64,000 nucleotides of DNA from assembly GCA_002787635.1 (NCBI GenBank), contig PCXK01000007.1, forward strand, positions 252,676 through 316,675. Direction: 5' to 3'. This stretch comes from Alphaproteobacteria bacterium CG11_big_fil_rev_8_21_14_0_20_39_49 (GTDB lineage: Bacteria > Pseudomonadota > Alphaproteobacteria > Rickettsiales > UBA6187). Numbering within the stretch: position 1 is the stretch's first letter; every line of letters starts with the position of its first letter. The translations under genes and the position numbers were made by a program. This document shows positions 1 to 64,000 of this stretch, piece by piece. The notes beneath the pieces are model-generated. The model made no database searches. It saw nothing but the letters and a program-made list of their open reading frames with translations, and was not told where the DNA came from.

Positions 1-3
1 GAT

Positions 4-1479
4 TTGGAGATATCTTTGCAGGAACATATAGGTCAACGCACAGATGCTAACAGAGCGGGCGTATGGCCGGGACTAAGTGAGGAGGATTTTGAGCTTATCG
101 CCAAGCAGGGCTTCGGTGATGGGACAAATGCCTATGCTCATTCTATGGCTTGGTTCAAGGGTCATCTATATGTAGGTACTACCAGAGGCAATTTTGCCCT
201 GATGAGAAAAAGGCTGCCAATCGGTATGGATCCATGGCCTATCGAGTGTCCTAAAGACCCTTTTGACCTTGGGCTTAATTCCGAGATATGGCGTTATAAC
301 CCGAAGAATAAAAGCTGGAAAAAAGTTTATAGGTCTCCTGATATAAAGGGAAGTAACGGAAAAATAATACCTGAGTCTTTAGGGCATCGCGGCATGGTGG
401 TTTTTAAAGACGCATTATATGTTACTACATGGTCGCCTGCGGCGGGTCCGGGACCTTTGATACTAAGAAGTGAAGACGGGATTAATTATGATGTTACATG
501 TGAACCCGGTTTGATGGGGTTGCCTGTGACGGCTATCAGGACTATGGTAGAACATAAAGATAAGCTTTATACCACGCCTTCAGGTTCAAGAGGGGGCAAC
601 CCGAATGTTGCTTCGCATTCAATAGTTTATGAAAGTGCAGACCCTGCCGGCGGTAATTGGGTTCCTGCCAGTGACTTCGGTTTTGGTGATGCGGAAAATA
701 AAACCGTTTTTGAAATGGTTTCTTTTGGTGAATATCTGTATGTAGGTACTTTTAATCTGGAGGGTTTTCAGGTTTGGCGTTCCGATATGGAAGGGGAAAA
801 GCCGTATAAATGGGAAAAAGTAATCGAAAAAGGTGCATATAGAGGTGAAGAAAACCAGATAGCTTGCAGTATGATGCCGTTCAAAGGGGCGTTATATGTG
901 GGCAGTGCAATACAAGGCGGCGGTGTTGATACGCAAAATAAGGTAGGTCCTGCCGCATCGGAATTAATAAGGATAAATACCGATGGCAGTTGGGATTTGA
1001 TAGTGGGGACTGAGCGTGATACACCCGACGGCTACAAAAAACCTTTGTCGGGTTGGGCGGAGGGTTTTGATAACTGGTTTGCAGGCTATTTCTGGCGTAT
1101 GTGCGAGCATGACGGCTGGTTGTATCTTTCAACATTTGACTGGAGTGTAACACTGCCGTATGCAAAGCGTGAGAGTTGGCCGCAGGAATTTTGTAACGTA
1201 ATTAACAATCTGGGTAGTGAATTTATCCTTAGAAATAATGCAGGTTGCGGTGTATATAGAAGTTTCGATGGAGAAAGTTGGGTACGTGTAACAAATAACG
1301 GTATGTCAAACCCTTACAATATAGGAATAAGGACTTTTGCGTCTTCGCCATATGGTTTATTTGTAGGTACGGGGAATTTGTTCGGTCCAAAAGTATGGTC
1401 GTTTAAAGAAGAGCGTTATGTAAATAATCCGCGTGGCGGGTGTGAGGTGTTCCTCGGAAATAAGAAAAAAGCGTTTTGA
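4..1479 (+). CDS. Beta-propeller-like repeat protein of unknown function; the frame is open to the window start, so the 5' end may be truncated
   Basis: About seven recurrences of a blade-like pattern (GHLYVGT, ALYVTT, KLYTTP, YLYVGT, ALYVGS, WLYLST, GLFVGT), each followed by a W/Y-R...W..V strand. No signal peptide or RTX GGxGxD repeats seen. Lies 12 nt upstream of the next gene. Confidence 0.5.
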   Translation: MEISLQEHIGQRTDANRAGVWPGLSEEDFELIAKQGFGDGTNAYAHSMAWFKGHLYVGTTRGNFALMRKRLPIGMDPWPIECPKDPFDLGLNSEIWRYNPKNKSWKKVYRSPDIKGSNGKIIPESLGHRGMVVFKDALYVTTWSPAAGPGPLILRSEDGINYDVTCEPGLMGLPVTAIRTMVEHKDKLYTTPSGSRGGNPNVASHSIVYESADPAGGNWVPASDFGFGDAENKTVFEMVSFGEYLYVGTFNLEGFQVWRSDMEGEKPYKWEKVIEKGAYRGEENQIACSMMPFKGALYVGSAIQGGGVDTQNKVGPAASELIRINTDGSWDLIVGTERDTPDGYKKPLSGWAEGFDNWFAGYFWRMCEHDGWLYLSTFDWSVTLPYAKRESWPQEFCNVINNLGSEFILRNNAGCGVYRSFDGESWVRVTNNGMSNPYNIGIRTFASSPYGLFVGTGNLFGPKVWSFKEERYVNNPRGGCEVFLGNKKKAF

Positions 1480-1491
1480 TAAGAGGTTATA

Positions 1492-4005
1492 ATGAGAAAC
1501 CAATCGGATATACAAAATGAAGAACGTCAGGTTTTCATAATTCCGCCTGTTATCGTAAAAGATATAGGCGGGAAAAAGCTATTACTCCTGCGTGCCAAAG
1601 GTTCGGGTGAATATCATCTGGAACTGGGAGAAGATGTTATATTTAAATTAAAGGAATGGGAATACCATGCTTTGAACGCATTATTTTCATTCGGCGGTGA
1701 TAAATATGACACATTACTTGTAAACACTAATGACAGGTTCGGTCTTAGCCTTACACGGTATGATATTGACGTGTTGCTCGACAGGATAGCAAAAAGAAGG
1801 CTTTTTGATAAAGATAACGCACCTAAACACCCTCTTACCAAGCCTTTTTATGAAGGTACTGCAAAAATAGAAAATATTGCCGGTAAAACGGCAAATAATA
1901 ATTTTACTGCCGGAGTTAGAAAAAAGGTATCGGGGAATTATAATTTAAAGGAAAAGATTACTTCCGTTTATTCACGGATTAAATCTGATGCAAAAGCTTT
2001 CTTTAAAGTAAATGAACAATTTACCGATGAGATTCAAGGTGATGATGACCTAAGTGATATTCAGATAGAACCTGAGGCTGCAAATTTTTCGGTGTTATTT
2101 AATCCGATGAGGTTTTTAAGAAAACATAATTCGCTAATATCAAAGGGGCGTTATCTTCTTTACGCATTGCCGGTATTATTTATTGCTTCACTTGTGATAC
2201 TTTCCAATAACCCGCAAATGATAAGCCACGACCTGCCGAGTGCGATAAGCGGATTCGGACTTATTGCCCACATAGCTTTCGGATTGGTAACCGTCAGTGC
2301 TTTTGTAACATTTGCAACTTCTGCCGTTGCGTTTTCTTATACGGCGACGGTTAAAGCAATATCGGTAGTTTATTTTTTCGGATTTATCCCTCGTTTTATA
2401 CCTGTGATAGAAGATACGGAAAAACTTAGCCGTGAGCAAAAAATGTGGGTTCACGCAACCTCATTGCTTGCACGTTTGGGGTTATTCGGTGTTGCCGTGT
2501 TAATGTGGTATAATTCAAGGCATCTGGGTGGAGTGATATCGGAATTTTTTGCGTTTTTATCATTTACGGCAATATTGTCGTTTTTCGTTGCTGCTTGCCC
2601 GTTCTATAAAAGCAGCGGATACAGGTTCTTAGTGCAGTTACTTAACGAACCTAACCTATGGGGAAAATCGATAACGGCATTATTTAATAAGGTGAACAAA
2701 GATGTTTATTCGCCTTCGGACAATAATGTTTTAGTTGCTTATGCTATTATATGCGTCTTTTTTACGTTTGCCCTTGCTGCTGCTGTGTTTGCAATGGCAT
2801 ATCACTGGTTTGAGATGGAGATAGGTAAAAATGCTCTCTTTATCGTATTTGCTCTGGTTGTGGCGTTTTTCTTAAGGCTGTCTAAGGAAGTAAAGAAAAT
2901 TAACGAAGAATATAAGCGTAACCTGAACTTTGTGCGTTGGCGTGAAGGGGCTTTCCCGACAGTTGTAGAGGAAGTGAAAACGGACGAGGAAAAGCCCGAC
3001 TACAGAAAAAAATACCTGCTTATTGCATCGGTAGTGCTTTTGCTGGTTCCGTATAATTATCAGCCGAGCGGTCAGGTGGTGATTATGCCTATTAACCAAC
3101 AGAAGCTAAGTGCCGATATAGCCGGTATAATAGATGAGGTTTATTACGAAGGCGGAGAGTTTGTAAGGCAGGGGACTGTTATCGCTAAGTTATCAGTGCA
3201 TGATTATGCAGCACAACTGGCTATCTTGAAGGCTAAGCGTGAAGAAAAAATTGCACAGATAAACTTTCTAAAGTCTATGCCTACTCCCGAGCAGGTGGCA
3301 GTGGCGGAAGAAAAGCTTGAGCTTGCCCGTGTGAGTGCAAAATATAGTCAGGCAGAATGTAACCGTCAAAAGCCGTTGCATGATTCGGGCGGGATATCCG
3401 AATCGCAAATGGCCATTATTGAGGAACAATGTGCGATTGACCGTCAAAATATAATGATAGCCGAAGCCAATCTTAATGAAATTGCGGCAGGTGCGTCTTA
3501 TGAGGAGATAGCCGCAGCGGAACTTTCCTTGCTGCCTCTTGAAGCTGAAATAAGGCTTTATGAAGATAAAATAGAGCGTAGTCATTTTAAAATGCCGTTT
3601 GACGGTAAGCTTACAACTTTGGGCTTAAAAGAAAGGAAAGGGCAGTTCCTTGAACTTGGCTCGCCGTTGGCGTCGGCTCATGATGACAAGCAGTTAAAGG
3701 CTATTTTGAAAGTACCTGAAGATGAGCTTTCATATATTAAGGTGGGTTCTGAAGTTGATGTGAAAACTGCCGCTTATCCGGGTAAGACATTCAAAGCCGT
3801 TGTTTCGGTTATTGAGCCTGATGTTGAGGAGCATGAAGGCAAAAGAATGATAAGCATGATAATTTCATTCAACACTAATGAAAAACTGCTAAAATCCGGG
3901 CTTTCAGGTTATGCGAAAGTTGATGGCGGCACTCAAATGTTAGGCGAAGTGTTGCTTACCTCTATAATGAAATTCGTTACAGTTGAACTTTGGGCATGGA
4001 TTTAA
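1492..4005 (+). CDS. Fusion protein: soluble N-domain, polytopic membrane domain (about 8-9 TM segments) and C-terminal HlyD-family membrane-fusion (periplasmic adaptor) domain
   Basis: C-terminal about 300 aa shows the HlyD pattern: a TM anchor (LLIASVVLLLVPY), a barrel-sandwich start (GQVVIMPINQQKLSADIAGIIDEVYYEGGEFVRQGTVIAKL), long coiled-coil heptads, then a second beta region (FKMPFDGKLT...GSEVDVKTAAYPGKTFKAVVSVIEP). Residues about 220-480 are hydrophobic helices. No HExxH, Walker A or Walker B motif. Confidence 0.65.
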   Translation: MRNQSDIQNEERQVFIIPPVIVKDIGGKKLLLLRAKGSGEYHLELGEDVIFKLKEWEYHALNALFSFGGDKYDTLLVNTNDRFGLSLTRYDIDVLLDRIAKRRLFDKDNAPKHPLTKPFYEGTAKIENIAGKTANNNFTAGVRKKVSGNYNLKEKITSVYSRIKSDAKAFFKVNEQFTDEIQGDDDLSDIQIEPEAANFSVLFNPMRFLRKHNSLISKGRYLLYALPVLFIASLVILSNNPQMISHDLPSAISGFGLIAHIAFGLVTVSAFVTFATSAVAFSYTATVKAISVVYFFGFIPRFIPVIEDTEKLSREQKMWVHATSLLARLGLFGVAVLMWYNSRHLGGVISEFFAFLSFTAILSFFVAACPFYKSSGYRFLVQLLNEPNLWGKSITALFNKVNKDVYSPSDNNVLVAYAIICVFFTFALAAAVFAMAYHWFEMEIGKNALFIVFALVVAFFLRLSKEVKKINEEYKRNLNFVRWREGAFPTVVEEVKTDEEKPDYRKKYLLIASVVLLLVPYNYQPSGQVVIMPINQQKLSADIAGIIDEVYYEGGEFVRQGTVIAKLSVHDYAAQLAILKAKREEKIAQINFLKSMPTPEQVAVAEEKLELARVSAKYSQAECNRQKPLHDSGGISESQMAIIEEQCAIDRQNIMIAEANLNEIAAGASYEEIAAAELSLLPLEAEIRLYEDKIERSHFKMPFDGKLTTLGLKERKGQFLELGSPLASAHDDKQLKAILKVPEDELSYIKVGSEVDVKTAAYPGKTFKAVVSVIEPDVEEHEGKRMISMIISFNTNEKLLKSGLSGYAKVDGGTQMLGEVLLTSIMKFVTVELWAWI

Positions 4006-4008
4006 ATA

Positions 4009-5487
4009 ATGAAAAAAATAATCTATATTATAACATTCTTATTTGCAGCTACTCAATATTCTTACGGTGCAAGCCTGAAAGAAGTTCTGGACGTAGCTTT
4101 GGAAAAAGATCCGTTATTAAGTAGTGCCAGATATAAAAGCTATGCGACAAGAGGGGACAAGACAGAGGCTTGCGGAAAGCTGTTCCCGCAATTGTCGGTG
4201 GATAGTGCCTATATTGATTATAATCAGGATAAGGCAGGCTCCGTTTTGGGCAGCGGTACGGCTAATACCAACGGTGTAATTGACGGTAGCCAGACTTCGA
4301 TAGGTCTTACTTTAAACCAGACATTGCTGGATTTGAACAAGCTCGCCGATTGTAAAATGTGGCGTGCGTCGGTAAGCCGTGATGATGCAGGATATGAAAT
4401 AGCGATGGAAGAGCTTATCTATAGGGTTGTGTTGAGCTATTTGAATGTGTTGTCTGCACAAAGCGACCTAAGTTCCGCAAATAGTGAAGTTAGATTGTAT
4501 CGGGAACTTAAAAAAGAAAAAGAACACGCTTTTGAAAGGGGGGTTGTAAGTCAAAGGGAGTTTTTCTCCGTCAGTGCTAAGCATGATAATGCCATTGCAA
4601 ATAAAGAAAAGGCGGCAAATGATTTTATAACCGCAAAGGAAAGGCTAAAGAACCTTTATGATACCGATATACCGAATGAAAAGTTATTAGTTATAAAAGA
4701 CGGTGTGGTATTGAGTCTTGTTGAGGAGGCTTCGCCGGAACACTGGGCAGATGTTGCCGAGCAGTCGAATCTCGGTTTAATAAGAAGTGAGCTTTCCGAA
4801 GAAGTTTATAAGTACGGAATGAAGATGGAGCAGTCAAGGTTCCTGCCTACTGTTGACGCTTTTGCTAACCATACCGATTATGATAGCGATTTTGACAGGA
4901 ACGGCACTCTTGATAACGGTAATTTTTCAACCGAGACAATCGGTGTAAGGCTAAACTGGAAGCTATTTTCAGGCGGAAGTGATTACGGCAGAGTTAGGGC
5001 GGCAAAGAACCGTTACCTGTCGGCACAGCAGGAGGCAGCCGCACAAAGGGATATGGTGCGGATAGATGCAAAGAACTCTTCAAGAGGTTTGATTGTTTTG
5101 AAATCCAAGATAGAAGCTTCAACTACATTATTGGAAGCTGCCCGCCTTGAATTTGAAGCCGTTAAGAAAGGTAGTGAATCAAAGACTAAAACCAAGTCAG
5201 ACCTGTTAGAGGCAACCCTGAATTATCTGGACGCAAGAACGCAGCTCAATAAAGCAAGATATGATTATGTAGTGGGAGTTATGGATTTTTGGAGGTCGAT
5301 AGGTTCGTTATCGGTGCAAAGTGTCGAGCAGATAGATTCCTTATTCATCGCTCCTAAAGATGACATAATAAGAATGTCAGGTGTTTTTGAAAGTAAGACC
5401 GGTTTCAAACAGTCGGGGCAAAATGAAGATATTTTGATGGAGTTGTTGAAATCATTCGGGAACCGGATAAATGATTTTATGATATAG
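4009..5487 (+). CDS. TolC-family outer membrane channel protein
   Basis: Signal peptide (MKKIIYIITFLFAATQYSYG) followed by the typical OEP opening LKEVLDVALEKDPLL. Two-repeat helical architecture, 492 aa. Starts 3 nt after the HlyD-fusion gene. Confidence 0.8.
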   Translation: MKKIIYIITFLFAATQYSYGASLKEVLDVALEKDPLLSSARYKSYATRGDKTEACGKLFPQLSVDSAYIDYNQDKAGSVLGSGTANTNGVIDGSQTSIGLTLNQTLLDLNKLADCKMWRASVSRDDAGYEIAMEELIYRVVLSYLNVLSAQSDLSSANSEVRLYRELKKEKEHAFERGVVSQREFFSVSAKHDNAIANKEKAANDFITAKERLKNLYDTDIPNEKLLVIKDGVVLSLVEEASPEHWADVAEQSNLGLIRSELSEEVYKYGMKMEQSRFLPTVDAFANHTDYDSDFDRNGTLDNGNFSTETIGVRLNWKLFSGGSDYGRVRAAKNRYLSAQQEAAAQRDMVRIDAKNSSRGLIVLKSKIEASTTLLEAARLEFEAVKKGSESKTKTKSDLLEATLNYLDARTQLNKARYDYVVGVMDFWRSIGSLSVQSVEQIDSLFIAPKDDIIRMSGVFESKTGFKQSGQNEDILMELLKSFGNRINDFMI

Positions 5488-5565
5488 GTATTTTTTTATG
5501 TTGAATTTATAGGAGTGTTAGTAAATATAGGTTTTGTACAAATTGCAATGCAATCTTTAATTGTA

Positions 5566-5773
5566 TGTCATGCTGAACTTGTTTCAGCATCTTATTGATA
5601 GTATTTTGACTTTTCCAGAGTTAGAATTGCAATCCCCGACTTGTTCGGGGATCTGAATAAGTTTAAATGAGATCCCCCTATAATTTGCTTCGCAAATTCG
5701 GGGGATGACAGCATTGTTGAAAAGTTAATTTACTATACTCGGAAAAGACCCTGAAACAAGTTCACCGATGACA
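5566..5773. repeat. Family-A palindromic element split by a nested family-B-like element
   Basis: Left arm tgtcatgctgaacttgtttcagcatct (5566-5592) and right arm gaccctgaaacaagttcaccgatgaca (5747-5773) are 154 bp apart, against about 15-17 bp in intact 69-bp copies. The interior holds atccccgacttgttcggggat and cccctataatttgcttcgcaaattcgggggatgaca (family-B arm). Confidence 0.7.
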
Positions 5774-5808
5774 AAAAAATGAGTAAATAAAAAAGAAAGG
5801 ATAAAAAA

Positions 5809-6654
5809 ATGTTTGATGATAAAGTGGGAAATCATATTGTATGTATCGTAATGGATAGTTGCCGTTTCGATTCTTTCCTTGCTGCCAAAACCCCTAATAT
5901 AGATAAGCTGGGAGCGGTTCAAAGAAGATATTCCTATGCCAGTTGGACGGCTCCTTCACATAATACTTTTGCTATGGGGCTATTGCCTCATGCCAGCCCG
6001 ACTAAAATATTAGCATCGGAAGTATATAAGGACGAGTATATTGACTGGGAAGAAAGAACCGGTTTTGAAGGGCTTGATTTCAAGACATTCCTGCCTCATT
6101 TATCTTTGCCGAAAGTTCTGGCAGGCTTAGGTTATGAAACTATCGCAAGGGTATCAATGCCTGTGCTTAACCCTAACACCACCTTTGCCCGTGACTTTGA
6201 TGATTATAAACTTATGCCGGGTCATAATATGTTCAAGGAAATGGTAGAGGAGATTGATTTGCCTCCTGATGAGGATATTATGAATTATTATTTCCTTAAT
6301 CTTGGCGAAACACATTACCCTTACCGACTGGTTGATGAAACCCTTCCGATAATTTCCGGTGTGCATGGTGTTGTTAAAAAAATGAATAATCCGAGTACGG
6401 CTAATCAGCTTCAATGGAGCGAGTTCATTACCGATGCCAAGATGAAGATGTTAAGAGATGCACAAATAAGAAGCATTGAATATGTTGATGAACAAATAGG
6501 CATTTTATTTGATAAGGCAGACAAGGATAGGACGCATTTTATTGTTACGGCAGATCACGGAGATCTGTTCGGTGAAGATGACTTCTTCGGTCATGGTCCT
6601 ATATTCCATGAAAAAGTATTTGAAGTGCCTTTTGTCGAGGGGAAATTGAAATAG
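5809..6654 (+). CDS. Alkaline-phosphatase-superfamily metalloenzyme (nucleotide pyrophosphatase/phosphodiesterase-like or sulfatase-like)
   Basis: N-terminal metal-site-like motif IVCIVMDSCRFDSF, nucleophile-region-like SWTAPSHNTFAMGLLP, and distal metal motif VTADHGDLFGE. No sulfatase C/S-x-P-x-R formylglycine motif. Confidence 0.55.
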   Translation: MFDDKVGNHIVCIVMDSCRFDSFLAAKTPNIDKLGAVQRRYSYASWTAPSHNTFAMGLLPHASPTKILASEVYKDEYIDWEERTGFEGLDFKTFLPHLSLPKVLAGLGYETIARVSMPVLNPNTTFARDFDDYKLMPGHNMFKEMVEEIDLPPDEDIMNYYFLNLGETHYPYRLVDETLPIISGVHGVVKKMNNPSTANQLQWSEFITDAKMKMLRDAQIRSIEYVDEQIGILFDKADKDRTHFIVTADHGDLFGEDDFFGHGPIFHEKVFEVPFVEGKLK

Positions 6655-6664
6655 GTTATTTGCT

Positions 6665-7570
6665 ATGAAGCCACCACTATTTCTGCTTGCACCTCCTAGG
6701 TCATATACTTCGATAATTAACGCTATGATAGGGCAGCACCCCGAAGCTTACGGCTTGCCTGAGCTTAACCTGTTTTTTTATAATACCCTATTGGAGTTAT
6801 GGAACCCCGATAGTAAGGAAGTTCCGTTTGATAAAAAATCAACGCACGGAATGCTAAGAACGGTTGCGGAAATATTTACGGGCGAGCAGACCGACAGGTC
6901 TATCGAATGTGCAGAACACTGGTGTGCGGCAAGGCAGAATGTCCCTGTTGGTGAGGTGTTCAATGATATAAGGAGGCAGCTTGACCCGCTGATACCTGTC
7001 GATAAAAGCCCTTGGTACACACTTGATATTGAGTTTTTGATAAGAATAATAGAATCTTGCCCCGATGCAAAATTTATTCACCTTACCAGACATCCGATAA
7101 AGCAATGTGAGTCTAACCTTAGTTATGTTGATGCTACTATTGTCAAGATAATGAACTCAGTTGACTACACAAAGGATAAGGCAATTCTTGAGCCACAAAT
7201 GATCTGGCATGATATGAATATAAATATCCTGAATTTTCTGGAAAATTATGTTCCTAAAAACCAGTATATAAGAATGCGTGGTGAAGAGGTGATGGAAAAT
7301 ACCGAAGCCGAATTAGTCAAGATGTGCAGGTGGCTGGGGATACGTGACGATGCTGAGGCTATTGATGAGATGATGCACCCTGAAAGGTCGTCTTTTGCTA
7401 ATTTTGGTCCTTTAACAGCATTATTCGGTAATGATACGAATTTCTTAAAAGGTTCTAAGTTTAAAAAACACAAACCTGAATTGCCGGATCTTGATTCAAA
7501 GCTGCCATGGCGTGATGATGAGGGATTAAAGCCGCAGGTAAAAGAATTGGCACGTGAGTTCGGGTATTAG
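6665..7570 (+). CDS. Sulfotransferase family protein (PAPS-dependent)
   Basis: 5'-phosphosulfate-binding-loop-like LLAPPRSYTS near the N-terminus and a 3'-phosphate-binding-like motif HLTRHPIKQCESNLS. About 300 aa. Starts 10 nt after the preceding gene. Confidence 0.7.
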   Translation: MKPPLFLLAPPRSYTSIINAMIGQHPEAYGLPELNLFFYNTLLELWNPDSKEVPFDKKSTHGMLRTVAEIFTGEQTDRSIECAEHWCAARQNVPVGEVFNDIRRQLDPLIPVDKSPWYTLDIEFLIRIIESCPDAKFIHLTRHPIKQCESNLSYVDATIVKIMNSVDYTKDKAILEPQMIWHDMNINILNFLENYVPKNQYIRMRGEEVMENTEAELVKMCRWLGIRDDAEAIDEMMHPERSSFANFGPLTALFGNDTNFLKGSKFKKHKPELPDLDSKLPWRDDEGLKPQVKELAREFGY

Positions 7571-7573
7571 ATT

Positions 7574-8395
7574 ATGAGAAAGCATATAGGCAACATTACT
7601 ATACGTCAGTCGAAAATGGTCGAGAAAGACCCTAAGCGTGAAGAAATGCGTCAGAATCTTGTTAAGGAATACAGGTTGGAGGAGAGTAAATTAAAGGCTA
7701 TAAAAGAGCTAAAATCCATATGTAATAATGAAAATATAACGGAAGTTTTCCTGAATTTATTCGGCAAAGACGGAAAACCGCCAAAGCATATAACCATGAG
7801 GTCGATGATTGAGCAATATGAGTTATTGGACGCAAGAAGGTGGTGGTTTATTACTTTCCGTAAGGAGTTAATGGCTAAATATAAACAGCTTGACCCTGAC
7901 GGCTATAATGAAATTCTTCGCAGAGAAGAAGAACATGAGCGTTTGCGAAAAGAGAAAATGGAGCAGTCTTCTAAAGATTATATTGAAAAAAATGACAGAG
8001 TTCTAAAGCCGATAGTACAAAAAGGAATAAGGGATACTTTATTGAGGCGGCTTAATGTGCAGCTTAAGAAAAGGTCGCTAGGGCTTGATATGAGCAGTGC
8101 GGAGGTTTTGGGTAGTAAAAAAATCGAAAAAACCATGTGCTATCTGTTTACAGAATATATAAGAAATCCAAAATATAAGCTAATTACCGACCCTGTGGAA
8201 AGATGTAAAAAAATCAAAAGGGAAATACAGTGGCTTGATGCATTAATTGTTGAAGTTGAAGAAGGGCTGATAGACCTTAATGAGCTTGTCGAATCAGCCT
8301 ATATATATTTACAGAAAATATCTGCGGTAAATCATTATCCGGGTGAGTGGAGAAAAATAAGGGAAGAAAATCTGCTGCGAATGATAGTATGTTAA
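7574..8395 (+). CDS. Hypothetical K/E/R-rich, predicted helical protein; last gene of the island operon
   Basis: Long ORF starting 3 nt after the sulfotransferase stop. No recognisable motif, TM segment or signal peptide. Confidence 0.4.
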   Translation: MRKHIGNITIRQSKMVEKDPKREEMRQNLVKEYRLEESKLKAIKELKSICNNENITEVFLNLFGKDGKPPKHITMRSMIEQYELLDARRWWFITFRKELMAKYKQLDPDGYNEILRREEEHERLRKEKMEQSSKDYIEKNDRVLKPIVQKGIRDTLLRRLNVQLKKRSLGLDMSSAEVLGSKKIEKTMCYLFTEYIRNPKYKLITDPVERCKKIKREIQWLDALIVEVEEGLIDLNELVESAYIYLQKISAVNHYPGEWRKIREENLLRMIVC

Positions 8396-8608
8396 ATTTA
8401 TATTTATAGTAACGTTATACTATGGATTGACCATATAAGCCTATGCAAAAGGGTGTTTTTATTAGCAACCGGCTTAAAAAGTTCCCTCACCCGCTTGCGG
8501 GGTAGGGGTAGGGAGGGGGCAGTGGTAGTGGTCTTCTTGGTCGTTGGCACTTCAGGCAAAACATCTCATCTTGTTTACACTTATGTTTTCGCTTCTTTTG
8601 TCGTTCTT

Positions 8609-9051
8609 TCAAAAATCTGCGTAACTCCGTTCCGTGAAAAAGATAATAGGTTTGAATAAGTCACGTTCCATTGCCCTTAGTACTCGATTAGCATATTTTT
8701 CTGTCCAGTCACACCTTCTTGCTTCTAGCCATTCACGGGCTACATTTTCAAAACTGTTTTCGTGATTAACTTTGAGGGCTAGTTTATCTTGTTTTTTCTT
8801 TTGTGATGGATTTATTCCAGCTTCAATCTGTTTTTTATTTCGGCTTTTCTTTGTCTGGCTTCTTTTAATGTCATTTGAGGGTATGTACCCAAAGAAACCA
8901 TGCTTTCTTTGCCTAAAAACAAATATCTCAAACGCCAATATTTACTACCGTTCTTGTGGATTAATATATAAAGTCCTTTACCGTCACGTAATTTATAGGA
9001 TTTTTCCTCTATTGGAGCTGTTTTGATTTTCCGGTCTGTAAGTAAAGACAT
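8609..9051 (-). pseudogene. Remnant of a P4-type tyrosine integrase (N-terminal arm-binding/DUF4102-like part only; frameshifted and 3'-truncated)
   Basis: ORF 8812-9051 reads LTDRKIKTAPIEEKSYKLRDGKGLYILIHKNGSKYWRLRYLFLGKESMVSLGTYPQMTLKEARQRKAEIK, a classic P4 integrase N-terminus. Homology continues in another frame (ORF 8609-8938: GINPSQKKKQDKL...SFENVAREWLEARRCDWTEKYANRVLRAMERDLF) and then stops. No catalytic R..HxxR..Y domain remains. Confidence 0.75.
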
Positions 9052-9215
9052 AAACGGGTAAATTATTTAAGTTAAACAATTTGTACCCGTCAATGTACCC
9101 GAAAATATTTAAAATTGGGTCGGATTGCATCGGAGGGTAACAGACAAGTGTTAGCCTAAATTCGTTGTAAAGTCTAGCTTTTTTGGACTTGTTGGGACTG
9201 TAAAAAACGGGGGAT

Positions 9216-9292
9216 TGGCGGGAGTGACGGGATTCGAACCCGCGACCTCTGCCGTGACAGGGCAGCGCTCTAACCAGCTGAGCTACACCCCC
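9216..9292 (-). tRNA. tRNA-Asp (anticodon GTC)
   Basis: The reverse complement gggggtgtagctcagctggttagagcgctgccctgtcacggcagaggtcgcgggttcgaatcccgtcactcccgcca folds as a cloverleaf. Anticodon loop ctGTCac, T-loop ttcgaat, encoded CCA. Confidence 0.92.
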
Positions 9293-9472
9293 GTATAAGA
9301 AATTCTTATGTGGGGAGAGGCAGATATAAATTATCTTTGGCAACAAATCAAGTATTAAAGCATGCTAGATGCATTTTTTTTGTGTTGGTAATGGATTTTG
9401 AACAAAAATGCATATATAGTTCCTCTTTGCGGTAAGGGGTATGACATATTTTATTATATAAATGCAATTATT

Positions 9473-10576
9473 ATGAAAACCATTCATATTTTTATTCATA
9501 CATTAAACCATAGCGGTTTAGTTCATGCTGCCGTTATGATGGCTAACGGTTTGGTTGATAAAGGCTATAAATCTAAATTAGTTGTAATTGGACAGGGGTG
9601 CGAGTCCCCATATAATATTGATGAAAGAATTAACCTTACCTTCTTGAATGTAAAACGAGGGAAGGGGTTGTTGGGTAAAATCAGATATTTATTGCAGTCG
9701 ATAATTGCTTTGCGAAAATATATTAAAGCTCGGAGGGCAGAAAATCTGCTCGTATGGGGAAATGAGTTTACTTCTGTTGCTGTTTTTATCAGGTGTTTGT
9801 TTGGGTTTAATGCAAAAATTATAGGTGTTAATGCGACAAGTATATCTTCACATTTAAAAAGCAATAAAGGATTCTACACAGCGGTAATCCATAAGAAAAT
9901 ATATAAAACCTTTTTAAACCGTGCCGACCATATTATAGCCCAGTCAGCGGGTATGGTTAATGAGTTGGTAGAGGTTTTTACAATAAATAAAGAAAAGCTG
10001 AATGTTGCATATCCTGCGATATCAAAAAAATTTTTCGGTCTTGAAATAACAGGCATTAAAGAAGATGAAATTATTTATGTAGGAAGGTTAATTTACTCAA
10101 AAAACGTTGAAAGGTTATTAACTGCATTTTCCAAAATAAAAGATAAAGATGTTAAATTAAGAATAATAGGCGAGGGGGAGTTGATTGACTCTTTAAAACA
10201 TATGTCCGAAGAACTTGGAATAAAGGATAGGGTTATATTTGAAGGGGCGATGGATAATGTCGTACCATATATGCAAAAAGCTAAGCTGCTTGTTCTGACC
10301 TCACGCTATGAAGGATTCGGAATGGTTGTTGCCGAAGCTATTGCTTGTGGAACTCCTGCCGTTGCGGTTGATTGCCCTGTAGGACCCTCGGAGATAATCA
10401 TAAATGGTGAGAACGGTTATTTAGCGGATTATGAAAATGATGAGGAGCTTGTATCTTTAATTGATAAAGCACTGCAAAAAAAATGGGATTATAAAAATGT
10501 CTCAAAAACTGTAGATAAATTTTCTCCTGAGAATGTTTTACCCGAATATATAAATGCAATCAAAAAGGTTTTTTAA
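9473..10576 (+). CDS. Glycosyltransferase family 4 (GT-B, RfaG-like)
   Basis: N-terminal IHIFIHTLNHSG and C-terminal signature TSRYEGFGMVVAEAIACGTPAVAVDCPVGPSEII. I prefer the ATG at 9473 over the TTG at 9398. Confidence 0.8.
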   Translation: MKTIHIFIHTLNHSGLVHAAVMMANGLVDKGYKSKLVVIGQGCESPYNIDERINLTFLNVKRGKGLLGKIRYLLQSIIALRKYIKARRAENLLVWGNEFTSVAVFIRCLFGFNAKIIGVNATSISSHLKSNKGFYTAVIHKKIYKTFLNRADHIIAQSAGMVNELVEVFTINKEKLNVAYPAISKKFFGLEITGIKEDEIIYVGRLIYSKNVERLLTAFSKIKDKDVKLRIIGEGELIDSLKHMSEELGIKDRVIFEGAMDNVVPYMQKAKLLVLTSRYEGFGMVVAEAIACGTPAVAVDCPVGPSEIIINGENGYLADYENDEELVSLIDKALQKKWDYKNVSKTVDKFSPENVLPEYINAIKKVF

Positions 10577-10579
10577 GTA

Positions 10580-10786
10580 ATGGAAGATGAAATTATCGAA
10601 CTACAGGAAATGGCAGCCCATCAGGCAAGTGACATTGAGAAGTTAAGTGTTGAAATATATATTCAGCAAAAGGAAATAAATATGCTGAAGGAAAAGCTAC
10701 AAAAACTGGAATCTAAAATAAAAGAGCATGGCGGTGATTCGGGGATAAGAAGTGTAGATGAGGAGTCGCCGCCACCGCATTATTAA
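10580..10786 (+). CDS. slyX: SlyX family protein
   Basis: A 68-aa coiled-coil protein with the SlyX-like opening EDEIIELQEMAAHQASDIEKLSVEIYIQQKEINMLKEKL and a C-terminal PPPHY. Confidence 0.7.
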   Translation: MEDEIIELQEMAAHQASDIEKLSVEIYIQQKEINMLKEKLQKLESKIKEHGGDSGIRSVDEESPPPHY

Positions 10787-10792
10787 ATTCAA

Positions 10793-10850
10793 CCCCTCAC
10801 AAAACACTATCGTGTTTTAACTCTCCCTCAAGGGGAGAGTAGTTTTTTTA
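10793..10850 (+). repeat. Family-D repeat copy 1 (double hairpin plus T-run, terminator-like)
   Basis: cccctcacaaaacactatcgtgttttaactctccctcaaggggagagtagttttttt. Hairpins are aaaacac..gtgtttt and ctctccc..ggggagag, followed by a T-run directly after slyX. Near-identical to 12022-12077. Confidence 0.8.
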
Positions 10851-10855
10851 TACTG

Positions 10856-10888
10856 CGTCATACTATGGCTTGACCATAGTATCCAAGC
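10856..10888. repeat. Family-C palindromic repeat copy
   Basis: cgtcatactatggcttgaccatagtatccaagc. Related copies at 8416-8441, 21793-21811, 30889-30925 and 45877-45906. Confidence 0.65.
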
Positions 10889-10944
10889 AAATTAAACGAA
10901 CATTCTGAAGGGGTAAATACTCCTTCAGGCAGAGTTTAATAAAG

Positions 10945-11760
10945 CTAAAAATCTGCATATTTCATTATGCGGTGCATAATGTGCCTTAGTTCAGCTTTAA
11001 GCTCTTTGGTGTCAGGAGCATTTTTATCACACTGCTCAAATCTTTCTATTAAATCTTCCAATCGTGCAAGTTCTCTGGGTAAAATTGGGTGTCGTCTTTT
11101 TTGTGTTCTATCAAGTAGCATCAATAGATACTCCGGAGGTAAAATAGCTTCAGGATTTTTAATCCTGCTTTCTAGTGTACCAATAGAAGCACGTAAATCA
11201 GTCATAGCAGAAAGAATATCACCTAGAGGCTGACTATCTGCACTTCCACTTTCCAGAATTGATTTGAAGTCTACGGCTGCTGAAATTGGAGTGTCAATTT
11301 TTTCTGGGTTGCTTTCAAGCGATTCAATTTGCTTAATAATATCGTTTCTGGCTTGCTCAGCCTCATCTAAATCTTGATGGTTAATGTAAATTGTCCGAAT
11401 ACCACCAACATCAAAAGGGATTTGTTCCTCTTTCTGAATAACCTGAATGATTGGCTTTCTTATTGCGTGCCTTACTGCCAATTCATAGAAAACATTTGGA
11501 TTATGCTCTGTTAAATCAGCAATTACCAATGGTGCATCGATGATGTGCTGAATAATCTGATGTGTAATCAAGCCTTGATCATTAATGTTATCTGCCCTTA
11601 CAGGAGAATATCCTTTTTTTGATACTGCTGGCGTAATAATATGCTTAAGCACGGTATCTGAACGCTTTCTTGTATCAGAATCGGGTTTTCCAATTGGAGA
11701 AATGATAAAACATTCTTTTTTATTAATGTTATCTTCTATCGATTTATTATTTTTGTTCAT
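10945..11760 (-). CDS. Orphan protein whose N-terminal domain is nucleoside-2-deoxyribosyltransferase/TIR-like (pattern only), with a helical C-terminal half
   Basis: CFIISPIGKPDSDTRKRSDTVLKHIITPA...VRADNI...APLVIADLTEHNPNVFYELAVRHAIRKPIIQV resembles the flavodoxin-like NDT/TIR-like motif (buried beta-strand, then ADxT..NPNVxYELG). No operon partner. Bracketed by direct repeats. Confidence 0.4.
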   Translation of the reverse strand: MNKNNKSIEDNINKKECFIISPIGKPDSDTRKRSDTVLKHIITPAVSKKGYSPVRADNINDQGLITHQIIQHIIDAPLVIADLTEHNPNVFYELAVRHAIRKPIIQVIQKEEQIPFDVGGIRTIYINHQDLDEAEQARNDIIKQIESLESNPEKIDTPISAAVDFKSILESGSADSQPLGDILSAMTDLRASIGTLESRIKNPEAILPPEYLLMLLDRTQKRRHPILPRELARLEDLIERFEQCDKNAPDTKELKAELRHIMHRIMKYADF

Positions 11761-11868
11761 ACAGCTTACTAAAGAAATATATTAATATTCAAAAATACCT
11801 AATACTAAATATTTGTTTATAACGCAATTATAAATACCATTGCAAGATCTCTGCATAATGCAAAAAAA

Positions 11869-11911
11869 CTCGCCATTACCTGAATTTGTTTCACAAATTC
11901 AGGCGATGACG
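11869..11911. repeat. Family-B repeat, single arm
   Basis: ctcgccattacctgaatttgtttcacaaattcaggcgatgacg matches the arm ending ...aattc(a/g)ggcgatgacg seen at 21753 and 39098. Confidence 0.6.
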
Positions 11912-12021
11912 TGTTATACAGAGGTCTCATTGTGAAGTATGCCACTCTCTACGGGAAGGGGTAAATACCCATTCGGGCTAGAGCCACTCATGCAAGTAAA
12001 GTAAATACTTGCATGTTATTA

Positions 12022-12077
12022 CCCCTCACAAAACACTTCGTGTTTTAACTCTCCCTCAAGGGGAGAGTAGTTTTTTA
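12022..12077 (+). repeat. Family-D repeat copy 2
   Basis: cccctcacaaaacacttcgtgttttaactctccctcaaggggagagtagtttttt. Same orientation as copy 1 with a one-base indel. Abuts the rpe stop codon. Confidence 0.8.
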
Positions 12078-12078
12078 G

Positions 12079-12738
12079 TTAGCCACGCAGGGTTTTTATA
12101 TTATCTTTATATTTTTCCGGACCGCCTGTGAAAGTTGCGGAACCGGCAACTAACACATCGGCTCCGGCATCAACTACTAACTTTGCGGTTTGTGCATTAA
12201 TTCCGCCATCGACCTGTAAATCTATCTGTTTGCCTGTAGCGTCGATTTTTTGGCGTATTATCCTTATTTTCTCCAGTTGGGAGTGGAGGAATTTTTGTCC
12301 GCCAAAACCGGGGTTAACCGACATAACTAAAACAAGGTCAAGCTCAGGTAATATATAATCCAATACATCGGGAGGGGTGGTCGGAACTAAAGACACTCCG
12401 GCTTTTTTGCCGAATGATTTTATTAACTGCACGGTTCTGTCAAGATGAATACAAGCCTCCTGATGAACCGTTATTATGTCTGAACCTGCATTAGAAAACT
12501 CTTCAATGTAATTATCGGGATTTTCTATCATCAGGTGAACATCGAACGGTAAATCGCTTGTTTTGCGTAAATCTTTAACAACACATGCACCGATAGTTAT
12601 ATTAGGTACAAAATGACCGTCCATCACATCAATATGGATATAATCCGCCCCTGCGTTTGTTACGTCCGCAACGGCTTTTCCAAGTTCTGAAAAATCAGCG
12701 GAAAGGATTGAAGGGGCTATTTTGGTATTTTGCTGCAT
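12079..12738 (-). CDS. rpe: Ribulose-phosphate 3-epimerase
   Basis: [10 protein letters not shown]...[16 protein letters not shown]...DVHLM...[12 protein letters not shown]...VDGGI are the canonical Rpe motifs. 219 aa. Confidence 0.95.
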
Positions 12739-12782
12739 TTAAAACCCTAAATTTTTTTTAACGATACGCTTAATGGTTCACA

Positions 12783-12851
12783 TGTCACCCTGAACTTGTT
12801 TCAGGGTCTTTTTAAATTAAAATGAGATGCTGAAATAAATTCAGCATGACA
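12783..12851. repeat. Family-A 69-bp palindromic element
   Basis: tgtcaccctgaacttgtttcagggtc, then a spacer, then gatgctgaaataaattcagcatgaca. Each arm is itself a hairpin, and the two arms are inverted repeats of each other. Confidence 0.8.
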
Positions 12852-13045
12852 AAATAAATAATTATAACGATTCAACCATTAAACCTACAATTCCATTTTT
12901 TAAAATTAATGTAGCTGATTTTTAATAATTTTTCCAGTCATTAATATTTTTTTAGTTTTTATGCCGTTCGTTAACGATTTGTTAATAATCTGAATGTATT
13001 AATATGCTTTCTGTTATATTGAACTTATACTCTAGGAGAATAATC

Positions 13046-13345
13046 ATGGTAAATAGCGAAATACTGAATGTTGACGGTTTAGTTAGTCCTGAAGACAAGG
13101 TTATAGCCTCAAAGCTATATAGGGTGCGTACAAAAATGGACATAAAAAGATCCGAACTTGCACGTTTGACAGGCATATCTGAAGAGACTATAGCAGAATA
13201 TGAGAACGGACTTGAAGCTGTTCCGGCAAGTGACCTGTTCATGCTTTCAAGTGTAATGGGTATCAGCATCGATTATTTCTATAGCGATGATTATACGGCG
13301 GCTTCTTCTGCGTTTGAGGGTAATGAAGAGGTGGTTTTCTCCTAG
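13046..13345 (+). CDS. XRE-family helix-turn-helix transcriptional regulator
   Basis: HTH segment IKRSELARLTGISEETIAEYENGLEAVPASDLFMLSSVMGISIDYFY. ATG at 13046 is preceded by aggag. Confidence 0.7.
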   Translation: MVNSEILNVDGLVSPEDKVIASKLYRVRTKMDIKRSELARLTGISEETIAEYENGLEAVPASDLFMLSSVMGISIDYFYSDDYTAASSAFEGNEEVVFS

Positions 13346-14184
13346 TCAAAATCCATATCAAGTCCTATATCGACACTTGTAGGTGAGTTAGTTATAGCTC
13401 CGACCGATATGAAGTCTACGCCTGTTTCTGCTATGCCTCTTACTGTTTTTAGGCTTACATTGCCTGAGGCTTCTAAGGGGATTTTTCCTGCCGTTATTTT
13501 CACCGCTCTTGCGAGGGTTTCATTATCCATGTTGTCAAGCAGGATAATATCCGCACCATTTTCTATAGCCTCGATTACCTGCTCTATAGTATCGCATTCT
13601 ATTTGTATTTTCATGCCTTCAGGGCGATTTTGTTTCGCCTTATTCAAAGCATTTTGAACCGACCCGCATACGCTTATATGGTTATCTTTTATAAGTATGG
13701 CATCATCAAGGCAGAATCTATGGTTATAACCGCCTCCTTTGGTGACGGCATATTTTTGAATAGAGCGTAGCCCCGGTATGGTTTTTCTGGTATCGAGTAT
13801 TTTTGCTTTAGCTCCTTTTGTCAGGTCTGCGAACTTGCGTGTTATTGTTGCCGTTCCGCACATCTGGCGTAAAAGGTTTAGTGCCGTCCTTTCGGCTTCA
13901 AGTATTTTTATGGCGTTACCTTCGCCTTGCAAGATTATGTTGCCTCGTTTTATGATGTCGCCGTCATTATATTCGCTTTTGAGTTCTATTTTGTTAGAAA
14001 GAGTTTTAAATACCTCCATGGCTATAGGTATTCCGCATACCACCATTTCTTCCCTTGCACGGATTACGAATTTTGTGCTTTTATCTTCAGGGATAGTGAT
14101 TTTTGATGTAATGTCGCCTTTTCCGATATCTTCGGATAGTGACATGGATATTATTCTGTTAATTTCTTTTGTGTCCGGTTGCAT
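13342..14184 (-). CDS. nadC: Nicotinate-nucleotide pyrophosphorylase (carboxylating)
   Basis: 280 aa. EAERTALNLLRQMCGTAT, ILDTRKTIPGLR, KYAVTKGGGYNHRFCLDDAILIKDNH and IECDT...LLDNM are typical QPRTase motifs. Confidence 0.93.
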   Translation of the reverse strand: MQPDTKEINRIISMSLSEDIGKGDITSKITIPEDKSTKFVIRAREEMVVCGIPIAMEVFKTLSNKIELKSEYNDGDIIKRGNIILQGEGNAIKILEAERTALNLLRQMCGTATITRKFADLTKGAKAKILDTRKTIPGLRSIQKYAVTKGGGYNHRFCLDDAILIKDNHISVCGSVQNALNKAKQNRPEGMKIQIECDTIEQVIEAIENGADIILLDNMDNETLARAVKITAGKIPLEASGNVSLKTVRGIAETGVDFISVGAITNSPTSVDIGLDMDFD

Positions 14185-14329
14185 TTTAAGTAAATTTTGT
14201 TACTGAAAAAAGTTTTTTTTAACTTATAATAAAAAAGCCTTAATAAGGCTATAGTTAATTATGGATTTGTACTGTTTACTTATTTGGCTATACTATTTAA
14301 CATTACAAAAAACTATAAGGATTGTTTAT

Positions 14330-14530
14330 ATGGGATTAAGTTGGCTTGATGTTCGTGAAATAGCTATAGAATTAGAAGAAGCACACCCCGATGCGGATAA
14401 TGTCAATCTTCGTTTTACGGATTTGAAAAAATGGGTTAATGAAATTGATAATTTTGAAGGTGAACCTAACGGCTGTAATGAAAAAATTCTGGAGGCTATT
14501 CAGATGGCGTGGATAGATGAAAGAGATTAG
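14330..14530 (+). CDS. iscX: Fe-S cluster assembly protein IscX
   Basis: MGLSWLDVREIAIELEEAHPDADNVNLRFTDLKKWVNEIDNFEGEPNGCNEKILEAIQMAWIDE matches the IscX/YfhJ pattern (MGLKW.D..EI...L....PD.DP...RFTD...W...L..F.DDP...NEKILEAI...W). Confidence 0.85.
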   Translation: MGLSWLDVREIAIELEEAHPDADNVNLRFTDLKKWVNEIDNFEGEPNGCNEKILEAIQMAWIDERD

Positions 14531-14985
14531 TTTGCATCTCTTTTGTATCGCATGCCTCCTAAAATAGCATTTATCGGTTTATCTGCCGAGTTGCCTATAG
14601 GCAGCAATATCTGCCTGTATTTTAGTACCTGATTTATGCCCTGATGTATCTCTATGTTGTGGGTCATCGGTCTGCGTGATGTAACTATTCTGTCAAAATG
14701 TTTTTTATATGATTCTAAAAAGTTATTAGTAGACTTTTCCTTGTTTTCCGTATCAAGAGGATCTGCGTGTAACTTTAAAATGTTATTGCCGATATATGTC
14801 GTTGAAAAATAGTGGTTGTTCGATTGGTGGTGAATTAATAATATAAATACGTCATCTACCAGACTTTCATCTATTTCGGTTTCCCTTATGCAGTCTATAG
14901 ACGGAAAGACCTTGTCACCTCTGGCATTATCCCAGAATTGCTGCAAATAATCTGTAAGCCTTAATTTCTGTACTTCTTTTTCCAT
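14527..14985 (-). CDS. Small PAS_5 (DUF1457)-like PAS-domain protein
   Basis: L..FW...RGDKVFPS...I.......DVFIL...........YIG..I..........ILLPIG...D.I.AILG resembles the alphaproteobacterial PAS_5 family. Pattern-level call only. Confidence 0.45.
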   Translation of the reverse strand: MEKEVQKLRLTDYLQQFWDNARGDKVFPSIDCIRETEIDESLVDDVFILLIHHQSNNHYFSTTYIGNNILKLHADPLDTENKEKSTNNFLESYKKHFDRIVTSRRPMTHNIEIHQGINQVLKYRQILLPIGNSADKPINAILGGMRYKRDAN

Positions 14986-15128
14986 TAAAATGCATGCAAA
15001 ATTGTTGTTAACAAATTATTATTATATGCTACCTTTATTACCAAATCATTAACTTTAGGGTATTTGCCATAAGGTAGTGTTCAATAAACATAGATTTTGT
15101 AATAATTGCGTTGAAGTCTTTAATTTTT

Positions 15129-15197
15129 TGTCATGCTGAACTTGTTTCAGCATCTCTAACATGAAAAAGTAGATGCTGAAACAAGTTCAGTATGACA
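15129..15197. repeat. Family-A 69-bp palindromic element
   Basis: tgtcatgctgaacttgtttcagcatctctaacatgaaaaagtagatgctgaaacaagttcagtatgaca. Confidence 0.8.
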
Positions 15198-15261
15198 AAA
15201 TCTGTGTATAATAACCACTCCCTTGCCATAAACCAAAAAACACTATAAGTAAGTTATAACT

Positions 15262-18200
15262 ATGACCCAAGCACAAAAATTAGCATCTAATCCTGCACAT
15301 TCTGTTTATGTGGGGGCATCGGCAGGTTCGGGTAAAACGAAGGTTCTAACCGACAGGGTGCTTAGAATCCTGTTAGGAGGTGTTCCGCCCGGCAAAATAA
15401 TGTGCCTTACATTCACTAATGCCGCAGCGGCAGAGATGGCAAATCGTATCAATAAAAACCTGATGAAGTGGGTTGCGGTATCAAAAGCCGAGCTGATAAA
15501 GGATATTACGGACTTAACGGGAGTTGTGCCTGATGAAAAAACACTAACCCTTGCAAGAAGATTATTCGTTTCTGTTCTCGATACTCCGGACGGATTGAAA
15601 ATTCAGACTATTCACTCATTTTGTCAGAACCTTATGAGAAGATTTCCGCTTGAAGCCGGCATAGCTCCGCATTTTCAGGTGATTGACGAGCAAACTTCAT
15701 TAGAGCTTTTAAAAGAATCACGCATGAGGCTTTTGTCAAAAAAAGATGAGCATAGTGACGTTGTAAGCAAGGCAATCAATAATATTGCATGGAGGGTCGA
15801 TGAGGGCGGCTTTGCACAAATATTGCATGACATAACCAACGAGCGTGAAAAAATAGAATATTTGTTTAGCCGTTATAGCATGGTTGAGATAGTTGAAAGG
15901 ATTTGCAGCGTTTTGAATGTAAAGGCGGAAGAAACCGAGAAATCGGTAATATTTGATAATTATAAAGACTATGATATTGAAAAAATCAAGGACTATGCAG
16001 GTATTTTATCGGCAGGCGGGGCAAATGATATCAAGGCGGGAAGTTGTATAAAATCTTTTATAGATGTCTTTGAAAAACAAGGTGATATTGAAAGTGCGTT
16101 CAACAGTTATGTGCTTGCATTTTTAACGGCCGACTTTAAACCGAGAAAAAAACTTGTTAATAATAATATCGCTAAAAAATATCCTGATTGCGAACAGTGG
16201 ATGCAAAAAGAGCAATCTGACGTTTTAACATTGCTGGATAAGGTAAGGTCTGTTCGTATAGCACAATTGACTATAGATTTATTCCATGTAAGTGAGGCTA
16301 TTTTAATTCTGTATAAAAAAGCTAAAAACTCGAAAGCTTTTTTAGATTACAATGACTTGATAATAGCCAGTAATAATTTACTTAATAAAAGCGGTATAGC
16401 ACCTTGGATTTTATATAAATTAGACGGCGGAATCGACCATCTTCTGGTTGATGAGGCACAAGATACAAGCCCGCAGCAATGGAAGGTGATAGAGGCATTG
16501 TGCGGAGAGTTTTTTGTAGGGCAGGGAGCATCTGAAAAAAACCGTACCGTTTTTATAGTCGGAGATGAAAAACAATCTATTTTCAGCTTTCAAGGAGCTG
16601 ATCCTAAAGTGTTCAATCAAATGCAGTCGGTATTTTCCAAGAGGGCAAAAGATGCACAAAAAGGCTGGCAAACCGTGGCTTTGGATAGGTCTTTCCGTTC
16701 TACTTCTGCCGTTTTGAAATGCGTTGATGCTATATTTTCAAAAGAGAATATCAGAAAATCAGTATCGTTCCTGCCCGAATATATTCCCCATGTCGCCCAT
16801 AGGGAAAGTCATGCGGGGCTAGTTGAGCTTTGGTCTTTATTGGAAAAAGAGGAAAAGGACAGCCTTGAGCCTTGGACGTTGCCTATTAAGAGGATTGAGG
16901 CAACTAATATAAAAAGAAAATTAGCCGCAAAAATAGCCGCAACGGTTAAGGAATGGATAGACGGGGGAAGGAAGATAGAGGCTACCGGTAAGACGGTAAG
17001 TCCGGGTGACATAATGATATTGGTGCGTCGCCGTGATGCGTTGGTTGATTATCTGGTGAGCGAGTTAAAGGCAAATGATGTTGCGGTTGCAGGTGTGGAC
17101 AGAATGATATTGACCGAGCATATTGCGGTAATGGATTTAATGGCATTGGGTAACTTCCTGTTGCTGCCGGAAGATGACCTGACTTTAGCCTCGGTTTTAA
17201 AAAGCCCCCTTATAGGTATGAGCGAAGAAGAGTTGTTTGAAATTGCTTATAAAAGAGGAAAGAGGTCTTTATGGTCTGCCCTAAAGGAAAAGGAAGGAGC
17301 TGTTTTTCAGGCAGCTTATGAGTATCTTTTGGGCTTATTGAATAAGACGGATTTTGTTTCGCCGTTTGAGATATATTCACATATTCTGGAGGCAAAAAGC
17401 GGAAGAAAAAAACTTGCCTCAAGGCTTGGTGAGGAAGTGAACGACCCGATTGATGAGTTCCTGTCACTGGCTCTTGCCTATGAGAGCAGCCACCCCCCTG
17501 CGTTACAAGGTTTTTTAAGCTGGCTTTCAATGGGCAAAACCGAAGTTAAGCGTGACCTTGAGCAGGGCAATGATGAGGTTCGTATTATGACCGTGCATGG
17601 CTCAAAGGGATTGCAGGCTCCGATTGTTTTCTTGCCCGATACAACATCATTGCCGAAGAACAAAAGCGGCAATATATTCTGGACTGAAAATAACGGTGAG
17701 CCGATAATGTTATGGAGCGGCTTGAGTGAGAACTTAAATGAGTATTGTAATGGTTTAAAAGATAGTGCTAAAAGTCAGACTAATGACGAGTATTTAAGGT
17801 TGCTGTATGTAGCACTTACCAGAGCCGAAGATGAACTTTATATAGCAGGCTATCAGGATAATAAAAAAATAACAGATGAGTGTTGGTATAATGTGATAAA
17901 AAACGGCATGGAAGATATCGCGGAGAATGTTGACGGCAAGCTGGTGCTTAGGTCTGAGCAGTTATCTGAAGTTGTTAATGATAATGAAGTTCAAAGGGTT
18001 GAGGAGATGGCGGTTTTATTGCCTGAGTTTGTCGGGCAAAAAGTGCCTCAGGAACCAATGCCTTCTGTTCCTCTTACACCTTCTCAGCTTGAAGGTGATG
18101 TGCCTGTCGTTAACTCTCCTTTAGTCAAGGGGGCGATACTTAAAGGAAAACTAATTCACAAATTACTACAATATCTGCCCGAACTGCCCGTTGAAAAAAG

Positions 18201-26995: not shown

Positions 26996-27146
26996 ATTAT
27001 CTTTATAATTACTAAGGTATATTAGTAACTAATCTCCCTTTTGAACTAATTACGTACTGATTTACTATCAAAGATATCATGAACATATTAATATTTGGTT
27101 AACAACTGGGGGTTGCTTTTCGCCACAATAGTATAACAATTGGTTT

Positions 27147-27665
27147 TTAATACTCAACGGAAATAATTGTATTGATTACCTTTTGTGCGTTGTCAGGTCC
27201 TGAACCTGTAGATATAACCTGATAATAGTCTTTCAATGAAAGTGCTCCGGCTCCTCCATACTCACCGCCTGCGGAGCCTACTTCACCTCCTGTGCCTGTT
27301 CCTGAACTGACATTTTTGGACGTAATATATGTTGTAGAGCAGCCATAGCTATATCCGGTCAGTTTGTTGGTTTCTGTTGTGGTTTCACTACCTGTCATCA
27401 TGGCACTCAGGTTAGAAGTTGTTATATCGCTTATTGATGAAGGCGTGCCTGTCTGTCCTTCAAAAAAAGTTATTACATCATGTCGGCATGTTTCCGTAAT
27501 TTGGAATACTTCCGAATCAACAGATTTGAATGTAGCTGTTGTCAGTTCCCTTGTAGAGCTTTGCATCAACCCTGCACCAAGCAGATTCATCGCTATCAAT
27601 ATAAACATTGATGATAGTAGGATATTACCCTTTTGGGAGTCTGCTTTTGTAATCTTCAATAACAT
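27147..27665 (-). CDS. pilX: PilX-like minor pilin / pilus assembly protein
   Basis: PilX_N-like start QKGNILLSSMFILIAMNLLGAGLMQSSTRELTTATF. Position after pilW fits. Confidence 0.55.
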   Translation of the reverse strand: MLLKITKADSQKGNILLSSMFILIAMNLLGAGLMQSSTRELTTATFKSVDSEVFQITETCRHDVITFFEGQTGTPSSISDITTSNLSAMMTGSETTTETNKLTGYSYGCSTTYITSKNVSSGTGTGGEVGSAGGEYGGAGALSLKDYYQVISTGSGPDNAQKVINTIISVEY

Positions 27666-27667
27666 TA

Positions 27668-28396
27668 TCAGTTCCCCCTTAAGTTTTTAATATTAATCGT
27701 TGTGGTGAACTCGTCACGGTGTAAATTATCGGTAAAGCTAAAATTATAATTACCTATTGTCTGGTCGGGACGAGTATATGTATTTGTTGAGCTTAGGGTG
27801 CTTTGACTTCTGGCTATTATGCTTACATCTACAAGCTGAGGGTCACCGTTAGAATTGTTGTCCGAACCAACAAACTGCAAGTCTTCTATGTAGTCTGCAA
27901 CTAATGATGTTGCTCCGTCACCTAAACATGGGTCGCCGGCATCGGAGAGTAGGGTTGTTACCGTCATATATAATGCGTTCCTTGCGGGATTTGTCCTTGG
28001 TCGTATATCATATGTAATCTGACATCTTTGCGGATTAACTGTGGAGTCCTTGTCATATATTACGGTTATACTATCACAGCACGCATTACCGCTATCTGTT
28101 ATCGTTATCGGGTTTGCAATAGCACCATATACGGGGTCTACATTTGTATCCATGGCTACCCTTCCTGCCATTCTTAAATCTCTTGATATTATTCTTATCG
28201 AAGGAATGCCTGCCTGCTGTACTTCTGAAAAGGCTGAAACCCTGCTATATTGCTTGGATAAAACCACAAAGGAAGTATAGCCGCCCGCTATAATAATAGA
28301 GCCTACGGCAGCAGCAAGTATCAACTCAAGCATGCTATATCCATGACAGTTCCGAGTGGTTCTTTTAATAAGAAATTTTTCAAAACTAAACATCAA
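27668..28396 (-). CDS. pilW: PilW-like minor pilin (prepilin-type N-terminal methylation domain)
   Basis: GYSMLELILAAAVGSIIIAGGY prepilin motif. About 240 aa. Gene order fimT-pilV-pilW-pilX. Confidence 0.6.
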   Translation of the reverse strand: MMFSFEKFLIKRTTRNCHGYSMLELILAAAVGSIIIAGGYTSFVVLSKQYSRVSAFSEVQQAGIPSIRIISRDLRMAGRVAMDTNVDPVYGAIANPITITDSGNACCDSITVIYDKDSTVNPQRCQITYDIRPRTNPARNALYMTVTTLLSDAGDPCLGDGATSLVADYIEDLQFVGSDNNSNGDPQLVDVSIIARSQSTLSSTNTYTRPDQTIGNYNFSFTDNLHRDEFTTTINIKNLRGN

Positions 28397-28850
28397 AAAT
28401 CCTTTTCATTACTATAAGTATAGTTTGGTTATACCCTTCTAAAAATATGCTCACTATCCGCCTGTCACCTGCAATTGTGTCAACTGTTATCGTCCTTGTA
28501 TCGGTTGCACCTGCCGCACCTATCTCATTTTGCAGCCTGATACACCATTCATAGCCACGCACGTCCCATTGGTCGGCGGTTGTAGGTGGTGTGCATGTTG
28601 ATAAATCCATTGCGTATGAATTTATGTTAGCCAGATCGGTTTCAATTATTTCTATCATCTGGTCGGCTATCAACTGTACTTTTTGCCGTGCAACGGCACG
28701 TTTGGTAAATTGCTCCGATGAGGCAATGAGAGTAAAAACCCCCACAAAGCCCATAGCAACTATGCCGGCAGAAATCATGGCTTCAATCAGTGTGAAGCCT
28801 TTGCATTTATTTAAATGCGGTAATGATAATTTTCTAACTTTCCGTAACAT
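28386..28850 (-). CDS. pilV: PilV-like minor pilin
   Basis: KGFTLIEAMISAGIVAMGFVGVF prepilin motif. 154 aa. Confidence 0.6.
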   Translation of the reverse strand: MLRKVRKLSLPHLNKCKGFTLIEAMISAGIVAMGFVGVFTLIASSEQFTKRAVARQKVQLIADQMIEIIETDLANINSYAMDLSTCTPPTTADQWDVRGYEWCIRLQNEIGAAGATDTRTITVDTIAGDRRIVSIFLEGYNQTILIVMKRIFDV

Positions 28851-29340
28851 CTATATATCCCGTTGCAATTGTTACATCTAAAGTATAGGTAGTTCCCGTA
28901 GCACCGCTAACAGGTGCTACTATATAAGCCCCTCCCGAAGAGCTGCCGTCCCTGTAAAAACATAAATTGTTAGTAAAAGCTGTTCCGGTTATTCCATAAT
29001 TAGTGTGTACGTCGATTTGTTTAGTCTGTATCGTTGTCCATGCTCCTGTTGACGGACAGTTATTTGTAGGAGCTGCCGAATATGACAATGTCATTGTATA
29101 TGTTGAACCGACTTGCGTAATTACTATTTTTGCAGTTGTGTTCTTTGACATGGCATGGTTGCGAAGGGTCGCAAGCTGATCACGCAGCTCTTTATATGTA
29201 TTTTGAGCCGTTTTTTTTGTATTAAGGTTTCCTATACCCGTGCCTGAGCCTACGGCTATTACCGAAGCTATAATCGCTATAGTTACAAGTAGTTCAAGTA
29301 GTGTATATCCTCTTTTATAAGACATATTAAATCCTCCCAC
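28834..29340 (-). CDS. FimT/GspH-family minor pilin
   Basis: RGYTLLELLVTIAIIASVIAVG prepilin motif. 168 aa. First of four consecutive minor pilin genes. Confidence 0.6.
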   Translation of the reverse strand: MGGFNMSYKRGYTLLELLVTIAIIASVIAVGSGTGIGNLNTKKTAQNTYKELRDQLATLRNHAMSKNTTAKIVITQVGSTYTMTLSYSAAPTNNCPSTGAWTTIQTKQIDVHTNYGITGTAFTNNLCFYRDGSSSGGAYIVAPVSGATGTTYTLDVTIATGYIDVTES

Positions 29341-29342
29341 TA

Positions 29343-30662
29343 TTAGTGAGCGTCCTCTAAGTCCTCTTTGCGGATTTTACCTGAATCAAGCAAAGTCTGG
29401 ATTGAGTCTTTCATAAGCATGTTGCCCTCTGCCTTACTTGTTTGCATTGTTTGTTCTATCTGGAATATCTTACCTTCACGAATAAGGTTAGAGATGGCGG
29501 CATTGGATTTCATAACCTCAAATGCTGCGACACGTCCTTTTCCGTCCGCTGTTTTTATCAGCCTTTGTGTAACTACCAGTCTTATTGATTGTGATAGCTG
29601 TGAACGTGCCTGAGCCTGCTGTGCAGGAGGGAAAACGTCTAATATACGGTTTATGGAATTAGGTGCACCGTTTGTGTGTAGCGTTCCAAATACCAAGTGT
29701 CCTGTTTCCGCCGCTGTTAATGCCAGTCCCACAGTTTCCAAATCACGCATCTCACCTAGTAGAATCACGTCCGGATCCTGACGCAAAACCGCTTTTAACG
29801 CACTGCCGAATGAAAAAGCGTCCTTTCCTACCTCACGTTGTGAGATAAGTGCTACGTTGCTTTCGTGGATAAACTCTACCGGATCCTCAATGGTTATTAT
29901 GTTTTCTTTTCTTGTGGAGTTTATCTTTTTGATTATTGATGCCAATGTAGTGGATTTACCCGAACCTGTAGGACCTGTAACGAGTACCAGACCGTTTTTC
30001 TGTGTGGTAATATCAAACACTGCTTTCGGCAGATTAAGTTTTTCAATGTCGGGAGCTTCGGTTTCAATTTTCCTCAATACCATAGCAGGACCGCGTAAAG
30101 TCATATATGCGTTTACCCTGAACCTCATGCCGCCACCTTCTATCGCAAGGTCGATATCACGCATTTTCTGAAAATGTTCTTTTTGATCCTCGTCTAAAAT
30201 CGACTCTATAAACGCACCTATTTTCTTGTCGGTAATGAAATCATTCCTCTGTACCTCTATAGAGCCGTGCTGACGGATTGCTATAGGCTCATTTGAATGA
30301 ATATGGATATCCGATAATTTGAAATTGGTTGCGTAATGCACTATTTTGTCAAGCATTCCATCGGGTACGGGAGGTTTTGAATCTTCAACTTTAGTATTTT
30401 CCGCAGGCTTTTGTTCGGGTGTCGTCGGTGCTTGTTGTTGCACCGGTGCAGTTGTGGGAGTCGTAGCCGCAGGAGGTGGAGTAGGACTTTTAGGAGCGAC
30501 CGTTGCAGGTTGTGGTGTGGCAGCAGGCGTAGCATTCGGCATTGCCTGACCGTTGGCACTACCGTTAGGCGGTGTCGGGGTGGCTGAATTTGTAGCTGCT
30601 TGCGGTTGTTGCCCTTGCTGACCTTGTCCTGACGGCATCATTTGAGGTGTCTGTTCCTGCAT
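29343..30662 (-). CDS. pilT: Type IV pilus retraction ATPase PilT/PilU family, with an N-terminal low-complexity extension of about 100 aa
   Basis: Walker A GPTGSGKSTT, IITIEDPVEF, Walker B ILLGEMRD, His box LVFGTLHTNGA, AISNLIREGK. The N-terminus is Q/P/A/T-rich. A good SD (gggagagag) precedes the ATG at 30662. Confidence 0.85.
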   Translation of the reverse strand: MQEQTPQMMPSGQGQQGQQPQAATNSATPTPPNGSANGQAMPNATPAATPQPATVAPKSPTPPPAATTPTTAPVQQQAPTTPEQKPAENTKVEDSKPPVPDGMLDKIVHYATNFKLSDIHIHSNEPIAIRQHGSIEVQRNDFITDKKIGAFIESILDEDQKEHFQKMRDIDLAIEGGGMRFRVNAYMTLRGPAMVLRKIETEAPDIEKLNLPKAVFDITTQKNGLVLVTGPTGSGKSTTLASIIKKINSTRKENIITIEDPVEFIHESNVALISQREVGKDAFSFGSALKAVLRQDPDVILLGEMRDLETVGLALTAAETGHLVFGTLHTNGAPNSINRILDVFPPAQQAQARSQLSQSIRLVVTQRLIKTADGKGRVAAFEVMKSNAAISNLIREGKIFQIEQTMQTSKAEGNMLMKDSIQTLLDSGKIRKEDLEDAH

Positions 30663-30888
30663 AATCTCTCTCCCTACCTGATTATAGTATTTCTACTTTT
30701 CAATAATCATGCGTTGACCTTCGACTCATGTATGTTTTATACACATCGTCTCGGTCGCCTATGATTCTTAAAAAGTTTAAACACTATATTTTAATATTAA
30801 AACAATGGTTTAACTAACGTTGCCTCCATCATGATAATTGTATCACATTAAGGTTAAGAAAGAGTTAATATATTTATCGAACGTTCTC

Positions 30889-30925
30889 CGTCATGCTATG
30901 GCTTGACCATAATATCCAAGCCATA
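30889..30925. repeat. Family-C palindromic repeat copy
   Basis: cgtcatgctatggcttgaccataatatccaagccata. Confidence 0.65.
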
Positions 30926-30953
30926 TAATTTAGATTCCGTATCAAGTGCAAAA

Positions 30954-31000
30954 TGACGTAGTATGTAGTATTGTTTAGTAAAACAAATTATAGTGGAATC
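30954..31000. repeat. Family-B-like single arm (divergent)
   Basis: tgacgtagtatgtagtattgtttagtaaaacaaattatagtggaatc; compare 59433-59478. Confidence 0.45.
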
Positions 31001-31006
31001 TACATT

Positions 31007-31756
31007 CTAAAAAGTTAGGAAGCTCAAATACCAGTTTATTAAATCCTCACCCCATATAAGGGTTATTATTCCCGCTATAGAAAGTGAAGGACCAAAAGGT
31101 GAGGGGGCGGAAAGCTTGTTATTTGCAAATTTAGCCAGCCCCAAAGCTACGAATATTCCCAAAAATGATGATGCAAACACAATAAAAGGTAAGTATTGAT
31201 AGCCGACCCACGCTCCCAATGCCGAAAGTAATTTAAAGTCGCCCTGACCCATACCATCCTTTTTCCTTATCAGCCTGAATGTGGTATTAATCAGCCAAAG
31301 TGACCAGTACCCCGCTACCGCTCCTATTAATGACTCTTTAAAGCTTGTGAATATTTCGAAATATCCCTGTATCAGACCCAACACAATAAGCGGCTTGGTT
31401 ATAATGTCGGGGAGATATTGCGTTTTCGCATCGACAAATGTAAGCACAATAAGGCTGTAAACAAGTATAAGTGCCGATATCGCCTCTTTAGTTACGCCAT
31501 AATGCAAAATCATGAAAACCGTAGAGGATACCGTTACAATGTCTAGTAATAAATAAAATATGAAAAACTGCTTATTCCCCTCCTTCATCTGTTTTAGTAC
31601 AAAATTCAGATAGGTTTTGAAAATATTACTTTTGCTCTTGGTTTTCTTGCCGCGTTCTTCTTCGTCTATTATTCTGCATATCTCATATACGATAAAACAT
31701 AATATATCGCCTATGACTAATCCGACTAAAATTGACATTATAATTGTTACAAACAT
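31007..31756 (-). CDS. pilD: Prepilin peptidase (A24 family, PilD-like), short form
   Basis: Catalytic Asp motifs FVDAKTQYLPD and GMGQGDFKLLSALGAW. Multi-TM, 249 aa. No Cys-pair zinc-binding segment in the N-terminal cytoplasmic loop. Confidence 0.8.
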   Translation of the reverse strand: MFVTIIMSILVGLVIGDILCFIVYEICRIIDEEERGKKTKSKSNIFKTYLNFVLKQMKEGNKQFFIFYLLLDIVTVSSTVFMILHYGVTKEAISALILVYSLIVLTFVDAKTQYLPDIITKPLIVLGLIQGYFEIFTSFKESLIGAVAGYWSLWLINTTFRLIRKKDGMGQGDFKLLSALGAWVGYQYLPFIVFASSFLGIFVALGLAKFANNKLSAPSPFGPSLSIAGIITLIWGEDLINWYLSFLTF

Positions 31757-31873
31757 ATTTTTACCTAAAAAAGTTTACATTTATTTTTAATCTTATTGAT
31801 TTATTATATCAATCAAAAAAGCTGTTATTTAATTAAACTTTTGATATAGTTGTATTTTTCTTTGGTGCGTGTG

Positions 31874-31919
31874 GTTAACAAATAGTTAACTGATTATGGC
31901 GTGTTAATAACTTGTTAAC
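31874..31919. promoter_or_regulatory. Two similar 17-bp GTTAAC-containing sites in the divergent pilD/pilA intergenic region (candidate operator)
   Basis: GTTAACAAATAGTTAAC (31874-31890) and GTTAATAACTTGTTAAC (31903-31919), 29 bp apart start to start. A third, degenerate ttaactaac follows. Confidence 0.3.
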
Positions 31920-32172
31920 TATTATTTAACTAACTCTTAAGTTGAAGTGTGATATAAATATAACTATAGGCGGAATATAAAATGGTTTTTTACGGATTAT
32001 TTGTATTTTGTTTTAATTGAAGTTAAATAGCAAAAAATATTTTTAAAATAAATGTTTATTTAAATTGCTCTTTAGTTTCATTAAGGTTATTAATTTCCAT
32101 TAAGGGTTGAAATATGCCTAAGAATTGAAATTAAAAGTATTTTTTGTAATTTAAGTTTATTGGAGTTCTATC

Positions 32173-32670
32173 ATGAATAATTTAACTCAAAAAGGTCAAA
32201 AAGGTTTTACACTTATTGAATTGTTAATCGTTGTGGCGATTCTCGGTATATTGGCGGCTGTTGCGATTCCTCAATATCAGGGTTATCAGCAACAAGCTAA
32301 AATCAATGCTGTAAAATCATCTCATAAGTCGGTTGTAAGCTTGCTTTCGGGTTCGGTTACTAACTGTTCTACAGGTGCTGCAACAGTAACTATGGGTACT
32401 ACGCCTGTTACTTGTAATACTGCAACTTCAGCTACTTTCACAGCTGCCGCTGCCGGTTATTTTAATACTCAAAAAGGTTTGAAAAACCCTTATGACCAAT
32501 CACTTGGCGGTGTTACCGATGGTGCGGCAGGTGCCGTAGTAGGTGCTATCTACATGGACGGTGCTACTTCTGCTACACAAATCACCGTTACTTCAAACGT
32601 TGACTTAAACAATGATGGTGACGCAGCTGATACTGATGAAACTATTAGTGATCTAATCGTTTTAGAGTAA
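32173..32670 (+). CDS. pilA: Type IVa major pilin
   Basis: Short leader [11 protein letters not shown] followed by [28 protein letters not shown]. 165 aa with a T/A/G-rich variable C-terminal part. SD ggag upstream. Confidence 0.88.
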
Positions 32671-32687
32671 TAGTATAGTCTTGATGA

Positions 32688-32716
32688 AAAAGGGGGGGAT
32701 TTTCCTCCCTTTTTTG
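32688..32716 (+). terminator. Candidate intrinsic terminator/attenuator between the two pilin genes
   Basis: aaagggggggattttcctcccttttttg: an imperfect G/C stem followed by a T-run, about 20 nt after the pilA stop. Confidence 0.45.
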
Positions 32717-32744
32717 TGCATTGTAGGAAAATATAGGGGGTGTT

Positions 32745-33128
32745 ATGCAAAAAGGATTTACATTAATAGAGTTATTAATAACAGTTGCTATCTTAGGCAT
32801 ACTTTCAGCCATAGCAGTTCCTCAATATCAGGGCTATGTTTCAAATTCCAGAGCGGTAGCGGCTCAGAACAACCTTCGTAATATTTATCTGCAACAACAG
32901 GAATATTTTACCGATAATAATATTTATTATGCAACCGGAGCAGGGTGTGCCGATGCATCTGCAACAATAAATACGAACCTGTTTAACGGTGATAATGTTT
33001 TAACGAATGATTTTTATAATTATTGTATAAACCAGACTACTACTACCGATTTTACGGCAAGGGCGCAGTTAGTAACCGATGTTACTACGGAATTTACAAT
33101 AACAAATACTAATGCTACGAATTTTTAA
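32745..33128 (+). CDS. Second type IVa pilin (PilE-like)
   Basis: [32 protein letters not shown]. 127 aa. Confidence 0.8.
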
Positions 33129-33136
33129 AGTTTAGT

Positions 33137-33544
33137 GTGGAGATAAAAATAGTGACAGGTGAGAAAAAATTATCAATCTTATTAGTAGAAGATAACGGAA
33201 TGTTTCTAAACATAGCTGAGGAAATGCTAAAAGGGCATAAAGTTATTGCAGCAGAAACCGCACAGAAAGGTGTCGATGCTTATAAAAAAGAAAATCCCGA
33301 TATAACTTTTCTTGATATAGCCCTTCCTGACGGTAACGGTCATGATATATTGAAAAAAATAAAGACAATGAATGAAGATGCATATGTTGTAATGATGACG
33401 GCAAGCAGGCTGAAAGATGATGTTCTAAAGTCTATGGGAGAAGGTGCCGAGGGCTATATTACAAAGCCGTTTTCAGAAGGAATGGTGAAGCAATGTATAA
33501 AAGAATATCACGAATATAAACAGAAAAAATCAAATGCCGTTTAA
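33137..33544 (+). CDS. Single-domain CheY-like response regulator (PilG/PilH-like by context)
   Basis: ILLVEDN, phospho-acceptor context FLDIALPDGNG, MMTA, and conserved Lys in YITKPF. About 130 aa. Embedded among pilin genes. Confidence 0.75.
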   Translation: MEIKIVTGEKKLSILLVEDNGMFLNIAEEMLKGHKVIAAETAQKGVDAYKKENPDITFLDIALPDGNGHDILKKIKTMNEDAYVVMMTASRLKDDVLKSMGEGAEGYITKPFSEGMVKQCIKEYHEYKQKKSNAV

Positions 33545-33604
33545 ATTTAAGTAAAATAATTATTAAAGGGGGCATTGTTAACAATAGCTTTTTAGGACAA
33601 ATAT

Positions 33605-34375
33605 ATGCATGTTTGCAAATCTGAAAGACCAAAGTCTGAGAAAGGCTTTACACTCATTGAACTATCTATTGTTATAGTAATTATTGGACTAATCGTTGCA
33701 GGTGTTATAGGTGGACAGGCTTTGGTTGAACAGGCTAAAATTAGATCACAAATATCGGAATTTCAGAAATATAGCGTTGCATACAATACTTTTAAAATAG
33801 AGTATAATGCAATTCTAGGTGATTTTAATAGAGCATCACAATATTGGACTGGTGCGTTTGACGGAGATGGGAATGAAGCAATATCAGTCAATGCTGATAA
33901 TATGGGAGCTTCATTGCCTAACGAAAGCCTAAGCTTTTTTACACACTTATAATTGGCTGAAATGATACCGGAAAGTTTTAATGGCTCTTGGGGGCTTGGT
34001 ACCGGTTTTCCAGAGTTAAAGATAAGTCATAATATGGGTATGGGAGTTGCTCAATTCATACAAGGTAATTTTTTTAGTGGTTTGCAACTGGGTTCTATCA
34101 CCTCTACTAAAAGATACAAAGCTTTTTTAGCATTGAACATAAGCAATCCTAGTACAAATTCATCTGGTTATAATGACCCAATTGGAACATCAACCCCTAA
34201 AATATATAATATAATTGATAAAAAAATTGATGACGGAATTGCTATGCAGGGAATTTTTAGGGCTTATAGGGCTTATACGTCAGCACATGGAAATTGCTTA
34301 ACCGGAATCAATGGTGATTACCTTTTATCAAATGAAGCTCAATCATGTCACGCAATATATGTATTAGAAAAGTAA
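33605..34375 (+). pseudogene. Prepilin-type (pseudopilin-like) gene interrupted by one in-frame TAA at 33950-33952
   Basis: N-terminus [25 protein letters not shown]. ORFs 33605-33952 and 33953-34375 share one frame and are contiguous (..FFTHL*LAEMIPESFNG..). The stop falls inside what looks like one conserved segment. Confidence 0.5.
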
Positions 34376-34557
34376 AAAGTTCCTTGTATAGTATCAGTCC
34401 ACAAAACTGTTTACACTCGACAAGTTCAGTATGACAAAGTATATATTTATTAAAAGCACCTGCGATTATTTAGGAAAATAATTAACTAAATGTTAAAAAT
34501 TATGCACTATGATTGCTTGATAAGGTATATTAAACCATATATTTTTCGGTATAAATT

Positions 34558-35730
34558 ATGAGTTTGGAAGAGGGTGGCAACAGGTATGAGTTAACTGATG
34601 ACGATATACAGAAGTTAATAAAAAGCCCATTCGAAAAGAAGATAGATATAACAAAAAAAATTGCCGATTATTATAATAGCGGCGGTTTTAGTCAGGAACA
34701 GATGGTTGCTGCGGCTAAAATATTCGGAACGCTGGTTAAAGACACCGAAGTAAAAATCAGAAAAACATTATCTGAAGCAATAAAAGATAATCCCGACATT
34801 CCAAGGGATATAATATTGTCGCTCGCACATGACGTGCAGGAAGTATCCCTGCCCGTGTTAGAGTTTTCCGATGTGTTGACTGATGCCGACCTTATAGAGA
34901 TAGTTACCTCTACCGAAGATGCGGAAAAGCAAAAGTCCATTTCAAAAAGGCATACCGTATCGGAAGGTGTAGCCGAAGTGCTGATAGAAACGGATAATGA
35001 GGCTGTGGTAGATGTGCTTCTTCATAATGAAGGGGTGCATATGTCTGAGGAAAGTATCGATCGTATAGTGGAAACTTTCGGTGAAAAAGAAGAAATAATG
35101 GGAGCTTTGGTGGAAAGGGAAACGCTGCCTGTATCTATAGTAGAGAGCCTTGCGGATAAAATCAGCGAATCACTATATAACAGCCTTCAGGAAAAGCATA
35201 AAGACGCATTCGTCCGCATGGACGATATGGTCAGAAAAAGCCGTGATGTTGCTAAGATGAAGCTTATAGGTCTCAGAAGTACCGATGCGGAATATTATAA
35301 GTTCTGCCAGTTGATGGAAAAGTTAAAAATCCCTGAAGAGCTATCCCCGATATATGCCTTATGTATGTCTAATATGAATATTTTTGAAGTTAAAATAGCT
35401 CGCCTTACACAAACCCCTGTGTTAAATATAAGGCAATTAGTCCGAGATAGTAGCAATAAAGGATTTAGGGTTTTATACAGAAGGGCAGGGCTGCCCAAGG
35501 ATTTATTTGAGGCTTCGGAAGTTCTTATTACGGCTTTAAGAAACTTAGAGTCAAAATACTCATCGTTGACCAAAAGAGAAAATCATTTAAAAACCGTTGC
35601 ACAAGAACTAAGAGGAGAGATACTTAAAAACGTGAAAAACATAGAAGATGTAAAAAATCTTGATTATGTACTCTCACTTGTAAACCATTATTCGTCTATG
35701 CATGAGGATAAGGGGTCTTCCGATTCTTAA
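34558..35730 (+). CDS. DUF2336-like helical-repeat protein
   Basis: Repeated helical units such as IRKTLSEAIKDNPDIPRDIILSLAHDVQEVSLPVLEFSDVLTDADLIEIV and AEVLIETDNEAVVDVLLHN resemble alphaproteobacterial DUF2336. Pattern-level call. Confidence 0.45.
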   Translation: MSLEEGGNRYELTDDDIQKLIKSPFEKKIDITKKIADYYNSGGFSQEQMVAAAKIFGTLVKDTEVKIRKTLSEAIKDNPDIPRDIILSLAHDVQEVSLPVLEFSDVLTDADLIEIVTSTEDAEKQKSISKRHTVSEGVAEVLIETDNEAVVDVLLHNEGVHMSEESIDRIVETFGEKEEIMGALVERETLPVSIVESLADKISESLYNSLQEKHKDAFVRMDDMVRKSRDVAKMKLIGLRSTDAEYYKFCQLMEKLKIPEELSPIYALCMSNMNIFEVKIARLTQTPVLNIRQLVRDSSNKGFRVLYRRAGLPKDLFEASEVLITALRNLESKYSSLTKRENHLKTVAQELRGEILKNVKNIEDVKNLDYVLSLVNHYSSMHEDKGSSDS

Positions 35731-35789
35731 GATGTACAAATCCGGAATTTTATTCTATAATAACTAAGGTGATTTTTAATAAAAAAATA

Positions 35790-36677
35790 ATGAAATTTCT
35801 TTTTTCCGTTACGGCAATTCTTTTTGTAATTAATCCGATAGCCTTAGCTAATGTTGGAGGCGGTGATTTTAATGCTGAAATAATTTCTTATAATATCAAG
35901 TCTGCACAAAGCAGATCTACTTTTGATCCTAAAATCGGATTTGAAATAAAAGTTACGCACCCTAGTTATAAAATTTTAGATGCTAATTTAAATAAAACTA
36001 AAGTTACCGAAATTTATCAGAAAGGAAAATATGTTAACGGTAAATTTTTATACGGAAAAACCGATATAAATATTCTTGATAGTGTTCAACAACCTAATCC
36101 GGATTGTGATTATTGTAAGAATCTAAGTTCTGGGCGTTTTTCTATTTCGCCTATAATTGATAACAGCCTGTATTTGAAATATGAAAACAATTCGGTGCAG
36201 ATTGATGATATATATAATTATAATGTTAGGGCTGATATTTATACCAAGGTTACTGACGGCAATGAAAAAGAGGCTGTAATTGACGATGTTGTTTTAAAGA
36301 TTACTGATTTGGATATTAGTGAGATAGCAAAGCGTAATATAAGCCGTTTTTCGAAAGATATAACAAATGATGAAGTAAATTTCACACTTAAAGAAGACGG
36401 TAGCAAGGGTGGAAGCAACAATCAGATGTATTATGGATATAAGATAGTAAATAATAATGAAGAACAATATATTAGCAGTCTAAGTGTTATTGACGGTGAT
36501 AAGGAGGTGTTCTTGGATCAAAAATCCTATGGGGGTCCGATGAAAACATTATCAGGTAATAATGATTCCGCCTATCTACCCGAACAATACCTTAATAAGC
36601 CTCTAAAGATAAAAGTTTATTATTTTGATACAAAAGAACATTTGGTTCGTGTCAATCAAGATTTAAGAAAAGAATAG
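35790..36677 (+). CDS. Hypothetical secreted protein
   Basis: Signal peptide MKFLFSVTAILFVINPIALA. N/K/D-rich beta-type sequence with no recognisable motif. Confidence 0.45.
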   Translation: MKFLFSVTAILFVINPIALANVGGGDFNAEIISYNIKSAQSRSTFDPKIGFEIKVTHPSYKILDANLNKTKVTEIYQKGKYVNGKFLYGKTDINILDSVQQPNPDCDYCKNLSSGRFSISPIIDNSLYLKYENNSVQIDDIYNYNVRADIYTKVTDGNEKEAVIDDVVLKITDLDISEIAKRNISRFSKDITNDEVNFTLKEDGSKGGSNNQMYYGYKIVNNNEEQYISSLSVIDGDKEVFLDQKSYGGPMKTLSGNNDSAYLPEQYLNKPLKIKVYYFDTKEHLVRVNQDLRKE

Positions 36678-36678
36678 G

Positions 36679-38880
36679 TTACTTGCCCATATATTCAGGC
36701 AAGACCTTCTCAAAAATCCCTTTAATCTCGGAAATTTTAATTGAGCTTTTATTTATCTTAATGCTATTTCCACCCGTAGTGCCTATTTCTTCAGCATATA
36801 TACCGTTTTCATCATTAGCTAAATATAATATATCGACTGCGTCGGAGTTCTTTGCGGTTATTATATAACGAGCCTGATCTTCACCGAATAAATAAGCAAA
36901 CTCAGCTATGTCGGTTTCAATTTTTAAATTTGCACCGATATCATTTTTAAATGTCATTTCAGCAACCGCAACGTACAAGCCGCCATCTGATATATCGTGG
37001 CAGGCGGTTATTTTACCGTCTTCGATAAGCTTGCGGACAAAATCGCCGTTTTTCTTCTCGGTTTTTAGGTCGACGGGAGGCGGCGTACCTTCCTCCCGTC
37101 CTTCTATTTCACGCAAATAAACAGATGAACCTAAGTGTCCTTTTGTTTCGCCGATAACAATTATTTGTTCACCCTCATTTACAAATGAATTGCCCATAGT
37201 TTTTTGTGCATCGGCAATTATACCCACTCCGCCGATAGCGGGAGTAGGGTGGATAGCAACGCCGTTGGTTTCATTATATAAAGACACATTGCCCGATATG
37301 ATAGGATAATCAAGCTCTCTGCACGCTTCGCCCATGCCCTCCAGACAGCCTGTAATCTGCCCCATTATTTCAGGTTTTTCAGGATTGCCGAAATTCAGGC
37401 AGTTAGTAATGGCAAGAGGCTTTCCGCCTGTTGCGGTGATATTTCTCCAGCTTTCCGCAACGGCTTGTTTGCCGCCTTCAAAAGGGTCTGCGTAGCAATA
37501 TCTTGGAGAGCAATCGGTTGTTATAGCCAATGCTTTGCTTGTGCCGTGTACACGTACAACAGCGGCATCTGAGCCTGAGGCGGCTATAGTGTCATTGCCG
37601 ACCTGAGAGTCGTACTGTTCCCATATCCAGCGTTTGGAGGCTAGGTTGACATCTGATAGTAATTTTTTAAGAACGCCATTTATATCAGTCGGTTCTTCTA
37701 AGTCATTAAAGTCGATTTCTTTTTGTTTCGGAGTAGGTTTATGCGGACGGTCATAAATAGGAGCCTGCTCTGAAAGAGGACTTACCGGCAAGTCGCCCAC
37801 AATTTCGCCTTTATGTTTTAGTATCATACGTCCGGTATCGGTAATTTTTCCGATAACAGCAAAATCAATTTCCCATTTTTCGAAAATCTTACGTGCAACT
37901 TCCTCTTTTTCAGGCTTAATTACCATTAACATACGCTCCTGACTTTCAGAAAGCATCATTTCATAGGCACTCATATTTTCTTCACGCTGCGGCACTTTGT
38001 CTAAATCAAGTTCAATTCCCGTACCGCCTTTATCTGCCATTTCAAGCGATGAACATGTTAAGCCTGCCGCTCCCATATCCTGAATTGAAAGGATACTATC
38101 GGTTGCCATAAGTTCAAGGCAAGCTTCCATAACCAGTTTTTCGGTGAAAGGGTCGCCAACCTGAACGGTAGGGCGTTTTTCTTCGGAATCATCATCAAAT
38201 TCAGCCGATGCCATTGTTGCACCGTGTATTCCGTCACGCCCCGTTTTTGCCCCTGCATATACAACCGGGCTGCCGACAGAAGATGCCGCCGAATAAAATA
38301 TATTATCAGCGTCTGCTAGACCTACGCACATTGCGTTTACAAGGATATTGCCGTTATATGATTTATGGAAGTTGCATTCTCCCCCAACTGTAGGAATTCC
38401 CATGCAGTTTCCGTATCCTCCGATACCCGATACTACGCCCGATAGTAAATGTCGTGTTTTAGGGTGGGACAATTCTCCGAAACGTAGGGCGTTCATGTTA
38501 GCGACGGGTCTTGCTCCCATAGTAAAAATATCACGCATAATGCCGCCCACACCTGTTGCGGCACCCTGATAAGGCTCGATAAATGAAGGGTGGTTATGGC
38601 TTTCCATTTTGAAAATTGCCGCCTGTCCGTCACCGATATCAATAACACCGGCATTTTCCCCCGGCCCGCAGATTACCCAATCGGCTTTAGTGGGTAGTTT
38701 TTTTAAGTGAATACGAGTTGATTTATATGAGCAATGCTCCGACCACATAACGGAAAAAATACCAAGCTCGGTAAGGTTAGGCTCACGCCCCATTATCTCA
38801 AGGACTTTGTCATATTCGCTACGGCTTAATCCGAATTCTTTTGCCGTCTCAAAATTTACGTGTCGTTTTTCTGCTGCCAT
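36679..38880 (-). CDS. purL: Phosphoribosylformylglycinamidine synthase subunit PurL
   Basis: 733 aa. [33 protein letters not shown] and VGNDT are canonical PurL motifs. Confidence 0.95.
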
Positions 38881-38915
38881 TTTTTTATTCCTTTATTTTT
38901 CCCATTTCACAAGAA

Positions 38916-39098
38916 CGCCCTATAATTGATTTGCAATTCGGGCGATGACGATAAATTTTATTTAACGCTATCGTCATTACCCGAATTTTCGTAGAAAATT
39001 ATAGGGTAATCCAAACAGACTGTCGTTTTACATCAAATCCATTTATTACCGCCTGAGATCGCCCTATAGTTTTCTTTTAGAAAACTCGGGCGATGACG
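38916..39098. repeat. Family-B repeat cluster (three arms, about 1.5 elements) between purL and the GIY-YIG gene
   Basis: cgccctataattgatttgcaattcgggcgatgacg, then cgtcattacccgaattttcgtagaaaattatagggtaatc, then gccctatagttttcttttagaaaactcgggcgatgacg. Confidence 0.75.
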
Positions 39099-39104
39099 AA
39101 TACG

Positions 39105-39395
39105 TTAAAATAGTTTTTCATATAAGTCTTCCCAGTTTGGATTTTCTTTTTCAATCAATTTTATTTTTTGCTCTCGTTTATATTTCTTTAGCCTCTTTTC
39201 TCTTTTTATAGCGTTTTCTGCATTAGCATGAGGTTCGTAATAAATCAGATTATTCAAATTATATTTTTTAGAAAATCCATCAATAACTTTATTTTTATGT
39301 TCCCACACTCTTTTTTGTAAGTTTGATGTTATTCCAGTATATAAAATACCATTTTTTCGGTTGCTTATAATATAAACCGTAAATAACTTTTCCAT
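39105..39395 (-). CDS. Small GIY-YIG nuclease-family protein (UPF0213/YhbQ-like)
   Basis: FTVYIISNRKNGILYTGITSNLQKRVWEHKN carries the GIY..YIG-type motif (YII...LYTG) with R and E. 96 aa. Wedged between purQ and purL. Confidence 0.8.
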   Translation of the reverse strand: MEKLFTVYIISNRKNGILYTGITSNLQKRVWEHKNKVIDGFSKKYNLNNLIYYEPHANAENAIKREKRLKKYKREQKIKLIEKENPNWEDLYEKLF

Positions 39396-39398
39396 AAA

Positions 39399-40064
39399 TC
39401 AAAATGAACTGACCAACGCCTCAAATAACGCCTGTCCGTCAGTGTTTCCGGTAATTTCGTCTGCGGCACGTTCAGGGTGTGGCATCATGCCCAGAATCCT
39501 TTTATTCTCACTAAAAACACCTGCTATGTTATTAATTGAACCGTTTGGATTTTCTCCGGCGTAACGGAAGGCAACCCGCCCGCTATCTTCAATTTCTTTT
39601 AAAGTGTCCTCATCGGCATAGAAATTACCGTCATGGTGAGCGATAGGAATTTGTATATGCTGCCCTTTATGATAAGTTTTTGTAAACTCGCTATCGTTAT
39701 TTTCTACCGCTAGCTCAACTGTTTTGCAAATAAACTTCAGGTTCTTGTTTCGCATTAGCGTACCCGGTAGCAAGCCTGCCTCAGTCAATATCTGGAAGCC
39801 GTTACAAACCCCTAATATATACGTACCCTTTTTTGCCGCTTTAACCACTTCGTTCATAATCGGTGACTTTGCCGACATAGCCCCCGAACGCAAATAGTCA
39901 CCATAAGAAAATCCACCCGGCAGGGCGATAAAATCAAGCCCCTTAGGAAGTTCGGTATCGGCGTGCCATATTTTCTTTACCTCTATTCCCGATATGCTTT
40001 CTATAGTCTCATACATATCACGGTCACAATTTGAACCGGGGAATGTTATCACTGCTGCTTTCAT
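39399..40064 (-). CDS. purQ: Phosphoribosylformylglycinamidine synthase subunit PurQ (glutaminase)
   Basis: FPGSNCDRD, catalytic GVCNGFQIL and MMPHPER. 221 aa. Confidence 0.95.
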
Positions 40065-40066
40065 AT

Positions 40067-40115
40067 GTAAGTTGTAAGTTGTAAGTTGTAAGTTGTAAGT
40101 TGTAAGTTGTAAGTG
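40067..40115. repeat. Heptanucleotide microsatellite (gtaagtt), about 7 copies, directly abutting the purQ start codon
   Basis: gtaagtt six times, then gtaagtg. A second heptamer series, tagcaac/tagctac/tagcaac, follows at about 40130-40150. Confidence 0.9.
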
Positions 40116-40155
40116 TTGGTTTTAAATATCTAGCAACTAGCTACTAGCAACTTAA

Positions 40156-40395
40156 TCAAACCAATTCAAATCTGTAATTTTCAATGACGGTATTTGCAAG
40201 CAGCTTTTCGCACATGTTTTTTACGGCAGCTTCAGCTTTTGCCTTGTCGGTTTCGTTTATCTCAACTTCAATGAACTTACCCTGACGCACCTGTTTTATG
40301 CCGTCAAAACCCAAATGCCCTAAAGCACCCTGAATCGCCTTGCCTTGCGGGTCTAGAACGCCGTTCTTTAAAGTTATATATACCTGTGCTTTCAT
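40156..40395 (-). CDS. purS: Phosphoribosylformylglycinamidine synthase subunit PurS
   Basis: 79 aa. VLDPQGKAIQGALGHLGF is typical PurS. Confidence 0.9.
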   Translation of the reverse strand: MKAQVYITLKNGVLDPQGKAIQGALGHLGFDGIKQVRQGKFIEVEINETDKAKAEAAVKNMCEKLLANTVIENYRFELV

Positions 40396-41165
40396 TATAT
40401 ATTTTCCTCTTCATCGGATTTATTGTGATCTATAAATATTCCAAGCCTTCTTGCCACTTCCTGATATGCCTCCGCAACATCACCCATATCTCTGCGAAAA
40501 CGATCCTTGTCAAGTTTTTTATTGGTCTTTGCGTCCCATAGGCGGCATGAATCGGGGCTTATCTCGTCAGCCAGTAATATCTCTACATAGCCTTCATCTT
40601 CGTCCTGAATACGACCGAACTCTATTTTGAAGTCAATAAGGCGGATACCGACTCCGGCAAATATTCCGAAAAGCACATCATTAATGCGTAATGCCAGACT
40701 TTTTATCTCATCAAGCTCTATAGGGTCTGCCCAGCCGAATGTTAAGATATGTTCGTCACTCACTAAAGGGTCGTTTAGTTTGTCATCTTTGTAGCAGAAC
40801 TCTAAAAGCGGCTTGCTAAGTTCCGTCCCTTCTTCAATGCCAAGTCGGGTTGATAAACTGCCTGCGGCAACATTTCTTACTATAACTTCCAAAGGGATTA
40901 TCTCAACCTGACGCACCAACTGCTCACGCATGTTCAGACGTTTGATAAAATGTGTAGGGATACCCACATCTTTTAGCTTTAACATTATAAATTCCGAAAT
41001 CCTGTTATTCAGAACACCTTTGCCTGAAATAACGTCCTTCTTCTTATTATTAAAAGCCGTAGCGTCATCTTTAAAATACTGAATTATGGTTCCCGGTCTG
41101 GGTCCTTCAAAAAGGACTTTTGCCTTGCCTTCATAAATTTGTTTTTTTGTACGCCTAGGAGCCAT
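40395..41165 (-). CDS. purC: Phosphoribosylaminoimidazole-succinocarboxamide synthase
   Basis: [26 protein letters not shown] and [13 protein letters not shown] are SAICAR synthase motifs. Confidence 0.93.
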
Positions 41166-41300
41166 TTTTTTATACCAAAATTAATATTAGATAGTATTAT
41201 AAATTTCTGTTGAAAGAATTATTGCTTATTACTATAACAAAAACACAAAAATTCAATCAAAAAAGCTATTATAAACAATAAAAGTAAGGAAAATGATACT

Positions 41301-41615
41301 ATGAGTACATTTGATGACCGTCAAAAAGCTTATGAAAACAAATTTGTACATGATCAGGAGCGTGAATTTAAAGTCCGTGCAAGAGCAAATATACTAACAG
41401 CTAAGTGGGCTGCCGAGAAAATGCATTTTGAAGGCTCCGACATAGACGCATACGCAACTGAAGTTGTTGATTATTCTTTTTCTAATTCGGGAGAAAGTGC
41501 CGTTATTGAAAAAATACTTTCCGATATACGTTCAAAAGGATTTGAAATAGAAGAAAAAGAAATAAAAGATCACTATCAGCAATATTTAATCGAAGCTAAA
41601 GAAAGTTTTAAATAG
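41301..41615 (+). CDS. DUF1476 protein / F1-ATPase inhibitor zeta subunit (alphaproteobacterial)
   Basis: MSTFDDRQKAYENKFVHDQEREFKVRARANILTAKWAAEKM... 104 aa. Closely follows the pattern of the Paracoccus zeta subunit (MTTFDDRERAHEAKFAHD..). Confidence 0.8.
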   Translation: MSTFDDRQKAYENKFVHDQEREFKVRARANILTAKWAAEKMHFEGSDIDAYATEVVDYSFSNSGESAVIEKILSDIRSKGFEIEEKEIKDHYQQYLIEAKESFK

Positions 41616-41729
41616 ATATTTGGTAAAGTTCTGTGTTAAGGTGTTTTTTGTCATGGATAAATTTGTTTTAGTGCTTAATTATTCGGAATTGTACGTTTAA
41701 CGGTTGAACCGTTATAATTTAGTTGTTTT

Positions 41730-41798
41730 TGTCATGCTGAATTTATTTCAGCATCTCATTTTATTTAAAAAAGACCCTGAAACAAGTTCAGGGTGACA
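41730..41798. repeat. Family-A 69-bp palindromic element
   Basis: tgtcatgctgaatttatttcagcatctcattttatttaaaaaagaccctgaaacaagttcagggtgaca. Confidence 0.8.
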
Positions 41799-41958
41799 CA
41801 TCAACCTTTAAACCTACAATTACGTAATTATTTTTTGTTAAGGTGATGCTGAAATAAACTCATTTATGAAAAATATGTATTTATAGAGTGCTACCTAAGA
41901 CCGTTTCTAAATGATATAATTGATTGTAGAAAACTTTTCCGACCATTAATTGCTGCTT

Positions 41959-42678
41959 ATGTCTGAACAACTTGTTTATGTAAAAAAAGGTCACAGAAGC
42001 GAAGTTATCGCAAAAAGAGAGGCTTCTTTAAGCAAGAAGAAGCTGGACAAAGCCAATACGGCTCAGATAGCTTTTACTCTATATGTAATAGCGATTGCTG
42101 CGAAGCTTGCAAATGTCGATAATCCTTCGCAAAACCTTGATGAACAGATAGTTTCATTTAAAGAGATATTCGCTATCCCCGATTCTGAGCCGGGCAAGGT
42201 TGAGGCTTTTTATAAAGAGGCTGTAGTAGATGGTGTGGACGCAGCTCATTATGCACATCAGTTGACTAATTTATTTCCTAATAACAGATTGTTACTTGAA
42301 GAACTTATTAATGATCTTTTTGTGTTCGCCGATGCGGACGGTTCTTTTACCGGTGAAAAAGCAATCTTTTTGAAAAAAATAGTTTTCGCACTGAAATTTA
42401 ATGAGAATTACTTTGCAAGGATTTTAAGAAAGCACCGGCTATATACCGGTAACGATCCGTTCAAATTACTTAATGTTTCAAATAATGTATCTTATGTTGA
42501 TTTAAAAAAGGCGTTCAGGCGGGCGATAAGTGATTGTCACCCCGACAGATTTGCAAGCGGTAATGTGATGCCTGAAATAAAAGAATTGGCTAAAGAGCAA
42601 TTTAACCTTTATACTCAGGCTTATGAGGCTATAAAGAGTAAAAAAGCCTTCAATAAAAAGACGCTTGAGAAAAAATGA
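41959..42678 (+). CDS. DjlA-like co-chaperone (TerB-like N-domain plus C-terminal J domain)
   Basis: C-terminal J domain DPFKLLNVSNNVSYVDLKKAFRRAISDCHPDR (HPD motif). Upstream TerB-like helices. Confidence 0.7.
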   Translation: MSEQLVYVKKGHRSEVIAKREASLSKKKLDKANTAQIAFTLYVIAIAAKLANVDNPSQNLDEQIVSFKEIFAIPDSEPGKVEAFYKEAVVDGVDAAHYAHQLTNLFPNNRLLLEELINDLFVFADADGSFTGEKAIFLKKIVFALKFNENYFARILRKHRLYTGNDPFKLLNVSNNVSYVDLKKAFRRAISDCHPDRFASGNVMPEIKELAKEQFNLYTQAYEAIKSKKAFNKKTLEKK

Positions 42679-43550
42679 AACCTGCACATGTTGCTCTTGC
42701 AATAGCTATAGCTATTATATGGGGATTGAATTTTGTTATCGCAAAATCAGTTTTGTCATACTTCCCTACATTTCTTATGTTATCTCTAAGACTACTGATA
42801 ATAGTGGTTATACTTGCTCCATTCCTTAGAAAGCGTGTTTTGCCGTTAAAAGATCTGTACAAAATATCCTTTGTTTTCGTAGTGGGGCATTTCGGCTTTA
42901 TGTTCTTATCTTTAGAACATGGGCTGGATTCTACCGTCGGGATAGTGATTGACCAGATGCGTGTTCCTTTCGCCGTTACTTTGGGCTATTTCTTTTTTGG
43001 CGAAGTTATGGGTAAAAAGGGGATATTCGGTATATTCCTTGCTATACTCGGTACTTTTGTAATCGTGGGTACGCCTAATGTTTCCGGTAATTATGAAGCA
43101 TTCTGGATGCTTATAAGCAGCTCTTTTTGTTGGGCGGTTTATAATATAATGGTTAAAAATCTCGGTGATATCAACCCTATGGCATTTATAGCATGGATTT
43201 CTTTGCTTGGTTTGCCGCATATGCTCCTCATTTCCCTGCTGGTAGAGGATTATAATATTGACTTGCTGATAAACGCCCCTTTAAAAGAATGGGCGTCGGT
43301 ATTTTATATCGCAATAGCGGCAACAATGGTAGCACACGGCTCATGGTATTATCTGCTGAAAAAATATCCCGTAAATGTAGTTGCACCATATTCATTGCTG
43401 ATACCGTTCTTTGGCGTGGCATCGGGTGTGTTGCTCTTGGGGGAGCAACTTACATGGCAAGTGTTGCTGGGGGGGGCTTTGACAGTGGCAGGAGTATCAA
43501 TTATTGTGATAAGAAAACCTAAATTTGCAAAGGCAGGAGATGTAAATTGA
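42675..43550 (+). CDS. EamA/DMT-family transporter
   Basis: Ten predicted TM helices in two EamA repeats. 291 aa. Contains a G8 homopolymer at 43469-43476. Confidence 0.8.
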   Translation: MKPAHVALAIAIAIIWGLNFVIAKSVLSYFPTFLMLSLRLLIIVVILAPFLRKRVLPLKDLYKISFVFVVGHFGFMFLSLEHGLDSTVGIVIDQMRVPFAVTLGYFFFGEVMGKKGIFGIFLAILGTFVIVGTPNVSGNYEAFWMLISSSFCWAVYNIMVKNLGDINPMAFIAWISLLGLPHMLLISLLVEDYNIDLLINAPLKEWASVFYIAIAATMVAHGSWYYLLKKYPVNVVAPYSLLIPFFGVASGVLLLGEQLTWQVLLGGALTVAGVSIIVIRKPKFAKAGDVN

Positions 43551-44281
43551 GCAATTTTAAGTCGCCTAATTTTAATGAAAGACCCGATAAGGCAAGCATT
43601 GATATTATTGTTATGCATTATACCGGTATGAAAACTGCTGAGGCAGCCTTAAAAAGAATGTGCGATCCGGAAGCTCAGGTTAGCGCACATTATATGATAT
43701 GTAAAAACGGAGATGTAATTAACCTTGTTGATGAATCAAAAAGAGCTTGGCATGCGGGAATAAGCTGTTGGCGTGGCATTGCTTCGTTAAATGATATATC
43801 AATCGGGATTGAAATGGAAAATCCGGGGCATGAATTCGGTTATGAGCCTTTTACAGAAGAACAAATGGTATCGGTGAAGAAGCTGGCAAAAGATATTATA
43901 GACAGGCATGGTATTGAGGCACGTAACGTAGTAGGTCATTCGGATATAGCACCCTCAAGAAAGGACGATCCGGGTGAATTATTTGATTGGCAGGGATTGG
44001 CAGAAGAGGGGATAGGTCTATGGCATGATGTCAAAAAGGTATGGCGTGGCGGTGATATTTTAGTCGAACCGGGTAAGGAAGATGTAGATGTTGCCAGAGT
44101 ACAAAAAATGCTTTCCGATTATGGTTATCATATCAGGGTGGACGGATATTACGGCAGCAAAACCGAAGATGTAGTTAAGGCTTTCAAAAGGCATTTTGTC
44201 CCTGAGCAGGTAAATGTTTATTGGGATAAACTGGCAGAAGAGAGAATGAAAAAACTACTTAGTATGATAGGCAAGGTTTAG
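43547..44281 (+). CDS. N-acetylmuramoyl-L-alanine amidase (AmpD/amidase_2) with a C-terminal peptidoglycan-binding domain
   Basis: IVMHYTG, SAHY, AWHAG, GIEMEN and VVGHSDIAPSRKDDPG. C-terminal PG_binding_1-like VQKMLSDYGYHIRVDGYYGSKTEDVVKAFKRHF. Confidence 0.88.
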   Translation: MSNFKSPNFNERPDKASIDIIVMHYTGMKTAEAALKRMCDPEAQVSAHYMICKNGDVINLVDESKRAWHAGISCWRGIASLNDISIGIEMENPGHEFGYEPFTEEQMVSVKKLAKDIIDRHGIEARNVVGHSDIAPSRKDDPGELFDWQGLAEEGIGLWHDVKKVWRGGDILVEPGKEDVDVARVQKMLSDYGYHIRVDGYYGSKTEDVVKAFKRHFVPEQVNVYWDKLAEERMKKLLSMIGKV

Positions 44282-44383
44282 GTTATAGAACACGCCCTAG
44301 TTATTCCATATTATATAGTGACATATCGGCAGAAAAAGTGTAAATGCTGTACTCTTAAAATATAAAAAGCATAAAGGCACTTT

Positions 44384-45634
44384 ATGGATCACTTTAACTA
44401 TAAAAACGGTGAATTATTTGCCGAGAATGTTGCTATAAAAGAAATGGCAAAAAAGGTCGGCACGCCTTTTTACTGTTATTCAACGGCAACACTGGAGCGT
44501 CATTATAATGTGTTTGCCGATGCGTTGAAAGATGTTAATGCAACGATATGTTTTGCCGTTAAAGCAAACTCAAATTTAGCGGTGCTTAAAACCCTTGCTA
44601 ATTTAGGTGCGGGGGGTGATTGCGTCTCAGAGGGCGAGATAAGAAGATGTCTGGCCGCCGGAATAGCTGCTGACAAGATAGTTTTCTCAGGTGTCGGTAA
44701 AACAAAGGGTGAGCTTGCATTTGCACTCAAAAACAAAGTTATGCAGATAAATGTTGAGTCCGAAGTCGAGCTTGAGTCTTTAAACGAGGTTGCAAGTTCT
44801 TTAAACGTAAAGGCTCCCGTGTCGTTCAGGGTAAACCCTGATATTGATGCCGGAACTCATGATAAGATATCTACAGGACGTAAAGAAGATAAGTTCGGTA
44901 TTGCATATGAACAGGCGAGGGGAATTTATAGCAAAGCCGCCAAAATGGAGCATGTCCATATAAGGGGAGTTGCAACGCATATAGGCTCGCAGCTTGTAGA
45001 GTTAAAACCCTTTAAGGCGGCATTTGCCAAGATACGCTCACTGGTAGAAGATTTAAGGGCTGACGGACACGATATCTCACATCTTGATTTGGGTGGCGGA
45101 CTTGGCATACCTTATAAAGACCAGTTGCCGCCATCGCCTGATGAATACGCTAAAATGGTAATAGAGGCGACAGATGGGCTAGGCTGTGAACTGGCGTTTG
45201 AACCGGGGCGTTTAATTGCAGGCAATGCCGGAATATTGGTATCTGAAGTTATTTATCTGAAAAAAACCGCTCATAGGAATTTTCTGGTAATAGATGCCGC
45301 TATGAACGACCTGATACGACCTACTTTGTATGATGCATATCATGAGATTATCCCTGTTGACGAAAAACAAAGCGTACTGCAAATGGACATTGTCGGACCT
45401 ATATGTGAAACCGGCGATGTGTTCGGCAAAGAACGTAAACTGCCTGAACTGGTTTCCGGAGATTTGATAGCCATACGCTCGTGCGGAGCATATGGGGCTG
45501 TTATGTCAAGCGAGTATAACTCACGTTTGCTTATCCCCGAAGTGATGGTAAATGATGATAAATTCGCAGTTATAAGGGAGCGGGAGGGCTATGAGGATAT
45601 GCTCAAAAAGGATAAACTCCCTAACTGGCTGTAA
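44384..45634 (+). CDS. lysA: Diaminopimelate decarboxylase
   Basis: PLP-Lys context FAVKANSN, HIGSQ, DLGGGLGIPY, EPGR and CETGD. 416 aa. Confidence 0.95.
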   Translation: MDHFNYKNGELFAENVAIKEMAKKVGTPFYCYSTATLERHYNVFADALKDVNATICFAVKANSNLAVLKTLANLGAGGDCVSEGEIRRCLAAGIAADKIVFSGVGKTKGELAFALKNKVMQINVESEVELESLNEVASSLNVKAPVSFRVNPDIDAGTHDKISTGRKEDKFGIAYEQARGIYSKAAKMEHVHIRGVATHIGSQLVELKPFKAAFAKIRSLVEDLRADGHDISHLDLGGGLGIPYKDQLPPSPDEYAKMVIEATDGLGCELAFEPGRLIAGNAGILVSEVIYLKKTAHRNFLVIDAAMNDLIRPTLYDAYHEIIPVDEKQSVLQMDIVGPICETGDVFGKERKLPELVSGDLIAIRSCGAYGAVMSSEYNSRLLIPEVMVNDDKFAVIREREGYEDMLKKDKLPNWL

Positions 45635-45711
45635 TTTTATTGAATAATTTTCAACATATCACTTGCACTAATACTTCAATAATAGTATTAACGTCTTCTC
45701 ATTTTTTAAGT

Positions 45712-45799
45712 GCCTGCGTGGCGGAATCGGTAGACGCTGCAGACTTAAAATCTGTTGTCCTTTTTGGACGTGCCGGTTCAAGTCCGGCCGCGGGCACCA
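45712..45799 (+). tRNA. tRNA-Leu (anticodon TAA), long variable arm
   Basis: gcctgcgtggcggaatcggtagacgctgcagacTTAAaatctgt...ggttcaagtccggccgcgggcacca. Acceptor pairs gcctgcg/cgcgggc. Anticodon loop ctTAAaa. Encoded CCA. Confidence 0.9.
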
Positions 45800-45876
45800 T
45801 GACTTTTTTTCAATCACCCCTCTCGCTATCGCTCAAATGGGCAGTCGCTTTTGTGGTCTTATGGCTGTTTATATAT

Positions 45877-45906
45877 CTTGGATATATGGTCAAGCCATAG
45901 TATGAC
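45877..45906. repeat. Family-C palindromic repeat copy (inverted orientation)
   Basis: cttggatatatggtcaagccatagtatgac. Confidence 0.6.
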
Positions 45907-45921
45907 TAAGGGTCGTAAAAA

Positions 45922-46836
45922 TCACTTCCTCATAAAAGTGCATACAACCTTATTACCCGGTTCGTGATATTGAACGTGTACGTCCATCAGGCTGTTTATA
46001 ACGGCGATGCTGCGTCCGTTAGGTTCCATTAGGCGTACCGGATCAAACTCTTTGAATTTTCTCCAGTTAAATCCTTGTCCTTCGTCGCATATTGTAACTA
46101 TTACATCGTCCTTTTTCATTTGTACCGATACATAGACCCTTTTATCACGATGTTCAGGGGATTTTGACCTTTTTTCAATCTCTTCGTCAAGTTTATTGCT
46201 TAATGATAATGACTTTTTAAGTTCGTATCCTATGCAAAGATTTCCATGTTCTATAGCGTTTATGATAAGCTCTAATAACGCAATACTGACCTTATCAGGC
46301 TTTGCTGCCAATGATGCTATGGCAGAGGATAAGTTCAGTGCCTCTTTAGTATTCCTAATTTCAAACCTAGCATTAGTAGCAAGCTCAAATGCCGCCTTTT
46401 CGCATACGGCATTGCTGACATTATGAACTGCAACGCCCTGACGTTCAAAGTTTTTTATGGCTGAGTTTACAACGGCTATCATCATGTCGGGATCGAACGG
46501 TTTTGTAAGGTAATAATACGCACCGGCAGCTATCCCTTCGGTCGCTTCCTTGCTGCCTACATCGCCGGTTTGTATAATAACAGGTGTGTTCCTTAATATA
46601 GGGTGCATTTTCATCTTGGATAATACTTCCAGTCCCCCCATGCGTGGCATCATCTTATCAAGCAATACAACGGAGAAATCATTAGGGTGAGAGTCCAACA
46701 AGTCCCATGCATCTTTACCGTTATCAATAACGGTTGACAGATAGCCTTCTTTTGTAAGCCTGTGTTGTAGAATATCTAGATTCATGTCATCGTCATCAAC
46801 GACTAAAACGCTTGCCTTGTTGTTTTTTGCTGCCAT
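45922..46836 (-). CDS. Response-regulator receiver domain fused to a C-terminal HATPase (RsbW/SpoIIAB-like) domain
   Basis: Receiver: VLVVDDDDMNL, phospho-acceptor context VLLDKMMPRMGG, conserved Lys in YLTKPF. C-terminus: LLELIINAIEHGN ... ICDEGQGF, an ATP-binding fold pattern. Confidence 0.65.
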   Translation of the reverse strand: MAAKNNKASVLVVDDDDMNLDILQHRLTKEGYLSTVIDNGKDAWDLLDSHPNDFSVVLLDKMMPRMGGLEVLSKMKMHPILRNTPVIIQTGDVGSKEATEGIAAGAYYYLTKPFDPDMMIAVVNSAIKNFERQGVAVHNVSNAVCEKAAFELATNARFEIRNTKEALNLSSAIASLAAKPDKVSIALLELIINAIEHGNLCIGYELKKSLSLSNKLDEEIEKRSKSPEHRDKRVYVSVQMKKDDVIVTICDEGQGFNWRKFKEFDPVRLMEPNGRSIAVINSLMDVHVQYHEPGNKVVCTFMRK

Positions 46837-46910
46837 TTATATTCCCCCTTATTACGATTATATTTAAGAATCGTTAATAAATCCTTTATAAATAAGGGGA
46901 ATAATGACTT

Positions 46911-47558
46911 TTAAAGCTCGTTTTTCAGGAATTTGATACCTAATTGAATGCCTGCCGGATCAATTCCATGTCCCAAGCCTTCCTGAGAGTAGCCGTGAAC
47001 CATAATGCCTTGTTTTTGTAGCACCGACATAGCATTACCAAAAGCGTCAAAAGGCACTATTTCGTCAGCCTCGCCATGTATCAGGCATACGTGAGGTTTA
47101 GATACTAATTCGTCTTTAAGCAGATGAGGGGCAACTAATGCACCGGAATAGCCTAAAATACCACCAAGCGGCTTCGGTCGCCTAAAAGCCGTGTGTAATG
47201 ACAGCATCGTACCTTGTGAAAAGCCTATCAAAAATATATCCTTATCTTCTAGATCTAATTCTTTCTTTTTTGCATCTATAAAAGCGTTTAAAATGGGTTC
47301 GGCAGTCTTGACACCCTTTAATATTGCTTCTTCACTGCGTTCGAGTAAGCTAAACCACTGCCTTCCCATCGGATACATATCACACGGGTAAGGTGCGTCA
47401 GGGGATACAAAATGAGCATCAGGCAGTGCGTCACTGAAAAAATCCGCAAGTGAGATAAGGTCGTTACCGTCCGCACCCAATCCATGTAAAAATATCACTA
47501 ATTGTTTTGCTTTTTCTCCTGATTCGGGTGGTCTTTGTGGACCGGTTAAATTTGTCAT
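46911..47558 (-). CDS. Alpha/beta hydrolase, phospholipase/carboxylesterase family
   Basis: LVIFLHGLGADGNDL, nucleophile elbow GFSQG, HGEADEIVP, and His in GLGHGI. 215 aa. Confidence 0.8.
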   Translation of the reverse strand: MTNLTGPQRPPESGEKAKQLVIFLHGLGADGNDLISLADFFSDALPDAHFVSPDAPYPCDMYPMGRQWFSLLERSEEAILKGVKTAEPILNAFIDAKKKELDLEDKDIFLIGFSQGTMLSLHTAFRRPKPLGGILGYSGALVAPHLLKDELVSKPHVCLIHGEADEIVPFDAFGNAMSVLQKQGIMVHGYSQEGLGHGIDPAGIQLGIKFLKNEL

Positions 47559-47593
47559 AATAATGTTATCTATGTGTATTAAAGTAAAGTATT

Positions 47594-47951
47594 AGATGGT
47601 CTGTAAGCCGGGTTCTGTAATTGACGGCTATTCATCTGGGACATTTATCACTAAATGCCTCAAGCAACCTACCCGAATATCCGGTGTGGAAAACACCTGT
47701 AAAAAATACGTGATATTCCTATTTGGTCTTGCTCCCGGCGGGGTTTACCTTTGCCGTATGATGTTGCCATATACGCGGTGCGCTCTTACCGCACCTTTTC
47801 ACCCTTACCCTAATGTTTAATAAAAAGCATTAAGGCGGTTATTTTCTGTGGCACTTTCCCTAGAGTCACCTCCGGTGGGCGTTACCCACCACCGTTTTTC
47901 CATGGAGCCCGGACTTTCCTCTGTGTAAACACAGCAGCCATCCGACCATCT
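47594..47951 (-). ncRNA. rnpB: RNase P RNA (bacterial type A)
   Basis: The minus strand contains the universal P4 5' strand GAGGAAAGTCCGGGCTCC (complement of 47909-47926 region) and the 3' P4 strand ACAGAACCCGGCTTA (complement of about 47602-47616). P1 pairs agatggtc/gaccatct at the two ends. Confidence 0.88.
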
Positions 47952-48012
47952 AAGGCAAGCAATATGTACCATTTAGTTAATATTTTCAAGAGGGAAATAA
48001 ATTATAGTATAA

Positions 48013-48741
48013 TTATATACTGAGGTGATTTTTATTTTTTTCGTTTAAATACTTACTTGTATGAGTTTTTAGCGATTCTAAACTTTCATCATCGCTAATG
48101 TAGCCGTGTGTACTTTTTGTTATAGGCGTGTTATTGGGAGTTAATGGTGCTTTGTGTAAATTAATTAAGGTGCTTATACATTGCTCATCTTCTGTGGTAT
48201 AATCCATGCGATACTGTTCTTGTTCTATTAACGGAAGCTTTGGAACCGGAGCTTTATTTTTAAAGTAGCTTTCAGTTCTATCCTTTTCATGGTTTAATAA
48301 TGTTTGAGACATTAAGTCGGCTGTTTTTGCCGAGTCGGTTTTTCTTATTTTATGCTCTGATAATTGTTCATACATGAAGCACCCGATCTCTACGCTATCT
48401 ATGTCTGTATTTTGCAGGAGATCGATCACTTTATCAAGTGTACATGTTTTGCCGTCCGGGGCAAATAGGTAGCTTGCACCTGTTTCCAGAGTGTCAACAA
48501 AATCCTCAGCATTTTTCTGCACAACGGCATCATAAAGGCGTTGTTCGTCCTGAAACTTAAGATCTTCTATTTTATCAAAAATGTCCTTACTGTTTTTTTC
48601 GTAATAAGGATTTGCACCTTTTTTAAGATTGCGTTTAAAGCTTACCAAATCGGCATCTTCAACAGACTTATGAAAAGCTTTTTCATAACCGCTTAATTTT
48701 AAATTTGTTAAATGTCGGTTGTTTTTTGTATTATTTGCCAA
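48013..48741 (-). CDS. Hypothetical protein (orphan)
   Basis: Long ORF with its own flanking gaps. No TM segment or signal peptide. Only faint ankyrin-like stretches (LVSFKRNLKKGANP), too weak to call. Confidence 0.35.
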   Translation of the reverse strand: MANNTKNNRHLTNLKLSGYEKAFHKSVEDADLVSFKRNLKKGANPYYEKNSKDIFDKIEDLKFQDEQRLYDAVVQKNAEDFVDTLETGASYLFAPDGKTCTLDKVIDLLQNTDIDSVEIGCFMYEQLSEHKIRKTDSAKTADLMSQTLLNHEKDRTESYFKNKAPVPKLPLIEQEQYRMDYTTEDEQCISTLINLHKAPLTPNNTPITKSTHGYISDDESLESLKTHTSKYLNEKNKNHLSI

Positions 48742-48822
48742 ACCTTAAGCTTCATTAATTTGATTGATGATTTTTTAAATTTAACTTGTATGCCCGATAC
48801 TTGCAAGTGTTTTTAAGCATAT

Positions 48823-51036
48823 TTATTTACTAGTTGCAATAAAAACGCCGTCCCAGTTTTTTGGAGGCGGATTTTTTTCAAACTCTTTTATTCTTTCTTC
48901 GTATAGTTCGAACAGACCGTCAATGTTAATAGCGGCTATTTTTGCAGCATGTGTTTTACATGACCTTAATAATGCTTTGGATTTTTTCCGGTTTTGTAAG
49001 CGGTATTCGTGAAGCATTTTATTAAAATCATCAGATAATAATTTGAAATTATCTGATATTTTTAGTTCTTTGTCTCCAAGTAAAGTAAAGATGCGTACAG
49101 GCTCTGTTTTACCCTTTACTTGAATAAGATCTAATTCCAATGTTGCCATATCTTCTATTTTTTTCTTGGTGTTTTCACCTATTACTATGTTTACCCCATA
49201 GGTTTTGCTTTGTCCTTCAAGTCTTGATGCAAGGTTAACGTCATCACCTAAAACAGAATAGTCAAAACGTTGTTCGGAACCCATATTGCCGACGCAACAA
49301 CTTCCGGTATTTAAACCTATGCCTATATTTATAGGAATAAATTTACGACCTGCTTGTTTAGCCTCTTCTTCTTGCCGGCTGTTCAATTCTACCAGTGCAT
49401 CAAGCATTTTAAGGGAGGATAAGCAGGCGTTTCGTGCGTGGTTTTCATCATCTAGCGGTGCATTCCAAAATGCCATGATACAGTCACCCATATATTTATC
49501 TATCGTTCCTTTGTTATCCAGAATGATAGTTGTCATCGGTGTAAGGAAACGGTTTATGAAATGCGTAAGTGAATGTGCGTCAAACTGCTCGGATATTGTT
49601 GTAAAGCCACGTATATCGCAAAATAATATAGTAAGCTCTTTGGTTTCACCGCCAAGCTTTAAGCTATCGGGGTTTTTTGCAAGCTGTTCAACTAGGGCAG
49701 GGGACATGTAGTGACTGAATGCATTTCTGACCTGTTTTTTTTCGGTTTCCGAGCTTATATATCTTATCAAGGATTCCGATAAATAAATTAAAGCGATAGC
49801 TATACCTGGCGTTACAGGGTCAATCAAGGTTTTATATTCTAAAAATGAATGCCATGAAAATGCAAGAGAGCCGCCTAATGATAATAATGTGAACAATGCC
49901 CCCCAAAGAGCCGAGAGCTTTGACATCATAATAATCAGGGTTAACCCGACTGCAATCATCATTGCTATTTCAGCACCATGTACCCAATCAGGTCTGTTTA
50001 GAAAATCTCCCGTAAGCATTTGTTCTAACGCCTGTACATGTACTTCAACCCCGTTTGCGGCAGGGTTTAGCGGTGTAGTTCTTATATCCCTCAGTCCTTC
50101 GGAACTAGTACCGATGAAAATAATATTGCCTTCCAAGTGCGATAAATCGTAATTAGGGTCAAGCACCTTCCATGCCGGAATATAGCGTTCTTGGGTGTAT
50201 CGGGTGTAATATACCCATAATTTTGCGGTGCGGTCTGTAGGTATCTCTAAATGTCCTATTTTAACCGATGTTATACCGCTGTTAGTGCCGAATGAAGTTT
50301 CACCGCTTGCACCTGCCGTTTTAATTATATATGTAGAGGCTCCTTGTGCTATCCTCAGGGCTTCCGCTGAAAGTGATGGGACAAAAGTGCTTGCCGTTAT
50401 CAGTACCAGAGGAATTCTGCGTATTATTCCGTCATCATCTACAATGCTGTTTAAAGCACCGTTGCCGTTTGCGGCATCTTCTAATATTTTAAGGCTTGTT
50501 ATATATCCCCTGAATCTTGAAAGGAACGGGCTTGGGTCGTTACCCGCATATGAATAACCTGCTTTTGACTGTGCGAATTTACTGCTGATATCATTATTTA
50601 ATACAAAACCCGTAACTACATTAGCACCTGATATTGAATCGGCAAATAGCGTATCGTGGTCGGGTAGCTCGTCAAGCAGATAAGAAAGCTTATCTTCCTT
50701 CTTCCAAAGTGATAATATGTGCTTGGGAGATGTTCTGTCTTCTTCGGAAAACACGATATCCATTGCGATTGCAGCTACACCCGCCTTATTAAGCCTGTCT
50801 ACCAGATCCGCCATAATGCTTCTTGGCCATGGCCATTGCCCGAGCTTTTCAAGGCTTTCATCGTCTATATCAACTATTTTAACCGGTTGGTCGGTGTATT
50901 GTCTGGGATATTTTTGCTGGAAGGTATCAAAAACCTTTAACTGCATTTGTTTGACAATCTTAAAATCCGATATTTTTATATAAATCGCTAAAGACAATAT
51001 TAATAGTGATATTAGTATTCTTAAGGTGTTATTCAT
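48823..51036 (-). CDS. CHASE2 sensor domain-containing class III adenylate/guanylate cyclase
   Basis: N-terminal TM segment, then a periplasmic CHASE2-like region (VKIVDIDDESLEKLGQWPWPR), 3 TM segments, then a cyclase domain (ILFCDIRGFTTISE, KYMGDCIMAFWNAP, GLNTGSCCVGNMGS..RFDYSVLGDDVNLASRLEG). Confidence 0.85.
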   Translation of the reverse strand: MNNTLRILISLLILSLAIYIKISDFKIVKQMQLKVFDTFQQKYPRQYTDQPVKIVDIDDESLEKLGQWPWPRSIMADLVDRLNKAGVAAIAMDIVFSEEDRTSPKHILSLWKKEDKLSYLLDELPDHDTLFADSISGANVVTGFVLNNDISSKFAQSKAGYSYAGNDPSPFLSRFRGYITSLKILEDAANGNGALNSIVDDDGIIRRIPLVLITASTFVPSLSAEALRIAQGASTYIIKTAGASGETSFGTNSGITSVKIGHLEIPTDRTAKLWVYYTRYTQERYIPAWKVLDPNYDLSHLEGNIIFIGTSSEGLRDIRTTPLNPAANGVEVHVQALEQMLTGDFLNRPDWVHGAEIAMMIAVGLTLIIMMSKLSALWGALFTLLSLGGSLAFSWHSFLEYKTLIDPVTPGIAIALIYLSESLIRYISSETEKKQVRNAFSHYMSPALVEQLAKNPDSLKLGGETKELTILFCDIRGFTTISEQFDAHSLTHFINRFLTPMTTIILDNKGTIDKYMGDCIMAFWNAPLDDENHARNACLSSLKMLDALVELNSRQEEEAKQAGRKFIPINIGIGLNTGSCCVGNMGSEQRFDYSVLGDDVNLASRLEGQSKTYGVNIVIGENTKKKIEDMATLELDLIQVKGKTEPVRIFTLLGDKELKISDNFKLLSDDFNKMLHEYRLQNRKKSKALLRSCKTHAAKIAAINIDGLFELYEERIKEFEKNPPPKNWDGVFIATSK

Positions 51037-51047
51037 TTTTCAGACCT

Positions 51048-52913
51048 TTAGAAAGACCAGCCTACGGCTGTGGAAACTCGGTGGTTATCATATGTATAGT
51101 TTTGTATGTTCGAGTTTGAGTTCTTATACTGGTAGCTTGTAGTCAGGCTGATATTTTTAGGTAGTTTTTTTATCAACGCAAGTGTAAGTGTTTTTTCAAG
51201 ATCCCTTCTAAGTATAGTCGAGCTTATTGAAGTATCGAAATCGTCGTAATGTGTTCTTTTAAACGTTGCTAATGCACTTGCCGTTATGTCATATGGAAGT
51301 TGGCGTATATATCCTAAACCTAGGTTGATTTGAAAAAATGCATTTTTTGCTTCCCTTGCCGACTCGTTCCTCCATGTTAAAGAGGAGGTAAATATATCCT
51401 TTTCGGTGAAAGCGTAGGTAGCCCCTAACTTGTTTTGATAGGCGTTTCCTGTTCTTCCCGTGTTTGTAGATGTAGGGGAGTTGTAAAAATACCTGTACTC
51501 ATAAGCTGTTGTGTTATCAAGTATAAGCTTGTTTGTAGGAGCGTATTTTAATGTAAGCTCACCGCCTCTCGTTTTAAGGTATTTAAAGCTGTTAAGGTTT
51601 ATAATGCTTAGGTTTCCGGCTACGGATATCTGTGTTTTAAGCTTGTTCAGGTTTAAAGTAGGTCCTGATTTTATAGACGCAAGAGATATATCTAATTGAT
51701 GCTCGGTAGTCTGGCTGGTTTTGTATAATGTACCGTTAGTGTTGAAAGTTGCACTCCATATTTTGCTTTTATTATTATCAAATTTGTATAGATGCGATAA
51801 TGAGGTAGTGGCAAAAATTTGAGCGTCTTCCTTCTTCGTAGAGTTTTCGGCAAGAGGTATGCTTATATCGCTAAATGTTGTTTCGCCTGTCGATGCGGCA
51901 GAAGTGGCGTTTGAATCACGGTTAACGCCAAATGAGGCGGAGCCGGATATAATATGCGTTTTCATTGCATATTTTACCTTCTCAAGTATGCCGTTAATAT
52001 TTTCCTTAACCTTTTCGGGCGGATTGTTAGCAAGAACAGTTTCAAAAAGTGACTTTGCTTTTTCTAGCTCACCCATTTTGACATATAATAAACCCAAATC
52101 CAGCTTTATCCTGTCTAGTTTGGGTTCTCTTTCTATCATGTGAAGATATGCTTCTTCAGCGGTTTTAAACTCGCCTGTTTTTTCGGCAAGTTTAGCAAGG
52201 GCAAAATATCCGTCCAGATTATCGGGTGTCTTTGCAATTTTTTCTTTTATTATTTTAATTTGCTCTTTTGCCTCTTTTATTTTTGGGTCTAAGTTTTTTT
52301 CTATTTCGGCTTGTTTAGCCTCTTTGATTTTTACGTTCACCGAGCGGTTTTCAGGATCGGTACGTTTTTGTACTTCCCTTAAAAACTGCTTTTGTGTGTA
52401 TTTTTCGGGTATTTCGTTTGTTGCAGATGCTGCCTGTCCCTGCGGTGGATTTTCAGAATCGCCCGTATCCTTGGAAATTGAAGCTAAAGTTGCTTCTATT
52501 TTACTTTTTACTTCCTCAGGAGGATTGGAGTTTAATACTTCTTTTAACAAAATCCTCGCAGACTCTTTATCGCCCGTTCTTATATATATAATAGCAAGAG
52601 CGGTTTTTATTCTGTTAAGGTTAGGGTTTATTTTTAGCATATGAAGATAGGCATTTTCAGCACTTTTAAGCTTTCCGTGCCGTGCAGACAAGTTTGCGTA
52701 TCTGAAGAATGCGTCCAAGTCATTAGGGTCTTTTTGCATTCTAGCGGTTAATTCCTTTAATGCTATTTCATCGACCTTGTTGGCGTCTGACGAGCGTAAA
52801 GTCTCCTGTGCTAAGGGCGTGTCAGGAATTAATAATGTTACTATTGTAACAATAATAAATAGTTTAAAAGCTCTCATTTGTGTCATACCTTGACAATATC
52901 TCAATGCGTTCAA
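51048..52913 (-). CDS. TPR-repeat protein fused to a C-terminal outer-membrane beta-barrel (Slam/DUF560-like architecture)
   Basis: Signal peptide. Duplicated TPR modules (AENAYLHMLKINPNLNRIK..., AEEAYLHMIEREPKLDRIK...). The C-terminal half has alternating-hydrophobic beta strands and ends in ...TAVGWSF (aromatic terminal residue). The true start is probably an internal Met near 52877-52886. Confidence 0.55.
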   Translation of the reverse strand: MNALRYCQGMTQMRAFKLFIIVTIVTLLIPDTPLAQETLRSSDANKVDEIALKELTARMQKDPNDLDAFFRYANLSARHGKLKSAENAYLHMLKINPNLNRIKTALAIIYIRTGDKESARILLKEVLNSNPPEEVKSKIEATLASISKDTGDSENPPQGQAASATNEIPEKYTQKQFLREVQKRTDPENRSVNVKIKEAKQAEIEKNLDPKIKEAKEQIKIIKEKIAKTPDNLDGYFALAKLAEKTGEFKTAEEAYLHMIEREPKLDRIKLDLGLLYVKMGELEKAKSLFETVLANNPPEKVKENINGILEKVKYAMKTHIISGSASFGVNRDSNATSAASTGETTFSDISIPLAENSTKKEDAQIFATTSLSHLYKFDNNKSKIWSATFNTNGTLYKTSQTTEHQLDISLASIKSGPTLNLNKLKTQISVAGNLSIINLNSFKYLKTRGGELTLKYAPTNKLILDNTTAYEYRYFYNSPTSTNTGRTGNAYQNKLGATYAFTEKDIFTSSLTWRNESAREAKNAFFQINLGLGYIRQLPYDITASALATFKRTHYDDFDTSISSTILRRDLEKTLTLALIKKLPKNISLTTSYQYKNSNSNIQNYTYDNHRVSTAVGWSF

Positions 52914-53024
52914 TTTATATTGTAACTAAAAATTGAAACAATTGCAAATATTTTAAACTAAACTGTTGAGAAGTATTCAATAAACATAGTTTATGTAAAA
53001 GTTGTACGGAAATTTTTAATTCCG

Positions 53025-53093
53025 TGTCATGCTGAATTTATTTCAGCATCTCCGGCACAGCAAAGAAGATACCGAAACAAGTCCGGTATGACA
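53025..53093. repeat. Family-A 69-bp palindromic element (divergent right arm)
   Basis: tgtcatgctgaatttatttcagcatctccggcacagcaaagaagataccgaaacaagtccggtatgaca. Confidence 0.75.
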
Positions 53094-53134
53094 AATTTAT
53101 ATTTATTGAACACTCCAAGGTATTGAGAAGCTTG

Positions 53135-53743
53135 CTAAAACGTCCTGAATGAGGATAATGTAGCCCCTTGTAGCATGCCGTGTACGGTTTCCTTGTCATA
53201 GTCGATATTTTTATTTTGATAATCGCTTATGATTCTACGTGCGAGGTTATTAGCTTCAATTGCAAGTTTTGTGCAGGAACTTTGAGTTTTTATCTTTGCT
53301 ATTTCTTTTTCAATTTCGCCGGCAGCTTCAATTCCTAAGTCAGCATGTTTTTTCTCATGCGTTTGTAGTGAAGCAAAATAACGCTCCCATTCGGTTTTAG
53401 TGGTCATGTCAAGCAGATCTACGTTCTGAAGCTTTGGGAAATTATGGGTTACAACTACACTTGTTGTGACAGTATCGATTTTACAGTTTTTACCCGACTT
53501 ATCAAAAGTATAATTCCAACCTATATCATACTTGGTAAGTGCCGAGAAGTTGTTTCCGTCATTTTTTAAAGGAGCCTGCTCTGAAATAGCCTGCTTTATC
53601 TCGTCCAGAGTGCGACCGCTAACCGTATATTGATATTCTTGTACGGTAACTCTCGGTGCGGCTATAGAAGCATCAGACATAATAGCACCTGATATTGCCA
53701 CGCTTAGACAAGTAATAATGTTTTTTTTGAAAAATGCTTTCAT
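53135..53743 (-). CDS. DUF922-like secreted putative zinc metallopeptidase
   Basis: Signal peptide MKAFFKKNIITCLSVAISGAIMSDASIAAP. HExxH motif in QTHEKKHADLG. About 200 aa. ATG at 53743 is preceded by ggagga. Confidence 0.55.
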   Translation of the reverse strand: MKAFFKKNIITCLSVAISGAIMSDASIAAPRVTVQEYQYTVSGRTLDEIKQAISEQAPLKNDGNNFSALTKYDIGWNYTFDKSGKNCKIDTVTTSVVVTHNFPKLQNVDLLDMTTKTEWERYFASLQTHEKKHADLGIEAAGEIEKEIAKIKTQSSCTKLAIEANNLARRIISDYQNKNIDYDKETVHGMLQGATLSSFRTF

Positions 53744-53947
53744 CGGCTGATCCTCCTTCCTTTTTAGCGATTGAATTATATATATTTCGTAGCGTATGTC
53801 AATAAAATGAATCAAAAATTTCAAAAAAAATTAAATATTTCATACTTTTTCTACCTGCTGTTGACAATTTTGTCACTTGGGCTGCCCATTCCTTAAAAAA
53901 TGATTTGCCGAATATTTGAAATATATAGATTTTTTTCCAAAGAGTGC

Positions 53948-53976
53948 TTGACCAATCCCATATTTTTATGTAAATT
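53948..53976 (+). promoter_or_regulatory. Candidate sigma70-type promoter of the mraZ/dcw operon
   Basis: TTGACC (53948-53953), a 17-nt spacer, then TAAATT (53971-53976), about 210 nt upstream of mraZ. Confidence 0.35.
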
Positions 53977-53985
53977 TACCATACA

Positions 53986-54012
53986 AACCCATGAAAAACC
54001 ATTTTGAACCAT
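53986..54012 (+). promoter_or_regulatory. Three direct AACC(C)AT repeats at 10-11 bp spacing just downstream of the candidate promoter (candidate MraZ operator)
   Basis: aacccat (53986), aaccat (53997) and aaccat (54007). Confidence 0.3.
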
Positions 54013-54188
54013 ATGGGACTGGCAGGTAGCGGTAAGTTTGCGGTTTGAATTTTTGGGCTTCCTCTCTTTGCTCCAGGTAGGACTTTGAGGGGGTGTTTTT
54101 TGAATTTCAGGTAGGAATTCAAAAAATCGTTTGAAAGGCTTTTTGCCTGAGATTGAAAAAGCAAGGGGTGATAAGGAGTTAAGATAGT

Positions 54189-54659
54189 ATGGCATTGTTC
54201 TTGTCTACCTACGTAAACAAGGTTGATAAGAAGGGGCGTGTTTCCGTTCCTGCTAATTTTCGTGCCGCACTATCAAAACAGGAATATAAGGGTATCGTTG
54301 TTTACCCATCGTTTATAAATAATTGCGTTGAAGCTTGCGGTATGGATCGTATTGAAAGATTGAGTGAGAGTATTGACGAGTTAGATCCTTATTCTGATGA
54401 GCGTGACGCATTCGCAGCTACTATTTTGGGCGGCAGTATGCAGCTTCCTTTTGATAAGGAGGGGCGTGTTATGTTGCCTGAGGGATTTTTAAAGGATACG
54501 GGCATTGATGATAAGGCGGTATTTGTAGGAAAAGGTGCTACTTTTGAGATATGGGAACCTGAGGCATTTGAAGAATATGCAGGTAAAGCCCGTGATCTTG
54601 CTAAAAGACAGCGTGCTAATTTACGTCTGAATAAAAAAGGGGGGGCAGATGAACAATAG
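54189..54659 (+). CDS. mraZ: Transcriptional regulator MraZ
   Basis: FLSTYVNKVDKKGRVSVPANFR and a second DKEGRVMLPEGF repeat (duplicated SpoVT-AbrB/MraZ motif). 156 aa. Confidence 0.93.
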   Translation: MALFLSTYVNKVDKKGRVSVPANFRAALSKQEYKGIVVYPSFINNCVEACGMDRIERLSESIDELDPYSDERDAFAATILGGSMQLPFDKEGRVMLPEGFLKDTGIDDKAVFVGKGATFEIWEPEAFEEYAGKARDLAKRQRANLRLNKKGGADEQ

Positions 54660-55602
54660 CTCTCCTCACTATCCTGTAATGTTGAACGAGATGTTGGAAT
54701 ACGTGTCTCCGAAAGATGGCGAAGTCTATGTGGACGGAACTTTCGGAGCCGGGGGGTACAGCAGAGCTCTTCTTCAAGCTGCGGATTGCAAGGTTTACGC
54801 CATAGACCGTGATCCAAACGTAAAGCAGCTTGCAGAAGAGCTGGAGGCTGAGTTTCCCGGAAGGATAGAACTGCTTATAGGTCGTTTTAGTGACATGGAA
54901 AGACTGTTAAAAGATGCGGGAGTTGAAAAAGTTGATGCCGTTGTGCTTGATATAGGCGTTTCCTCAATGCAAATTGACCAAGCACAAAGAGGCTTTTCAT
55001 TTATGAGGCAGGGTCCTCTTGATATGCGTATGTCGCAACAGGGGATTGACGCTGCGTATGTTGTAAATAATACCGATGAGGCACAGCTTGCCGATATTAT
55101 ATATAAATATGGCGGTGAAAAAAAATCAAGGCGTGTAGCCTCGGCGATTGTAAAAGCAAGAGCTGAAAAGCCGATAACTACTACAAGCGAACTTGCAAGT
55201 ATAGTGCGTTCGGTGGTGCGTATGGCAAAAGATAAGATAGACCCTGCAACCAGAACATTTCAGGCTTTAAGGATATGGGTAAATGATGAGTTGGGGGAGT
55301 TAAGAGACGCGTTGGAAAGTGCGGAAAGATTGTTGGCTCCATACGGAAGGTTGGTAGTTGTTACTTTCCATTCACTCGAAGATGCAATTGTAAAAGAGTT
55401 TGTAAATAAAAAAAGCGGTAAGAACGAAGGAGTATCAAGACACCTTCCCATAGTTGAGAAAAAAATGGCATCGGCAACATTCAGACCGCTATGCAATAAG
55501 GCAGTTAAGCCAAGTGAAGAAGAAATTTCAATAAATATACGTTCACGCTCGGCAAAATTACGTGCCGCAGAAAAATTAGATACAGGAGGTATCGTACAAT
55601 GA
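54649..55602 (+). CDS. rsmH: 16S rRNA (cytosine1402-N4)-methyltransferase RsmH
   Basis: HYPVML.E, DGTFGAGGYS, DLGVSS-like DIGVSSMQID, GFSF, GPLDMRM and FHSLEDAIVK. Confidence 0.95.
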   Translation: MNNSSPHYPVMLNEMLEYVSPKDGEVYVDGTFGAGGYSRALLQAADCKVYAIDRDPNVKQLAEELEAEFPGRIELLIGRFSDMERLLKDAGVEKVDAVVLDIGVSSMQIDQAQRGFSFMRQGPLDMRMSQQGIDAAYVVNNTDEAQLADIIYKYGGEKKSRRVASAIVKARAEKPITTTSELASIVRSVVRMAKDKIDPATRTFQALRIWVNDELGELRDALESAERLLAPYGRLVVVTFHSLEDAIVKEFVNKKSGKNEGVSRHLPIVEKKMASATFRPLCNKAVKPSEEEISINIRSRSAKLRAAEKLDTGGIVQ

Positions 55603-55946
55603 GAAAAATGTTTGTAACGGTTTTTATGATTATGCTGGCATCGACGGTTTTCGGCTTGTTTCATATTCAAAATAAGGTTAAGAATCTTAAAAAAGATTTG
55701 GTTGAAATCCATAGGCAGCTTGCTGAGGATAAGGCAATTATCCACGTATTGCATGCTGAATGGGCGTATTTGAATGAGCCTTCCAGAATAAAAAGGCTTG
55801 CAAATGAACATTTGAATCTTGAATATACAAAAGTTGCTCAATTGAAAGGGGCTGAACAAATCGGCGGTGTTTATCTGGCAAGCGTAAAGCCTAGCAAAGC
55901 TATGCCCAGCAGACCGCAGTTGAGACCTACTCTTTCGAGTTACTAG
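55599..55946 (+). CDS. ftsL: Cell division protein FtsL (alphaproteobacterial type)
   Basis: Small bitopic protein (TM segment VTVFMIMLASTVFGLF) with a coiled coil and the ...EWAYLNEPSRIKRLA motif. Position between rsmH and ftsI fits. Confidence 0.75.
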   Translation: MRKMFVTVFMIMLASTVFGLFHIQNKVKNLKKDLVEIHRQLAEDKAIIHVLHAEWAYLNEPSRIKRLANEHLNLEYTKVAQLKGAEQIGGVYLASVKPSKAMPSRPQLRPTLSSY

Positions 55947-56028
55947 TGCAGTTATTTTATTCTACGGGTTTTATCGGGAAAATAAATAGTAGCGGAATTG
56001 TGTGTTGAATCGTTAGAATTAGTTTTTT

Positions 56029-56097
56029 TGTCATGCTGAATTTATTTCAGCATCTCATTTTACTTTAACAAGACCCTGAAACAAGTTCAGGGTGACA
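56029..56097. repeat. Family-A 69-bp palindromic element
   Basis: tgtcatgctgaatttatttcagcatctcattttactttaacaagaccctgaaacaagttcagggtgaca. Confidence 0.8.
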
Positions 56098-56183
56098 AAT
56101 CAACCATAAAGTTCTCTAACTTTTTATTGTAGGATAACAAATAAAATGCAAATTTGTATTTATAAATTTGAAAGGCATACCTT

Positions 56184-57932
56184 GTGGCGGTAGAAGAAAA
56201 TAATTATTCGCAAGATGATACTGTAAGTCTGGGCAGAGCCTCGGTTGAAGACATACGCAATAGTAGGTCAAGGTTGTTTGTTGTGTCCGGTATGTTTATC
56301 TTTGTTTTCATGGCACTTATATTCCGTTTGATAGAGGTTTCCGTTTTTAAAGGGGGTAAGGTATTTACCGTCAAAAGCTACGATGAGTTTTACGATGATG
56401 ATATCAAGACAAGAGCCGATATAACGGATAGGAACGGTACGTTGCTTGCCGTAAACCTGTCTACGGCATCGCTTTATGCAAATCCGAAAGTGATTTTAGA
56501 TATTGATGATGCGGTAAAAAAGGTCAGTGCAATATTTCCTGAAACTGATGCTGCTAGCCTGAAGAGCAAACTTTCCTCCGATAAACATTTTGTCTGGATA
56601 AAAAGAAACCTTACACCTAAAGAGCAGTATAAGATAAATGAGCTTGGATTGCCGGGGCTTTACTTTAAAGAAGAAGAAAAGCGAATATATCCGCACAAGA
56701 ACTTAATGTCGCACATATTGGGTTTTGTAGATGTTGACGGTAAAGGTATATCGGGCATTGAAAGGAAATTTAACACATATTTAAGCGGTAGTAATAACAT
56801 AGGCGGAGTAAATGAAGCGTTGCAGCTTTCTGTTGATATCAGAGTGCAAAGTGTCGTAAGAGATGTTTTGAGTGATGCTATGGAAGAATTTAAGGCACTC
56901 GGTGCGGCGGGTATAGTTTTAGATGCGGATACAGGCGAGGTAATATCAATGGTGAGTATGCCTGATTTCAATCTGAACAATCCGGGCGACGCAGACCATG
57001 ATGCAAAGTTCAATAGGGCTACCTATGGCGTTTACGAAATGGGTTCTACATTCAAGGTTTTTAACATGGCACTGGGCTTTGAAAAAAATAATCTGAAATT
57101 GAAAGATATTTTTGATGTTTCCGAGCCGATAAAAGTTGCCAGATTTACTATTCGTGACTACCACCAGAAAAAGAAAGAGCTTACCGCATCTGAAGTATTT
57201 ATGTTCTCATCTAACATAGCTTCCGTACAAATAGCAGTAGATGCAGGTGAGGAGGCACAAAGGGAATTTCTGGGCAGGCTTGGGCTGCTTGATGAACTTG
57301 AAATAGAAATTCCTGAAAAATCAGAGCCGCTATATCCCGATAACTGGGGAAAAGTGAGTGCTGTGACCATATCTTACGGGCATGGTATAGCAGTTACCCC
57401 TATGCATGTGGCAAGTGCTACGGCAGCCCTTGTAAACGGAGGTGTGTTAAATCCTGTGACTTTATTGAAGAAAAGCAGGTTCAGTTTCCTAAATAGCGGT
57501 GTTAGGGTGGTGCAGGAAGATACGTCCGATAAAATAAGAAAAATAATGCGGTTGGCTGTAAAGCATGGTACGGGTAAGAACTCTGATGTGGAAGGATACC
57601 TTGTCGGAGGCAAAACAGGTTCGGCTGATAAACCCAAAGAAGGTAAATATAATACCAAAGTGAATATTTCGTCGTTTGTTTCCGCCTTTCCTATGAATGA
57701 GCCAAAGTATGTAGTTCTTGTGATGATGGACGAGCCTGTCGGAAATGCTAAAACAGGGGGTTTTACAACGGGAGGTATGGTAGCGGCTCCCGTTGCCGGA
57801 GAAGTAATAAAAAGAATAGCACCTATATTGGGCGTAACACCTGTGGATGAAAATGATTATGAAATACAGAAAGAGTTTTGGTACGATAATGAGCGAGACA
57901 AACAACAGGTTGCTATTACGGCAGTTGAGTAA
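56184..57932 (+). CDS. ftsI: Peptidoglycan D,D-transpeptidase FtsI (PBP3)
   Basis: N-terminal TM segment, active-site STFK (MGSTFKVF), SSN (MFSSNIA) and KTG (GGKTGSA). GTG start. Confidence 0.92.
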   Translation: MAVEENNYSQDDTVSLGRASVEDIRNSRSRLFVVSGMFIFVFMALIFRLIEVSVFKGGKVFTVKSYDEFYDDDIKTRADITDRNGTLLAVNLSTASLYANPKVILDIDDAVKKVSAIFPETDAASLKSKLSSDKHFVWIKRNLTPKEQYKINELGLPGLYFKEEEKRIYPHKNLMSHILGFVDVDGKGISGIERKFNTYLSGSNNIGGVNEALQLSVDIRVQSVVRDVLSDAMEEFKALGAAGIVLDADTGEVISMVSMPDFNLNNPGDADHDAKFNRATYGVYEMGSTFKVFNMALGFEKNNLKLKDIFDVSEPIKVARFTIRDYHQKKKELTASEVFMFSSNIASVQIAVDAGEEAQREFLGRLGLLDELEIEIPEKSEPLYPDNWGKVSAVTISYGHGIAVTPMHVASATAALVNGGVLNPVTLLKKSRFSFLNSGVRVVQEDTSDKIRKIMRLAVKHGTGKNSDVEGYLVGGKTGSADKPKEGKYNTKVNISSFVSAFPMNEPKYVVLVMMDEPVGNAKTGGFTTGGMVAAPVAGEVIKRIAPILGVTPVDENDYEIQKEFWYDNERDKQQVAITAVE

Positions 57933-59385
57933 TGACGGCTTGATAGCAATTGATGAAAAATACCGCAATGTTGTGATTGAGGGCGTTGCCCTTGACTCCA
58001 GAAAGGTTGAGGAGGGATTTTTGTTCGCAGCCTTAAAGGGAGCAAGTGTTGACGGTACGAAGTTTATCGCATCGGCTATCGAATCGGGTGCGGTGGCGAT
58101 TTTATGCGATAATGATTTTGCAGGAGAGATACCTGAAAATATTTGTCTGATAAAGTCTGACAATCCCAGAAAAACATTCAGTCAGATAGCTTCAAAATTC
58201 TATAACAGGCAACCCGATGTAATAGCTGCAGTTACAGGTACTAACGGCAAGACATCTGTTGTACATTTTTGCAGGGAGATATGGAAAGTTCTTGGCAAAC
58301 ATGCGGCAAGCGTGGGGACTGTAGGTATAGAGGATTCCGAGGGGAAGGTTGACTTTGACAGGTCGAATTTCCTGACTACTCCCGACCCTGTAAAGTTAAG
58401 GAAAATTATCTCGCAACTTGCCGATAGCGGTGTTACACATCTTGCTATGGAGGCTTCAAGTCACGGGCTTGACCAATACAGACCTGACGGACTTAATATT
58501 AAAGTAGCCGCTTTTACCAACCTTACACGTGACCATCTGGATTATCACGGTAATTTTGAAAATTATCTTGCTGCGAAAATGCGTCTGTTTACGGAAGTTA
58601 TGGCTCCAAACGGAGTTGCCGTCCTTAATGCCGACATAGAACAGTTTGAGCAGCTTGAGACAGAGTGTCAAAAAAGGGGGCTTACGGTATTTTCAGTCGG
58701 AAAATATAGCAGGGCAAGGCGGAACTATATTGATATTTTCGATATATTAAATACCGCCGAAGGGCAGCAGATATCTTTTGAAGTATTGGGTCGTGTTTAT
58801 AATATAAATACCTCATTAATAGGTGAGTTTCAGGCTTATAATATGCTTTGTGCAATGGCGGTTGTTGTGGCATCGGGTGCTAATGTTGACGAGGCGGCTT
58901 TCGCTTTGGAAAAAGTTGATTGCGTTCCGGGGAGAATGCAAAGAGTTACAAAGCCGGAGAATGATTTTAGTATATTTGTTGATTACTCGCATACTCCCGA
59001 TGCATTACAAAAAGCCCTTGATGTATTGAAGCCTCTTACTAAGGGAAAGCTTTGGGTGGTTTTTGGTTGCGGTGGCGACAGGGACAAAGGAAAACGTCCG
59101 CTAATGGGAGAGATAGCCGTAAAGATTGCCGATAATGTTGTTGTGACCGATGATAATCCGAGAAGTGAAAATCCTGCACAGATAAGGCAGGAAATATTAG
59201 CATCTACTAAAGGGGCGGAAGAAATATCGGATAGACATAAAGCGATTGAATATGCTATTGCAAAGCTGCAAAAAGGTGATGTTTTGCTGATAGCCGGAAA
59301 AGGGCATGAAAAAACACAGACTATCGGAGAAAATGTTTTGCCGTTTGATGATGTTGAGGTGGCAAGGAAGTGTATTGATAATTAG
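57889..59385 (+). CDS. murE: UDP-N-acetylmuramoyl-L-alanyl-D-glutamate--2,6-diaminopimelate ligase
   Basis: GTNGKTS P-loop, MEASSHGL, TNLTRDHLDYH, DYSHTPDAL, DDNPRSE (the DNPR motif for mDAP). The start is uncertain (57847 or 57889) and overlaps the ftsI end. Confidence 0.92.
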   Translation: MSETNNRLLLRQLSNDGLIAIDEKYRNVVIEGVALDSRKVEEGFLFAALKGASVDGTKFIASAIESGAVAILCDNDFAGEIPENICLIKSDNPRKTFSQIASKFYNRQPDVIAAVTGTNGKTSVVHFCREIWKVLGKHAASVGTVGIEDSEGKVDFDRSNFLTTPDPVKLRKIISQLADSGVTHLAMEASSHGLDQYRPDGLNIKVAAFTNLTRDHLDYHGNFENYLAAKMRLFTEVMAPNGVAVLNADIEQFEQLETECQKRGLTVFSVGKYSRARRNYIDIFDILNTAEGQQISFEVLGRVYNINTSLIGEFQAYNMLCAMAVVVASGANVDEAAFALEKVDCVPGRMQRVTKPENDFSIFVDYSHTPDALQKALDVLKPLTKGKLWVVFGCGGDRDKGKRPLMGEIAVKIADNVVVTDDNPRSENPAQIRQEILASTKGAEEISDRHKAIEYAIAKLQKGDVLLIAGKGHEKTQTIGENVLPFDDVEVARKCIDN

Positions 59386-59432
59386 TAGGATATGATTTTG
59401 TAAAGTAAATTTGAATTTAATTACTTACATAT

Positions 59433-59478
59433 GTCATTCCACGAATTTTGTTAGTAGAACAAAATTATAGTGGAATCC
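59433..59478. repeat. Family-B-like single arm
   Basis: gtcattccacgaattttgttagtagaacaaaattatagtggaatcc. Confidence 0.5.
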
Positions 59479-59529
59479 ATATTTAAAAAAGTTAGGAAAA
59501 CTTTAAAATTAATTGCGGAGAAAAATAAT

Positions 59530-60936
59530 ATGACTTTATGGAACAGCGAAGATGTACAAACCGCAACGTGCGGTGTGTCGGTTAATAGCTGGGAAGCCGG
59601 CGGTGTTTCAATCGATAGCAGAAAAATAGAATCGGGCGACCTGTTTATAGCACTGGTAGGCGATAATAATGACGGTCATAAATATGTTAAATCCGCACTT
59701 GCAAAAGGAGCTGTGGCGGCGGTTGTAAATTATGTACCCGATGATATGGACGACAGAGATAATCTCTTAATAGTCGATAACACTTTTGACGCATTGTGGG
59801 ATATGGCAAGATATAGCCGTGACAGAATGAAAGGCAAAGTTATAATGGTAACAGGCAGTGTGGGTAAAACCACTACCAAGGAAATGCTGGCACATGTGTT
59901 GGAACATCAGGGAAAAGTTCATGCTACTATAGGCAATTTAAACAATCATTATGGCTTGCCGCTAACCCTTGCGAGAATGCCTGCCGATACCGATTATGCG
60001 TTATTAGAGGTGGGAATGAGTAGTGCAGGTGAAATTTCACCGCTTTCTGTTTTGACTCAACCCGACAGTGTTATTATTACCAATGTAGAGCCTGTGCATC
60101 TTGAGTTTTTTGATTCGATAGAGGGCATAGCAAAAGCTAAGGCTGAGGTTTTCGACGGATTAAAAGAAGGTGGTTGTGCAGTGTTGAATTATGATAATCT
60201 TAATTTCCCTTACTTACAAAAAATCGCCGATGAGAAAAATATAAAAAATATTAAGACTTTCGGAAAAAGTAGTAATGCTGCTTTCAGATTGGATAAATAT
60301 GAAGAAACGGTTGATAATGCAAAGATTATAGCCTCATTAGACGGTAGTGAAGTTCAGTATGAGCTAGGTATTTTTGGAGAGCATCACGCTTTAAATTCAT
60401 TGGGTGTTCTGGCATTAGTAAAATCCGTAGGTGCAAATTTAGAGCGTGCCGCAGATGCATTTGCAGATTTTGAAGCAAAAGCGGGCAGGGGAAAAAGAAT
60501 GTGTATTGAGGGAAAGTTCGGCAATATTACCCTTATCGACGATACGTATAACGCAAGTCCTGCCGCAGTTTCAGCTTCCTTGAAAGTTCTGGGGGATATT
60601 AAGGCTAAGTATAAAAACCGTATCGTTGCCGTTTTGGGTGATATGTTCGAGCTAGGTGATGATGCGATAAAAATGCATGAGGAGCTATCGACGAAAATTA
60701 TAGAAAATAATGTAGATGTTGTATTTACGGCTGGAAAATTAACAAAATCACTTTATAACCGTTTGCCTGATGAAATAAAAGGAAATCATAAAGATGATTC
60801 GTCCGAAATAGCAATAAGCGTTTATAACTGCTTAAAAGACGGCGATGTTGTTTTGGTGAAAGGCTCAAGAGGCATGAAGATGGAGAATGTGGTTAATTAC
60901 ATATGTAATGATAAAGGTATGAAAAATGCTATATAA
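59530..60936 (+). CDS. murF: UDP-N-acetylmuramoyl-tripeptide--D-alanyl-D-alanine ligase
   Basis: [38 protein letters not shown] and GDMFELG. I prefer the ATG at 59530 because the upstream part of the ORF overlaps a repeat. Confidence 0.92.
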
Positions 60937-62014
60937 TTTATTAATGCCTCTGGTGGACGATTACACCTTTTTAAATGTATTCCGATACATCACCTTTAGA
61001 AGCGGCGGTGCTGTTTTCACATCTCTTTTGATATGTTTTGTTTTTGGTTCTCCTATTATAAGATGGCTGAAAAATAAGCAAAATGAAGGGCAGCCTATCC
61101 GCCTTGACGGCCCTGAGGGGCATTTACTAACAAAAAAAGGCACTCCTACGATGGGTGGGGTTATGATGTTGCTTTCGGTCGGTATATCAACATTACTTTG
61201 GGCGGATATAACCAACCAATATGTATGGGTGGTACTGTTTGTAACGTTTGGTTATGGAGCATTGGGTTTTATTGATGACTATCTGAAAGTTACCAAGAAA
61301 AACACTGCCGGTGTGCGTGGAAAACTGAAAATTGTTGTACAGGTGTTAATAGCATTGATTGCAAGCTGCTGGATACAATATTTGTCAATTCCTGCTTTTG
61401 AAAGCCACCTTGCTTTTCCTTTTTTCAAAAACCTGTTACTGAATCTTGGAATTTTTTATATACCGTTCGCTATTATCGTAATGGTGGGTGCTTCTAATGC
61501 GGTTAACCTGACAGATGGTCTTGATGGGCTTGCTATTGTTCCGATAATGATAGCTGCCGCATGTTTTGGTTTGATAGCCTATCTTGTGGGGCATGTTAAG
61601 TTTGCCGATTATCTTCAGATACATGCCGTATCAGGAGCGGGTGAAATAGCCGTGTTTTGTGCATCAATGATAGGTGCGGGTTTGGGGTTCCTGTGGTTTA
61701 ATGCACCTCCGGCAAAAGTATTTATGGGTGATACGGGAAGCCTTGCTTTTGGTGGCTCTTTGGGGGTTATCAGTGTTATTGTAAAGCACGAAATAGTTTT
61801 GGCAATAATCGGCGGTCTGTTCGTTATGGAAGCCGTTTCAGTTATAATTCAGGTCTATTATTTTAAACTTACCGGAAAAAGATTCTTCGGTATGGCTCCT
61901 ATTCACCATCATTTTGAAAAAAAGGGCTGGAGTGAGCCGACTATAGTAATAAGGTTCTGGATACTGGCAGTAATTTTCGCACTTATCGGACTATCAACGT
62001 TGAAACTAAGATGA
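60926..62014 (+). CDS. mraY: Phospho-N-acetylmuramoyl-pentapeptide transferase
   Basis: [39 protein letters not shown] and APIHHHFE. Confidence 0.95.
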
Positions 62015-63384
62015 TTAATTTAGATTTTGTTAAGGGTAAAAAAGTAGTTGTTTTCGGCTTGGGCAAGGCAGGTATGTCATCTGTAAAAGCTCTTGCTTTT
62101 GGCGGTGCTTTTGTAATTGCATCTGATGATTCGAAAGAATCTAAGGCAGCTTTAAAAAATGGAAATATTCCCAATGTTTTAGTTGAAGATGTTGAGTCAA
62201 TAGACTGGAATGGTGTGGATTTTATGGTGTTAAGTCCCGGAGTGCCGTTTACACACCCAAGGCCGCATAAAGTTGTAAAGCTTGCACAAAATGCAGGTTG
62301 TGAAATAATATGTGATATTGAGCTTTTATATCGTGCAAATCCAAAATCAAAATTTATAGGAATAACCGGAACTAACGGCAAATCCACAACCACGGCTCTG
62401 ATAGGGCATATTTTAAGGAGTGCCGGAATTAACTGTGCTGTAGGGGGCAATATAGGGATTGCGGCGTTGGATTTGGAAAATCTGGGCAGTGACGGTGTAT
62501 ATGTAATAGAAATGTCGTCATATCAGCTTGACCTTATTAATAAAACTAAGTTCGATATTTCAGTATGGCTGAATATAACGCCCGACCATCTGGACAGGCA
62601 TGGAGGAATTGAAGGTTATATAATAGCCAAGAAGAATATTTTTACAAATCAGGGTGAAGGAGATTTGGCTGTAATAGGTGTGGACGATTCTTTTTCCGTA
62701 AATGTTTTTGAAGGTTTAAAGAGGGAAGCAAAAATTTCAAATATAATACCTATTTCAGTTAATGACATACTAGAACACGGTGTAAGTATGAAAGAAACGC
62801 TGATAATAGACGGTGAGAGTGCTAGGTTCGGTATTGAACTTGGCGAATTGAAAAAAATACAAGGTAAACATAATGCACAAAATATCTGTGCAGCTTATGT
62901 TGTTGCCAAACATTGCGGTGTTACAATGGAAGATTTTGTACAGGGTGTAAGAAGCTTTGACGGACTGCCGCACAGAATGCAGTATGTCAGGGAAGAAAAC
63001 GGCGTTGTTTATATTAATGACAGTAAAGCAACAAATGCCGATGCCGCATCTAAGGCACTGGAGACTTTCGGCAATATATACTGGATATTAGGAGGAGTGC
63101 CAAAGTCAGGAGGTATTGAATCCCTGCAAGGTTATTTCCCCAAGATAAAACACGCTTATTTGATAGGTGAGGCACAAGACGAATTTGCAGGCACATTACA
63201 AGGTAAGATTGAGTTTACAAAATGTAATGATTTAAAAAACGCTTTTATTAAAGCCAAAAAAGATGCAGAAAGTTGTGGCGAAGAACAACCGGTTGTGCTT
63301 TTATCACCTGCATGTGCATCTTTTGATCAGTGGTCTAATTTCGAAGAAAGAGGTGACGCATTTATTGCTTATGTTAATGGGTGA
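62011..63384 (+). CDS. murD: UDP-N-acetylmuramoylalanine--D-glutamate ligase
   Basis: [49 protein letters not shown] and SPACASFD. Confidence 0.95.
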
Positions 63385-63389
63385 ATTTT

Positions 63390-64000
63390 ATGAAGTTTGA
63401 CCGTCAAAATAAGAATATATTTACCGGTTGGTGGTGGACGGTTGATAAGTTATCCTTGCTTGCAATAACTATGATAATTCTTTTCGGTGCTGTGATGGTG
63501 GCTACTACAAGCCCTGCGATAGCCGACCGTATCGGCTATGATAGTTTTCACTTTGCAAAAAAACAGCTTATGTTCTTATTGGGAACATTCCTTATTATTG
63601 TGACGGTTTCTTTTATGCCTCCAATAGCAATAAGAAGGATTGCCACGTTCGGTTTTTTAGTAAGCATTTTGCTGATGGTGGGAGTGGTTTTGTTCGGGCA
63701 TGAGATAAACGGTGCAAAACGCTGGATATTCATAGCGGGGCAATCGCTTCAGCCGTCCGAGTTTATGAAGCCTTTCTTTATAATCGTTATAGCTTGGATG
63801 CTATCGGAGGCTAAAAACAGAAAAGGTTTTAAAGGTTTTCAGATATCACTTATCTTATATGCACTGGTTGCGGCACTTCTTATAAGCCAGCCTGATTTCG
63901 GTATGTTCTTTGTGGTAACTGCCGTTTGGGGAGGGCAGCTTTTTGTAGGGGGGTTATCGATACCTCTTGTTATAAGCATAGTTCTTGCGGGGTTGTTTGT
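63390..64000 (+). CDS. ftsW: Peptidoglycan glycosyltransferase FtsW (SEDS family); 3' end lies beyond the window
   Basis: My own translation from the ATG at 63390: MKFDRQNKNIFTGWWWTVDKLSLLAITMIILFGAVMVATTSPA ... INGAKRWIFIAGQSLQPSEFMKPFFII ... QPDFGM. The frame is open to the window end. Absent from the supplied ORF track because no stop is reached. Confidence 0.85.
   Translation, partial: MKFDRQNKNIFTGWWWTVDKLSLLAITMIILFGAVMVATTSPAIADRIGYDSFHFAKKQLMFLLGTFLIIVTVSFMPPIAIRRIATFGFLVSILLMVGVVLFGHEINGAKRWIFIAGQSLQPSEFMKPFFIIVIAWMLSEAKNRKGFKGFQISLILYALVAALLISQPDFGMFFVVTAVWGGQLFVGGLSIPLVISIVLAGLF

Follow-up and report, generated by a model that had tools for sequence, protein, structure and literature searches.

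A conserved gene block encoding a fused adaptor, a TolC homologue and a polyketide-type sulfotransferase as putative tailoring and export half of a polyketide-lipid cluster

Gene content and borders of the locus

ORF mapping of the window, i.e. the whole analysed stretch of 64,000 nucleotides, revealed six intact genes on the plus strand with intergenic gaps of 12, 3, 321, 10 and 3 nt (Table 1), the very arrangement described in a preceding sequence-only reading. All domain calls made there were upheld by profile searches (HlyD, OEP, Sulfotransfer, Phosphodiest/Sulfatase) and, for the propeller, by Foldseek. The single long gap (5488-5808) had been attributed to inserted repeats, and it does contain the arms of a dispersed palindromic element (5574-5593 and 5745-5764, 90% complementary), the sequence of which is present in 11 copies in the window versus 0.01 expected by chance. 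In relatives, the junction between the genes for TolC and the 281-aa enzyme measures only about 7 nt or the genes overlap, and the palindromic insertion is absent.

Table 1 Coordinates of the features at the locus
Feature	Position	Strand	Remarks
Beta-propeller protein, 491 aa	4-1479	+	Probable TTG start at 4
Fusion protein, 837 aa	1492-4005	+	Tentatively PqqD/RRE-like domain, site-2-protease-like domain, adaptor (MFP)
N-terminal cytoplasmic domain, residues 11-125	1522-1866	+	Four strands then three helices in the model
Six-helix membrane domain, residues 199-487	2086-2952	+	M50/site-2 intramembrane metalloprotease homology
Periplasmic adaptor, residues 526-816	3067-3939	+	Lipoyl domain, long alpha-hairpin, beta-barrel
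C-terminal helix ending WAWI	3940-4002	+	WSW-I/L-P in relatives; family-specific
TolC-family outer-membrane channel, 492 aa	4009-5487	+	OEP, TIGR01844
REP/MITE-like palindromic insertion	5574-5764		Inside the 321-nt gap
Alkaline-phosphatase-superfamily enzyme, 281 aa	5809-6654	+	Sulfatase, Metalloenzyme, Phosphodiest (Pfam)
PAPS-dependent sulfotransferase, 301 aa	6665-7570	+	Stand-alone, CurM/OLS polyketide type; Sulfotransfer_3
Charged helical cluster protein, 273 aa	7574-8395	+	N-terminal alignment with relatives
Integrase stump	8609-9051	-	Arm-DNA-binding domain and frameshifted piece; catalytic domain missing
tRNA-Asp (GTC)	9216-9292	-	ARAGORN; Rfam tRNA, 72.6 bits

The propeller gene probably starts at the TTG codon given in Table 1 because its relatives encode proteins of 490-492 aa, and it would therefore be complete within the window. 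Its product matched no Pfam or NCBIfam family, lacks a signal peptide and was called cytoplasmic. The AlphaFold model is all-beta (pLDDT 89, pTM 0.90) and the top Foldseek matches are Kelch-type propellers with query TM-scores of at most 0.45. More than 1,900 homologues occur in Alpha- and Gammaproteobacteria, Myxococcota, Nitrospirota, Planctomycetota and others; the best 120 of these are 62-90% identical, and identity across phyla is about 62-91%. When clusters are compared with each other, the propellers are 69-91% and the 281-aa enzymes 61-94% identical, which makes these the two most conserved cluster genes, as opposed to 29-68% identity for the adaptors. In one relative (P0225), the propeller is fused to an alpha/beta hydrolase.

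The 281-aa enzyme is a minimal member of the alkaline phosphatase superfamily, whose best NCBIfam match, the STM4013 family, stays below that model's cut-off. Thr47 occupies the position of the sulfatase nucleophile (SWTAPSH) and is invariant in six lineages along with D16, D249, H250 and H262. The gene always lies immediately 5' of that for the sulfotransferase. The 273-aa protein at the end of the block, originally regarded as an orphan, is a conserved cluster member: its N-terminal 125 or so residues are kept right after the sulfotransferase in every lineage examined (249-259 aa in L005, L009, L011 and L019; L018 and L013, 144 aa), with R26, I49, P69, P70 and W91 invariant in the alignment. 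Like the propeller, it has no export signal.

The decayed integrase and the tRNA gene reported just downstream are both present. The stump combines an Arm-DNA-binding domain (8812-9051; PF13356, 3.1e-21) with a frameshifted piece (8609-8938) that corresponds to residues 52-142 of the 413 residues of the PRK09692 integrase, and tRNA-Asp is the likely integration site. Horizontal acquisition of the block is plausible in view of the tRNA gene, the integrase stump and propeller identities of 62-90% across phyla, but a search of the available sequence turned up no second att-like copy.

The 837-residue fusion protein, its TolC partner and the missing pump

From N- to C-terminus, the 837-aa protein comprises a soluble domain, a linker, a membrane domain, an anchor helix, a periplasmic adaptor or membrane fusion protein (MFP) and a helix with a WxW motif. 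The N-terminal domain (model pLDDT about 83-94) is tentatively classified as PqqD/RRE-like: PqqD is the commonest Pfam match of the family's N-domains (3 of 20, best E 0.011), and a profile search against the PDB pointed to the lasso-peptide RRE TfuB1 (E 0.17). In longer relatives, e.g. P0032, this domain is doubled or tripled. Six hydrophobic helices follow within residues 221-467, and the adaptor anchor near residues 507-525, which confirms the earlier description of an MFP fused to its own multi-pass membrane domain. The membrane domain matches the NF041824 daptide intramembrane metalloprotease (1e-14, residues 201-473), of the M50 type named there for profile searches; the match to PqqD, likewise named there, is weak. 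Membrane domains of relatives also match YydH/LiaK. The HExxH motif is missing from all 63 family members (H260-IAFG in the window protein) and NPxxxxDG is degenerate in the window protein (CPFYKSSG); judged by its motifs, the domain is a catalytically dead site-2-protease-like pseudoprotease. It retains a re-entrant beta-hairpin (residues 286-307, motif GFIPRF), invariant P300 and P370, and R301 in 59 of 63 relatives. Note that RRE-like and protease-derived domains are peptide-handling modules and an odd fit with a lipid substrate.

The adaptor matches HlyD_D23 (2.8e-18) and HlyD_3 (4.4e-14) in Pfam and, by Foldseek, EmrA (4tko, 7.9e-17), followed by EmrAB-TolC and MacA. The tip of its hairpin bears the TolC-docking RLS motif RxxxLxxxxxxS (R625, L629, S636), whose R, L and S are conserved in 60, 52 and 56 of the 63 relatives, respectively, while both tryptophans of the C-terminal helix are invariant (63/63). 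The adaptor family counts 661 matches at E<1e-30. The neighbouring TolC homologue carries a Sec signal peptide (N-terminus MKKIIYIITFLFAATQYSYGA) and matches OEP with two repeats (4.1e-47) and TIGR01844 (1.7e-52).

The gene for an adaptor nearly always adjoins that for its pump. An ORF combining Walker A and the ABC signature was found nowhere in the window, and no ABC, RND or MFS gene lies within 10 kb 5' of the adaptor gene in the same genome (L001), within the roughly 18 kb back to relA in a 63%-identical relative or inside the clusters of nine further lineages. The initial observation that no energiser is visible thus extends well beyond the window, and the suggestion that one sits just upstream of position 1 has to be abandoned. 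A motif scan of 19 loci yielded a sole pump candidate, an MsbA-like ABC gene in L011.

In principle, the fused adaptor and TolC could still form a canonical tripartite pump by borrowing a housekeeping ABC, MFS or RND pump encoded elsewhere, the dead-protease domain then being a mere enlarged membrane anchor or regulator. The periplasmic part is indeed that of an ordinary adaptor, closest to EmrA and MacA, which work with MFS and ABC partners, respectively. Furthermore, clusters L019, L015 and L017 lack a TolC gene, such that components can come in trans; the duct may use housekeeping TolC in these cases, or the adaptor may act otherwise. The MsbA-like gene also lies only 6 kb away, but on the opposite strand and past the housekeeping gene lepA. 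No pump gene accompanies the adaptor in ten lineages despite very tight operons, and a conserved N-terminal module of about 500 residues, known from hundreds of families, does more than anchor the protein. We therefore regard a borrowed pump as possible but rather doubtful.

Synthase cluster and sulfation chemistry

Sequence L001, which matches the window over 14,005 nt with 0 mismatches, extends upstream in the same genome and encodes a polyketide synthase (PKS) with AT, ACP, KR and DH domains and another with KS, AT and DH domains. Next come the genes for a 102-aa protein, identified as a genuine free-standing carrier protein (DIGFDSSD, invariant Ser41), a 524-aa Phosphodiest-family enzyme, an alpha/beta hydrolase and the propeller. 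PfaA (TIGR02813) is matched at 1e-128 to 5e-204 by the PKS proteins, which are of the iterative PKS/FAS type; their matches to the Pks2 model are limited to KS-AT. With these PfaA-like PKS, carrier, phosphodiesterase and hydrolase genes upstream, the block belongs to a cluster of 13 to 18 genes rather than being the free-standing six-gene island operon first proposed.

Gene order is the same for adaptor homologues of 67%, 63% and 42% identity, and distant or rearranged clusters with the same components occur in L011, L013, L018 (Neptuniibacter) and L019 (Tritonibacter). Taken together, the genes for adaptor, TolC and sulfotransferase co-occur, in the same or rearranged order, in at least ten lineages with GC contents of 37-67%, including the cultured Tritonibacter multivorans and Neptuniibacter sp. 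QD34_54. This conservation of neighbourhood substantiates the functional link between the three that had been postulated from the sequence. The distant adaptor-family members P0154 and P0017 also adjoin PfaA-type PKS genes, and P0045 adjoins an esterase gene and a 1,857-aa unannotated gene. On the grounds of homology and gene order, the six genes are the predicted distal tailoring-and-export half of a cluster that is conserved in several phyla and built around a PfaA-like polyketide/fatty-acid synthase. We found no description of it in the literature searched; the cluster is widespread yet unstudied.

In close relatives, the far end of the cluster encodes RTX proteins, secreted esterases and a PPTase. 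The PPTase and the cluster tail are absent within 55 kb downstream in the window genome, which has lost this end next to the integrase stump at tRNA-Asp. The window copy could consequently be decaying; all ten visible cluster genes are intact in this genome. The PHB-depolymerase-like esterase of the relatives carries a lipoprotein or Sec signal, which fits processing of an exported ester. In L005, L007 and L009, a 696-730-aa protein is encoded directly after the cluster protein, in L005 and L007 together with a 565-aa one. The L005 pair are RTX proteins (HemolysinCabind, 6.7e-112 and 3.9e-85) without N-terminal signals, and their acidic-hydrophobic C-termini DFIW and DFIF are typical of type 1 substrates. 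Adaptor and TolC might accordingly serve as a type-1-like secretion route for RTX proteins or esterases, with the PKS genes as mere neighbours or in a lipidating role. We consider this very unlikely: tblastn found no RTX genes in the window, the clusters of Tritonibacter, Neptuniibacter, L013 and L017, all of which retain the adaptor, have none either, an HlyB-type ABC protein is lacking, and we know of no precedent for secretion of unfolded proteins of 600-700 aa without an ATPase.

The sulfotransferase (Sulfotransfer_3, 8.9e-21) has only two significant solved relatives, the PKS off-loading sulfotransferases CurM ST (4gbm, 5.5e-18) and OLS ST (4gox, 2.3e-16). The next PDB match follows at E 0.12, and no protein-tyrosine sulfotransferase is among the matches. 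The PRSxT/S loop, VDKSP and RHP align with those of CurM and OLS, as does the Glu of PELxL. Where CurM has the His of PELHL, this enzyme has Asn, a point against the function proposed below. The upstream alpha/beta hydrolase matches CurM TE (3qit) at 8.3e-9 over 223 residues; CurM TE is not its best match, another point against that function. Genes for PAPS supply, i.e. cysD and cysN-cysC, adjoin the cluster in L011, as do a CysQ-like and a PAPS_reduct gene in L013.

Proposed function and comparison with known systems

With a probability of roughly 60%, we take the block to be the tailoring and pump-less export half of a cluster for a sulfated or sulfate-activated polyketide lipid, with a putative duct of its own. 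The synthase would assemble a long acyl chain, either hydroxy or unsaturated, on a carrier protein, and the sulfotransferase, a CurM/OLS-type enzyme by homology, may use PAPS to sulfate a hydroxyl group of the acyl intermediate. Hydrolase, propeller and the two alkaline-phosphatase-family enzymes would release and process the chain. The sulfate may either be retained, giving a sulfolipid, or, as in curacin and olefin synthase, act as leaving group. The product would exit via the dedicated duct, in which the RLS hairpin tip of a hexameric 837-aa adaptor is predicted to dock TolC; homology and the model underlie this architecture, and from these we infer the hexamer and its assembly with TolC. 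At the inner membrane, the fused PqqD/RRE-like and dead-protease module could act as receiving and gating platform, and export may be energised by a pump whose gene lies elsewhere or through coupling to biosynthesis. What stands of the non-canonical, envelope-spanning exporter of a sulfated product envisaged in the sequence-only reading is the fused adaptor without a pump in cis; the notion of a peptide system does not.

Least probable of all is a Rax- or RiPP-like system, in which a ribosomally made peptide or protein, for which the 273-aa protein and the propeller are candidates, would be sulfated, bound by the RRE-like domain and exported via adaptor and TolC: the weak PqqD/RRE likeness, the descent of the membrane domain from daptide- and YydH/LiaK-type leader peptidases of RiPP pathways and the small charged protein always following the sulfotransferase would fit, but this enzyme is nearest to CurM and OLS, the protease motif is dead throughout, a peptidase-ABC exporter is absent, no conserved precursor-sized ORF fits the tight junctions of relatives, as noted at the outset for the block itself, neither candidate substrate has an export signal and a PfaA-like PKS invariably accompanies the adaptor family.

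The analogy with the Xanthomonas rax system (RaxST, RaxA, RaxB, RaxC, RaxX) drawn initially fails accordingly. Both link a sulfotransferase to an adaptor and a TolC-type channel; the cluster, however, is PKS-based with a PKS-type sulfotransferase and without RaxB or a RaxX-like precursor. The RiPP M50/site-2 proteases (MpaP-type NF041824; YydH/LiaK NF058609) share a homologous membrane domain over 273 residues, the re-entrant beta-hairpin and a P...G(Y) remnant of NPxxxxDG. In contrast to these, the window protein has also lost the Asp ligand, and the domain is fused to an adaptor in PKS rather than RiPP clusters. EmrAB-TolC and MacAB-TolC have the same periplasmic fold (Foldseek, 7.9e-17 to 1e-14), the RLS motif and an adjacent TolC homologue in common with the cluster, which lacks an EmrB- or MacB-type transporter. 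The 837-aa protein differs further in about 520 extra N-terminal residues with six additional membrane helices and in the family-specific WxW helix.

Other parallels concern lipids. The mycobacterial sulfolipid-1 locus (Pks2, PapA1/2, Stf0, MmpL8) likewise joins a PKS to a sulfotransferase and to an exporter dedicated to the product, a surface sulfolipid, but homology is limited to generic PKS domains, the sulfotransferase acts on trehalose and the MmpL exporter is of the RND type. In Anabaena, the heterocyst glycolipid, made by a PfaA/HglE-like synthase, is exported by DevBCA-HgdD via an adaptor and a TolC-family channel (HgdD). Members of the adaptor family match the DevB model at 1e-6 to 1e-13, below its cut-off. 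Unlike the cluster, this system has an ABC pump, DevCA, and its adaptor is free of RRE-like and dead-protease domains; sulfation would replace glycosylation. The ACP-ST-TE modules of CurM (curacin A) and OLS (Synechococcus olefin synthase) resemble the cluster in the aligned PAPS loop, catalytic Glu and VDKSP lysine of the sulfotransferase, in their type I PKS context and in the CurM TE-like hydrolase. There, sulfotransferase and thioesterase are domains of the last PKS module, whereas the cluster encodes them as separate proteins several genes apart and always pairs the sulfotransferase with the small alkaline-phosphatase-family enzyme and the charged helical protein, which CurM and OLS lack.

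Gene content and distribution of the cluster

The window opens with six same-strand genes separated by gaps of 12, 3, 321, 10 and 3 nt (Table). The sequence-only reading had seen here a packed block joining an export module to a sulfotransferase, and both the ORF coordinates and profile searches bear out the block, its gaps and its domain calls. The 837-aa fusion protein, hereafter the adaptor, matches HlyD_D23 (2.8e-18) and HlyD_3 (4.4e-14), the TolC-family channel carries a signal peptide and matches OEP (4.1e-47, two repeats) and TIGR01844 (1.7e-52), and the 301-aa protein matches Sulfotransfer_3 (8.9e-21), so that the HlyD, TolC and sulfotransferase assignments are upheld. Matches to Sulfatase, Metalloenzyme and Phosphodiest place the 281-aa protein in the alkaline-phosphatase superfamily. 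In the source records these proteins bear unspecific labels: "HlyD family secretion protein", "MdtN", "sulfatase", "sulfatase-like hydrolase/transferase" or "hypothetical".

The 321-nt gap is indeed filled by repeats, as had been proposed, and the matching junction is nearly gapless in relatives. The repeat is a REP/MITE-like palindrome in which about 13 nt separate TGAACTTGTTTCAGCATCTT from its complement. It is intergenic and occurs genome-wide; the window contains 11 arms, where chance alone predicts 0.01. In the copy inside the cluster the arms lie 151 nt apart, and there are further, nested inverted repeats. A promoter and terminator scan over positions 1-9500 gave counts no higher than shuffled controls.

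Table. Features of the window and of related loci; identities are those of the proteins of other clusters to the window orthologue
Feature	Sequence	Coordinates	Strand	Identity or remark
Propeller protein	window	4-1479	+	69-91%
Adaptor	window	1492-4005	+	29-68%
TolC-family channel	window	4009-5487	+	22-65%
281-aa enzyme	window	5809-6654	+	61-94%
Sulfotransferase	window	6665-7570	+	53-86%
273-aa protein ("orphan")	window	7574-8395	+	26-71%
Phosphodiesterase	upstream of window			57-89%
N-terminal domain	adaptor protein	residues 11-125		four strands, then three helices (model)
Disordered linker	adaptor protein	after the N-terminal domain		model
Six-helix membrane domain	adaptor protein	residues 199-487		beta-hairpin 286-307 (model)
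Anchor helix, then periplasmic adaptor, then C-terminal helix	adaptor protein			ends in WAWI (model)
Palindrome, copy in cluster	window	5574-5764
Palindrome, other copies	window	12791-12843, 15137-15189, 41738-41790, 53033-53052, 56037-56089
tRNA-Asp	window	9216-9292		adjoining integrase stump: Arm-binding domain and frameshifted piece to about residue 142 of 413
GT4 glycosyltransferase (392 aa) and SlyX	window	9398-10786
AddA/UvrD-type helicase-nuclease (1,120 aa)	window	15262-18624
Secretin and PilM/PilN-containing protein (822 aa)	window	21815-26995
tRNA-Leu(taa)	window	45712-45799
RNase P RNA, bacterial class A	window	47588-47953	-	329.8 bits
CHASE2-adenylate/guanylate cyclase and TPR protein	window	48823-52913	-
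dcw genes (PBP3, MurE, MurF, MraY, MurD)	window	56184-63384
Large proteins (both RTX)	L005	16649-21343
Large proteins	L007	16664-21425
Large proteins	L009	10572-12764
Split phosphodiesterase	L007/L008	5768-7341		175-aa and 314-aa ORFs
CysD and CysN-CysC fusion	L011	5591-8455	-
PAPS_reduct and CysQ-like genes	L013	1-1634

Scans of a genome collection and of metagenomes with the adaptor returned one locus each, and wider context came from exact-protein look-ups. Neighbouring genes and their order are unchanged around adaptor homologues of 67%, 63% and 42% identity. In a MAG with a 40%-identical adaptor (L011), the propeller, adaptor and TolC genes share one strand, while the genes for the 281-aa enzyme, the sulfotransferase, the 273-aa protein and an esterase form an inverted block; cysD and cysN-cysC, which serve PAPS synthesis, directly adjoin this cluster. 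The adaptor, TolC and sulfotransferase genes thus recur together across lineages, with the order sometimes rearranged, in loci of 37-67% GC. Two cultured bacteria carry such clusters. Tritonibacter multivorans, with its cluster around WP_058290004-WP_058290010, has two PKS genes followed by those for carrier protein, phosphodiesterase, hydrolase, propeller and adaptor, and then for a 283-aa enzyme, sulfotransferase, a 255-aa protein and a PPTase; in Neptuniibacter sp. QD34_54, at 680-702 kb of CP180546.1, a PKS and a PKS-PPTase come first, then the hydrolase, propeller, adaptor and sulfotransferase, and last a 144-aa protein, an esterase and TolC. Identity to the window orthologue varies sharply from gene to gene. 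The name "orphan" given to the charged 273-aa protein has to be abandoned, since its first 125 or so residues align with the protein following the sulfotransferase in every lineage examined.

The propeller protein has no match in Pfam or NCBIfam. Its AlphaFold model (pLDDT 89, pTM 0.90) is an all-beta propeller with Kelch-type matches, and a profile search collected 1,961 proteins, the best 120 of which are 62-90% identical, spread over many phyla and all unnamed. These 120 homologues come from Alpha- and Gammaproteobacteria, Myxococcota, Nitrospirota, Planctomycetota (Ca. Scalindua japonica) and Rickettsiaceae MAGs; in one of them (P0225) the propeller is fused to the alpha/beta hydrolase of the cluster. 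A propeller of about 490 aa that is 62-91% identical across phyla and lacks a family assignment is a strong candidate for new enzymology.

At the downstream end, the integrase remnant and tRNA-Asp that had been noted are confirmed. The stump adjoins the tRNA gene; neither a second att copy nor a direct repeat of the tRNA 3' end was found in the sequence searched, which comprised the window and 8.5 kb upstream of it. The stump stands where the tail genes of relatives would be. In two close relatives (L005, L007) the 273-aa protein is followed by a 696-723-aa protein, a PHB-depolymerase-like esterase with a lipoprotein signal, a 565-aa protein and, on the opposite strand, a carboxylesterase and a PPTase; both large proteins are RTX proteins in L005 (HemolysinCabind 6.7e-112 and 3.9e-85). 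In L009, another related locus, this position is taken by a 730-aa unannotated protein and two esterases. In the window, tblastn found no homologue of the RTX proteins, esterase or carboxylesterase. The tail of the cluster was probably lost through an integration and deletion event at tRNA-Asp. The L005 RTX pair (696 and 565 aa) has type-1-like C-termini and no ABC exporter nearby. We treat the RTX proteins as accessory and not as the primary substrate, because they are confined to the clade of close relatives and absent from other clusters. The GT4 glycosyltransferase and SlyX just beyond tRNA-Asp probably mark the return to the core genome. Elsewhere in the window, the secretin and the PilM/PilN-containing protein probably belong to a block for pilus formation or type-2-like secretion, and the TPR protein beside the cyclase has a C-terminal domain of the Slam (surface lipoprotein assembly modifier) type.

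The adaptor fusion and the search for a pump

A profile search run exhaustively over 1.84 billion representatives (cut-off E<1e-30) assigned 661 representative clusters to the adaptor family; in more than 150 of them the match starts near position 200 and continues through the C-terminus, covering both membrane domain and adaptor. In the structural model (pLDDT 84.4) the membrane domain has a beta-hairpin between its helices, and residues 201-473 match the daptide intramembrane metalloprotease NF041824 (1e-14), features that together indicate homology to the M50/site-2 protease core; the membrane domains of relatives match YydH/LiaK as well. Because HExxH occurs nowhere in any of 63 aligned relatives (the window protein reads H260-I-A-F-G) and the Asp of the NPxxxxDG motif in only 25, the window protein being among those that have lost it, the domain is, judged by its residues, a pseudoprotease that keeps the site-2 scaffold. 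The Pro and Gly of this motif occur in 63 and 60 of the 63 sequences, P300 and P370 never vary, and R301 is retained in 59; in the window protein, CPFYKSSG occupies the place of the third zinc ligand motif, NxxPxxxxDG.

The periplasmic part is that of a regular adaptor, with lipoyl domain, alpha-hairpin, beta-barrel and docking tip, and stands beside a TolC-family channel as in tripartite or type 1 assemblies. In a Foldseek search with the full-length model it matched EmrA and MacA and was the only part represented among the matches listed. Adaptors dock TolC through the motif RxxxLxxxxxxS at the hairpin tip, which is well preserved here (R 60/63, L 52/63, S 56/63). The N-terminal domain may tentatively be called PqqD/RRE-like: PqqD leads the Pfam matches (3 of 20, with a best E of 0.011), and TfuB1, an RRE protein, scores E 0.17.

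The sequence-only reading had found no energising transporter and had offered, as an alternative, that one might lie just upstream of position 1. The absence stands and the alternative falls. The exact 837-aa sequence was recovered on a 947-kb metagenomic contig of the same genome (L001), which agrees with the window at each of 14,005 nt, and the 10 kb before the adaptor gene on this contig contain no ABC, RND or MFS transporter gene; nor does the cluster of the 63%-identical relative, readable back to relA/spoT. Likewise, no energised ABC, RND or MFS partner accompanies the adaptor in ten related clusters. An energiser elsewhere in the window was considered and rejected, as the scan for Walker A plus ABC signature was empty there and the large ORFs checked were housekeeping genes. 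The same scan over 19 loci and the window gave a single candidate, an MsbA-like gene on the other strand beyond lepA in L011. Lacking a pump in cis is therefore characteristic of the family and no accident of the window.

Sampled distant members of the adaptor family adjoin PfaA-like PKS genes and esterases. The neighbours are a PfaA-type PKS and glycosyltransferases for P0154, an esterase and a 1,857-aa unannotated gene for P0045, and an esterase and sugar-modification genes for P0120. Next to P0017 lie genes for a 273-aa alkaline-phosphatase-family enzyme, a sulfotransferase, a 144-aa protein and TolC as well as a CysQ-like and a PAPS_reduct gene.

Polyketide genes and sulfation chemistry

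What precedes the window is a polyketide pathway. On L001, the end of a PKS with AT, ACP, KR and DH domains is followed by a 1,446-aa PKS (KS, AT, DH), a 102-aa protein, a 524-aa Phosphodiest enzyme, an alpha/beta hydrolase and the propeller. The 102-aa protein is a genuine carrier protein (DIGFDSSD, with Ser41 invariant). In the P0002 lineage the phosphodiesterase gene is split into two ORFs, which may reflect a pseudogene or an assembly frameshift. The cluster of the 63%-identical relative starts with three PKS genes (ER-KS-AT, ACP-KR-DH and KS-AT-DH), whose best match is PfaA of PUFA synthases (TIGR02813; 5e-204, 2e-128 and 2e-155). The upstream genes therefore provide the PfaA-like KS-AT-ACP-KR-DH set and a FabK/PfaD-type enoyl reductase of a Pfa-type system, the NMO/FabK domain being located at the N-terminus of the first PKS in L012. 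The third PKS is not PfaC-like: it is KS-AT-DH instead of a KS-CLF with tandem FabA dehydratases. A PPTase is carried by relatives and was not found in the window.

The only significant solved relatives of the sulfotransferase are the sulfotransferases from the off-loading modules of curacin A synthase (CurM, 5.5e-18) and of Synechococcus olefin synthase (OLS, 2.3e-16); the next match has an E value of 0.12. Alignment with the CurM domain recovers the PAPS loop (PPRSYTS), the Glu of PELxL, VDKSP and RHP, so that the PAPS-binding loops and the catalytic Glu and Lys of this type are present, while the His of PELHL is replaced by Asn. In curacin and olefin synthases, the sulfotransferase sulfates a beta-hydroxyacyl-ACP, after which a thioesterase can release a terminal alkene. 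The cluster hydrolase resembles the CurM thioesterase only moderately (8.3e-9 over 223 residues), and other hydrolases score better over shorter stretches.

A Rax-type system, the Xanthomonas arrangement with tyrosine sulfotransferase, peptidase-ABC and small precursor that had been put forward as the best-known parallel, does not agree with these data. The sulfotransferase groups with PKS sulfotransferases, the Walker A plus signature scan yielded no ABC gene in the window, and the junctions in relatives leave no room for a conserved precursor ORF. Since the enzyme is closest to the CurM and OLS domains, we infer that sulfation acts on a polyketide chain and not on a peptide as in Rax. Genes for PAPS supply directly beside the cluster in two lineages (L011, L013) fit a heavy sulfation demand. 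The 281-aa enzyme has intact metal ligands, carries Thr47 where sulfatases have their nucleophile (SWTAPSH), and appears to us to resemble the Thr-nucleophile members of its superfamily. Legionellol, the TolC-dependent PKS surfactant of Legionella, was rejected as an equivalent; its cluster and chemistry differ and involve no sulfotransferase.

A possible export route and its relation to known systems

The conserved gene set, with its PKS context, CurM-type sulfotransferase, docking adaptor and TolC, dead protease and lack of a pump in cis, may be read as follows. A PKS-made hydroxy lipid would receive its sulfate while bound to the carrier protein or immediately after release from it; hydrolase, propeller and alkaline-phosphatase-family enzymes would process it, and it would be exported via the adaptor-TolC duct, with the RRE-like domain and the pseudoprotease serving as the receiving platform at the inner membrane. 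In its most novel form, the reading would amount to a fourth kind of TolC-coupled conduit, distributed over many phyla together with the ultra-conserved propeller, in which a dead site-2-protease-like domain and an RRE-like receptor replace the ABC, RND or MFS pump and biosynthesis (PAPS or thioester energy) drives the direct passage of a nascent sulfated polyketide lipid from a cytoplasmic assembly line (PKS, carrier protein, propeller, hydrolase, sulfotransferase) to the duct. We give this most novel form a probability of about one in four. Members of the adaptor family, which is large and spans a wide phylogenetic range, recur beside PfaA-like lipid synthases and, in the loci examined, never beside a pump. 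Either TolC can be fed in a new way or many biosynthetic clusters share a hidden pump, and both can be tested in cultured strains. The cluster marks an uncharacterised and widely transferred polyketide lipid pathway using curacin-type sulfation in trans.

Full-text literature searches found no paper that combines PKS, sulfotransferase, HlyD and TolC, and none describing the system. The secondary-lipid survey by Shulse and Allen mentions neither sulfotransferase, HlyD nor TolC, and the text of tripartite-pump reviews, one of them searched over its first 300,000 characters, contains no M50 or S2P fusion, the only "M50" matches being irrelevant strings.

In CurM and OLS, the sulfotransferase sits within an ACP-ST-TE tridomain that ends a PKS module, whereas here it is a stand-alone protein of 301 aa with carrier protein and hydrolase encoded by separate upstream genes. 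Current reviews hold that TolC-dependent export requires an ABC, RND or MFS engine. There is a realistic chance that the system is mechanistically new, and we rate it as a tripartite-type conduit combined with a Pfa-type cluster, each with one unprecedented component.

Follow-up and report, generated by a model that had tools for sequence, protein, structure and literature searches.

A degenerate intramembrane-protease-like domain fused to an HlyD-type adaptor in a conserved PUFA-synthase-like gene cluster

The window analysed here is a stretch of 64,000 nucleotides of contig PCXK01000007.1 from an alphaproteobacterium of the Rickettsiales. The genes that surround the fusion gene, and the evidence on which each assignment is based, are the following:

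4..1479, + strand: cytoplasmic protein of 491 aa, beta-propeller-like (list of open reading frames; positions of a repeat motif)
1492..4005, + strand: fusion gene, ATG start, 837 aa (exact translation confirmed)
4009..5487, + strand: TolC-family outer-membrane factor, 492 aa, with a signal peptide (Pfam OEP, 161 bits; TIGR01844, E=1.7e-52)
5809..6654, + strand: hydrolase of the alkaline-phosphatase superfamily (sulfatase-like, STM4013-like), cluster member (family searches, synteny)
6665..7570, + strand: sulfotransferase (Sulfotransfer_3), cluster member (Pfam, E=8.9e-21; found in 45 of the 56 large GTDB loci)
7574..8395, + strand: conserved protein of 273 aa, the last cluster gene in this genome (list of open reading frames; conserved in relatives)

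The start codon of the fusion gene lies 12 nt past the upstream stop codon, and its stop codon lies 3 nt before the start codon of the TolC homologue. From the N- to the C-terminus, the encoded protein consists of a small cytoplasmic domain, a linker, a membrane block, an anchor helix and an HlyD adaptor. An earlier reading made from the sequence only had described this gene as a three-part fusion of 837 aa, and the start codon, the translation and the architecture of the homologues all confirm it. Full-length homologues (828-854 aa, 39-67% identity) keep all three parts, and the same architecture is seen in 271 GTDB species genomes. These relatives were found by a scan using the alignment of the P0016 group, an earlier GTDB scan with patterns of the close clade having returned no relative, and the C-terminal tail is sufficiently conserved in the wider family to be used as a search pattern (RF[VFI]x[VI][EQD][VLM]WSW). 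The family comprises 877 protein cluster representatives and has members among the Pseudomonadota, Desulfobacterota, Myxococcota, Nitrospirota, Planctomycetota, Verrucomicrobiota and Acidobacteriota, with Rubrivivax, Neptuniibacter, Ideonella and Pseudomonas among its cultured carriers. A tblastn search against plasmids gave zero matches, and no description of the protein or of its gene cluster was found in the literature searched.

Positions 1-5594 of the window are identical among contigs of three independent groundwater metagenome runs, with no indel in 1492..4005, and the exact protein is present on 15 contigs, including contigs of 946 kb. It is clear from these identical independent contigs, from the homologues of the same length and from the GTDB relatives that 1492..4005 is a single, real gene. 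The reading of the long frame as an assembly or frameshift artefact, that is, separate genes joined by a sequencing error, for which no supporting point was found, is refuted by these data and by the constancy of architecture and length across hundreds of genomes, and its likelihood is practically nil.

Within the gene, the following parts can be distinguished:

1492..1851, + strand: cytoplasmic N-domain, aa 1-120 (AF2 model, pLDDT 91.2, pTM 0.83)
1852..2091, + strand: variable linker, aa 121-200, with many K, N, E and A residues (poorly conserved, of varying length in the alignment)
2092..2952, + strand: putative M50-like pseudoprotease membrane domain, aa 201-487 (NF041824, AF2, Foldseek, conservation)
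2305..2319, + strand: predicted degenerate HExxH site, V272-T273-F274-A275-T276, in the cytoplasmic half of TM2 (NF041824 column probe)
2596..2622, + strand: predicted degenerate (N)PxxxxDG motif, C369-P370-F-Y-K-S-S375-G376-Y377 (column probe, family columns)
3004..3057, + strand: seventh span, aa 505-522, the usual N-terminal anchor of HlyD proteins (hydrophobicity, conservation, AF2, topology)
3058..3936, + strand: periplasmic adaptor, aa 523-815 (Pfam, NCBIfam, PDB EmrA)
3937..4002, + strand: conserved hydrophobic C-terminal tail, aa 816-837, ending in ...F-V-T-V-E-L-W-A-W-I (homologue alignment)

Profile searches assign the C-terminal 315 aa (523-837) to the HlyD-type adaptors, of the YbhG/EmrA/DevB kind. 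The anchor helix is closed by a near-invariant P-Y-x-Y motif (aa 520-523) and is followed by a split lipoyl/barrel-sandwich domain, by a hairpin of helices some 120 aa long and by a beta-barrel. Pfam recognises HlyD_D23 (66.4 bits, cut-off 30) and HlyD_3 (53.5 bits, cut-off 22.2), with Biotin_lipoyl_2 at aa 537-567 reaching 19 bits, under its cut-off. Four NCBIfam models match, namely PRK03598, TIGR00998, TIGR01730 and TIGR02971; the alignments of the first (YbhG-type) and second (EmrA-type) cover aa 534-779, including the alpha-helical hairpin, and TIGR01730 scores 81.7 bits against a cut-off of 94.9. EmrA of the PDB (4tko) matches aa 618-776, and the precomputed annotation of homologues includes PF25881 HH_YBHG (on P0002, P0004 and P0007) and PF25954. 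The order proposed by the sequence-only reading, with a normal anchor, barrel-sandwich and coiled-coil adaptor coming last, is thus borne out by the anchor at aa 505-522, by both Pfam families and by the hairpin alignments.

The membrane domain opens with an LFNP motif and contains six spans (TM1 213-239, TM2 257-282, TM3 314-345, TM4 348-368, TM5 411-444 and TM6 448-~468), with a helical extension on the cytoplasmic side after TM6. In the AF2 model (pLDDT 84.7 for this domain), a membrane beta-hairpin lies at aa 286-307, between TM2 and TM3. The initial estimate of 8-9 hydrophobic helices agrees with the nine helices modelled in aa 213-487, but not as a count of spans, given that only six of them are long enough to cross the membrane. 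The charges of the loops fit seven spans when the adaptor anchor is included, with the N-terminus inside and the C-terminus outside (19 K+R on the cytoplasmic side versus 3 on the periplasmic side), and the topology that had been proposed for checking therefore places the adaptor outside.

The kinship of this domain is indicated by the NCBIfam model NF041824, for a daptide-type protease, which matches the protein with E=1e-14 (54.5 bits), aligning aa 201-473 with positions 102-378 of the 379 positions of the model. The same model matches nine of ten diverse relatives (E=3e-4 to 2e-15), and NF058609 (YydH/LiaK) matches one relative. The scores of the two models, of approximately 52-57 bits, are far under the family cut-offs of 300 bits for NF041824 and 225 bits for NF058609, and matches of this kind show, at the level of sequence, homology and not family membership. 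The membrane domain is homologous to the HExxH intramembrane metalloproteases of the YydH/daptide type, which are M50-like; UniProt places YydH itself in peptidase family M50B.

The link to classical M50 proteases is indirect. SpoIVFB (8vjl_A) is the best match of the domain model in Foldseek, with a probability of 0.99 but with E=0.064 and a TM-score of 0.33-0.37, and all other matches have a probability of at most 0.18. Alignment of the membrane domain against SpoIVFB and mjS2P by hhalign found nothing, as did a profile search of the PDB with the domain; Pfam PF02163 was not significant on the protein, even with HExxH written into it (E=4-9), and a word-indexed homologue search with the profile of the domain gave 3 matches only. 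A match to Pfam DUF3021 at aa 415-472 (25.7 bits), obtained when the domain was scanned alone, was judged to reflect hydrophobic composition and to carry no functional information. The suggestion that the membrane block recalls M50 proteases is supported, as to a relationship with HExxH intramembrane metalloproteases, by the NF041824 match, by its recurrence in the relatives and by SpoIVFB being the only Foldseek match of high probability. Its companion statement, that an M50-HlyD fusion had been reported, found no backing, since no paper reporting such a fusion was found in the literature searched.

As had been stated at the outset, neither HExxH nor NxxPxxxLDG is present in the 837-aa frame. 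The positions that correspond to the metal site were located by writing the motif into the protein. With H-E-x-x-H at aa 272-276, the NF041824 score rises from 51.7 to 73.1 bits (+21.4) and the YydH/LiaK model also appears; nine other placements of the motif, at aa 268-277, give 53.7-62.9 bits. The Asp zinc ligand falls on S375, and the in-silico change S375D adds 5.9 bits to the NF041824 score, while the neighbouring P370 and G376 are retained in the protein. Across the family columns, P370 is conserved in 100% and G376 in 95%, and position 375 is D in 41% only. Like P300, R301, W339 and R343, P370 and G376 are near-invariant residues of the domain. A stretch that might have been a remnant of the motif, H260-I-A-F-G264, was rejected, given that writing HExxH at 260-264 lowers the NF041824 score and that H260A is harmless to it. 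It had been considered because H260, F263 and G264 do not vary within the close clade.

With the catalytic Glu and all three zinc ligands replaced (by V272, T273, T276 and S375 in the aligned columns), the membrane domain is a pseudoprotease, as the sequence-only reading had supposed for the case that it was related to a protease. The string HExxH occurs in none of the best 150 representatives and in the membrane domain of none of the 92 locus proteins, and the whole family, as far as it has been examined, is likewise one of pseudoproteases.

The approximately 200 soluble residues that were recognised from the start at the N-terminus resolve into a folded part (aa ~13-121 in the AF2 model) and the linker (aa ~121-200). 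In the model, strands at 28-34, 40-45 and 48-54 are followed by helices at 55-63, 72-83 and 89-101, and the domain ends in a conserved HPL(T/L)xPF tail; about 30 cluster representatives carry it. This predicted order, three strands and then three helices, is the topology of RRE/PqqD domains. The PqqD/RRE reading that was given to this domain is weakly supported: the predicted topology agrees with it, and hhalign against a three-sequence PqqD profile gave a weak match in register at aa 47-105 (probability 8.9%, pairwise E 0.0037), but PqqD is absent from the Pfam matches of 29 members, RRE is absent from the top 50 Foldseek matches against the PDB (none with E<=1e-3), and a profile search of the PDB found nothing.

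The fusion gene is part of a conserved cluster with a PUFA-synthase-like PKS, an ACP, a phosphodiesterase, an alpha/beta-hydrolase and a sulfotransferase. The cassette of PKS, ACP, PDE, ABH, 490-aa protein, fusion gene and TolC is found in the contig from which the window was taken and in distant relatives. Among the 56 large GTDB loci (those of at least 20 kb), 42 contain a PKS and 53 a PKS or a sulfotransferase, and loci with a rearranged gene order are no exception. A TolC homologue is found within 10 kb of the fusion gene in 42 of the 56, often directly adjoining, and Pseudomonas-clade loci have no local TolC. The gene of the 491-aa protein is directly upstream in most related loci (L001-L016 and many GTDB loci); the protein has six or seven [FH]K[GD]xLYVGT-like repeats and, in Pfam, NCBIfam and the PDB, no family match except a weak one to Kelch. 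The sequence-only reading did not see the PKS and sulfotransferase context, which identifies the cluster as PUFA-synthase-like and not as a RiPP cluster.

A motif for ABC ATPases is absent throughout the 64-kb window and, among 92 loci, is found in three, never adjoining the fusion gene. This screen used a strict sequence motif, and RND and MFS proteins were screened through the precomputed Pfam lists of nine PKS-cassette loci, in whose called genes no ABC, RND or MFS family appears. By these two screens, no energy-coupling module was found with the fusion gene.

Conserved adjacency to TolC and the missing pump gene are in line with the idea of a membrane platform and adaptor in a single polypeptide, which had been anticipated as a receptor and inner-membrane platform. 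We consider it somewhat probable, at a little better than an even chance, that the fusion protein and the adjoining TolC homologue form a dedicated trans-envelope exporter of the lipid-like product of the cluster, with the pseudoprotease fold as the membrane module. The fusion protein would be the inner-membrane and periplasmic half and the TolC homologue encoded 3 nt downstream the other half; the adaptor part would form the ring that docks to TolC, by analogy with other adaptors, and the fused pseudoprotease domains would stand in for the usual pump. The cytoplasm-facing cavity of the S2P fold, its beta-hairpin and its lateral access could take up, either from the inner leaflet or directly from the biosynthetic enzymes, a lipid-like product that is amphipathic and probably sulfated, and hand it to the duct of adaptor and TolC. 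The conserved residues R301, R314, R328 and R343, together with D247, are candidates for binding the head group of an anionic product or for coupling to protons. A winged-helix-like N-domain would tether a cytosolic partner, for which the stand-alone ACP, the 491-aa propeller-like protein or the hydrolase are candidates.

A stronger form of this proposal, which is possible but which we hold only tentatively and would rather doubt than assert, is that the family represents a further class of TolC-dependent exporters, in which a ring of S2P-derived pseudoproteases fused to the adaptor is the conduit for a sulfated polyketide lipid and no ABC, RND or MFS pump takes part. Transport would then be passive, driven by the synthesis of the product, or coupled to the proton gradient via the conserved intramembrane Asp and Arg residues.

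To our knowledge, no TolC-dependent system has been characterised that lacks an energised transporter in the inner membrane, and the adaptor part resembles YbhG, EmrA and DevB, which are partners of ABC or MFS pumps. The fusion protein might therefore be an elaborate adaptor that works with a pump of conventional type (ABC, MFS or RND), the gene of which lies elsewhere in the genome, with the pseudoprotease as a scaffold or as a substrate-recruiting or regulatory module and not as the path. The Pseudomonas-clade loci suggest that components from elsewhere are used at least sometimes. This explanation deserves serious consideration but is unlikely, given that 92 loci, from many phyla and with several arrangements of the genes, have no conserved pump gene near the fusion gene, although its linkage to TolC, PKS and sulfotransferase is retained. 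Furthermore, a six-span domain with near-invariant residues, present 1:1 with the adaptor, would crowd the usual position of the pump.

In the loci of the closest relatives (L001, L004 and L007), RTX genes with 15-25 HemolysinCabind repeats are found a few kb downstream, and in HlyD a cytoplasmic domain at the N-terminus is known to act in substrate recognition, which would suit an adaptor of a type-1-like protein secretion system with RTX proteins as cargo. We regard this as improbable: RTX ORFs are missing from the 64-kb window and from the 56 large GTDB loci, an ABC exporter is lacking, and what is conserved family-wide is the association with genes for PKS and sulfotransferase. RTX proteins as a general cargo were rejected, being confined to the closest clade.

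A machine for RiPP maturation and export, in which the N-domain binds the leader, the membrane domain cleaves it via residues other than HExxH and the adaptor exports the product, is very improbable. In its favour, the closest families with a name are proteases of RiPP leaders (daptide, YydH/LiaK), and the N-domain has the predicted RRE topology with a weak PqqD match. Against it, the catalytic Glu is missing along with every zinc ligand, no other triad that could bind a metal is conserved (45% of relatives only have H at position 260, and position 375 is the 41% D column described above), and neither a precursor-peptide gene nor a tailoring enzyme was seen in the called genes of the nine Pfam-annotated loci, which carry the PKS cluster.

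Textbook TolC machines consist of an adaptor and an energised pump, and in this family a dead intramembrane-protease fold, fused to the adaptor, would take the place of the pump gene. If the fusion protein exports by itself, it would constitute a new, so far unrecognised type of export module of the inner membrane and also a new example of the reuse of a pseudoenzyme. The family flags an uncharacterised and widespread PUFA-synthase-like/sulfotransferase cluster, the product of which is probably sent to the cell surface or to the medium, and its cultured carriers open the question to genetics.

Among known systems, YydH/LiaK and the daptide proteases are closest to the membrane domain, which is homologous to them in sequence over its whole length (aa 201-473). 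The elements follow one another in the same order: first the helix with the HExxH position, then a membrane beta-hairpin whose Pro is invariant, and, after a pair of helices, the P....(D)G motif; the side of the active site is predicted to face the cytoplasm. They differ in that His, Glu, His and Asp are all replaced in the fusion protein, in that its domain has a soluble domain fused in front of it and an HlyD adaptor behind it, and in that its gene belongs to a PKS cluster and not to a RiPP cluster. With SpoIVFB, mjS2P and RseP (PF02163), the likeness lies in the single Foldseek match of high probability, to SpoIVFB, whereas significant sequence or profile matches are missing, the TM-score is low and the metal site is absent. 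RRE/PqqD domains share with the N-domain the predicted topology and the weak in-register match, but Pfam and Foldseek lend no support and RiPP precursors and enzymes are not seen nearby. The adaptors YbhG, EmrA and DevB share the single anchor helix, split lipoyl domain, helical hairpin, beta-barrel and adjoining TolC-family gene; the fusion protein departs from them by an N-terminal extension of 500 aa with six further spans, by its conserved ...VELWAW tail, by having no partner pump gene and by its score below the TIGR01730 cut-off.

Derlins and iRhoms, of the rhomboid fold, and EGY3, which is S2P-like, are intramembrane pseudoproteases reused in membrane transport or regulation. They resemble the fusion protein in concept, catalysis being lost and a substrate-engaging membrane architecture kept, but differ in fold (rhomboid) or in organism and role, and we know of none that is fused to a bacterial efflux adaptor. 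On the pump-free reading, bacteria would have their own version of the Derlin principle, a dead intramembrane protease being reused for translocation. DevBCA-HgdD of Anabaena exports the heterocyst glycolipid, driven by the ABC transporter DevCA. Its adaptor and TolC-like protein are likewise encoded with a Pfa/Hgl-type PKS and export a lipid product, and the fusion protein weakly matches the DevB model TIGR02971; the place that DevCA holds there would be taken here by the fused pseudoprotease domain.

The fusion gene, at window positions 1492..4005 (+), is an ATG-initiated frame of 837 aa whose translation matches the sequence quoted in the sequence-only reading. Its start lies 12 nt past the stop of a 491-aa ORF, and 3 nt separate its end from a TolC-family gene. 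That reading had raised the possibility that the ORF represents two genes joined by a sequencing error, and this was checked. Window positions 1-5594 are identical, with 0 indels, in contigs of three groundwater metagenome runs, and a variant in a fourth run differs by about 40-60 substitutions per contig piece, again with 0 indels inside the ORF. The exact 837-aa protein is present on 15 contigs, some of ~946 kb, and every part is kept in full-length homologues (828-854 aa, 39-67% identity). Given these identical independent contigs and the conserved architecture of the homologues, a joining artefact is ruled out. Loop charges (19 Lys and Arg residues in cytoplasmic versus 3 in periplasmic loops), hydropathy and the AlphaFold2 model together place the N-terminus in the cytoplasm and the C-terminal adaptor in the periplasm, with seven membrane spans in between. 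The membrane block, proposed earlier to contain 8-9 hydrophobic helices, has nine helices and a beta-hairpin in the model; the count was fair, although only six of the helices span the membrane.

The adaptor part is recognized by Pfam in aa 523-815 (HlyD_D23 with 66 bits, HlyD_3 with 53 bits, and a Biotin_lipoyl_2 segment), while aa 534-779 align with the YbhG-type, EmrA-type, and DevB-type adaptor models of NCBIfam, and the part also aligns with EmrA structures in the PDB. The score with TIGR01730 is slightly under the cut-off. Family-specific marks are a P-Y-x-Y motif past the anchor and a conserved hydrophobic tail, ...FVTVELWAWI, that forms the terminus of the protein. The fusion protein belongs to the HlyD adaptor family and has a TolC partner.

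Pfam gives no match in the membrane domain. With NCBIfam, aa 201-473 align with positions 102-378 of 379 of NF041824, the daptide intramembrane metalloprotease model (E=1e-14). This model also matches nine of ten diverse relatives (E=3e-4 to 2e-15), among which one is matched by the YydH/LiaK model, NF058609. All scores with these protease models are far under the family cut-offs and, for this reason, indicate homology and not family membership. The AlphaFold2 model of the domain (35 sequences, pLDDT 84.7, pTM 0.78) has the order helix, membrane beta-hairpin, two helices, loop, and further helices. Its sole confident Foldseek match in the PDB is the M50 site-2 protease SpoIVFB (probability 0.99, E=0.064, TM-score 0.33-0.37), with each of the remaining matches at a probability of at most 0.18. 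Profile comparison with SpoIVFB and mjS2P by hhalign gave no match; the connection to classical M50 proteases therefore runs through the YydH/daptide families and the predicted fold. The NF041824 alignment and the SpoIVFB match agree with the earlier impression that the block recalls an M50-type protease domain.

The catalytic columns were located using the NCBIfam model as a ruler, by rewriting window residues and reading the change in score. The unmodified membrane domain scores 51.7 bits with NF041824. When HExxH start positions 268-277 were scanned, the motif written at 272-276 raised the score to 73.1 bits (+21.4), with the YydH/LiaK model then appearing, and the other placements gave 53.7-62.9 bits; S375D in silico added 5.9 bits. 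Therefore, the zinc ligands and the catalytic Glu correspond to V272, T273, T276, and S375. The region of the invariant H260 was considered as a remnant of the motif and rejected, given that HExxH at aa 260-264 lowered the score to 47.7 bits and H260A was harmless. Among the best 150 representatives, column 272 holds S/T/A/V, column 273 Q/T/R/K, and column 276 Q/R/T/K; only 41% have Asp in column 375, and the string HExxH occurs in none. It is likewise absent from the membrane domain in the fusion ORFs of the 92 fetched loci, where the single match sits upstream of the gene. The replaced columns and the lack of HExxH in these sets define a pseudoprotease family, as anticipated by the sequence-only reading, which held the domain to be catalytically dead if protease-related: V272-T273/T276 occupy the HExxH columns and S375 that of the Asp ligand. 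Conserved instead are LFxP ahead of TM1, D247, N269 (Ser in the window protein), P300-R301-F302 in the hairpin, R314, W319, R328, W339, R343, P370, G376-Y377, and P387. Judged by its sequence, the membrane domain is homologous to the HExxH intramembrane metalloproteases but does not belong to them, since their defining motifs were looked for and not found. The apparent loss of the active site contradicts the JGI label of two relatives, 'putative peptide zinc metalloprotease protein'; the NCBI label of relatives is 'hypothetical protein'.

The N-terminal domain, aa ~13-120, is common to about 30 representatives, and its AlphaFold2 model is confident (pLDDT 91.2), with strands at 28-34, 40-45, and 48-54 followed by helices at 55-63, 72-83, and 89-101. 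This predicted order of elements is that of RRE/PqqD, which agrees with the PqqD/RRE-like fold suggested earlier, but searches lend homology little support: PqqD is found by Pfam in 0 of 29 members, RRE is absent from the top 50 Foldseek matches of the model, and a PDB profile search returned nothing. With a small profile of PDB-verified PqqD sequences, hhalign placed aa 47-105 against PqqD 29-87 in the expected register, weakly (probability only 8.9%, pairwise E 0.0037). What these results support is a winged-helix-like cytoplasmic docking domain, possibly derived from an RRE. The linker that follows (aa 121-200) is variable in both sequence and length. The protein as a whole is a six-span pseudoprotease domain of M50-like ancestry fused to an adaptor and to a cytoplasmic winged-helix-like domain.

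The start of the window falls inside a gene cluster, which extends upstream on the source contig (L093).

Genes of the cluster around the fusion gene
Upstream of the fusion gene, source contig: two PUFA-synthase-like PKS genes
L093 5276-5584 (upstream of the window) and, in L001, the locus of a relative, 5665-5973: conserved ACP-like ORF of ~100 aa (102 aa) after the PKS genes, with a D-I-G-F-D-S-S motif and a weak PP-binding match (E=0.0025)
Upstream of the fusion gene, source contig: phosphodiesterase-family protein, 524 aa
Upstream of the fusion gene, source contig: alpha/beta-hydrolase
Window 4-1479 (+): propeller-like protein, 491 aa, adjoining the fusion gene upstream
Downstream of the fusion gene: TolC, sulfatase-like hydrolase, sulfotransferase, and a 273-aa protein

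The product of the ACP-like ORF is a candidate partner of the N-terminal domain. The 491-aa protein has six regex matches of a [FH]K[GD]xLYVGT-like motif, spaced about 50-85 aa apart, and a seventh similar segment, which suggests a seven-bladed propeller. It has neither a family assignment nor a signal peptide, and is encoded nearly always beside the fusion gene.

In an exhaustive search, the same cassette surrounds relatives as far as E=1e-71. A GTDB scan with one genome per species gave 271 relatives, of which the best 79 loci were fetched; cultured carriers among these 79 are Neptuniibacter, Ideonella, Rubrivivax, Pseudomonas, Aquipseudomonas, Cognatiluteimonas, and Desulfamplus. Of the 56 GTDB loci that reach 20 kb or more, 42 have PKS genes within 10 kb, 45 a sulfotransferase, 53 at least one of these two, and 42 a TolC homologue. 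This linkage persists despite a clade-specific gene order (in Burkholderiales, for example, sulfotransferase, TolC, fusion gene). The ABC ATPase motif occurs in only three of the 92 fetched loci, never adjoining the fusion gene, and nowhere within the 64-kb window; the nine Pfam-annotated loci with the PKS cassette list no ABC, RND, or MFS family. In genetic terms, the fusion gene goes with a lipid-type PKS/sulfotransferase pathway rather than with a pump. The main rival explanation, that a pump encoded elsewhere completes the export system, appears less likely to us.

Directly past the last cluster gene, the window genome has an integrase N-terminal fragment (8609-8938 (-); Arm-DNA-bind_3 on the source contig) beside a tRNA-Asp (9216-9292 (-)), where the cluster ends without the RTX, esterase, and PPTase genes of the closest relatives. 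Only these three closest clades (L001, L004, L007) have genes for RTX proteins and PHB-depolymerase-type esterases downstream of the cluster; in L001, the two RTX proteins (16649-18739 and 19646-21343) have 25 and 15 HemolysinCabind repeat matches, with equivalents in L004 and L007. RTX proteins are found neither in the window nor in any of the 56 GTDB loci. A 47-nt direct repeat with 3 mismatches (...CCCTCACCCGCTTGCGGGG.AGG..TAGGGAGGGGGCAGT), at window 8477-8523 and L093 8376-8422 (87 nt upstream of window position 1), lies on both sides of an 8.6-kb segment that runs from the propeller-like gene through the 273-aa gene, and assembly contigs break or jump at the repeat. Between the TolC stop (5487) and the next gene start (5809) lies a dispersed ~150-nt repeat of short GC-rich hairpins (5566-5745; e.g., atgctgaacttgtttcagcat, ccccgacttgttcgggg). 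Its assembler depth is 530-1590x, compared with 25-67x on either side, and numerous alternative joints skip 147-153 nt. The repeat resembles a REP/MITE-like element present in many copies in this genome. Further along, the window encodes a 1120-aa fusion of a UvrD-type helicase and a PD-(D/E)XK nuclease (AddA/RecB-like; 15262-18624 (+)) and a type II secretion/type IV pilus-like block, unrelated to the fusion gene (T2SS protein F, T2SSE ATPase, secretin, and a PilM-PilN fusion; 18665-26995 (-)).

The family extends beyond the PKS-linked clade. A more distant member from Stappia sp. (locus L012, protein P0106, 1680 aa) lies outside a PKS context. This protein and the likewise more distant members P0039, P0125, and P0072 carry very long, unannotated N-terminal regions of 460-1030 aa ahead of the pseudoprotease domain, and in P0072 the HlyD part is apparently absent.

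On balance, we lean towards reading the fusion protein as an exporter that depends on TolC and whose fused membrane module is without precedent. The adaptor ring would dock TolC, as EmrA, MacA, and HlyD do, and the place of the pump would be taken by the fused pseudoprotease domains. An amphipathic product could be picked up, out of the inner leaflet or from the enzymes, by the cytoplasm-facing cavity of the S2P fold and the hairpin, and the pseudoprotease domains would hand it on to the duct. Binding of an anionic (sulfate) head group, or proton coupling, may fall to D247 and the conserved Arg residues, and the N-terminal domain may tether the ACP, the propeller-like protein, or the hydrolase. 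In the openly accessible literature, no paper was found on the fusion protein or its gene cluster. The system would be categorically new only if working without a pump proves true. In DevBCA-HgdD, a Pfa-type PKS lipid is exported with an ABC motor; the likeness to the proposed exporter lies in the use of an adaptor and a TolC-like channel for such a lipid, and the difference lies in that motor.

Follow-up and report, generated by a model that had tools for sequence, protein, structure and literature searches.

The locus examined here raises the question of what a sulfotransferase, encoded next to a small alkaline-phosphatase-superfamily enzyme and downstream of export genes, does in an alphaproteobacterium of Rickettsiales type. 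The initial annotation of the window (the whole stretch of DNA analysed, 64,000 nucleotides) had described two adjacent genes, here called D and E. Both reading frames were found open and intact, with a spacing of 10 nt between the stop codon of D (TAG, 6652-6654) and the ATG of E (6665), and they encode the motifs MDSCRFD, TAPSH and ADHGD in D and PRSYTS and RHPIKQCES in E. Neither is a chance open reading frame, since many conserved relatives of each exist. The export setting described for the pair was borne out as well: genes for a HlyD-type protein (B) and a TolC-type outer-membrane channel lie upstream on the same strand, and the gap that separates them from D holds a hairpin at 5570-5590 (Table 1). 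Gene A starts 30 nt upstream of the window, at L084:14647. A hydropathy scan of the products of A, D, E and F detected no hydrophobic segment.

Table 1. Features of the window in and around the D/E pair (window positions).
Feature	Position	Strand	Description
Gene A	1..1479	+	~490-500 aa; beta-propeller-like, cytoplasmic
Gene B	1492..4005	+	HlyD-type; Pfam HlyD_D23 and HlyD_3
TolC-type outer-membrane channel gene	4009..5487	+	Pfam OEP 4e-47; TIGR01844 1.7e-52
Gap between TolC-type gene and D	5488..5808		321 nt, filled with nested palindromic repeats
Gene D	5809..6654	+	281 aa; minimal alkaline-phosphatase-superfamily enzyme, cytoplasmic
Gene E	6665..7570	+	301 aa; PAPS-dependent sulfotransferase, cytoplasmic
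Gene F	7574..8395	+	273 aa; diverged tandem copy of the ~143-aa helical protein
tRNA-Asp	9216..9292	-	ARAGORN; right border of the cluster

The product of E matched Pfam Sulfotransfer_3 (8.9e-21; 75.6 bits against a cut-off of 27) and had 542 relatives at E<=1e-3, many of them 55-60% identical over the full length; its own clade was tightly conserved (48-59% identity across phyla). Among 12 family members, residues R12, S13, T15, S16, E33, S115, R142 and S150 were invariant, E33 being the glutamate of a PEL motif, and K114, the lysine of a DKSP motif, was nearly so. The PAPS-contact motifs were retained as claimed, PRSYTS and RHPxxxxxS being invariant in the family and aligning with the equivalent motifs of CurM-ST, and key catalytic residues were likewise kept on alignment. 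When the 12-member profile was compared with solved structures, the strongest similarities were obtained with CurM-ST (4gbm, 1.8e-23) and Ols-ST (4gox, 1.7e-21), in alignments spanning residues 5-265, whereas values of 1e-6 and 4e-3 were obtained for heparan 3-O-sulfotransferase and tyrosine sulfotransferase, the latter over residues 5-54 only, that is, the PAPS loop. By sequence, the nearest solved relatives of E are thus polyketide "activating" sulfotransferases, not tyrosine or carbohydrate enzymes. The annotation had considered protein tyrosine or carbohydrate as the acceptor, and both lose ground in view of this ranking and of the synthase genes with which E is clustered.

E resembles CurM-ST and Ols-ST (from the curacin A and cyanobacterial olefin synthases) in fold, PAPS motifs, full-length profile similarity and association with KS-AT type synthases and ACPs; its identity to true CurM-type enzymes is ~25%. 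In CurM-ST the catalytic residues are reportedly Glu60, with the neighbouring His62, and Lys133. E33 and K114 align with the CurM-type catalytic positions, but the histidine of the CurM PELH motif is replaced by Asn35 in E and by Cys in other members, and E has in addition a long and strongly conserved C-terminal tail (228-301). Whereas CurM-ST and Ols-ST are domains between an ACP and a thioesterase, E stands alone, outside any such synthase module, and has a small helical protein and export genes as its partners. A search of longer proteins for the E domain returned only fusions to that helical protein.

Loci of the E type numbered 80, from at least eight phyla, and genes lying up to 10 kb from the sulfotransferase were counted in 50 well-flanked loci. 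The HlyD-type membrane protein (B) and the small helical protein (F in the window) were each present in 49/50 loci and the TolC-type channel in 44/50, while a KS-AT-DH synthase was found in 24, cysD or cysN/C in 23 and gene A in 21. In five further genomes with no synthase within 10 kb, the synthases and A were located at 5-27 kb on the same contig in all five cases (A at 14-27 kb); the KS-AT-DH orthologue was 50-53% identical and the PfaA-like synthase was of ~2770 aa (1,959-2,795 aa). Clusters of the Neptuniibacter type also hold a true CurM-type ACP-sulfotransferase didomain (2.6e-59 to 4gbm), which indicates that sulfation of carrier-bound acyl chains belongs to this type of cluster. In Rubrivivax clusters a true cysQ lies beside D, and in Burkholderiales loci a DUF11-repeat surface-type protein adjoins D and E. 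The D/E pair is not an isolated oddity; it is probably the sulfation part of a multi-phylum cluster for synthesis and export of a polyketide-type lipid. No known role is attached to the locus of the pair, and a literature search, including papers on Pfa-like clusters, returned no description of the cluster.

In the genome of the window the cluster extends over ~25 kb, from C10:236221 to position 8395 of the window, in the order PfaA-like synthase, KS-AT-DH synthase, free ACP, NPP-type phosphodiesterase, alpha/beta hydrolase, A, B, TolC-type channel, D, E and F. The PfaA-like synthase displays the domains ER-KS-AT-ACPs-KR-DH, and Pks2 was among the weaker NCBIfam matches of the synthases; the NPP-type protein had no PDB-sequence match. 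The genome encodes cysH-cysD-cysN/C, and hence its own PAPS synthesis, and a cysQ elsewhere (287 bits), so that the supply of PAPS on which the annotation had made its case depend is present. The PfaA-like synthase gene carries an in-frame TAG (C10:240286-240288), ten codons before the AT active-site motif GHSYG, and the pathway may consequently be broken in this genome; given a run of 21 N nearby, the stop may also be an assembly error. A second apparent break in the same gene coincided with the run of 21 N, and a frameshift was not demonstrated there; exact look-up of both pieces of the synthase gave no match. The KS-AT-DH protein has its own AT domain and is ~200 aa shorter than its orthologues, with neither a KR nor a PPTase domain detected in it. 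The other ten genes of the cluster are all open and well conserved, and the GC content of the cluster (40-42%) is close to that of the genome (39%).

Three of the partners encoded around the pair were considered in turn. The product of A, named automatically in the Atlas as a 'putative exo-alpha-sialidase', had no Pfam, NCBIfam or PDB-sequence match and was the best conserved of the cluster (62-75% identity across phyla, 42-48% in three outlying loci). B has a cytoplasmic N-terminal part, followed by ~7 hydrophobic segments between residues 221 and 467 and, at ~520-810, a periplasmic adaptor of HlyD type; it was weakly matched by TIGR02971 DevB, and residues 201-473 gave a weak NCBIfam match to a HExxH intramembrane metalloprotease. 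HExxH is absent from B of the window, and the sole HE..H string among 50 members was at residue 112 of an over-extended reading frame (L049), outside the membrane domain. A role for B as a site-2-type protease was consequently discarded, no member having HExxH in the membrane domain. In nearly all loci the sulfotransferase is followed by the ~143-aa helical protein, and four protein clusters of 570-591 aa correspond to the sulfotransferase fused to two repeats of it; neither signal or leader features nor a conserved tyrosine were found in sequences of the small protein.

The product of D matched Pfam Sulfatase (2e-8), Metalloenzyme and Phosphodiest, in agreement with its assignment to the NPP/sulfatase superfamily, and its orthologues were 56-77% identical. 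Its nucleophile loop reads T47-A-P-S-H51 where the signature C/S-x-P-x-R would stand. In the alignment with sulfatase PsS1_NC, whose compared chains carry C84A or C84S, Thr47 corresponded to Cys84, the formylglycine position, and His51 to the signature arginine. As the signature is absent and a threonine occupies the place of the formylglycine cysteine, D is not a true sulfatase, which the annotation had already judged probable. Within the D family D16 and H169 were invariant, T47 (counted in 49 members), D249 and H250 nearly so, and H262 conserved; Thr47 is the predicted nucleophile and D16, D249 and H250, with H169 and H262, are predicted metal ligands. A threonine at the nucleophile position together with an Asp and Asp-His metal site would place D among the Thr-type phosphoesterases or transferases. 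An AlphaFold2 model computed from an alignment of 49 sequences, distant relatives included, reached a pLDDT of 92.9; a shallow alignment of close orthologues gave 55.6, and that model was set aside. Sulfatases (Z up to 17.6) and EptA, MCR-1 and EptC (Z 15.7-16.9) were effectively tied as fold matches of D, and PafA and phosphopentomutase also appeared among them. From the threonine nucleophile and the sulfatase/phosphoethanolamine-transferase fold, D is expected to act on a phosphate ester or anhydride, by hydrolysis or by transfer, and not to cleave sulfate esters.

D shares with EptA, MCR-1, EptC and LtaS the fold of the catalytic domain, the position of the Thr nucleophile and the Asp-His metal pair, but its T-A-P-S-H loop follows the sulfatase pattern and it is ~60 residues shorter than their catalytic domains; moreover, D is cytoplasmic and has no signal peptide, and it was rejected as a phosphoethanolamine transferase or LtaS because its 281 residues include no hydrophobic segment and hence no membrane domain. 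Type I formylglycine sulfatases ranked first in fold and, for the C-terminal half, also in sequence, although D is about half their size and differs in the loop. The STM4013/SEN3800 family, like D, comprises minimal members of the superfamily (~260 aa), whose genes sit with radical SAM genes; the gene context of D is different, and a hydrolase of this family was dismissed since the best NCBIfam match of D (NF038075) reached 68.9 bits against a cut-off of 250. A CysQ-type enzyme was excluded by the fold, which differs from the inositol-monophosphatase fold (TIGR01331).

The distribution of D was also considered. Of 52 orthologous loci, 45 had D immediately upstream of E, and D was present in 30 of the 50 well-flanked loci (~60% of clusters); cys genes occurred within the cluster in 21 of the 30 loci with D as compared to 2 of the 20 without it, and distant D relatives often adjoin a stand-alone APS kinase gene. 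Five genomes carrying the cluster were devoid of D (E<=1e-10), and therefore D cannot be essential. No D-E fusion was found among the proteins searched, the candidates of 570-591 aa consisting of E and the small helical protein, and long relatives of D had tandem D domains or were uninformative. The annotation had suggested that D could clear PAP, and a 3'-phosphatase removing this inhibitory by-product of E would agree with the position of D, its co-occurrence with in-cluster cys genes, the APS kinase neighbours of its relatives and the existence in the superfamily of Thr-nucleophile monoesterases such as PafA and phosphopentomutase. However, the true cysQ beside D in Rubrivivax counts against this simplest role in the PAPS cycle, the genome of the window has a cysQ too, D is dispensable in five genomes, and to our knowledge this fold has not been reported for any PAP phosphatase; we regard PAP removal by D as quite unlikely. 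Two broader roles appear equally plausible, each with a little less than an even chance: action, within the PAPS cycle, on a phosphorylated nucleotide or a by-product, beyond simple CysQ-type PAP removal, or tailoring or release of a lipid or ACP-bound intermediate. Some other role was considered about half as probable as either.

Taken together, we find it somewhat better than an even chance that D and E form the sulfation part of a lipid synthesis and export cluster in which E sulfates a hydroxyl of a synthase-made lipid that is then exported, with D as an accessory. The synthases would make a long-chain product, to whose hydroxyl E would transfer sulfate from PAPS, and the resulting anionic lipid would leave the cell through B and the TolC-type channel. 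F, given its fusion to E in some bacteria, is probably a physical partner of E, and D, which tends to co-occur with the sulfate-activation genes, may play an accessory part of phosphoesterase type. We infer export from B and the TolC-type channel alone, because no ABC, RND or MFS pump was found among the conserved genes of the cluster.

A different fate for the sulfate would follow if E were an activating sulfotransferase of the CurM/Ols type, which would sulfate a beta-hydroxyacyl-ACP so that, after release by a hydrolase, loss of sulfate and CO2 leaves a terminal alkene. The nearest solved relatives of E are exactly these enzymes, some clusters include ACP-sulfotransferase didomains, and the cluster supplies a free ACP as well as one or two alpha/beta hydrolases, the CurM thioesterase 3qit aligning to hydrolase residues 21-243 (8e-9) when a single sequence was used. 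With the family profile, however, generic esterases ranked first and 3qit fell outside the best 60 matches; no KR was detected in the KS-AT-DH protein; a hydrocarbon hardly needs a dedicated TolC route, which is kept in 44-49 of 50 loci; and where a true CurM-type didomain coexists with E, the latter probably has another job. This alkene-forming role is accordingly unlikely. The acceptor could also be a protein. The rax system comprises raxX-raxST-raxA-raxB with raxC, and the set of sulfotransferase, small protein, HlyD-type adaptor and TolC resembles it; E would then sulfate F, an obligate neighbour sometimes fused to E, or the DUF11-repeat protein of Burkholderiales, with secretion through B and TolC, and it is this surface-type protein that keeps a non-lipid acceptor in consideration. 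Such a RaxST-like function is nevertheless very improbable: the similarity to tyrosine sulfotransferase is weak and confined to the PAPS loop, the conserved genes include no peptidase-ABC transporter and the membrane domain of B no HExxH, the small protein lacks a leader and a conserved tyrosine, fusion of an enzyme to the substrate it modifies would be unexpected, and synthase genes were linked in every genome tested.

Sulfation of an exported lipid may on the other hand be a property of the cluster type that was lost here, the cluster of this genome being the decaying relic of a horizontally acquired island in which D and E stay intact and nothing is produced. Consistent with decay are the in-frame TAG in the AT domain, the shortened KS-AT-DH protein with no PPTase domain detected, the end of the cluster at tRNA-Asp and the occurrence of the E type in 2/41 genomes (40 relatives plus the window's own), both same-genus genomes being without it. 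The ten remaining genes, open and conserved, and the GC content matching the genome speak against it, as do the AT domain of the second synthase and the chance that a lone stop beside an N-run in a metagenome assembly is an error; on balance we hold a relic to be somewhat unlikely. As a possible though doubtful extension of the favoured sulfated-lipid reading, the cluster, spread by gene transfer across at least eight phyla and occurring in a host-associated bacterium labelled Rickettsiales, may make exported sulfated lipids, of polyketide or fatty type, that form a class not described so far, with D as a new cytoplasmic Thr-type branch of the sulfatase fold dedicated to PAPS-dependent sulfation modules. 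D would then either be a novel PAPS-cycle enzyme or act on the lipid as a phosphoryl or sulfuryl transferase.

Few bacterial sulfated lipids are known, and those described, among them mycobacterial sulfolipid-1 and the sulfonolipids of Bacteroidetes, are of importance where bacterium and host meet. The cluster described here is an orphan that brings both a PAPS supply and a TolC route of its own, and it is conserved in taxa as far apart as Burkholderiales, Nitrospirota, Myxococcota and a bacterium of Rickettsiales type. Its parts of interest are the Thr-type mini 'sulfatase' D, the propeller protein A, the helical partner F, and B, which joins a HlyD adaptor to a membrane domain akin to intramembrane metalloproteases yet devoid of the catalytic HExxH. 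Culturable carriers exist (Rubrivivax gelatinosus, Neptuniibacter, Ideonella), which makes the product and the roles of the proteins directly testable.

Two characterized systems offer partial analogies. The heterocyst glycolipid system combines HglE-type synthases, tailoring of a polar head and a DevBCA-HgdD/TolC exporter, and its logic would be shared in the PfaA-like iterative synthase, the head-group tailoring and the HlyD-family adaptor with TolC; the head group here would be sulfate instead of sugar, no DevC/DevA ABC component is conserved and B has a polytopic domain of its own. Mycobacterial sulfolipid-1 involves Pks2, Stf0 for trehalose sulfation and the exporter MmpL8, and would be comparable as a sulfated lipid from type I synthases with a dedicated transporter, although Stf0 belongs to another sulfotransferase family and both exporter type and accessory genes differ. 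As regards the abundance of sulfotransferases, thought in the annotation to be uncommon in such bacteria, Sulfotransfer_3 proteins were encoded in 20 of the same 41 genomes, with a maximum of 11 per genome, and just the E type was rare.

The initial annotation had placed an alkaline-phosphatase-superfamily enzyme (D) and a PAPS sulfotransferase (E) inside an export operon. The coordinates of both genes, the 10 nt between them (D stop TAG at 6652-6654, E start ATG at 6665) and all the motifs quoted were confirmed, and the operon was fairly described, since genes for an HlyD-type membrane protein (B) and a TolC-type protein lie upstream on the same strand. The cluster begins upstream of the window on the same contig. 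Its NPP-type phosphodiesterase gene shares its first 4 nt with the end of the free ACP gene, stop included. This pairing recurs in 13-14 loci, and the enzyme may be directed at the phosphopantetheine arm or at release of the product.

Features of the cluster and of related genes (plain positions, window; C10, contig carrying the window; L084, its upstream locus)
Feature	Position	Strand	Remarks
spoT			left cluster border
PfaA-like synthase	upstream, C10:236221 onward		ER-KS-AT-ACPs-KR-DH, enoyl-reductase-type domain N-terminal
In-frame TAG in AT domain of PfaA-like synthase	L084:2287-2289 = C10:240286-240288		ten codons before GHSYG
Run of 21 N	L084:2523-2543		235 nt downstream of the TAG
Second synthase	upstream, same contig		KS-AT-DH
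Free ACP	L084:11443-11751		upstream of window
NPP-type phosphodiesterase	L084:11748-13322		upstream of window
Alpha/beta hydrolase	upstream of A, same contig
Protein A	from L084:14647; end, 1-1479
B	1492-4005	+	HlyD-type
TolC-type protein	4009-5487	+
D	5809-6654	+	ORF, 281 aa
E	6665-7570	+	ORF, 301 aa
F	7574-8395	+	ORF, starts 3 nt after E
tRNA-Asp	9216-9292		right cluster border
cysH, cysD, bifunctional cysN/C	C10:74-78 kb
Ankyrin-repeat protein	L101:2981-4480 = C10:226980-228479	-	499 aa
Second Sulfotransfer_3 protein	C14:23014-24039	-	341 aa
ACP-sulfotransferase fusion, Neptuniibacter marinus	L010:13853-15172		true CurM/Ols-type; similar loci L011, L013, L036

Genes were compared in 80 loci encoding E relatives, fetched from reference genomes. 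Fifty loci had flanks of at least 8 kb on either side. In these, within 10 kb of the sulfotransferase, B and a helical protein of ~143 aa were present in 49 each, a TolC-type gene in 44, D in 30, the KS-AT-DH synthase in 24, cysD and cysN/C in 23 each, and protein A in 21. Five genomes without a synthase at this distance (two Rubrivivax, Ideonella, Thermomonas and Cognatiluteimonas) were followed up, and in all five the contig of the sulfotransferase also bore, at a distance of 5-27 kb, A, a KS-AT-DH orthologue (50-53% identity) and a PfaA-like synthase (~2770 aa; range 1,959-2,795 aa). This indicated one cluster type of 25-35 kb, whose low-GC members present the order synthase, ACP, NPP, hydrolase, A, B, D, E, small protein, esterase, TolC. 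The separate cysD and cysN/C copies inside half of the related clusters point to a heavy, dedicated PAPS demand. The capacity for PAPS synthesis on which the initial annotation had made its reading depend was present in this genome (cysH, cysD and cysN/C), as was cysQ, scoring above the curated cut-off.

E matched Pfam Sulfotransfer_3 with 75.6 bits (cut-off 27) and belongs to a very uniform family of ~301-aa proteins, 48-59% identical to it, carried by Rubrivivax, Ideonella, Neptuniibacter, Desulfobulbaceae, Syntrophales, Myxococcota, Nitrospira, Ca. Brocadia, a Verrucomicrobium and others. In an alignment of 12 members, the PAPS 5'-phosphosulfate loop (R12, S13, T15, S16), the PEL glutamate E33, the DKSP lysine K114 and the 3'-phosphate motif RHPxxxxxS (R142, S150) were invariant or nearly so. 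The profile of this alignment, run against all PDB sequences, best matched CurM-ST (4gbm, 1.8e-23) and Ols-ST (4gox, 1.7e-21), the solved activating sulfotransferases of curacin A and cyanobacterial olefin synthases, over almost the full length, whereas heparan 3-O-sulfotransferase scored far more weakly (1e-6) and tyrosine sulfotransferases reached 4e-3 over the PAPS loop only. Thus protein tyrosine and carbohydrate, the acceptors considered initially, are the less likely ones. E as a plain CurM-type enzyme was rejected: identity to the true CurM-type domain of related clusters is ~25%, the E clade has Asn or Cys where the CurM motif PELH has His, and E is stand-alone, its longer relatives being fusions to two small-helical-protein repeats and not to synthase modules. 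The second Sulfotransfer_3 protein of this genome is unrelated to E and adjoins a gene for an EptA-like phosphoethanolamine transferase.

D matched the Pfam families Sulfatase, Metalloenzyme and Phosphodiest; as an STM4013 member (NCBIfam) it was rejected, with 68.9 bits against a cut-off of 250. A confident AlphaFold2 model (pLDDT 92.9), built from 49 aligned relatives, both close and distant, was placed by Foldseek and VIA-align in the sulfatase/phosphoethanolamine-transferase branch of the alkaline-phosphatase superfamily, sulfatases being tied with EptA/MCR-1/EptC (Z about 16-17.6). In profile alignment with the sulfatase PsS1_NC, Thr47 occupies the position of the formylglycine cysteine and His51 that of the signature arginine, so that C-x-P-S-R reads T-A-P-S-H; D16, T47, D249, H250, H169 and H262 are kept across the wider family. 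A Thr nucleophile with an Asp-His pair marks, in this superfamily, phosphoryl-transfer enzymes (NPP, PafA, EptA, LtaS) and not sulfatases. A hydropathy scan of D found no hydrophobic segment, which indicates that the enzyme works in the cytoplasm.

Fifty-two orthologous loci were long enough to show the gene order, and in 45 of them D immediately precedes E, mostly with gaps of 6-60 nt. It is nevertheless an accessory of the cluster, since five genomes with the cluster lack it (E ≤ 1e-10). The D family is rare, occurring in 4 of the 401 genomes sampled from the phylum. In-cluster cys genes occurred in 21 of 30 loci with D vs. 2 of 20 without it, a tendency and not a statistic, the loci being related. 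Among 60 metagenome loci of distant D relatives (43-54% identity), none had an E-type sulfotransferase beside D, and no recognisable sulfotransferase was seen in L122, L128, L171 and others of L115-L181; 15 of the loci contained cysC, cysN or cysD, and stand-alone APS kinases were frequent at 3-35 nt from D. Other neighbours were a membrane-type sulfatase-family protein of 710-722 aa, two NPP-type proteins of 630-704 aa, an O-antigen-ligase-like protein (Wzy_C), a GT9 protein and a carbamoyltransferase. The cys genes and APS kinases near D and its distant relatives indicated that the common denominator of the family is sulfate activation, not a single acceptor. The suggestion that D clears PAP was weakened by the true cysQ found ~2 kb upstream of D in Rubrivivax clusters and by that of this genome. 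Two roles for D are given about equal weight: as a phosphoesterase, it would act on a nucleotide or by-product belonging to the PAPS cycle; as a tailoring or release enzyme, its target would be the lipid or the carrier of the lipid. Burkholderiales versions have, immediately next to D and E, a true cysQ and a gene for a DUF11-repeat (surface-type) protein (L030:6886-7620; L056:6614-9106; L007:8470-9960).

Protein A (~490 aa, propeller-like) had no match in Pfam or PDB sequences and is the best conserved of the cluster genes, with 62-75% identity between phyla, although three outlying loci show 42-48%; a mate in its 90%-identity cluster is named 'MAG: Rickettsiales bacterium'. B is an HlyD-type adaptor fused to ~7 hydrophobic segments (hydropathy scan), which weakly matched HExxH intramembrane metalloproteases; no HExxH was present in the membrane domain of any of 50 members, and B as a protease was rejected. 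The cluster comparison revealed no conserved ABC, RND or MFS partner gene. F is a tandem, diverged form of the ~143-aa helical protein following the sulfotransferase, which in four protein clusters (P0297-P0300) is fused to the sulfotransferase C-terminus.

Judging from their domain content, the synthases would build a long hydroxylated acyl chain on the ACPs. E, a PAPS sulfotransferase by family, would move sulfate to one hydroxyl of this putative acceptor; F, as co-occurrence and gene fusions suggest, would work with E; and the resulting anionic lipid would probably exit through B and TolC. The relationship to CurM-ST raises a rival course, elimination of the sulfate to give a hydrocarbon, which is less preferred because a hydrocarbon would have no need of the TolC route, the cluster hydrolases are generic esterases by family profile, and clusters apparently needing CurM chemistry bring a separate enzyme besides E. 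This is an ACP-fused, true CurM-type sulfotransferase (2.6e-59 to 4gbm) added in some clusters (Neptuniibacter, Thiodiazotropha), mostly those without D (8 of 20 loci vs. 1 of 30 with D). Retention of the sulfate is the favoured outcome. Among whole systems, mycobacterial sulfolipid-1 and the heterocyst glycolipids, with their DevBCA-TolC exporter, are the nearest analogues. Each part belongs to a known kind: the PAPS sulfotransferase is close to CurM/Ols, the synthases are Pfa-like, HlyD and TolC are familiar, and D is an alkaline-phosphatase-superfamily enzyme. Literature searches found no published description of the combination of E clade and helical partner, threonine-type D, A and fused B.

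The in-frame TAG may mean that the PfaA-like synthase gene is broken here, or it may reflect a faulty assembly; the run of N hides whether the frame continues. Of 41 relatives just 2 had the E type, and the same-genus genomes were without it, which together with the tRNA border suggests acquisition by transfer; the GC content of the cluster is like that of the rest of the genome. The ankyrin-repeat gene 8 kb left of the cluster fits a host-associated lifestyle. Sulfotransferases had been thought uncommon in such bacteria, but Sulfotransfer_3 occurred in 20 of 41 genomes of the order (40 relatives plus this one), with up to 11 in one, so that the argument from rarity holds for the E clade only. 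Some relatives (G015:C220, G012:C47, G026) are rich in Sulfotransfer_3 proteins of ~500-650 aa, and on one contig nine or more are arrayed in tandem.
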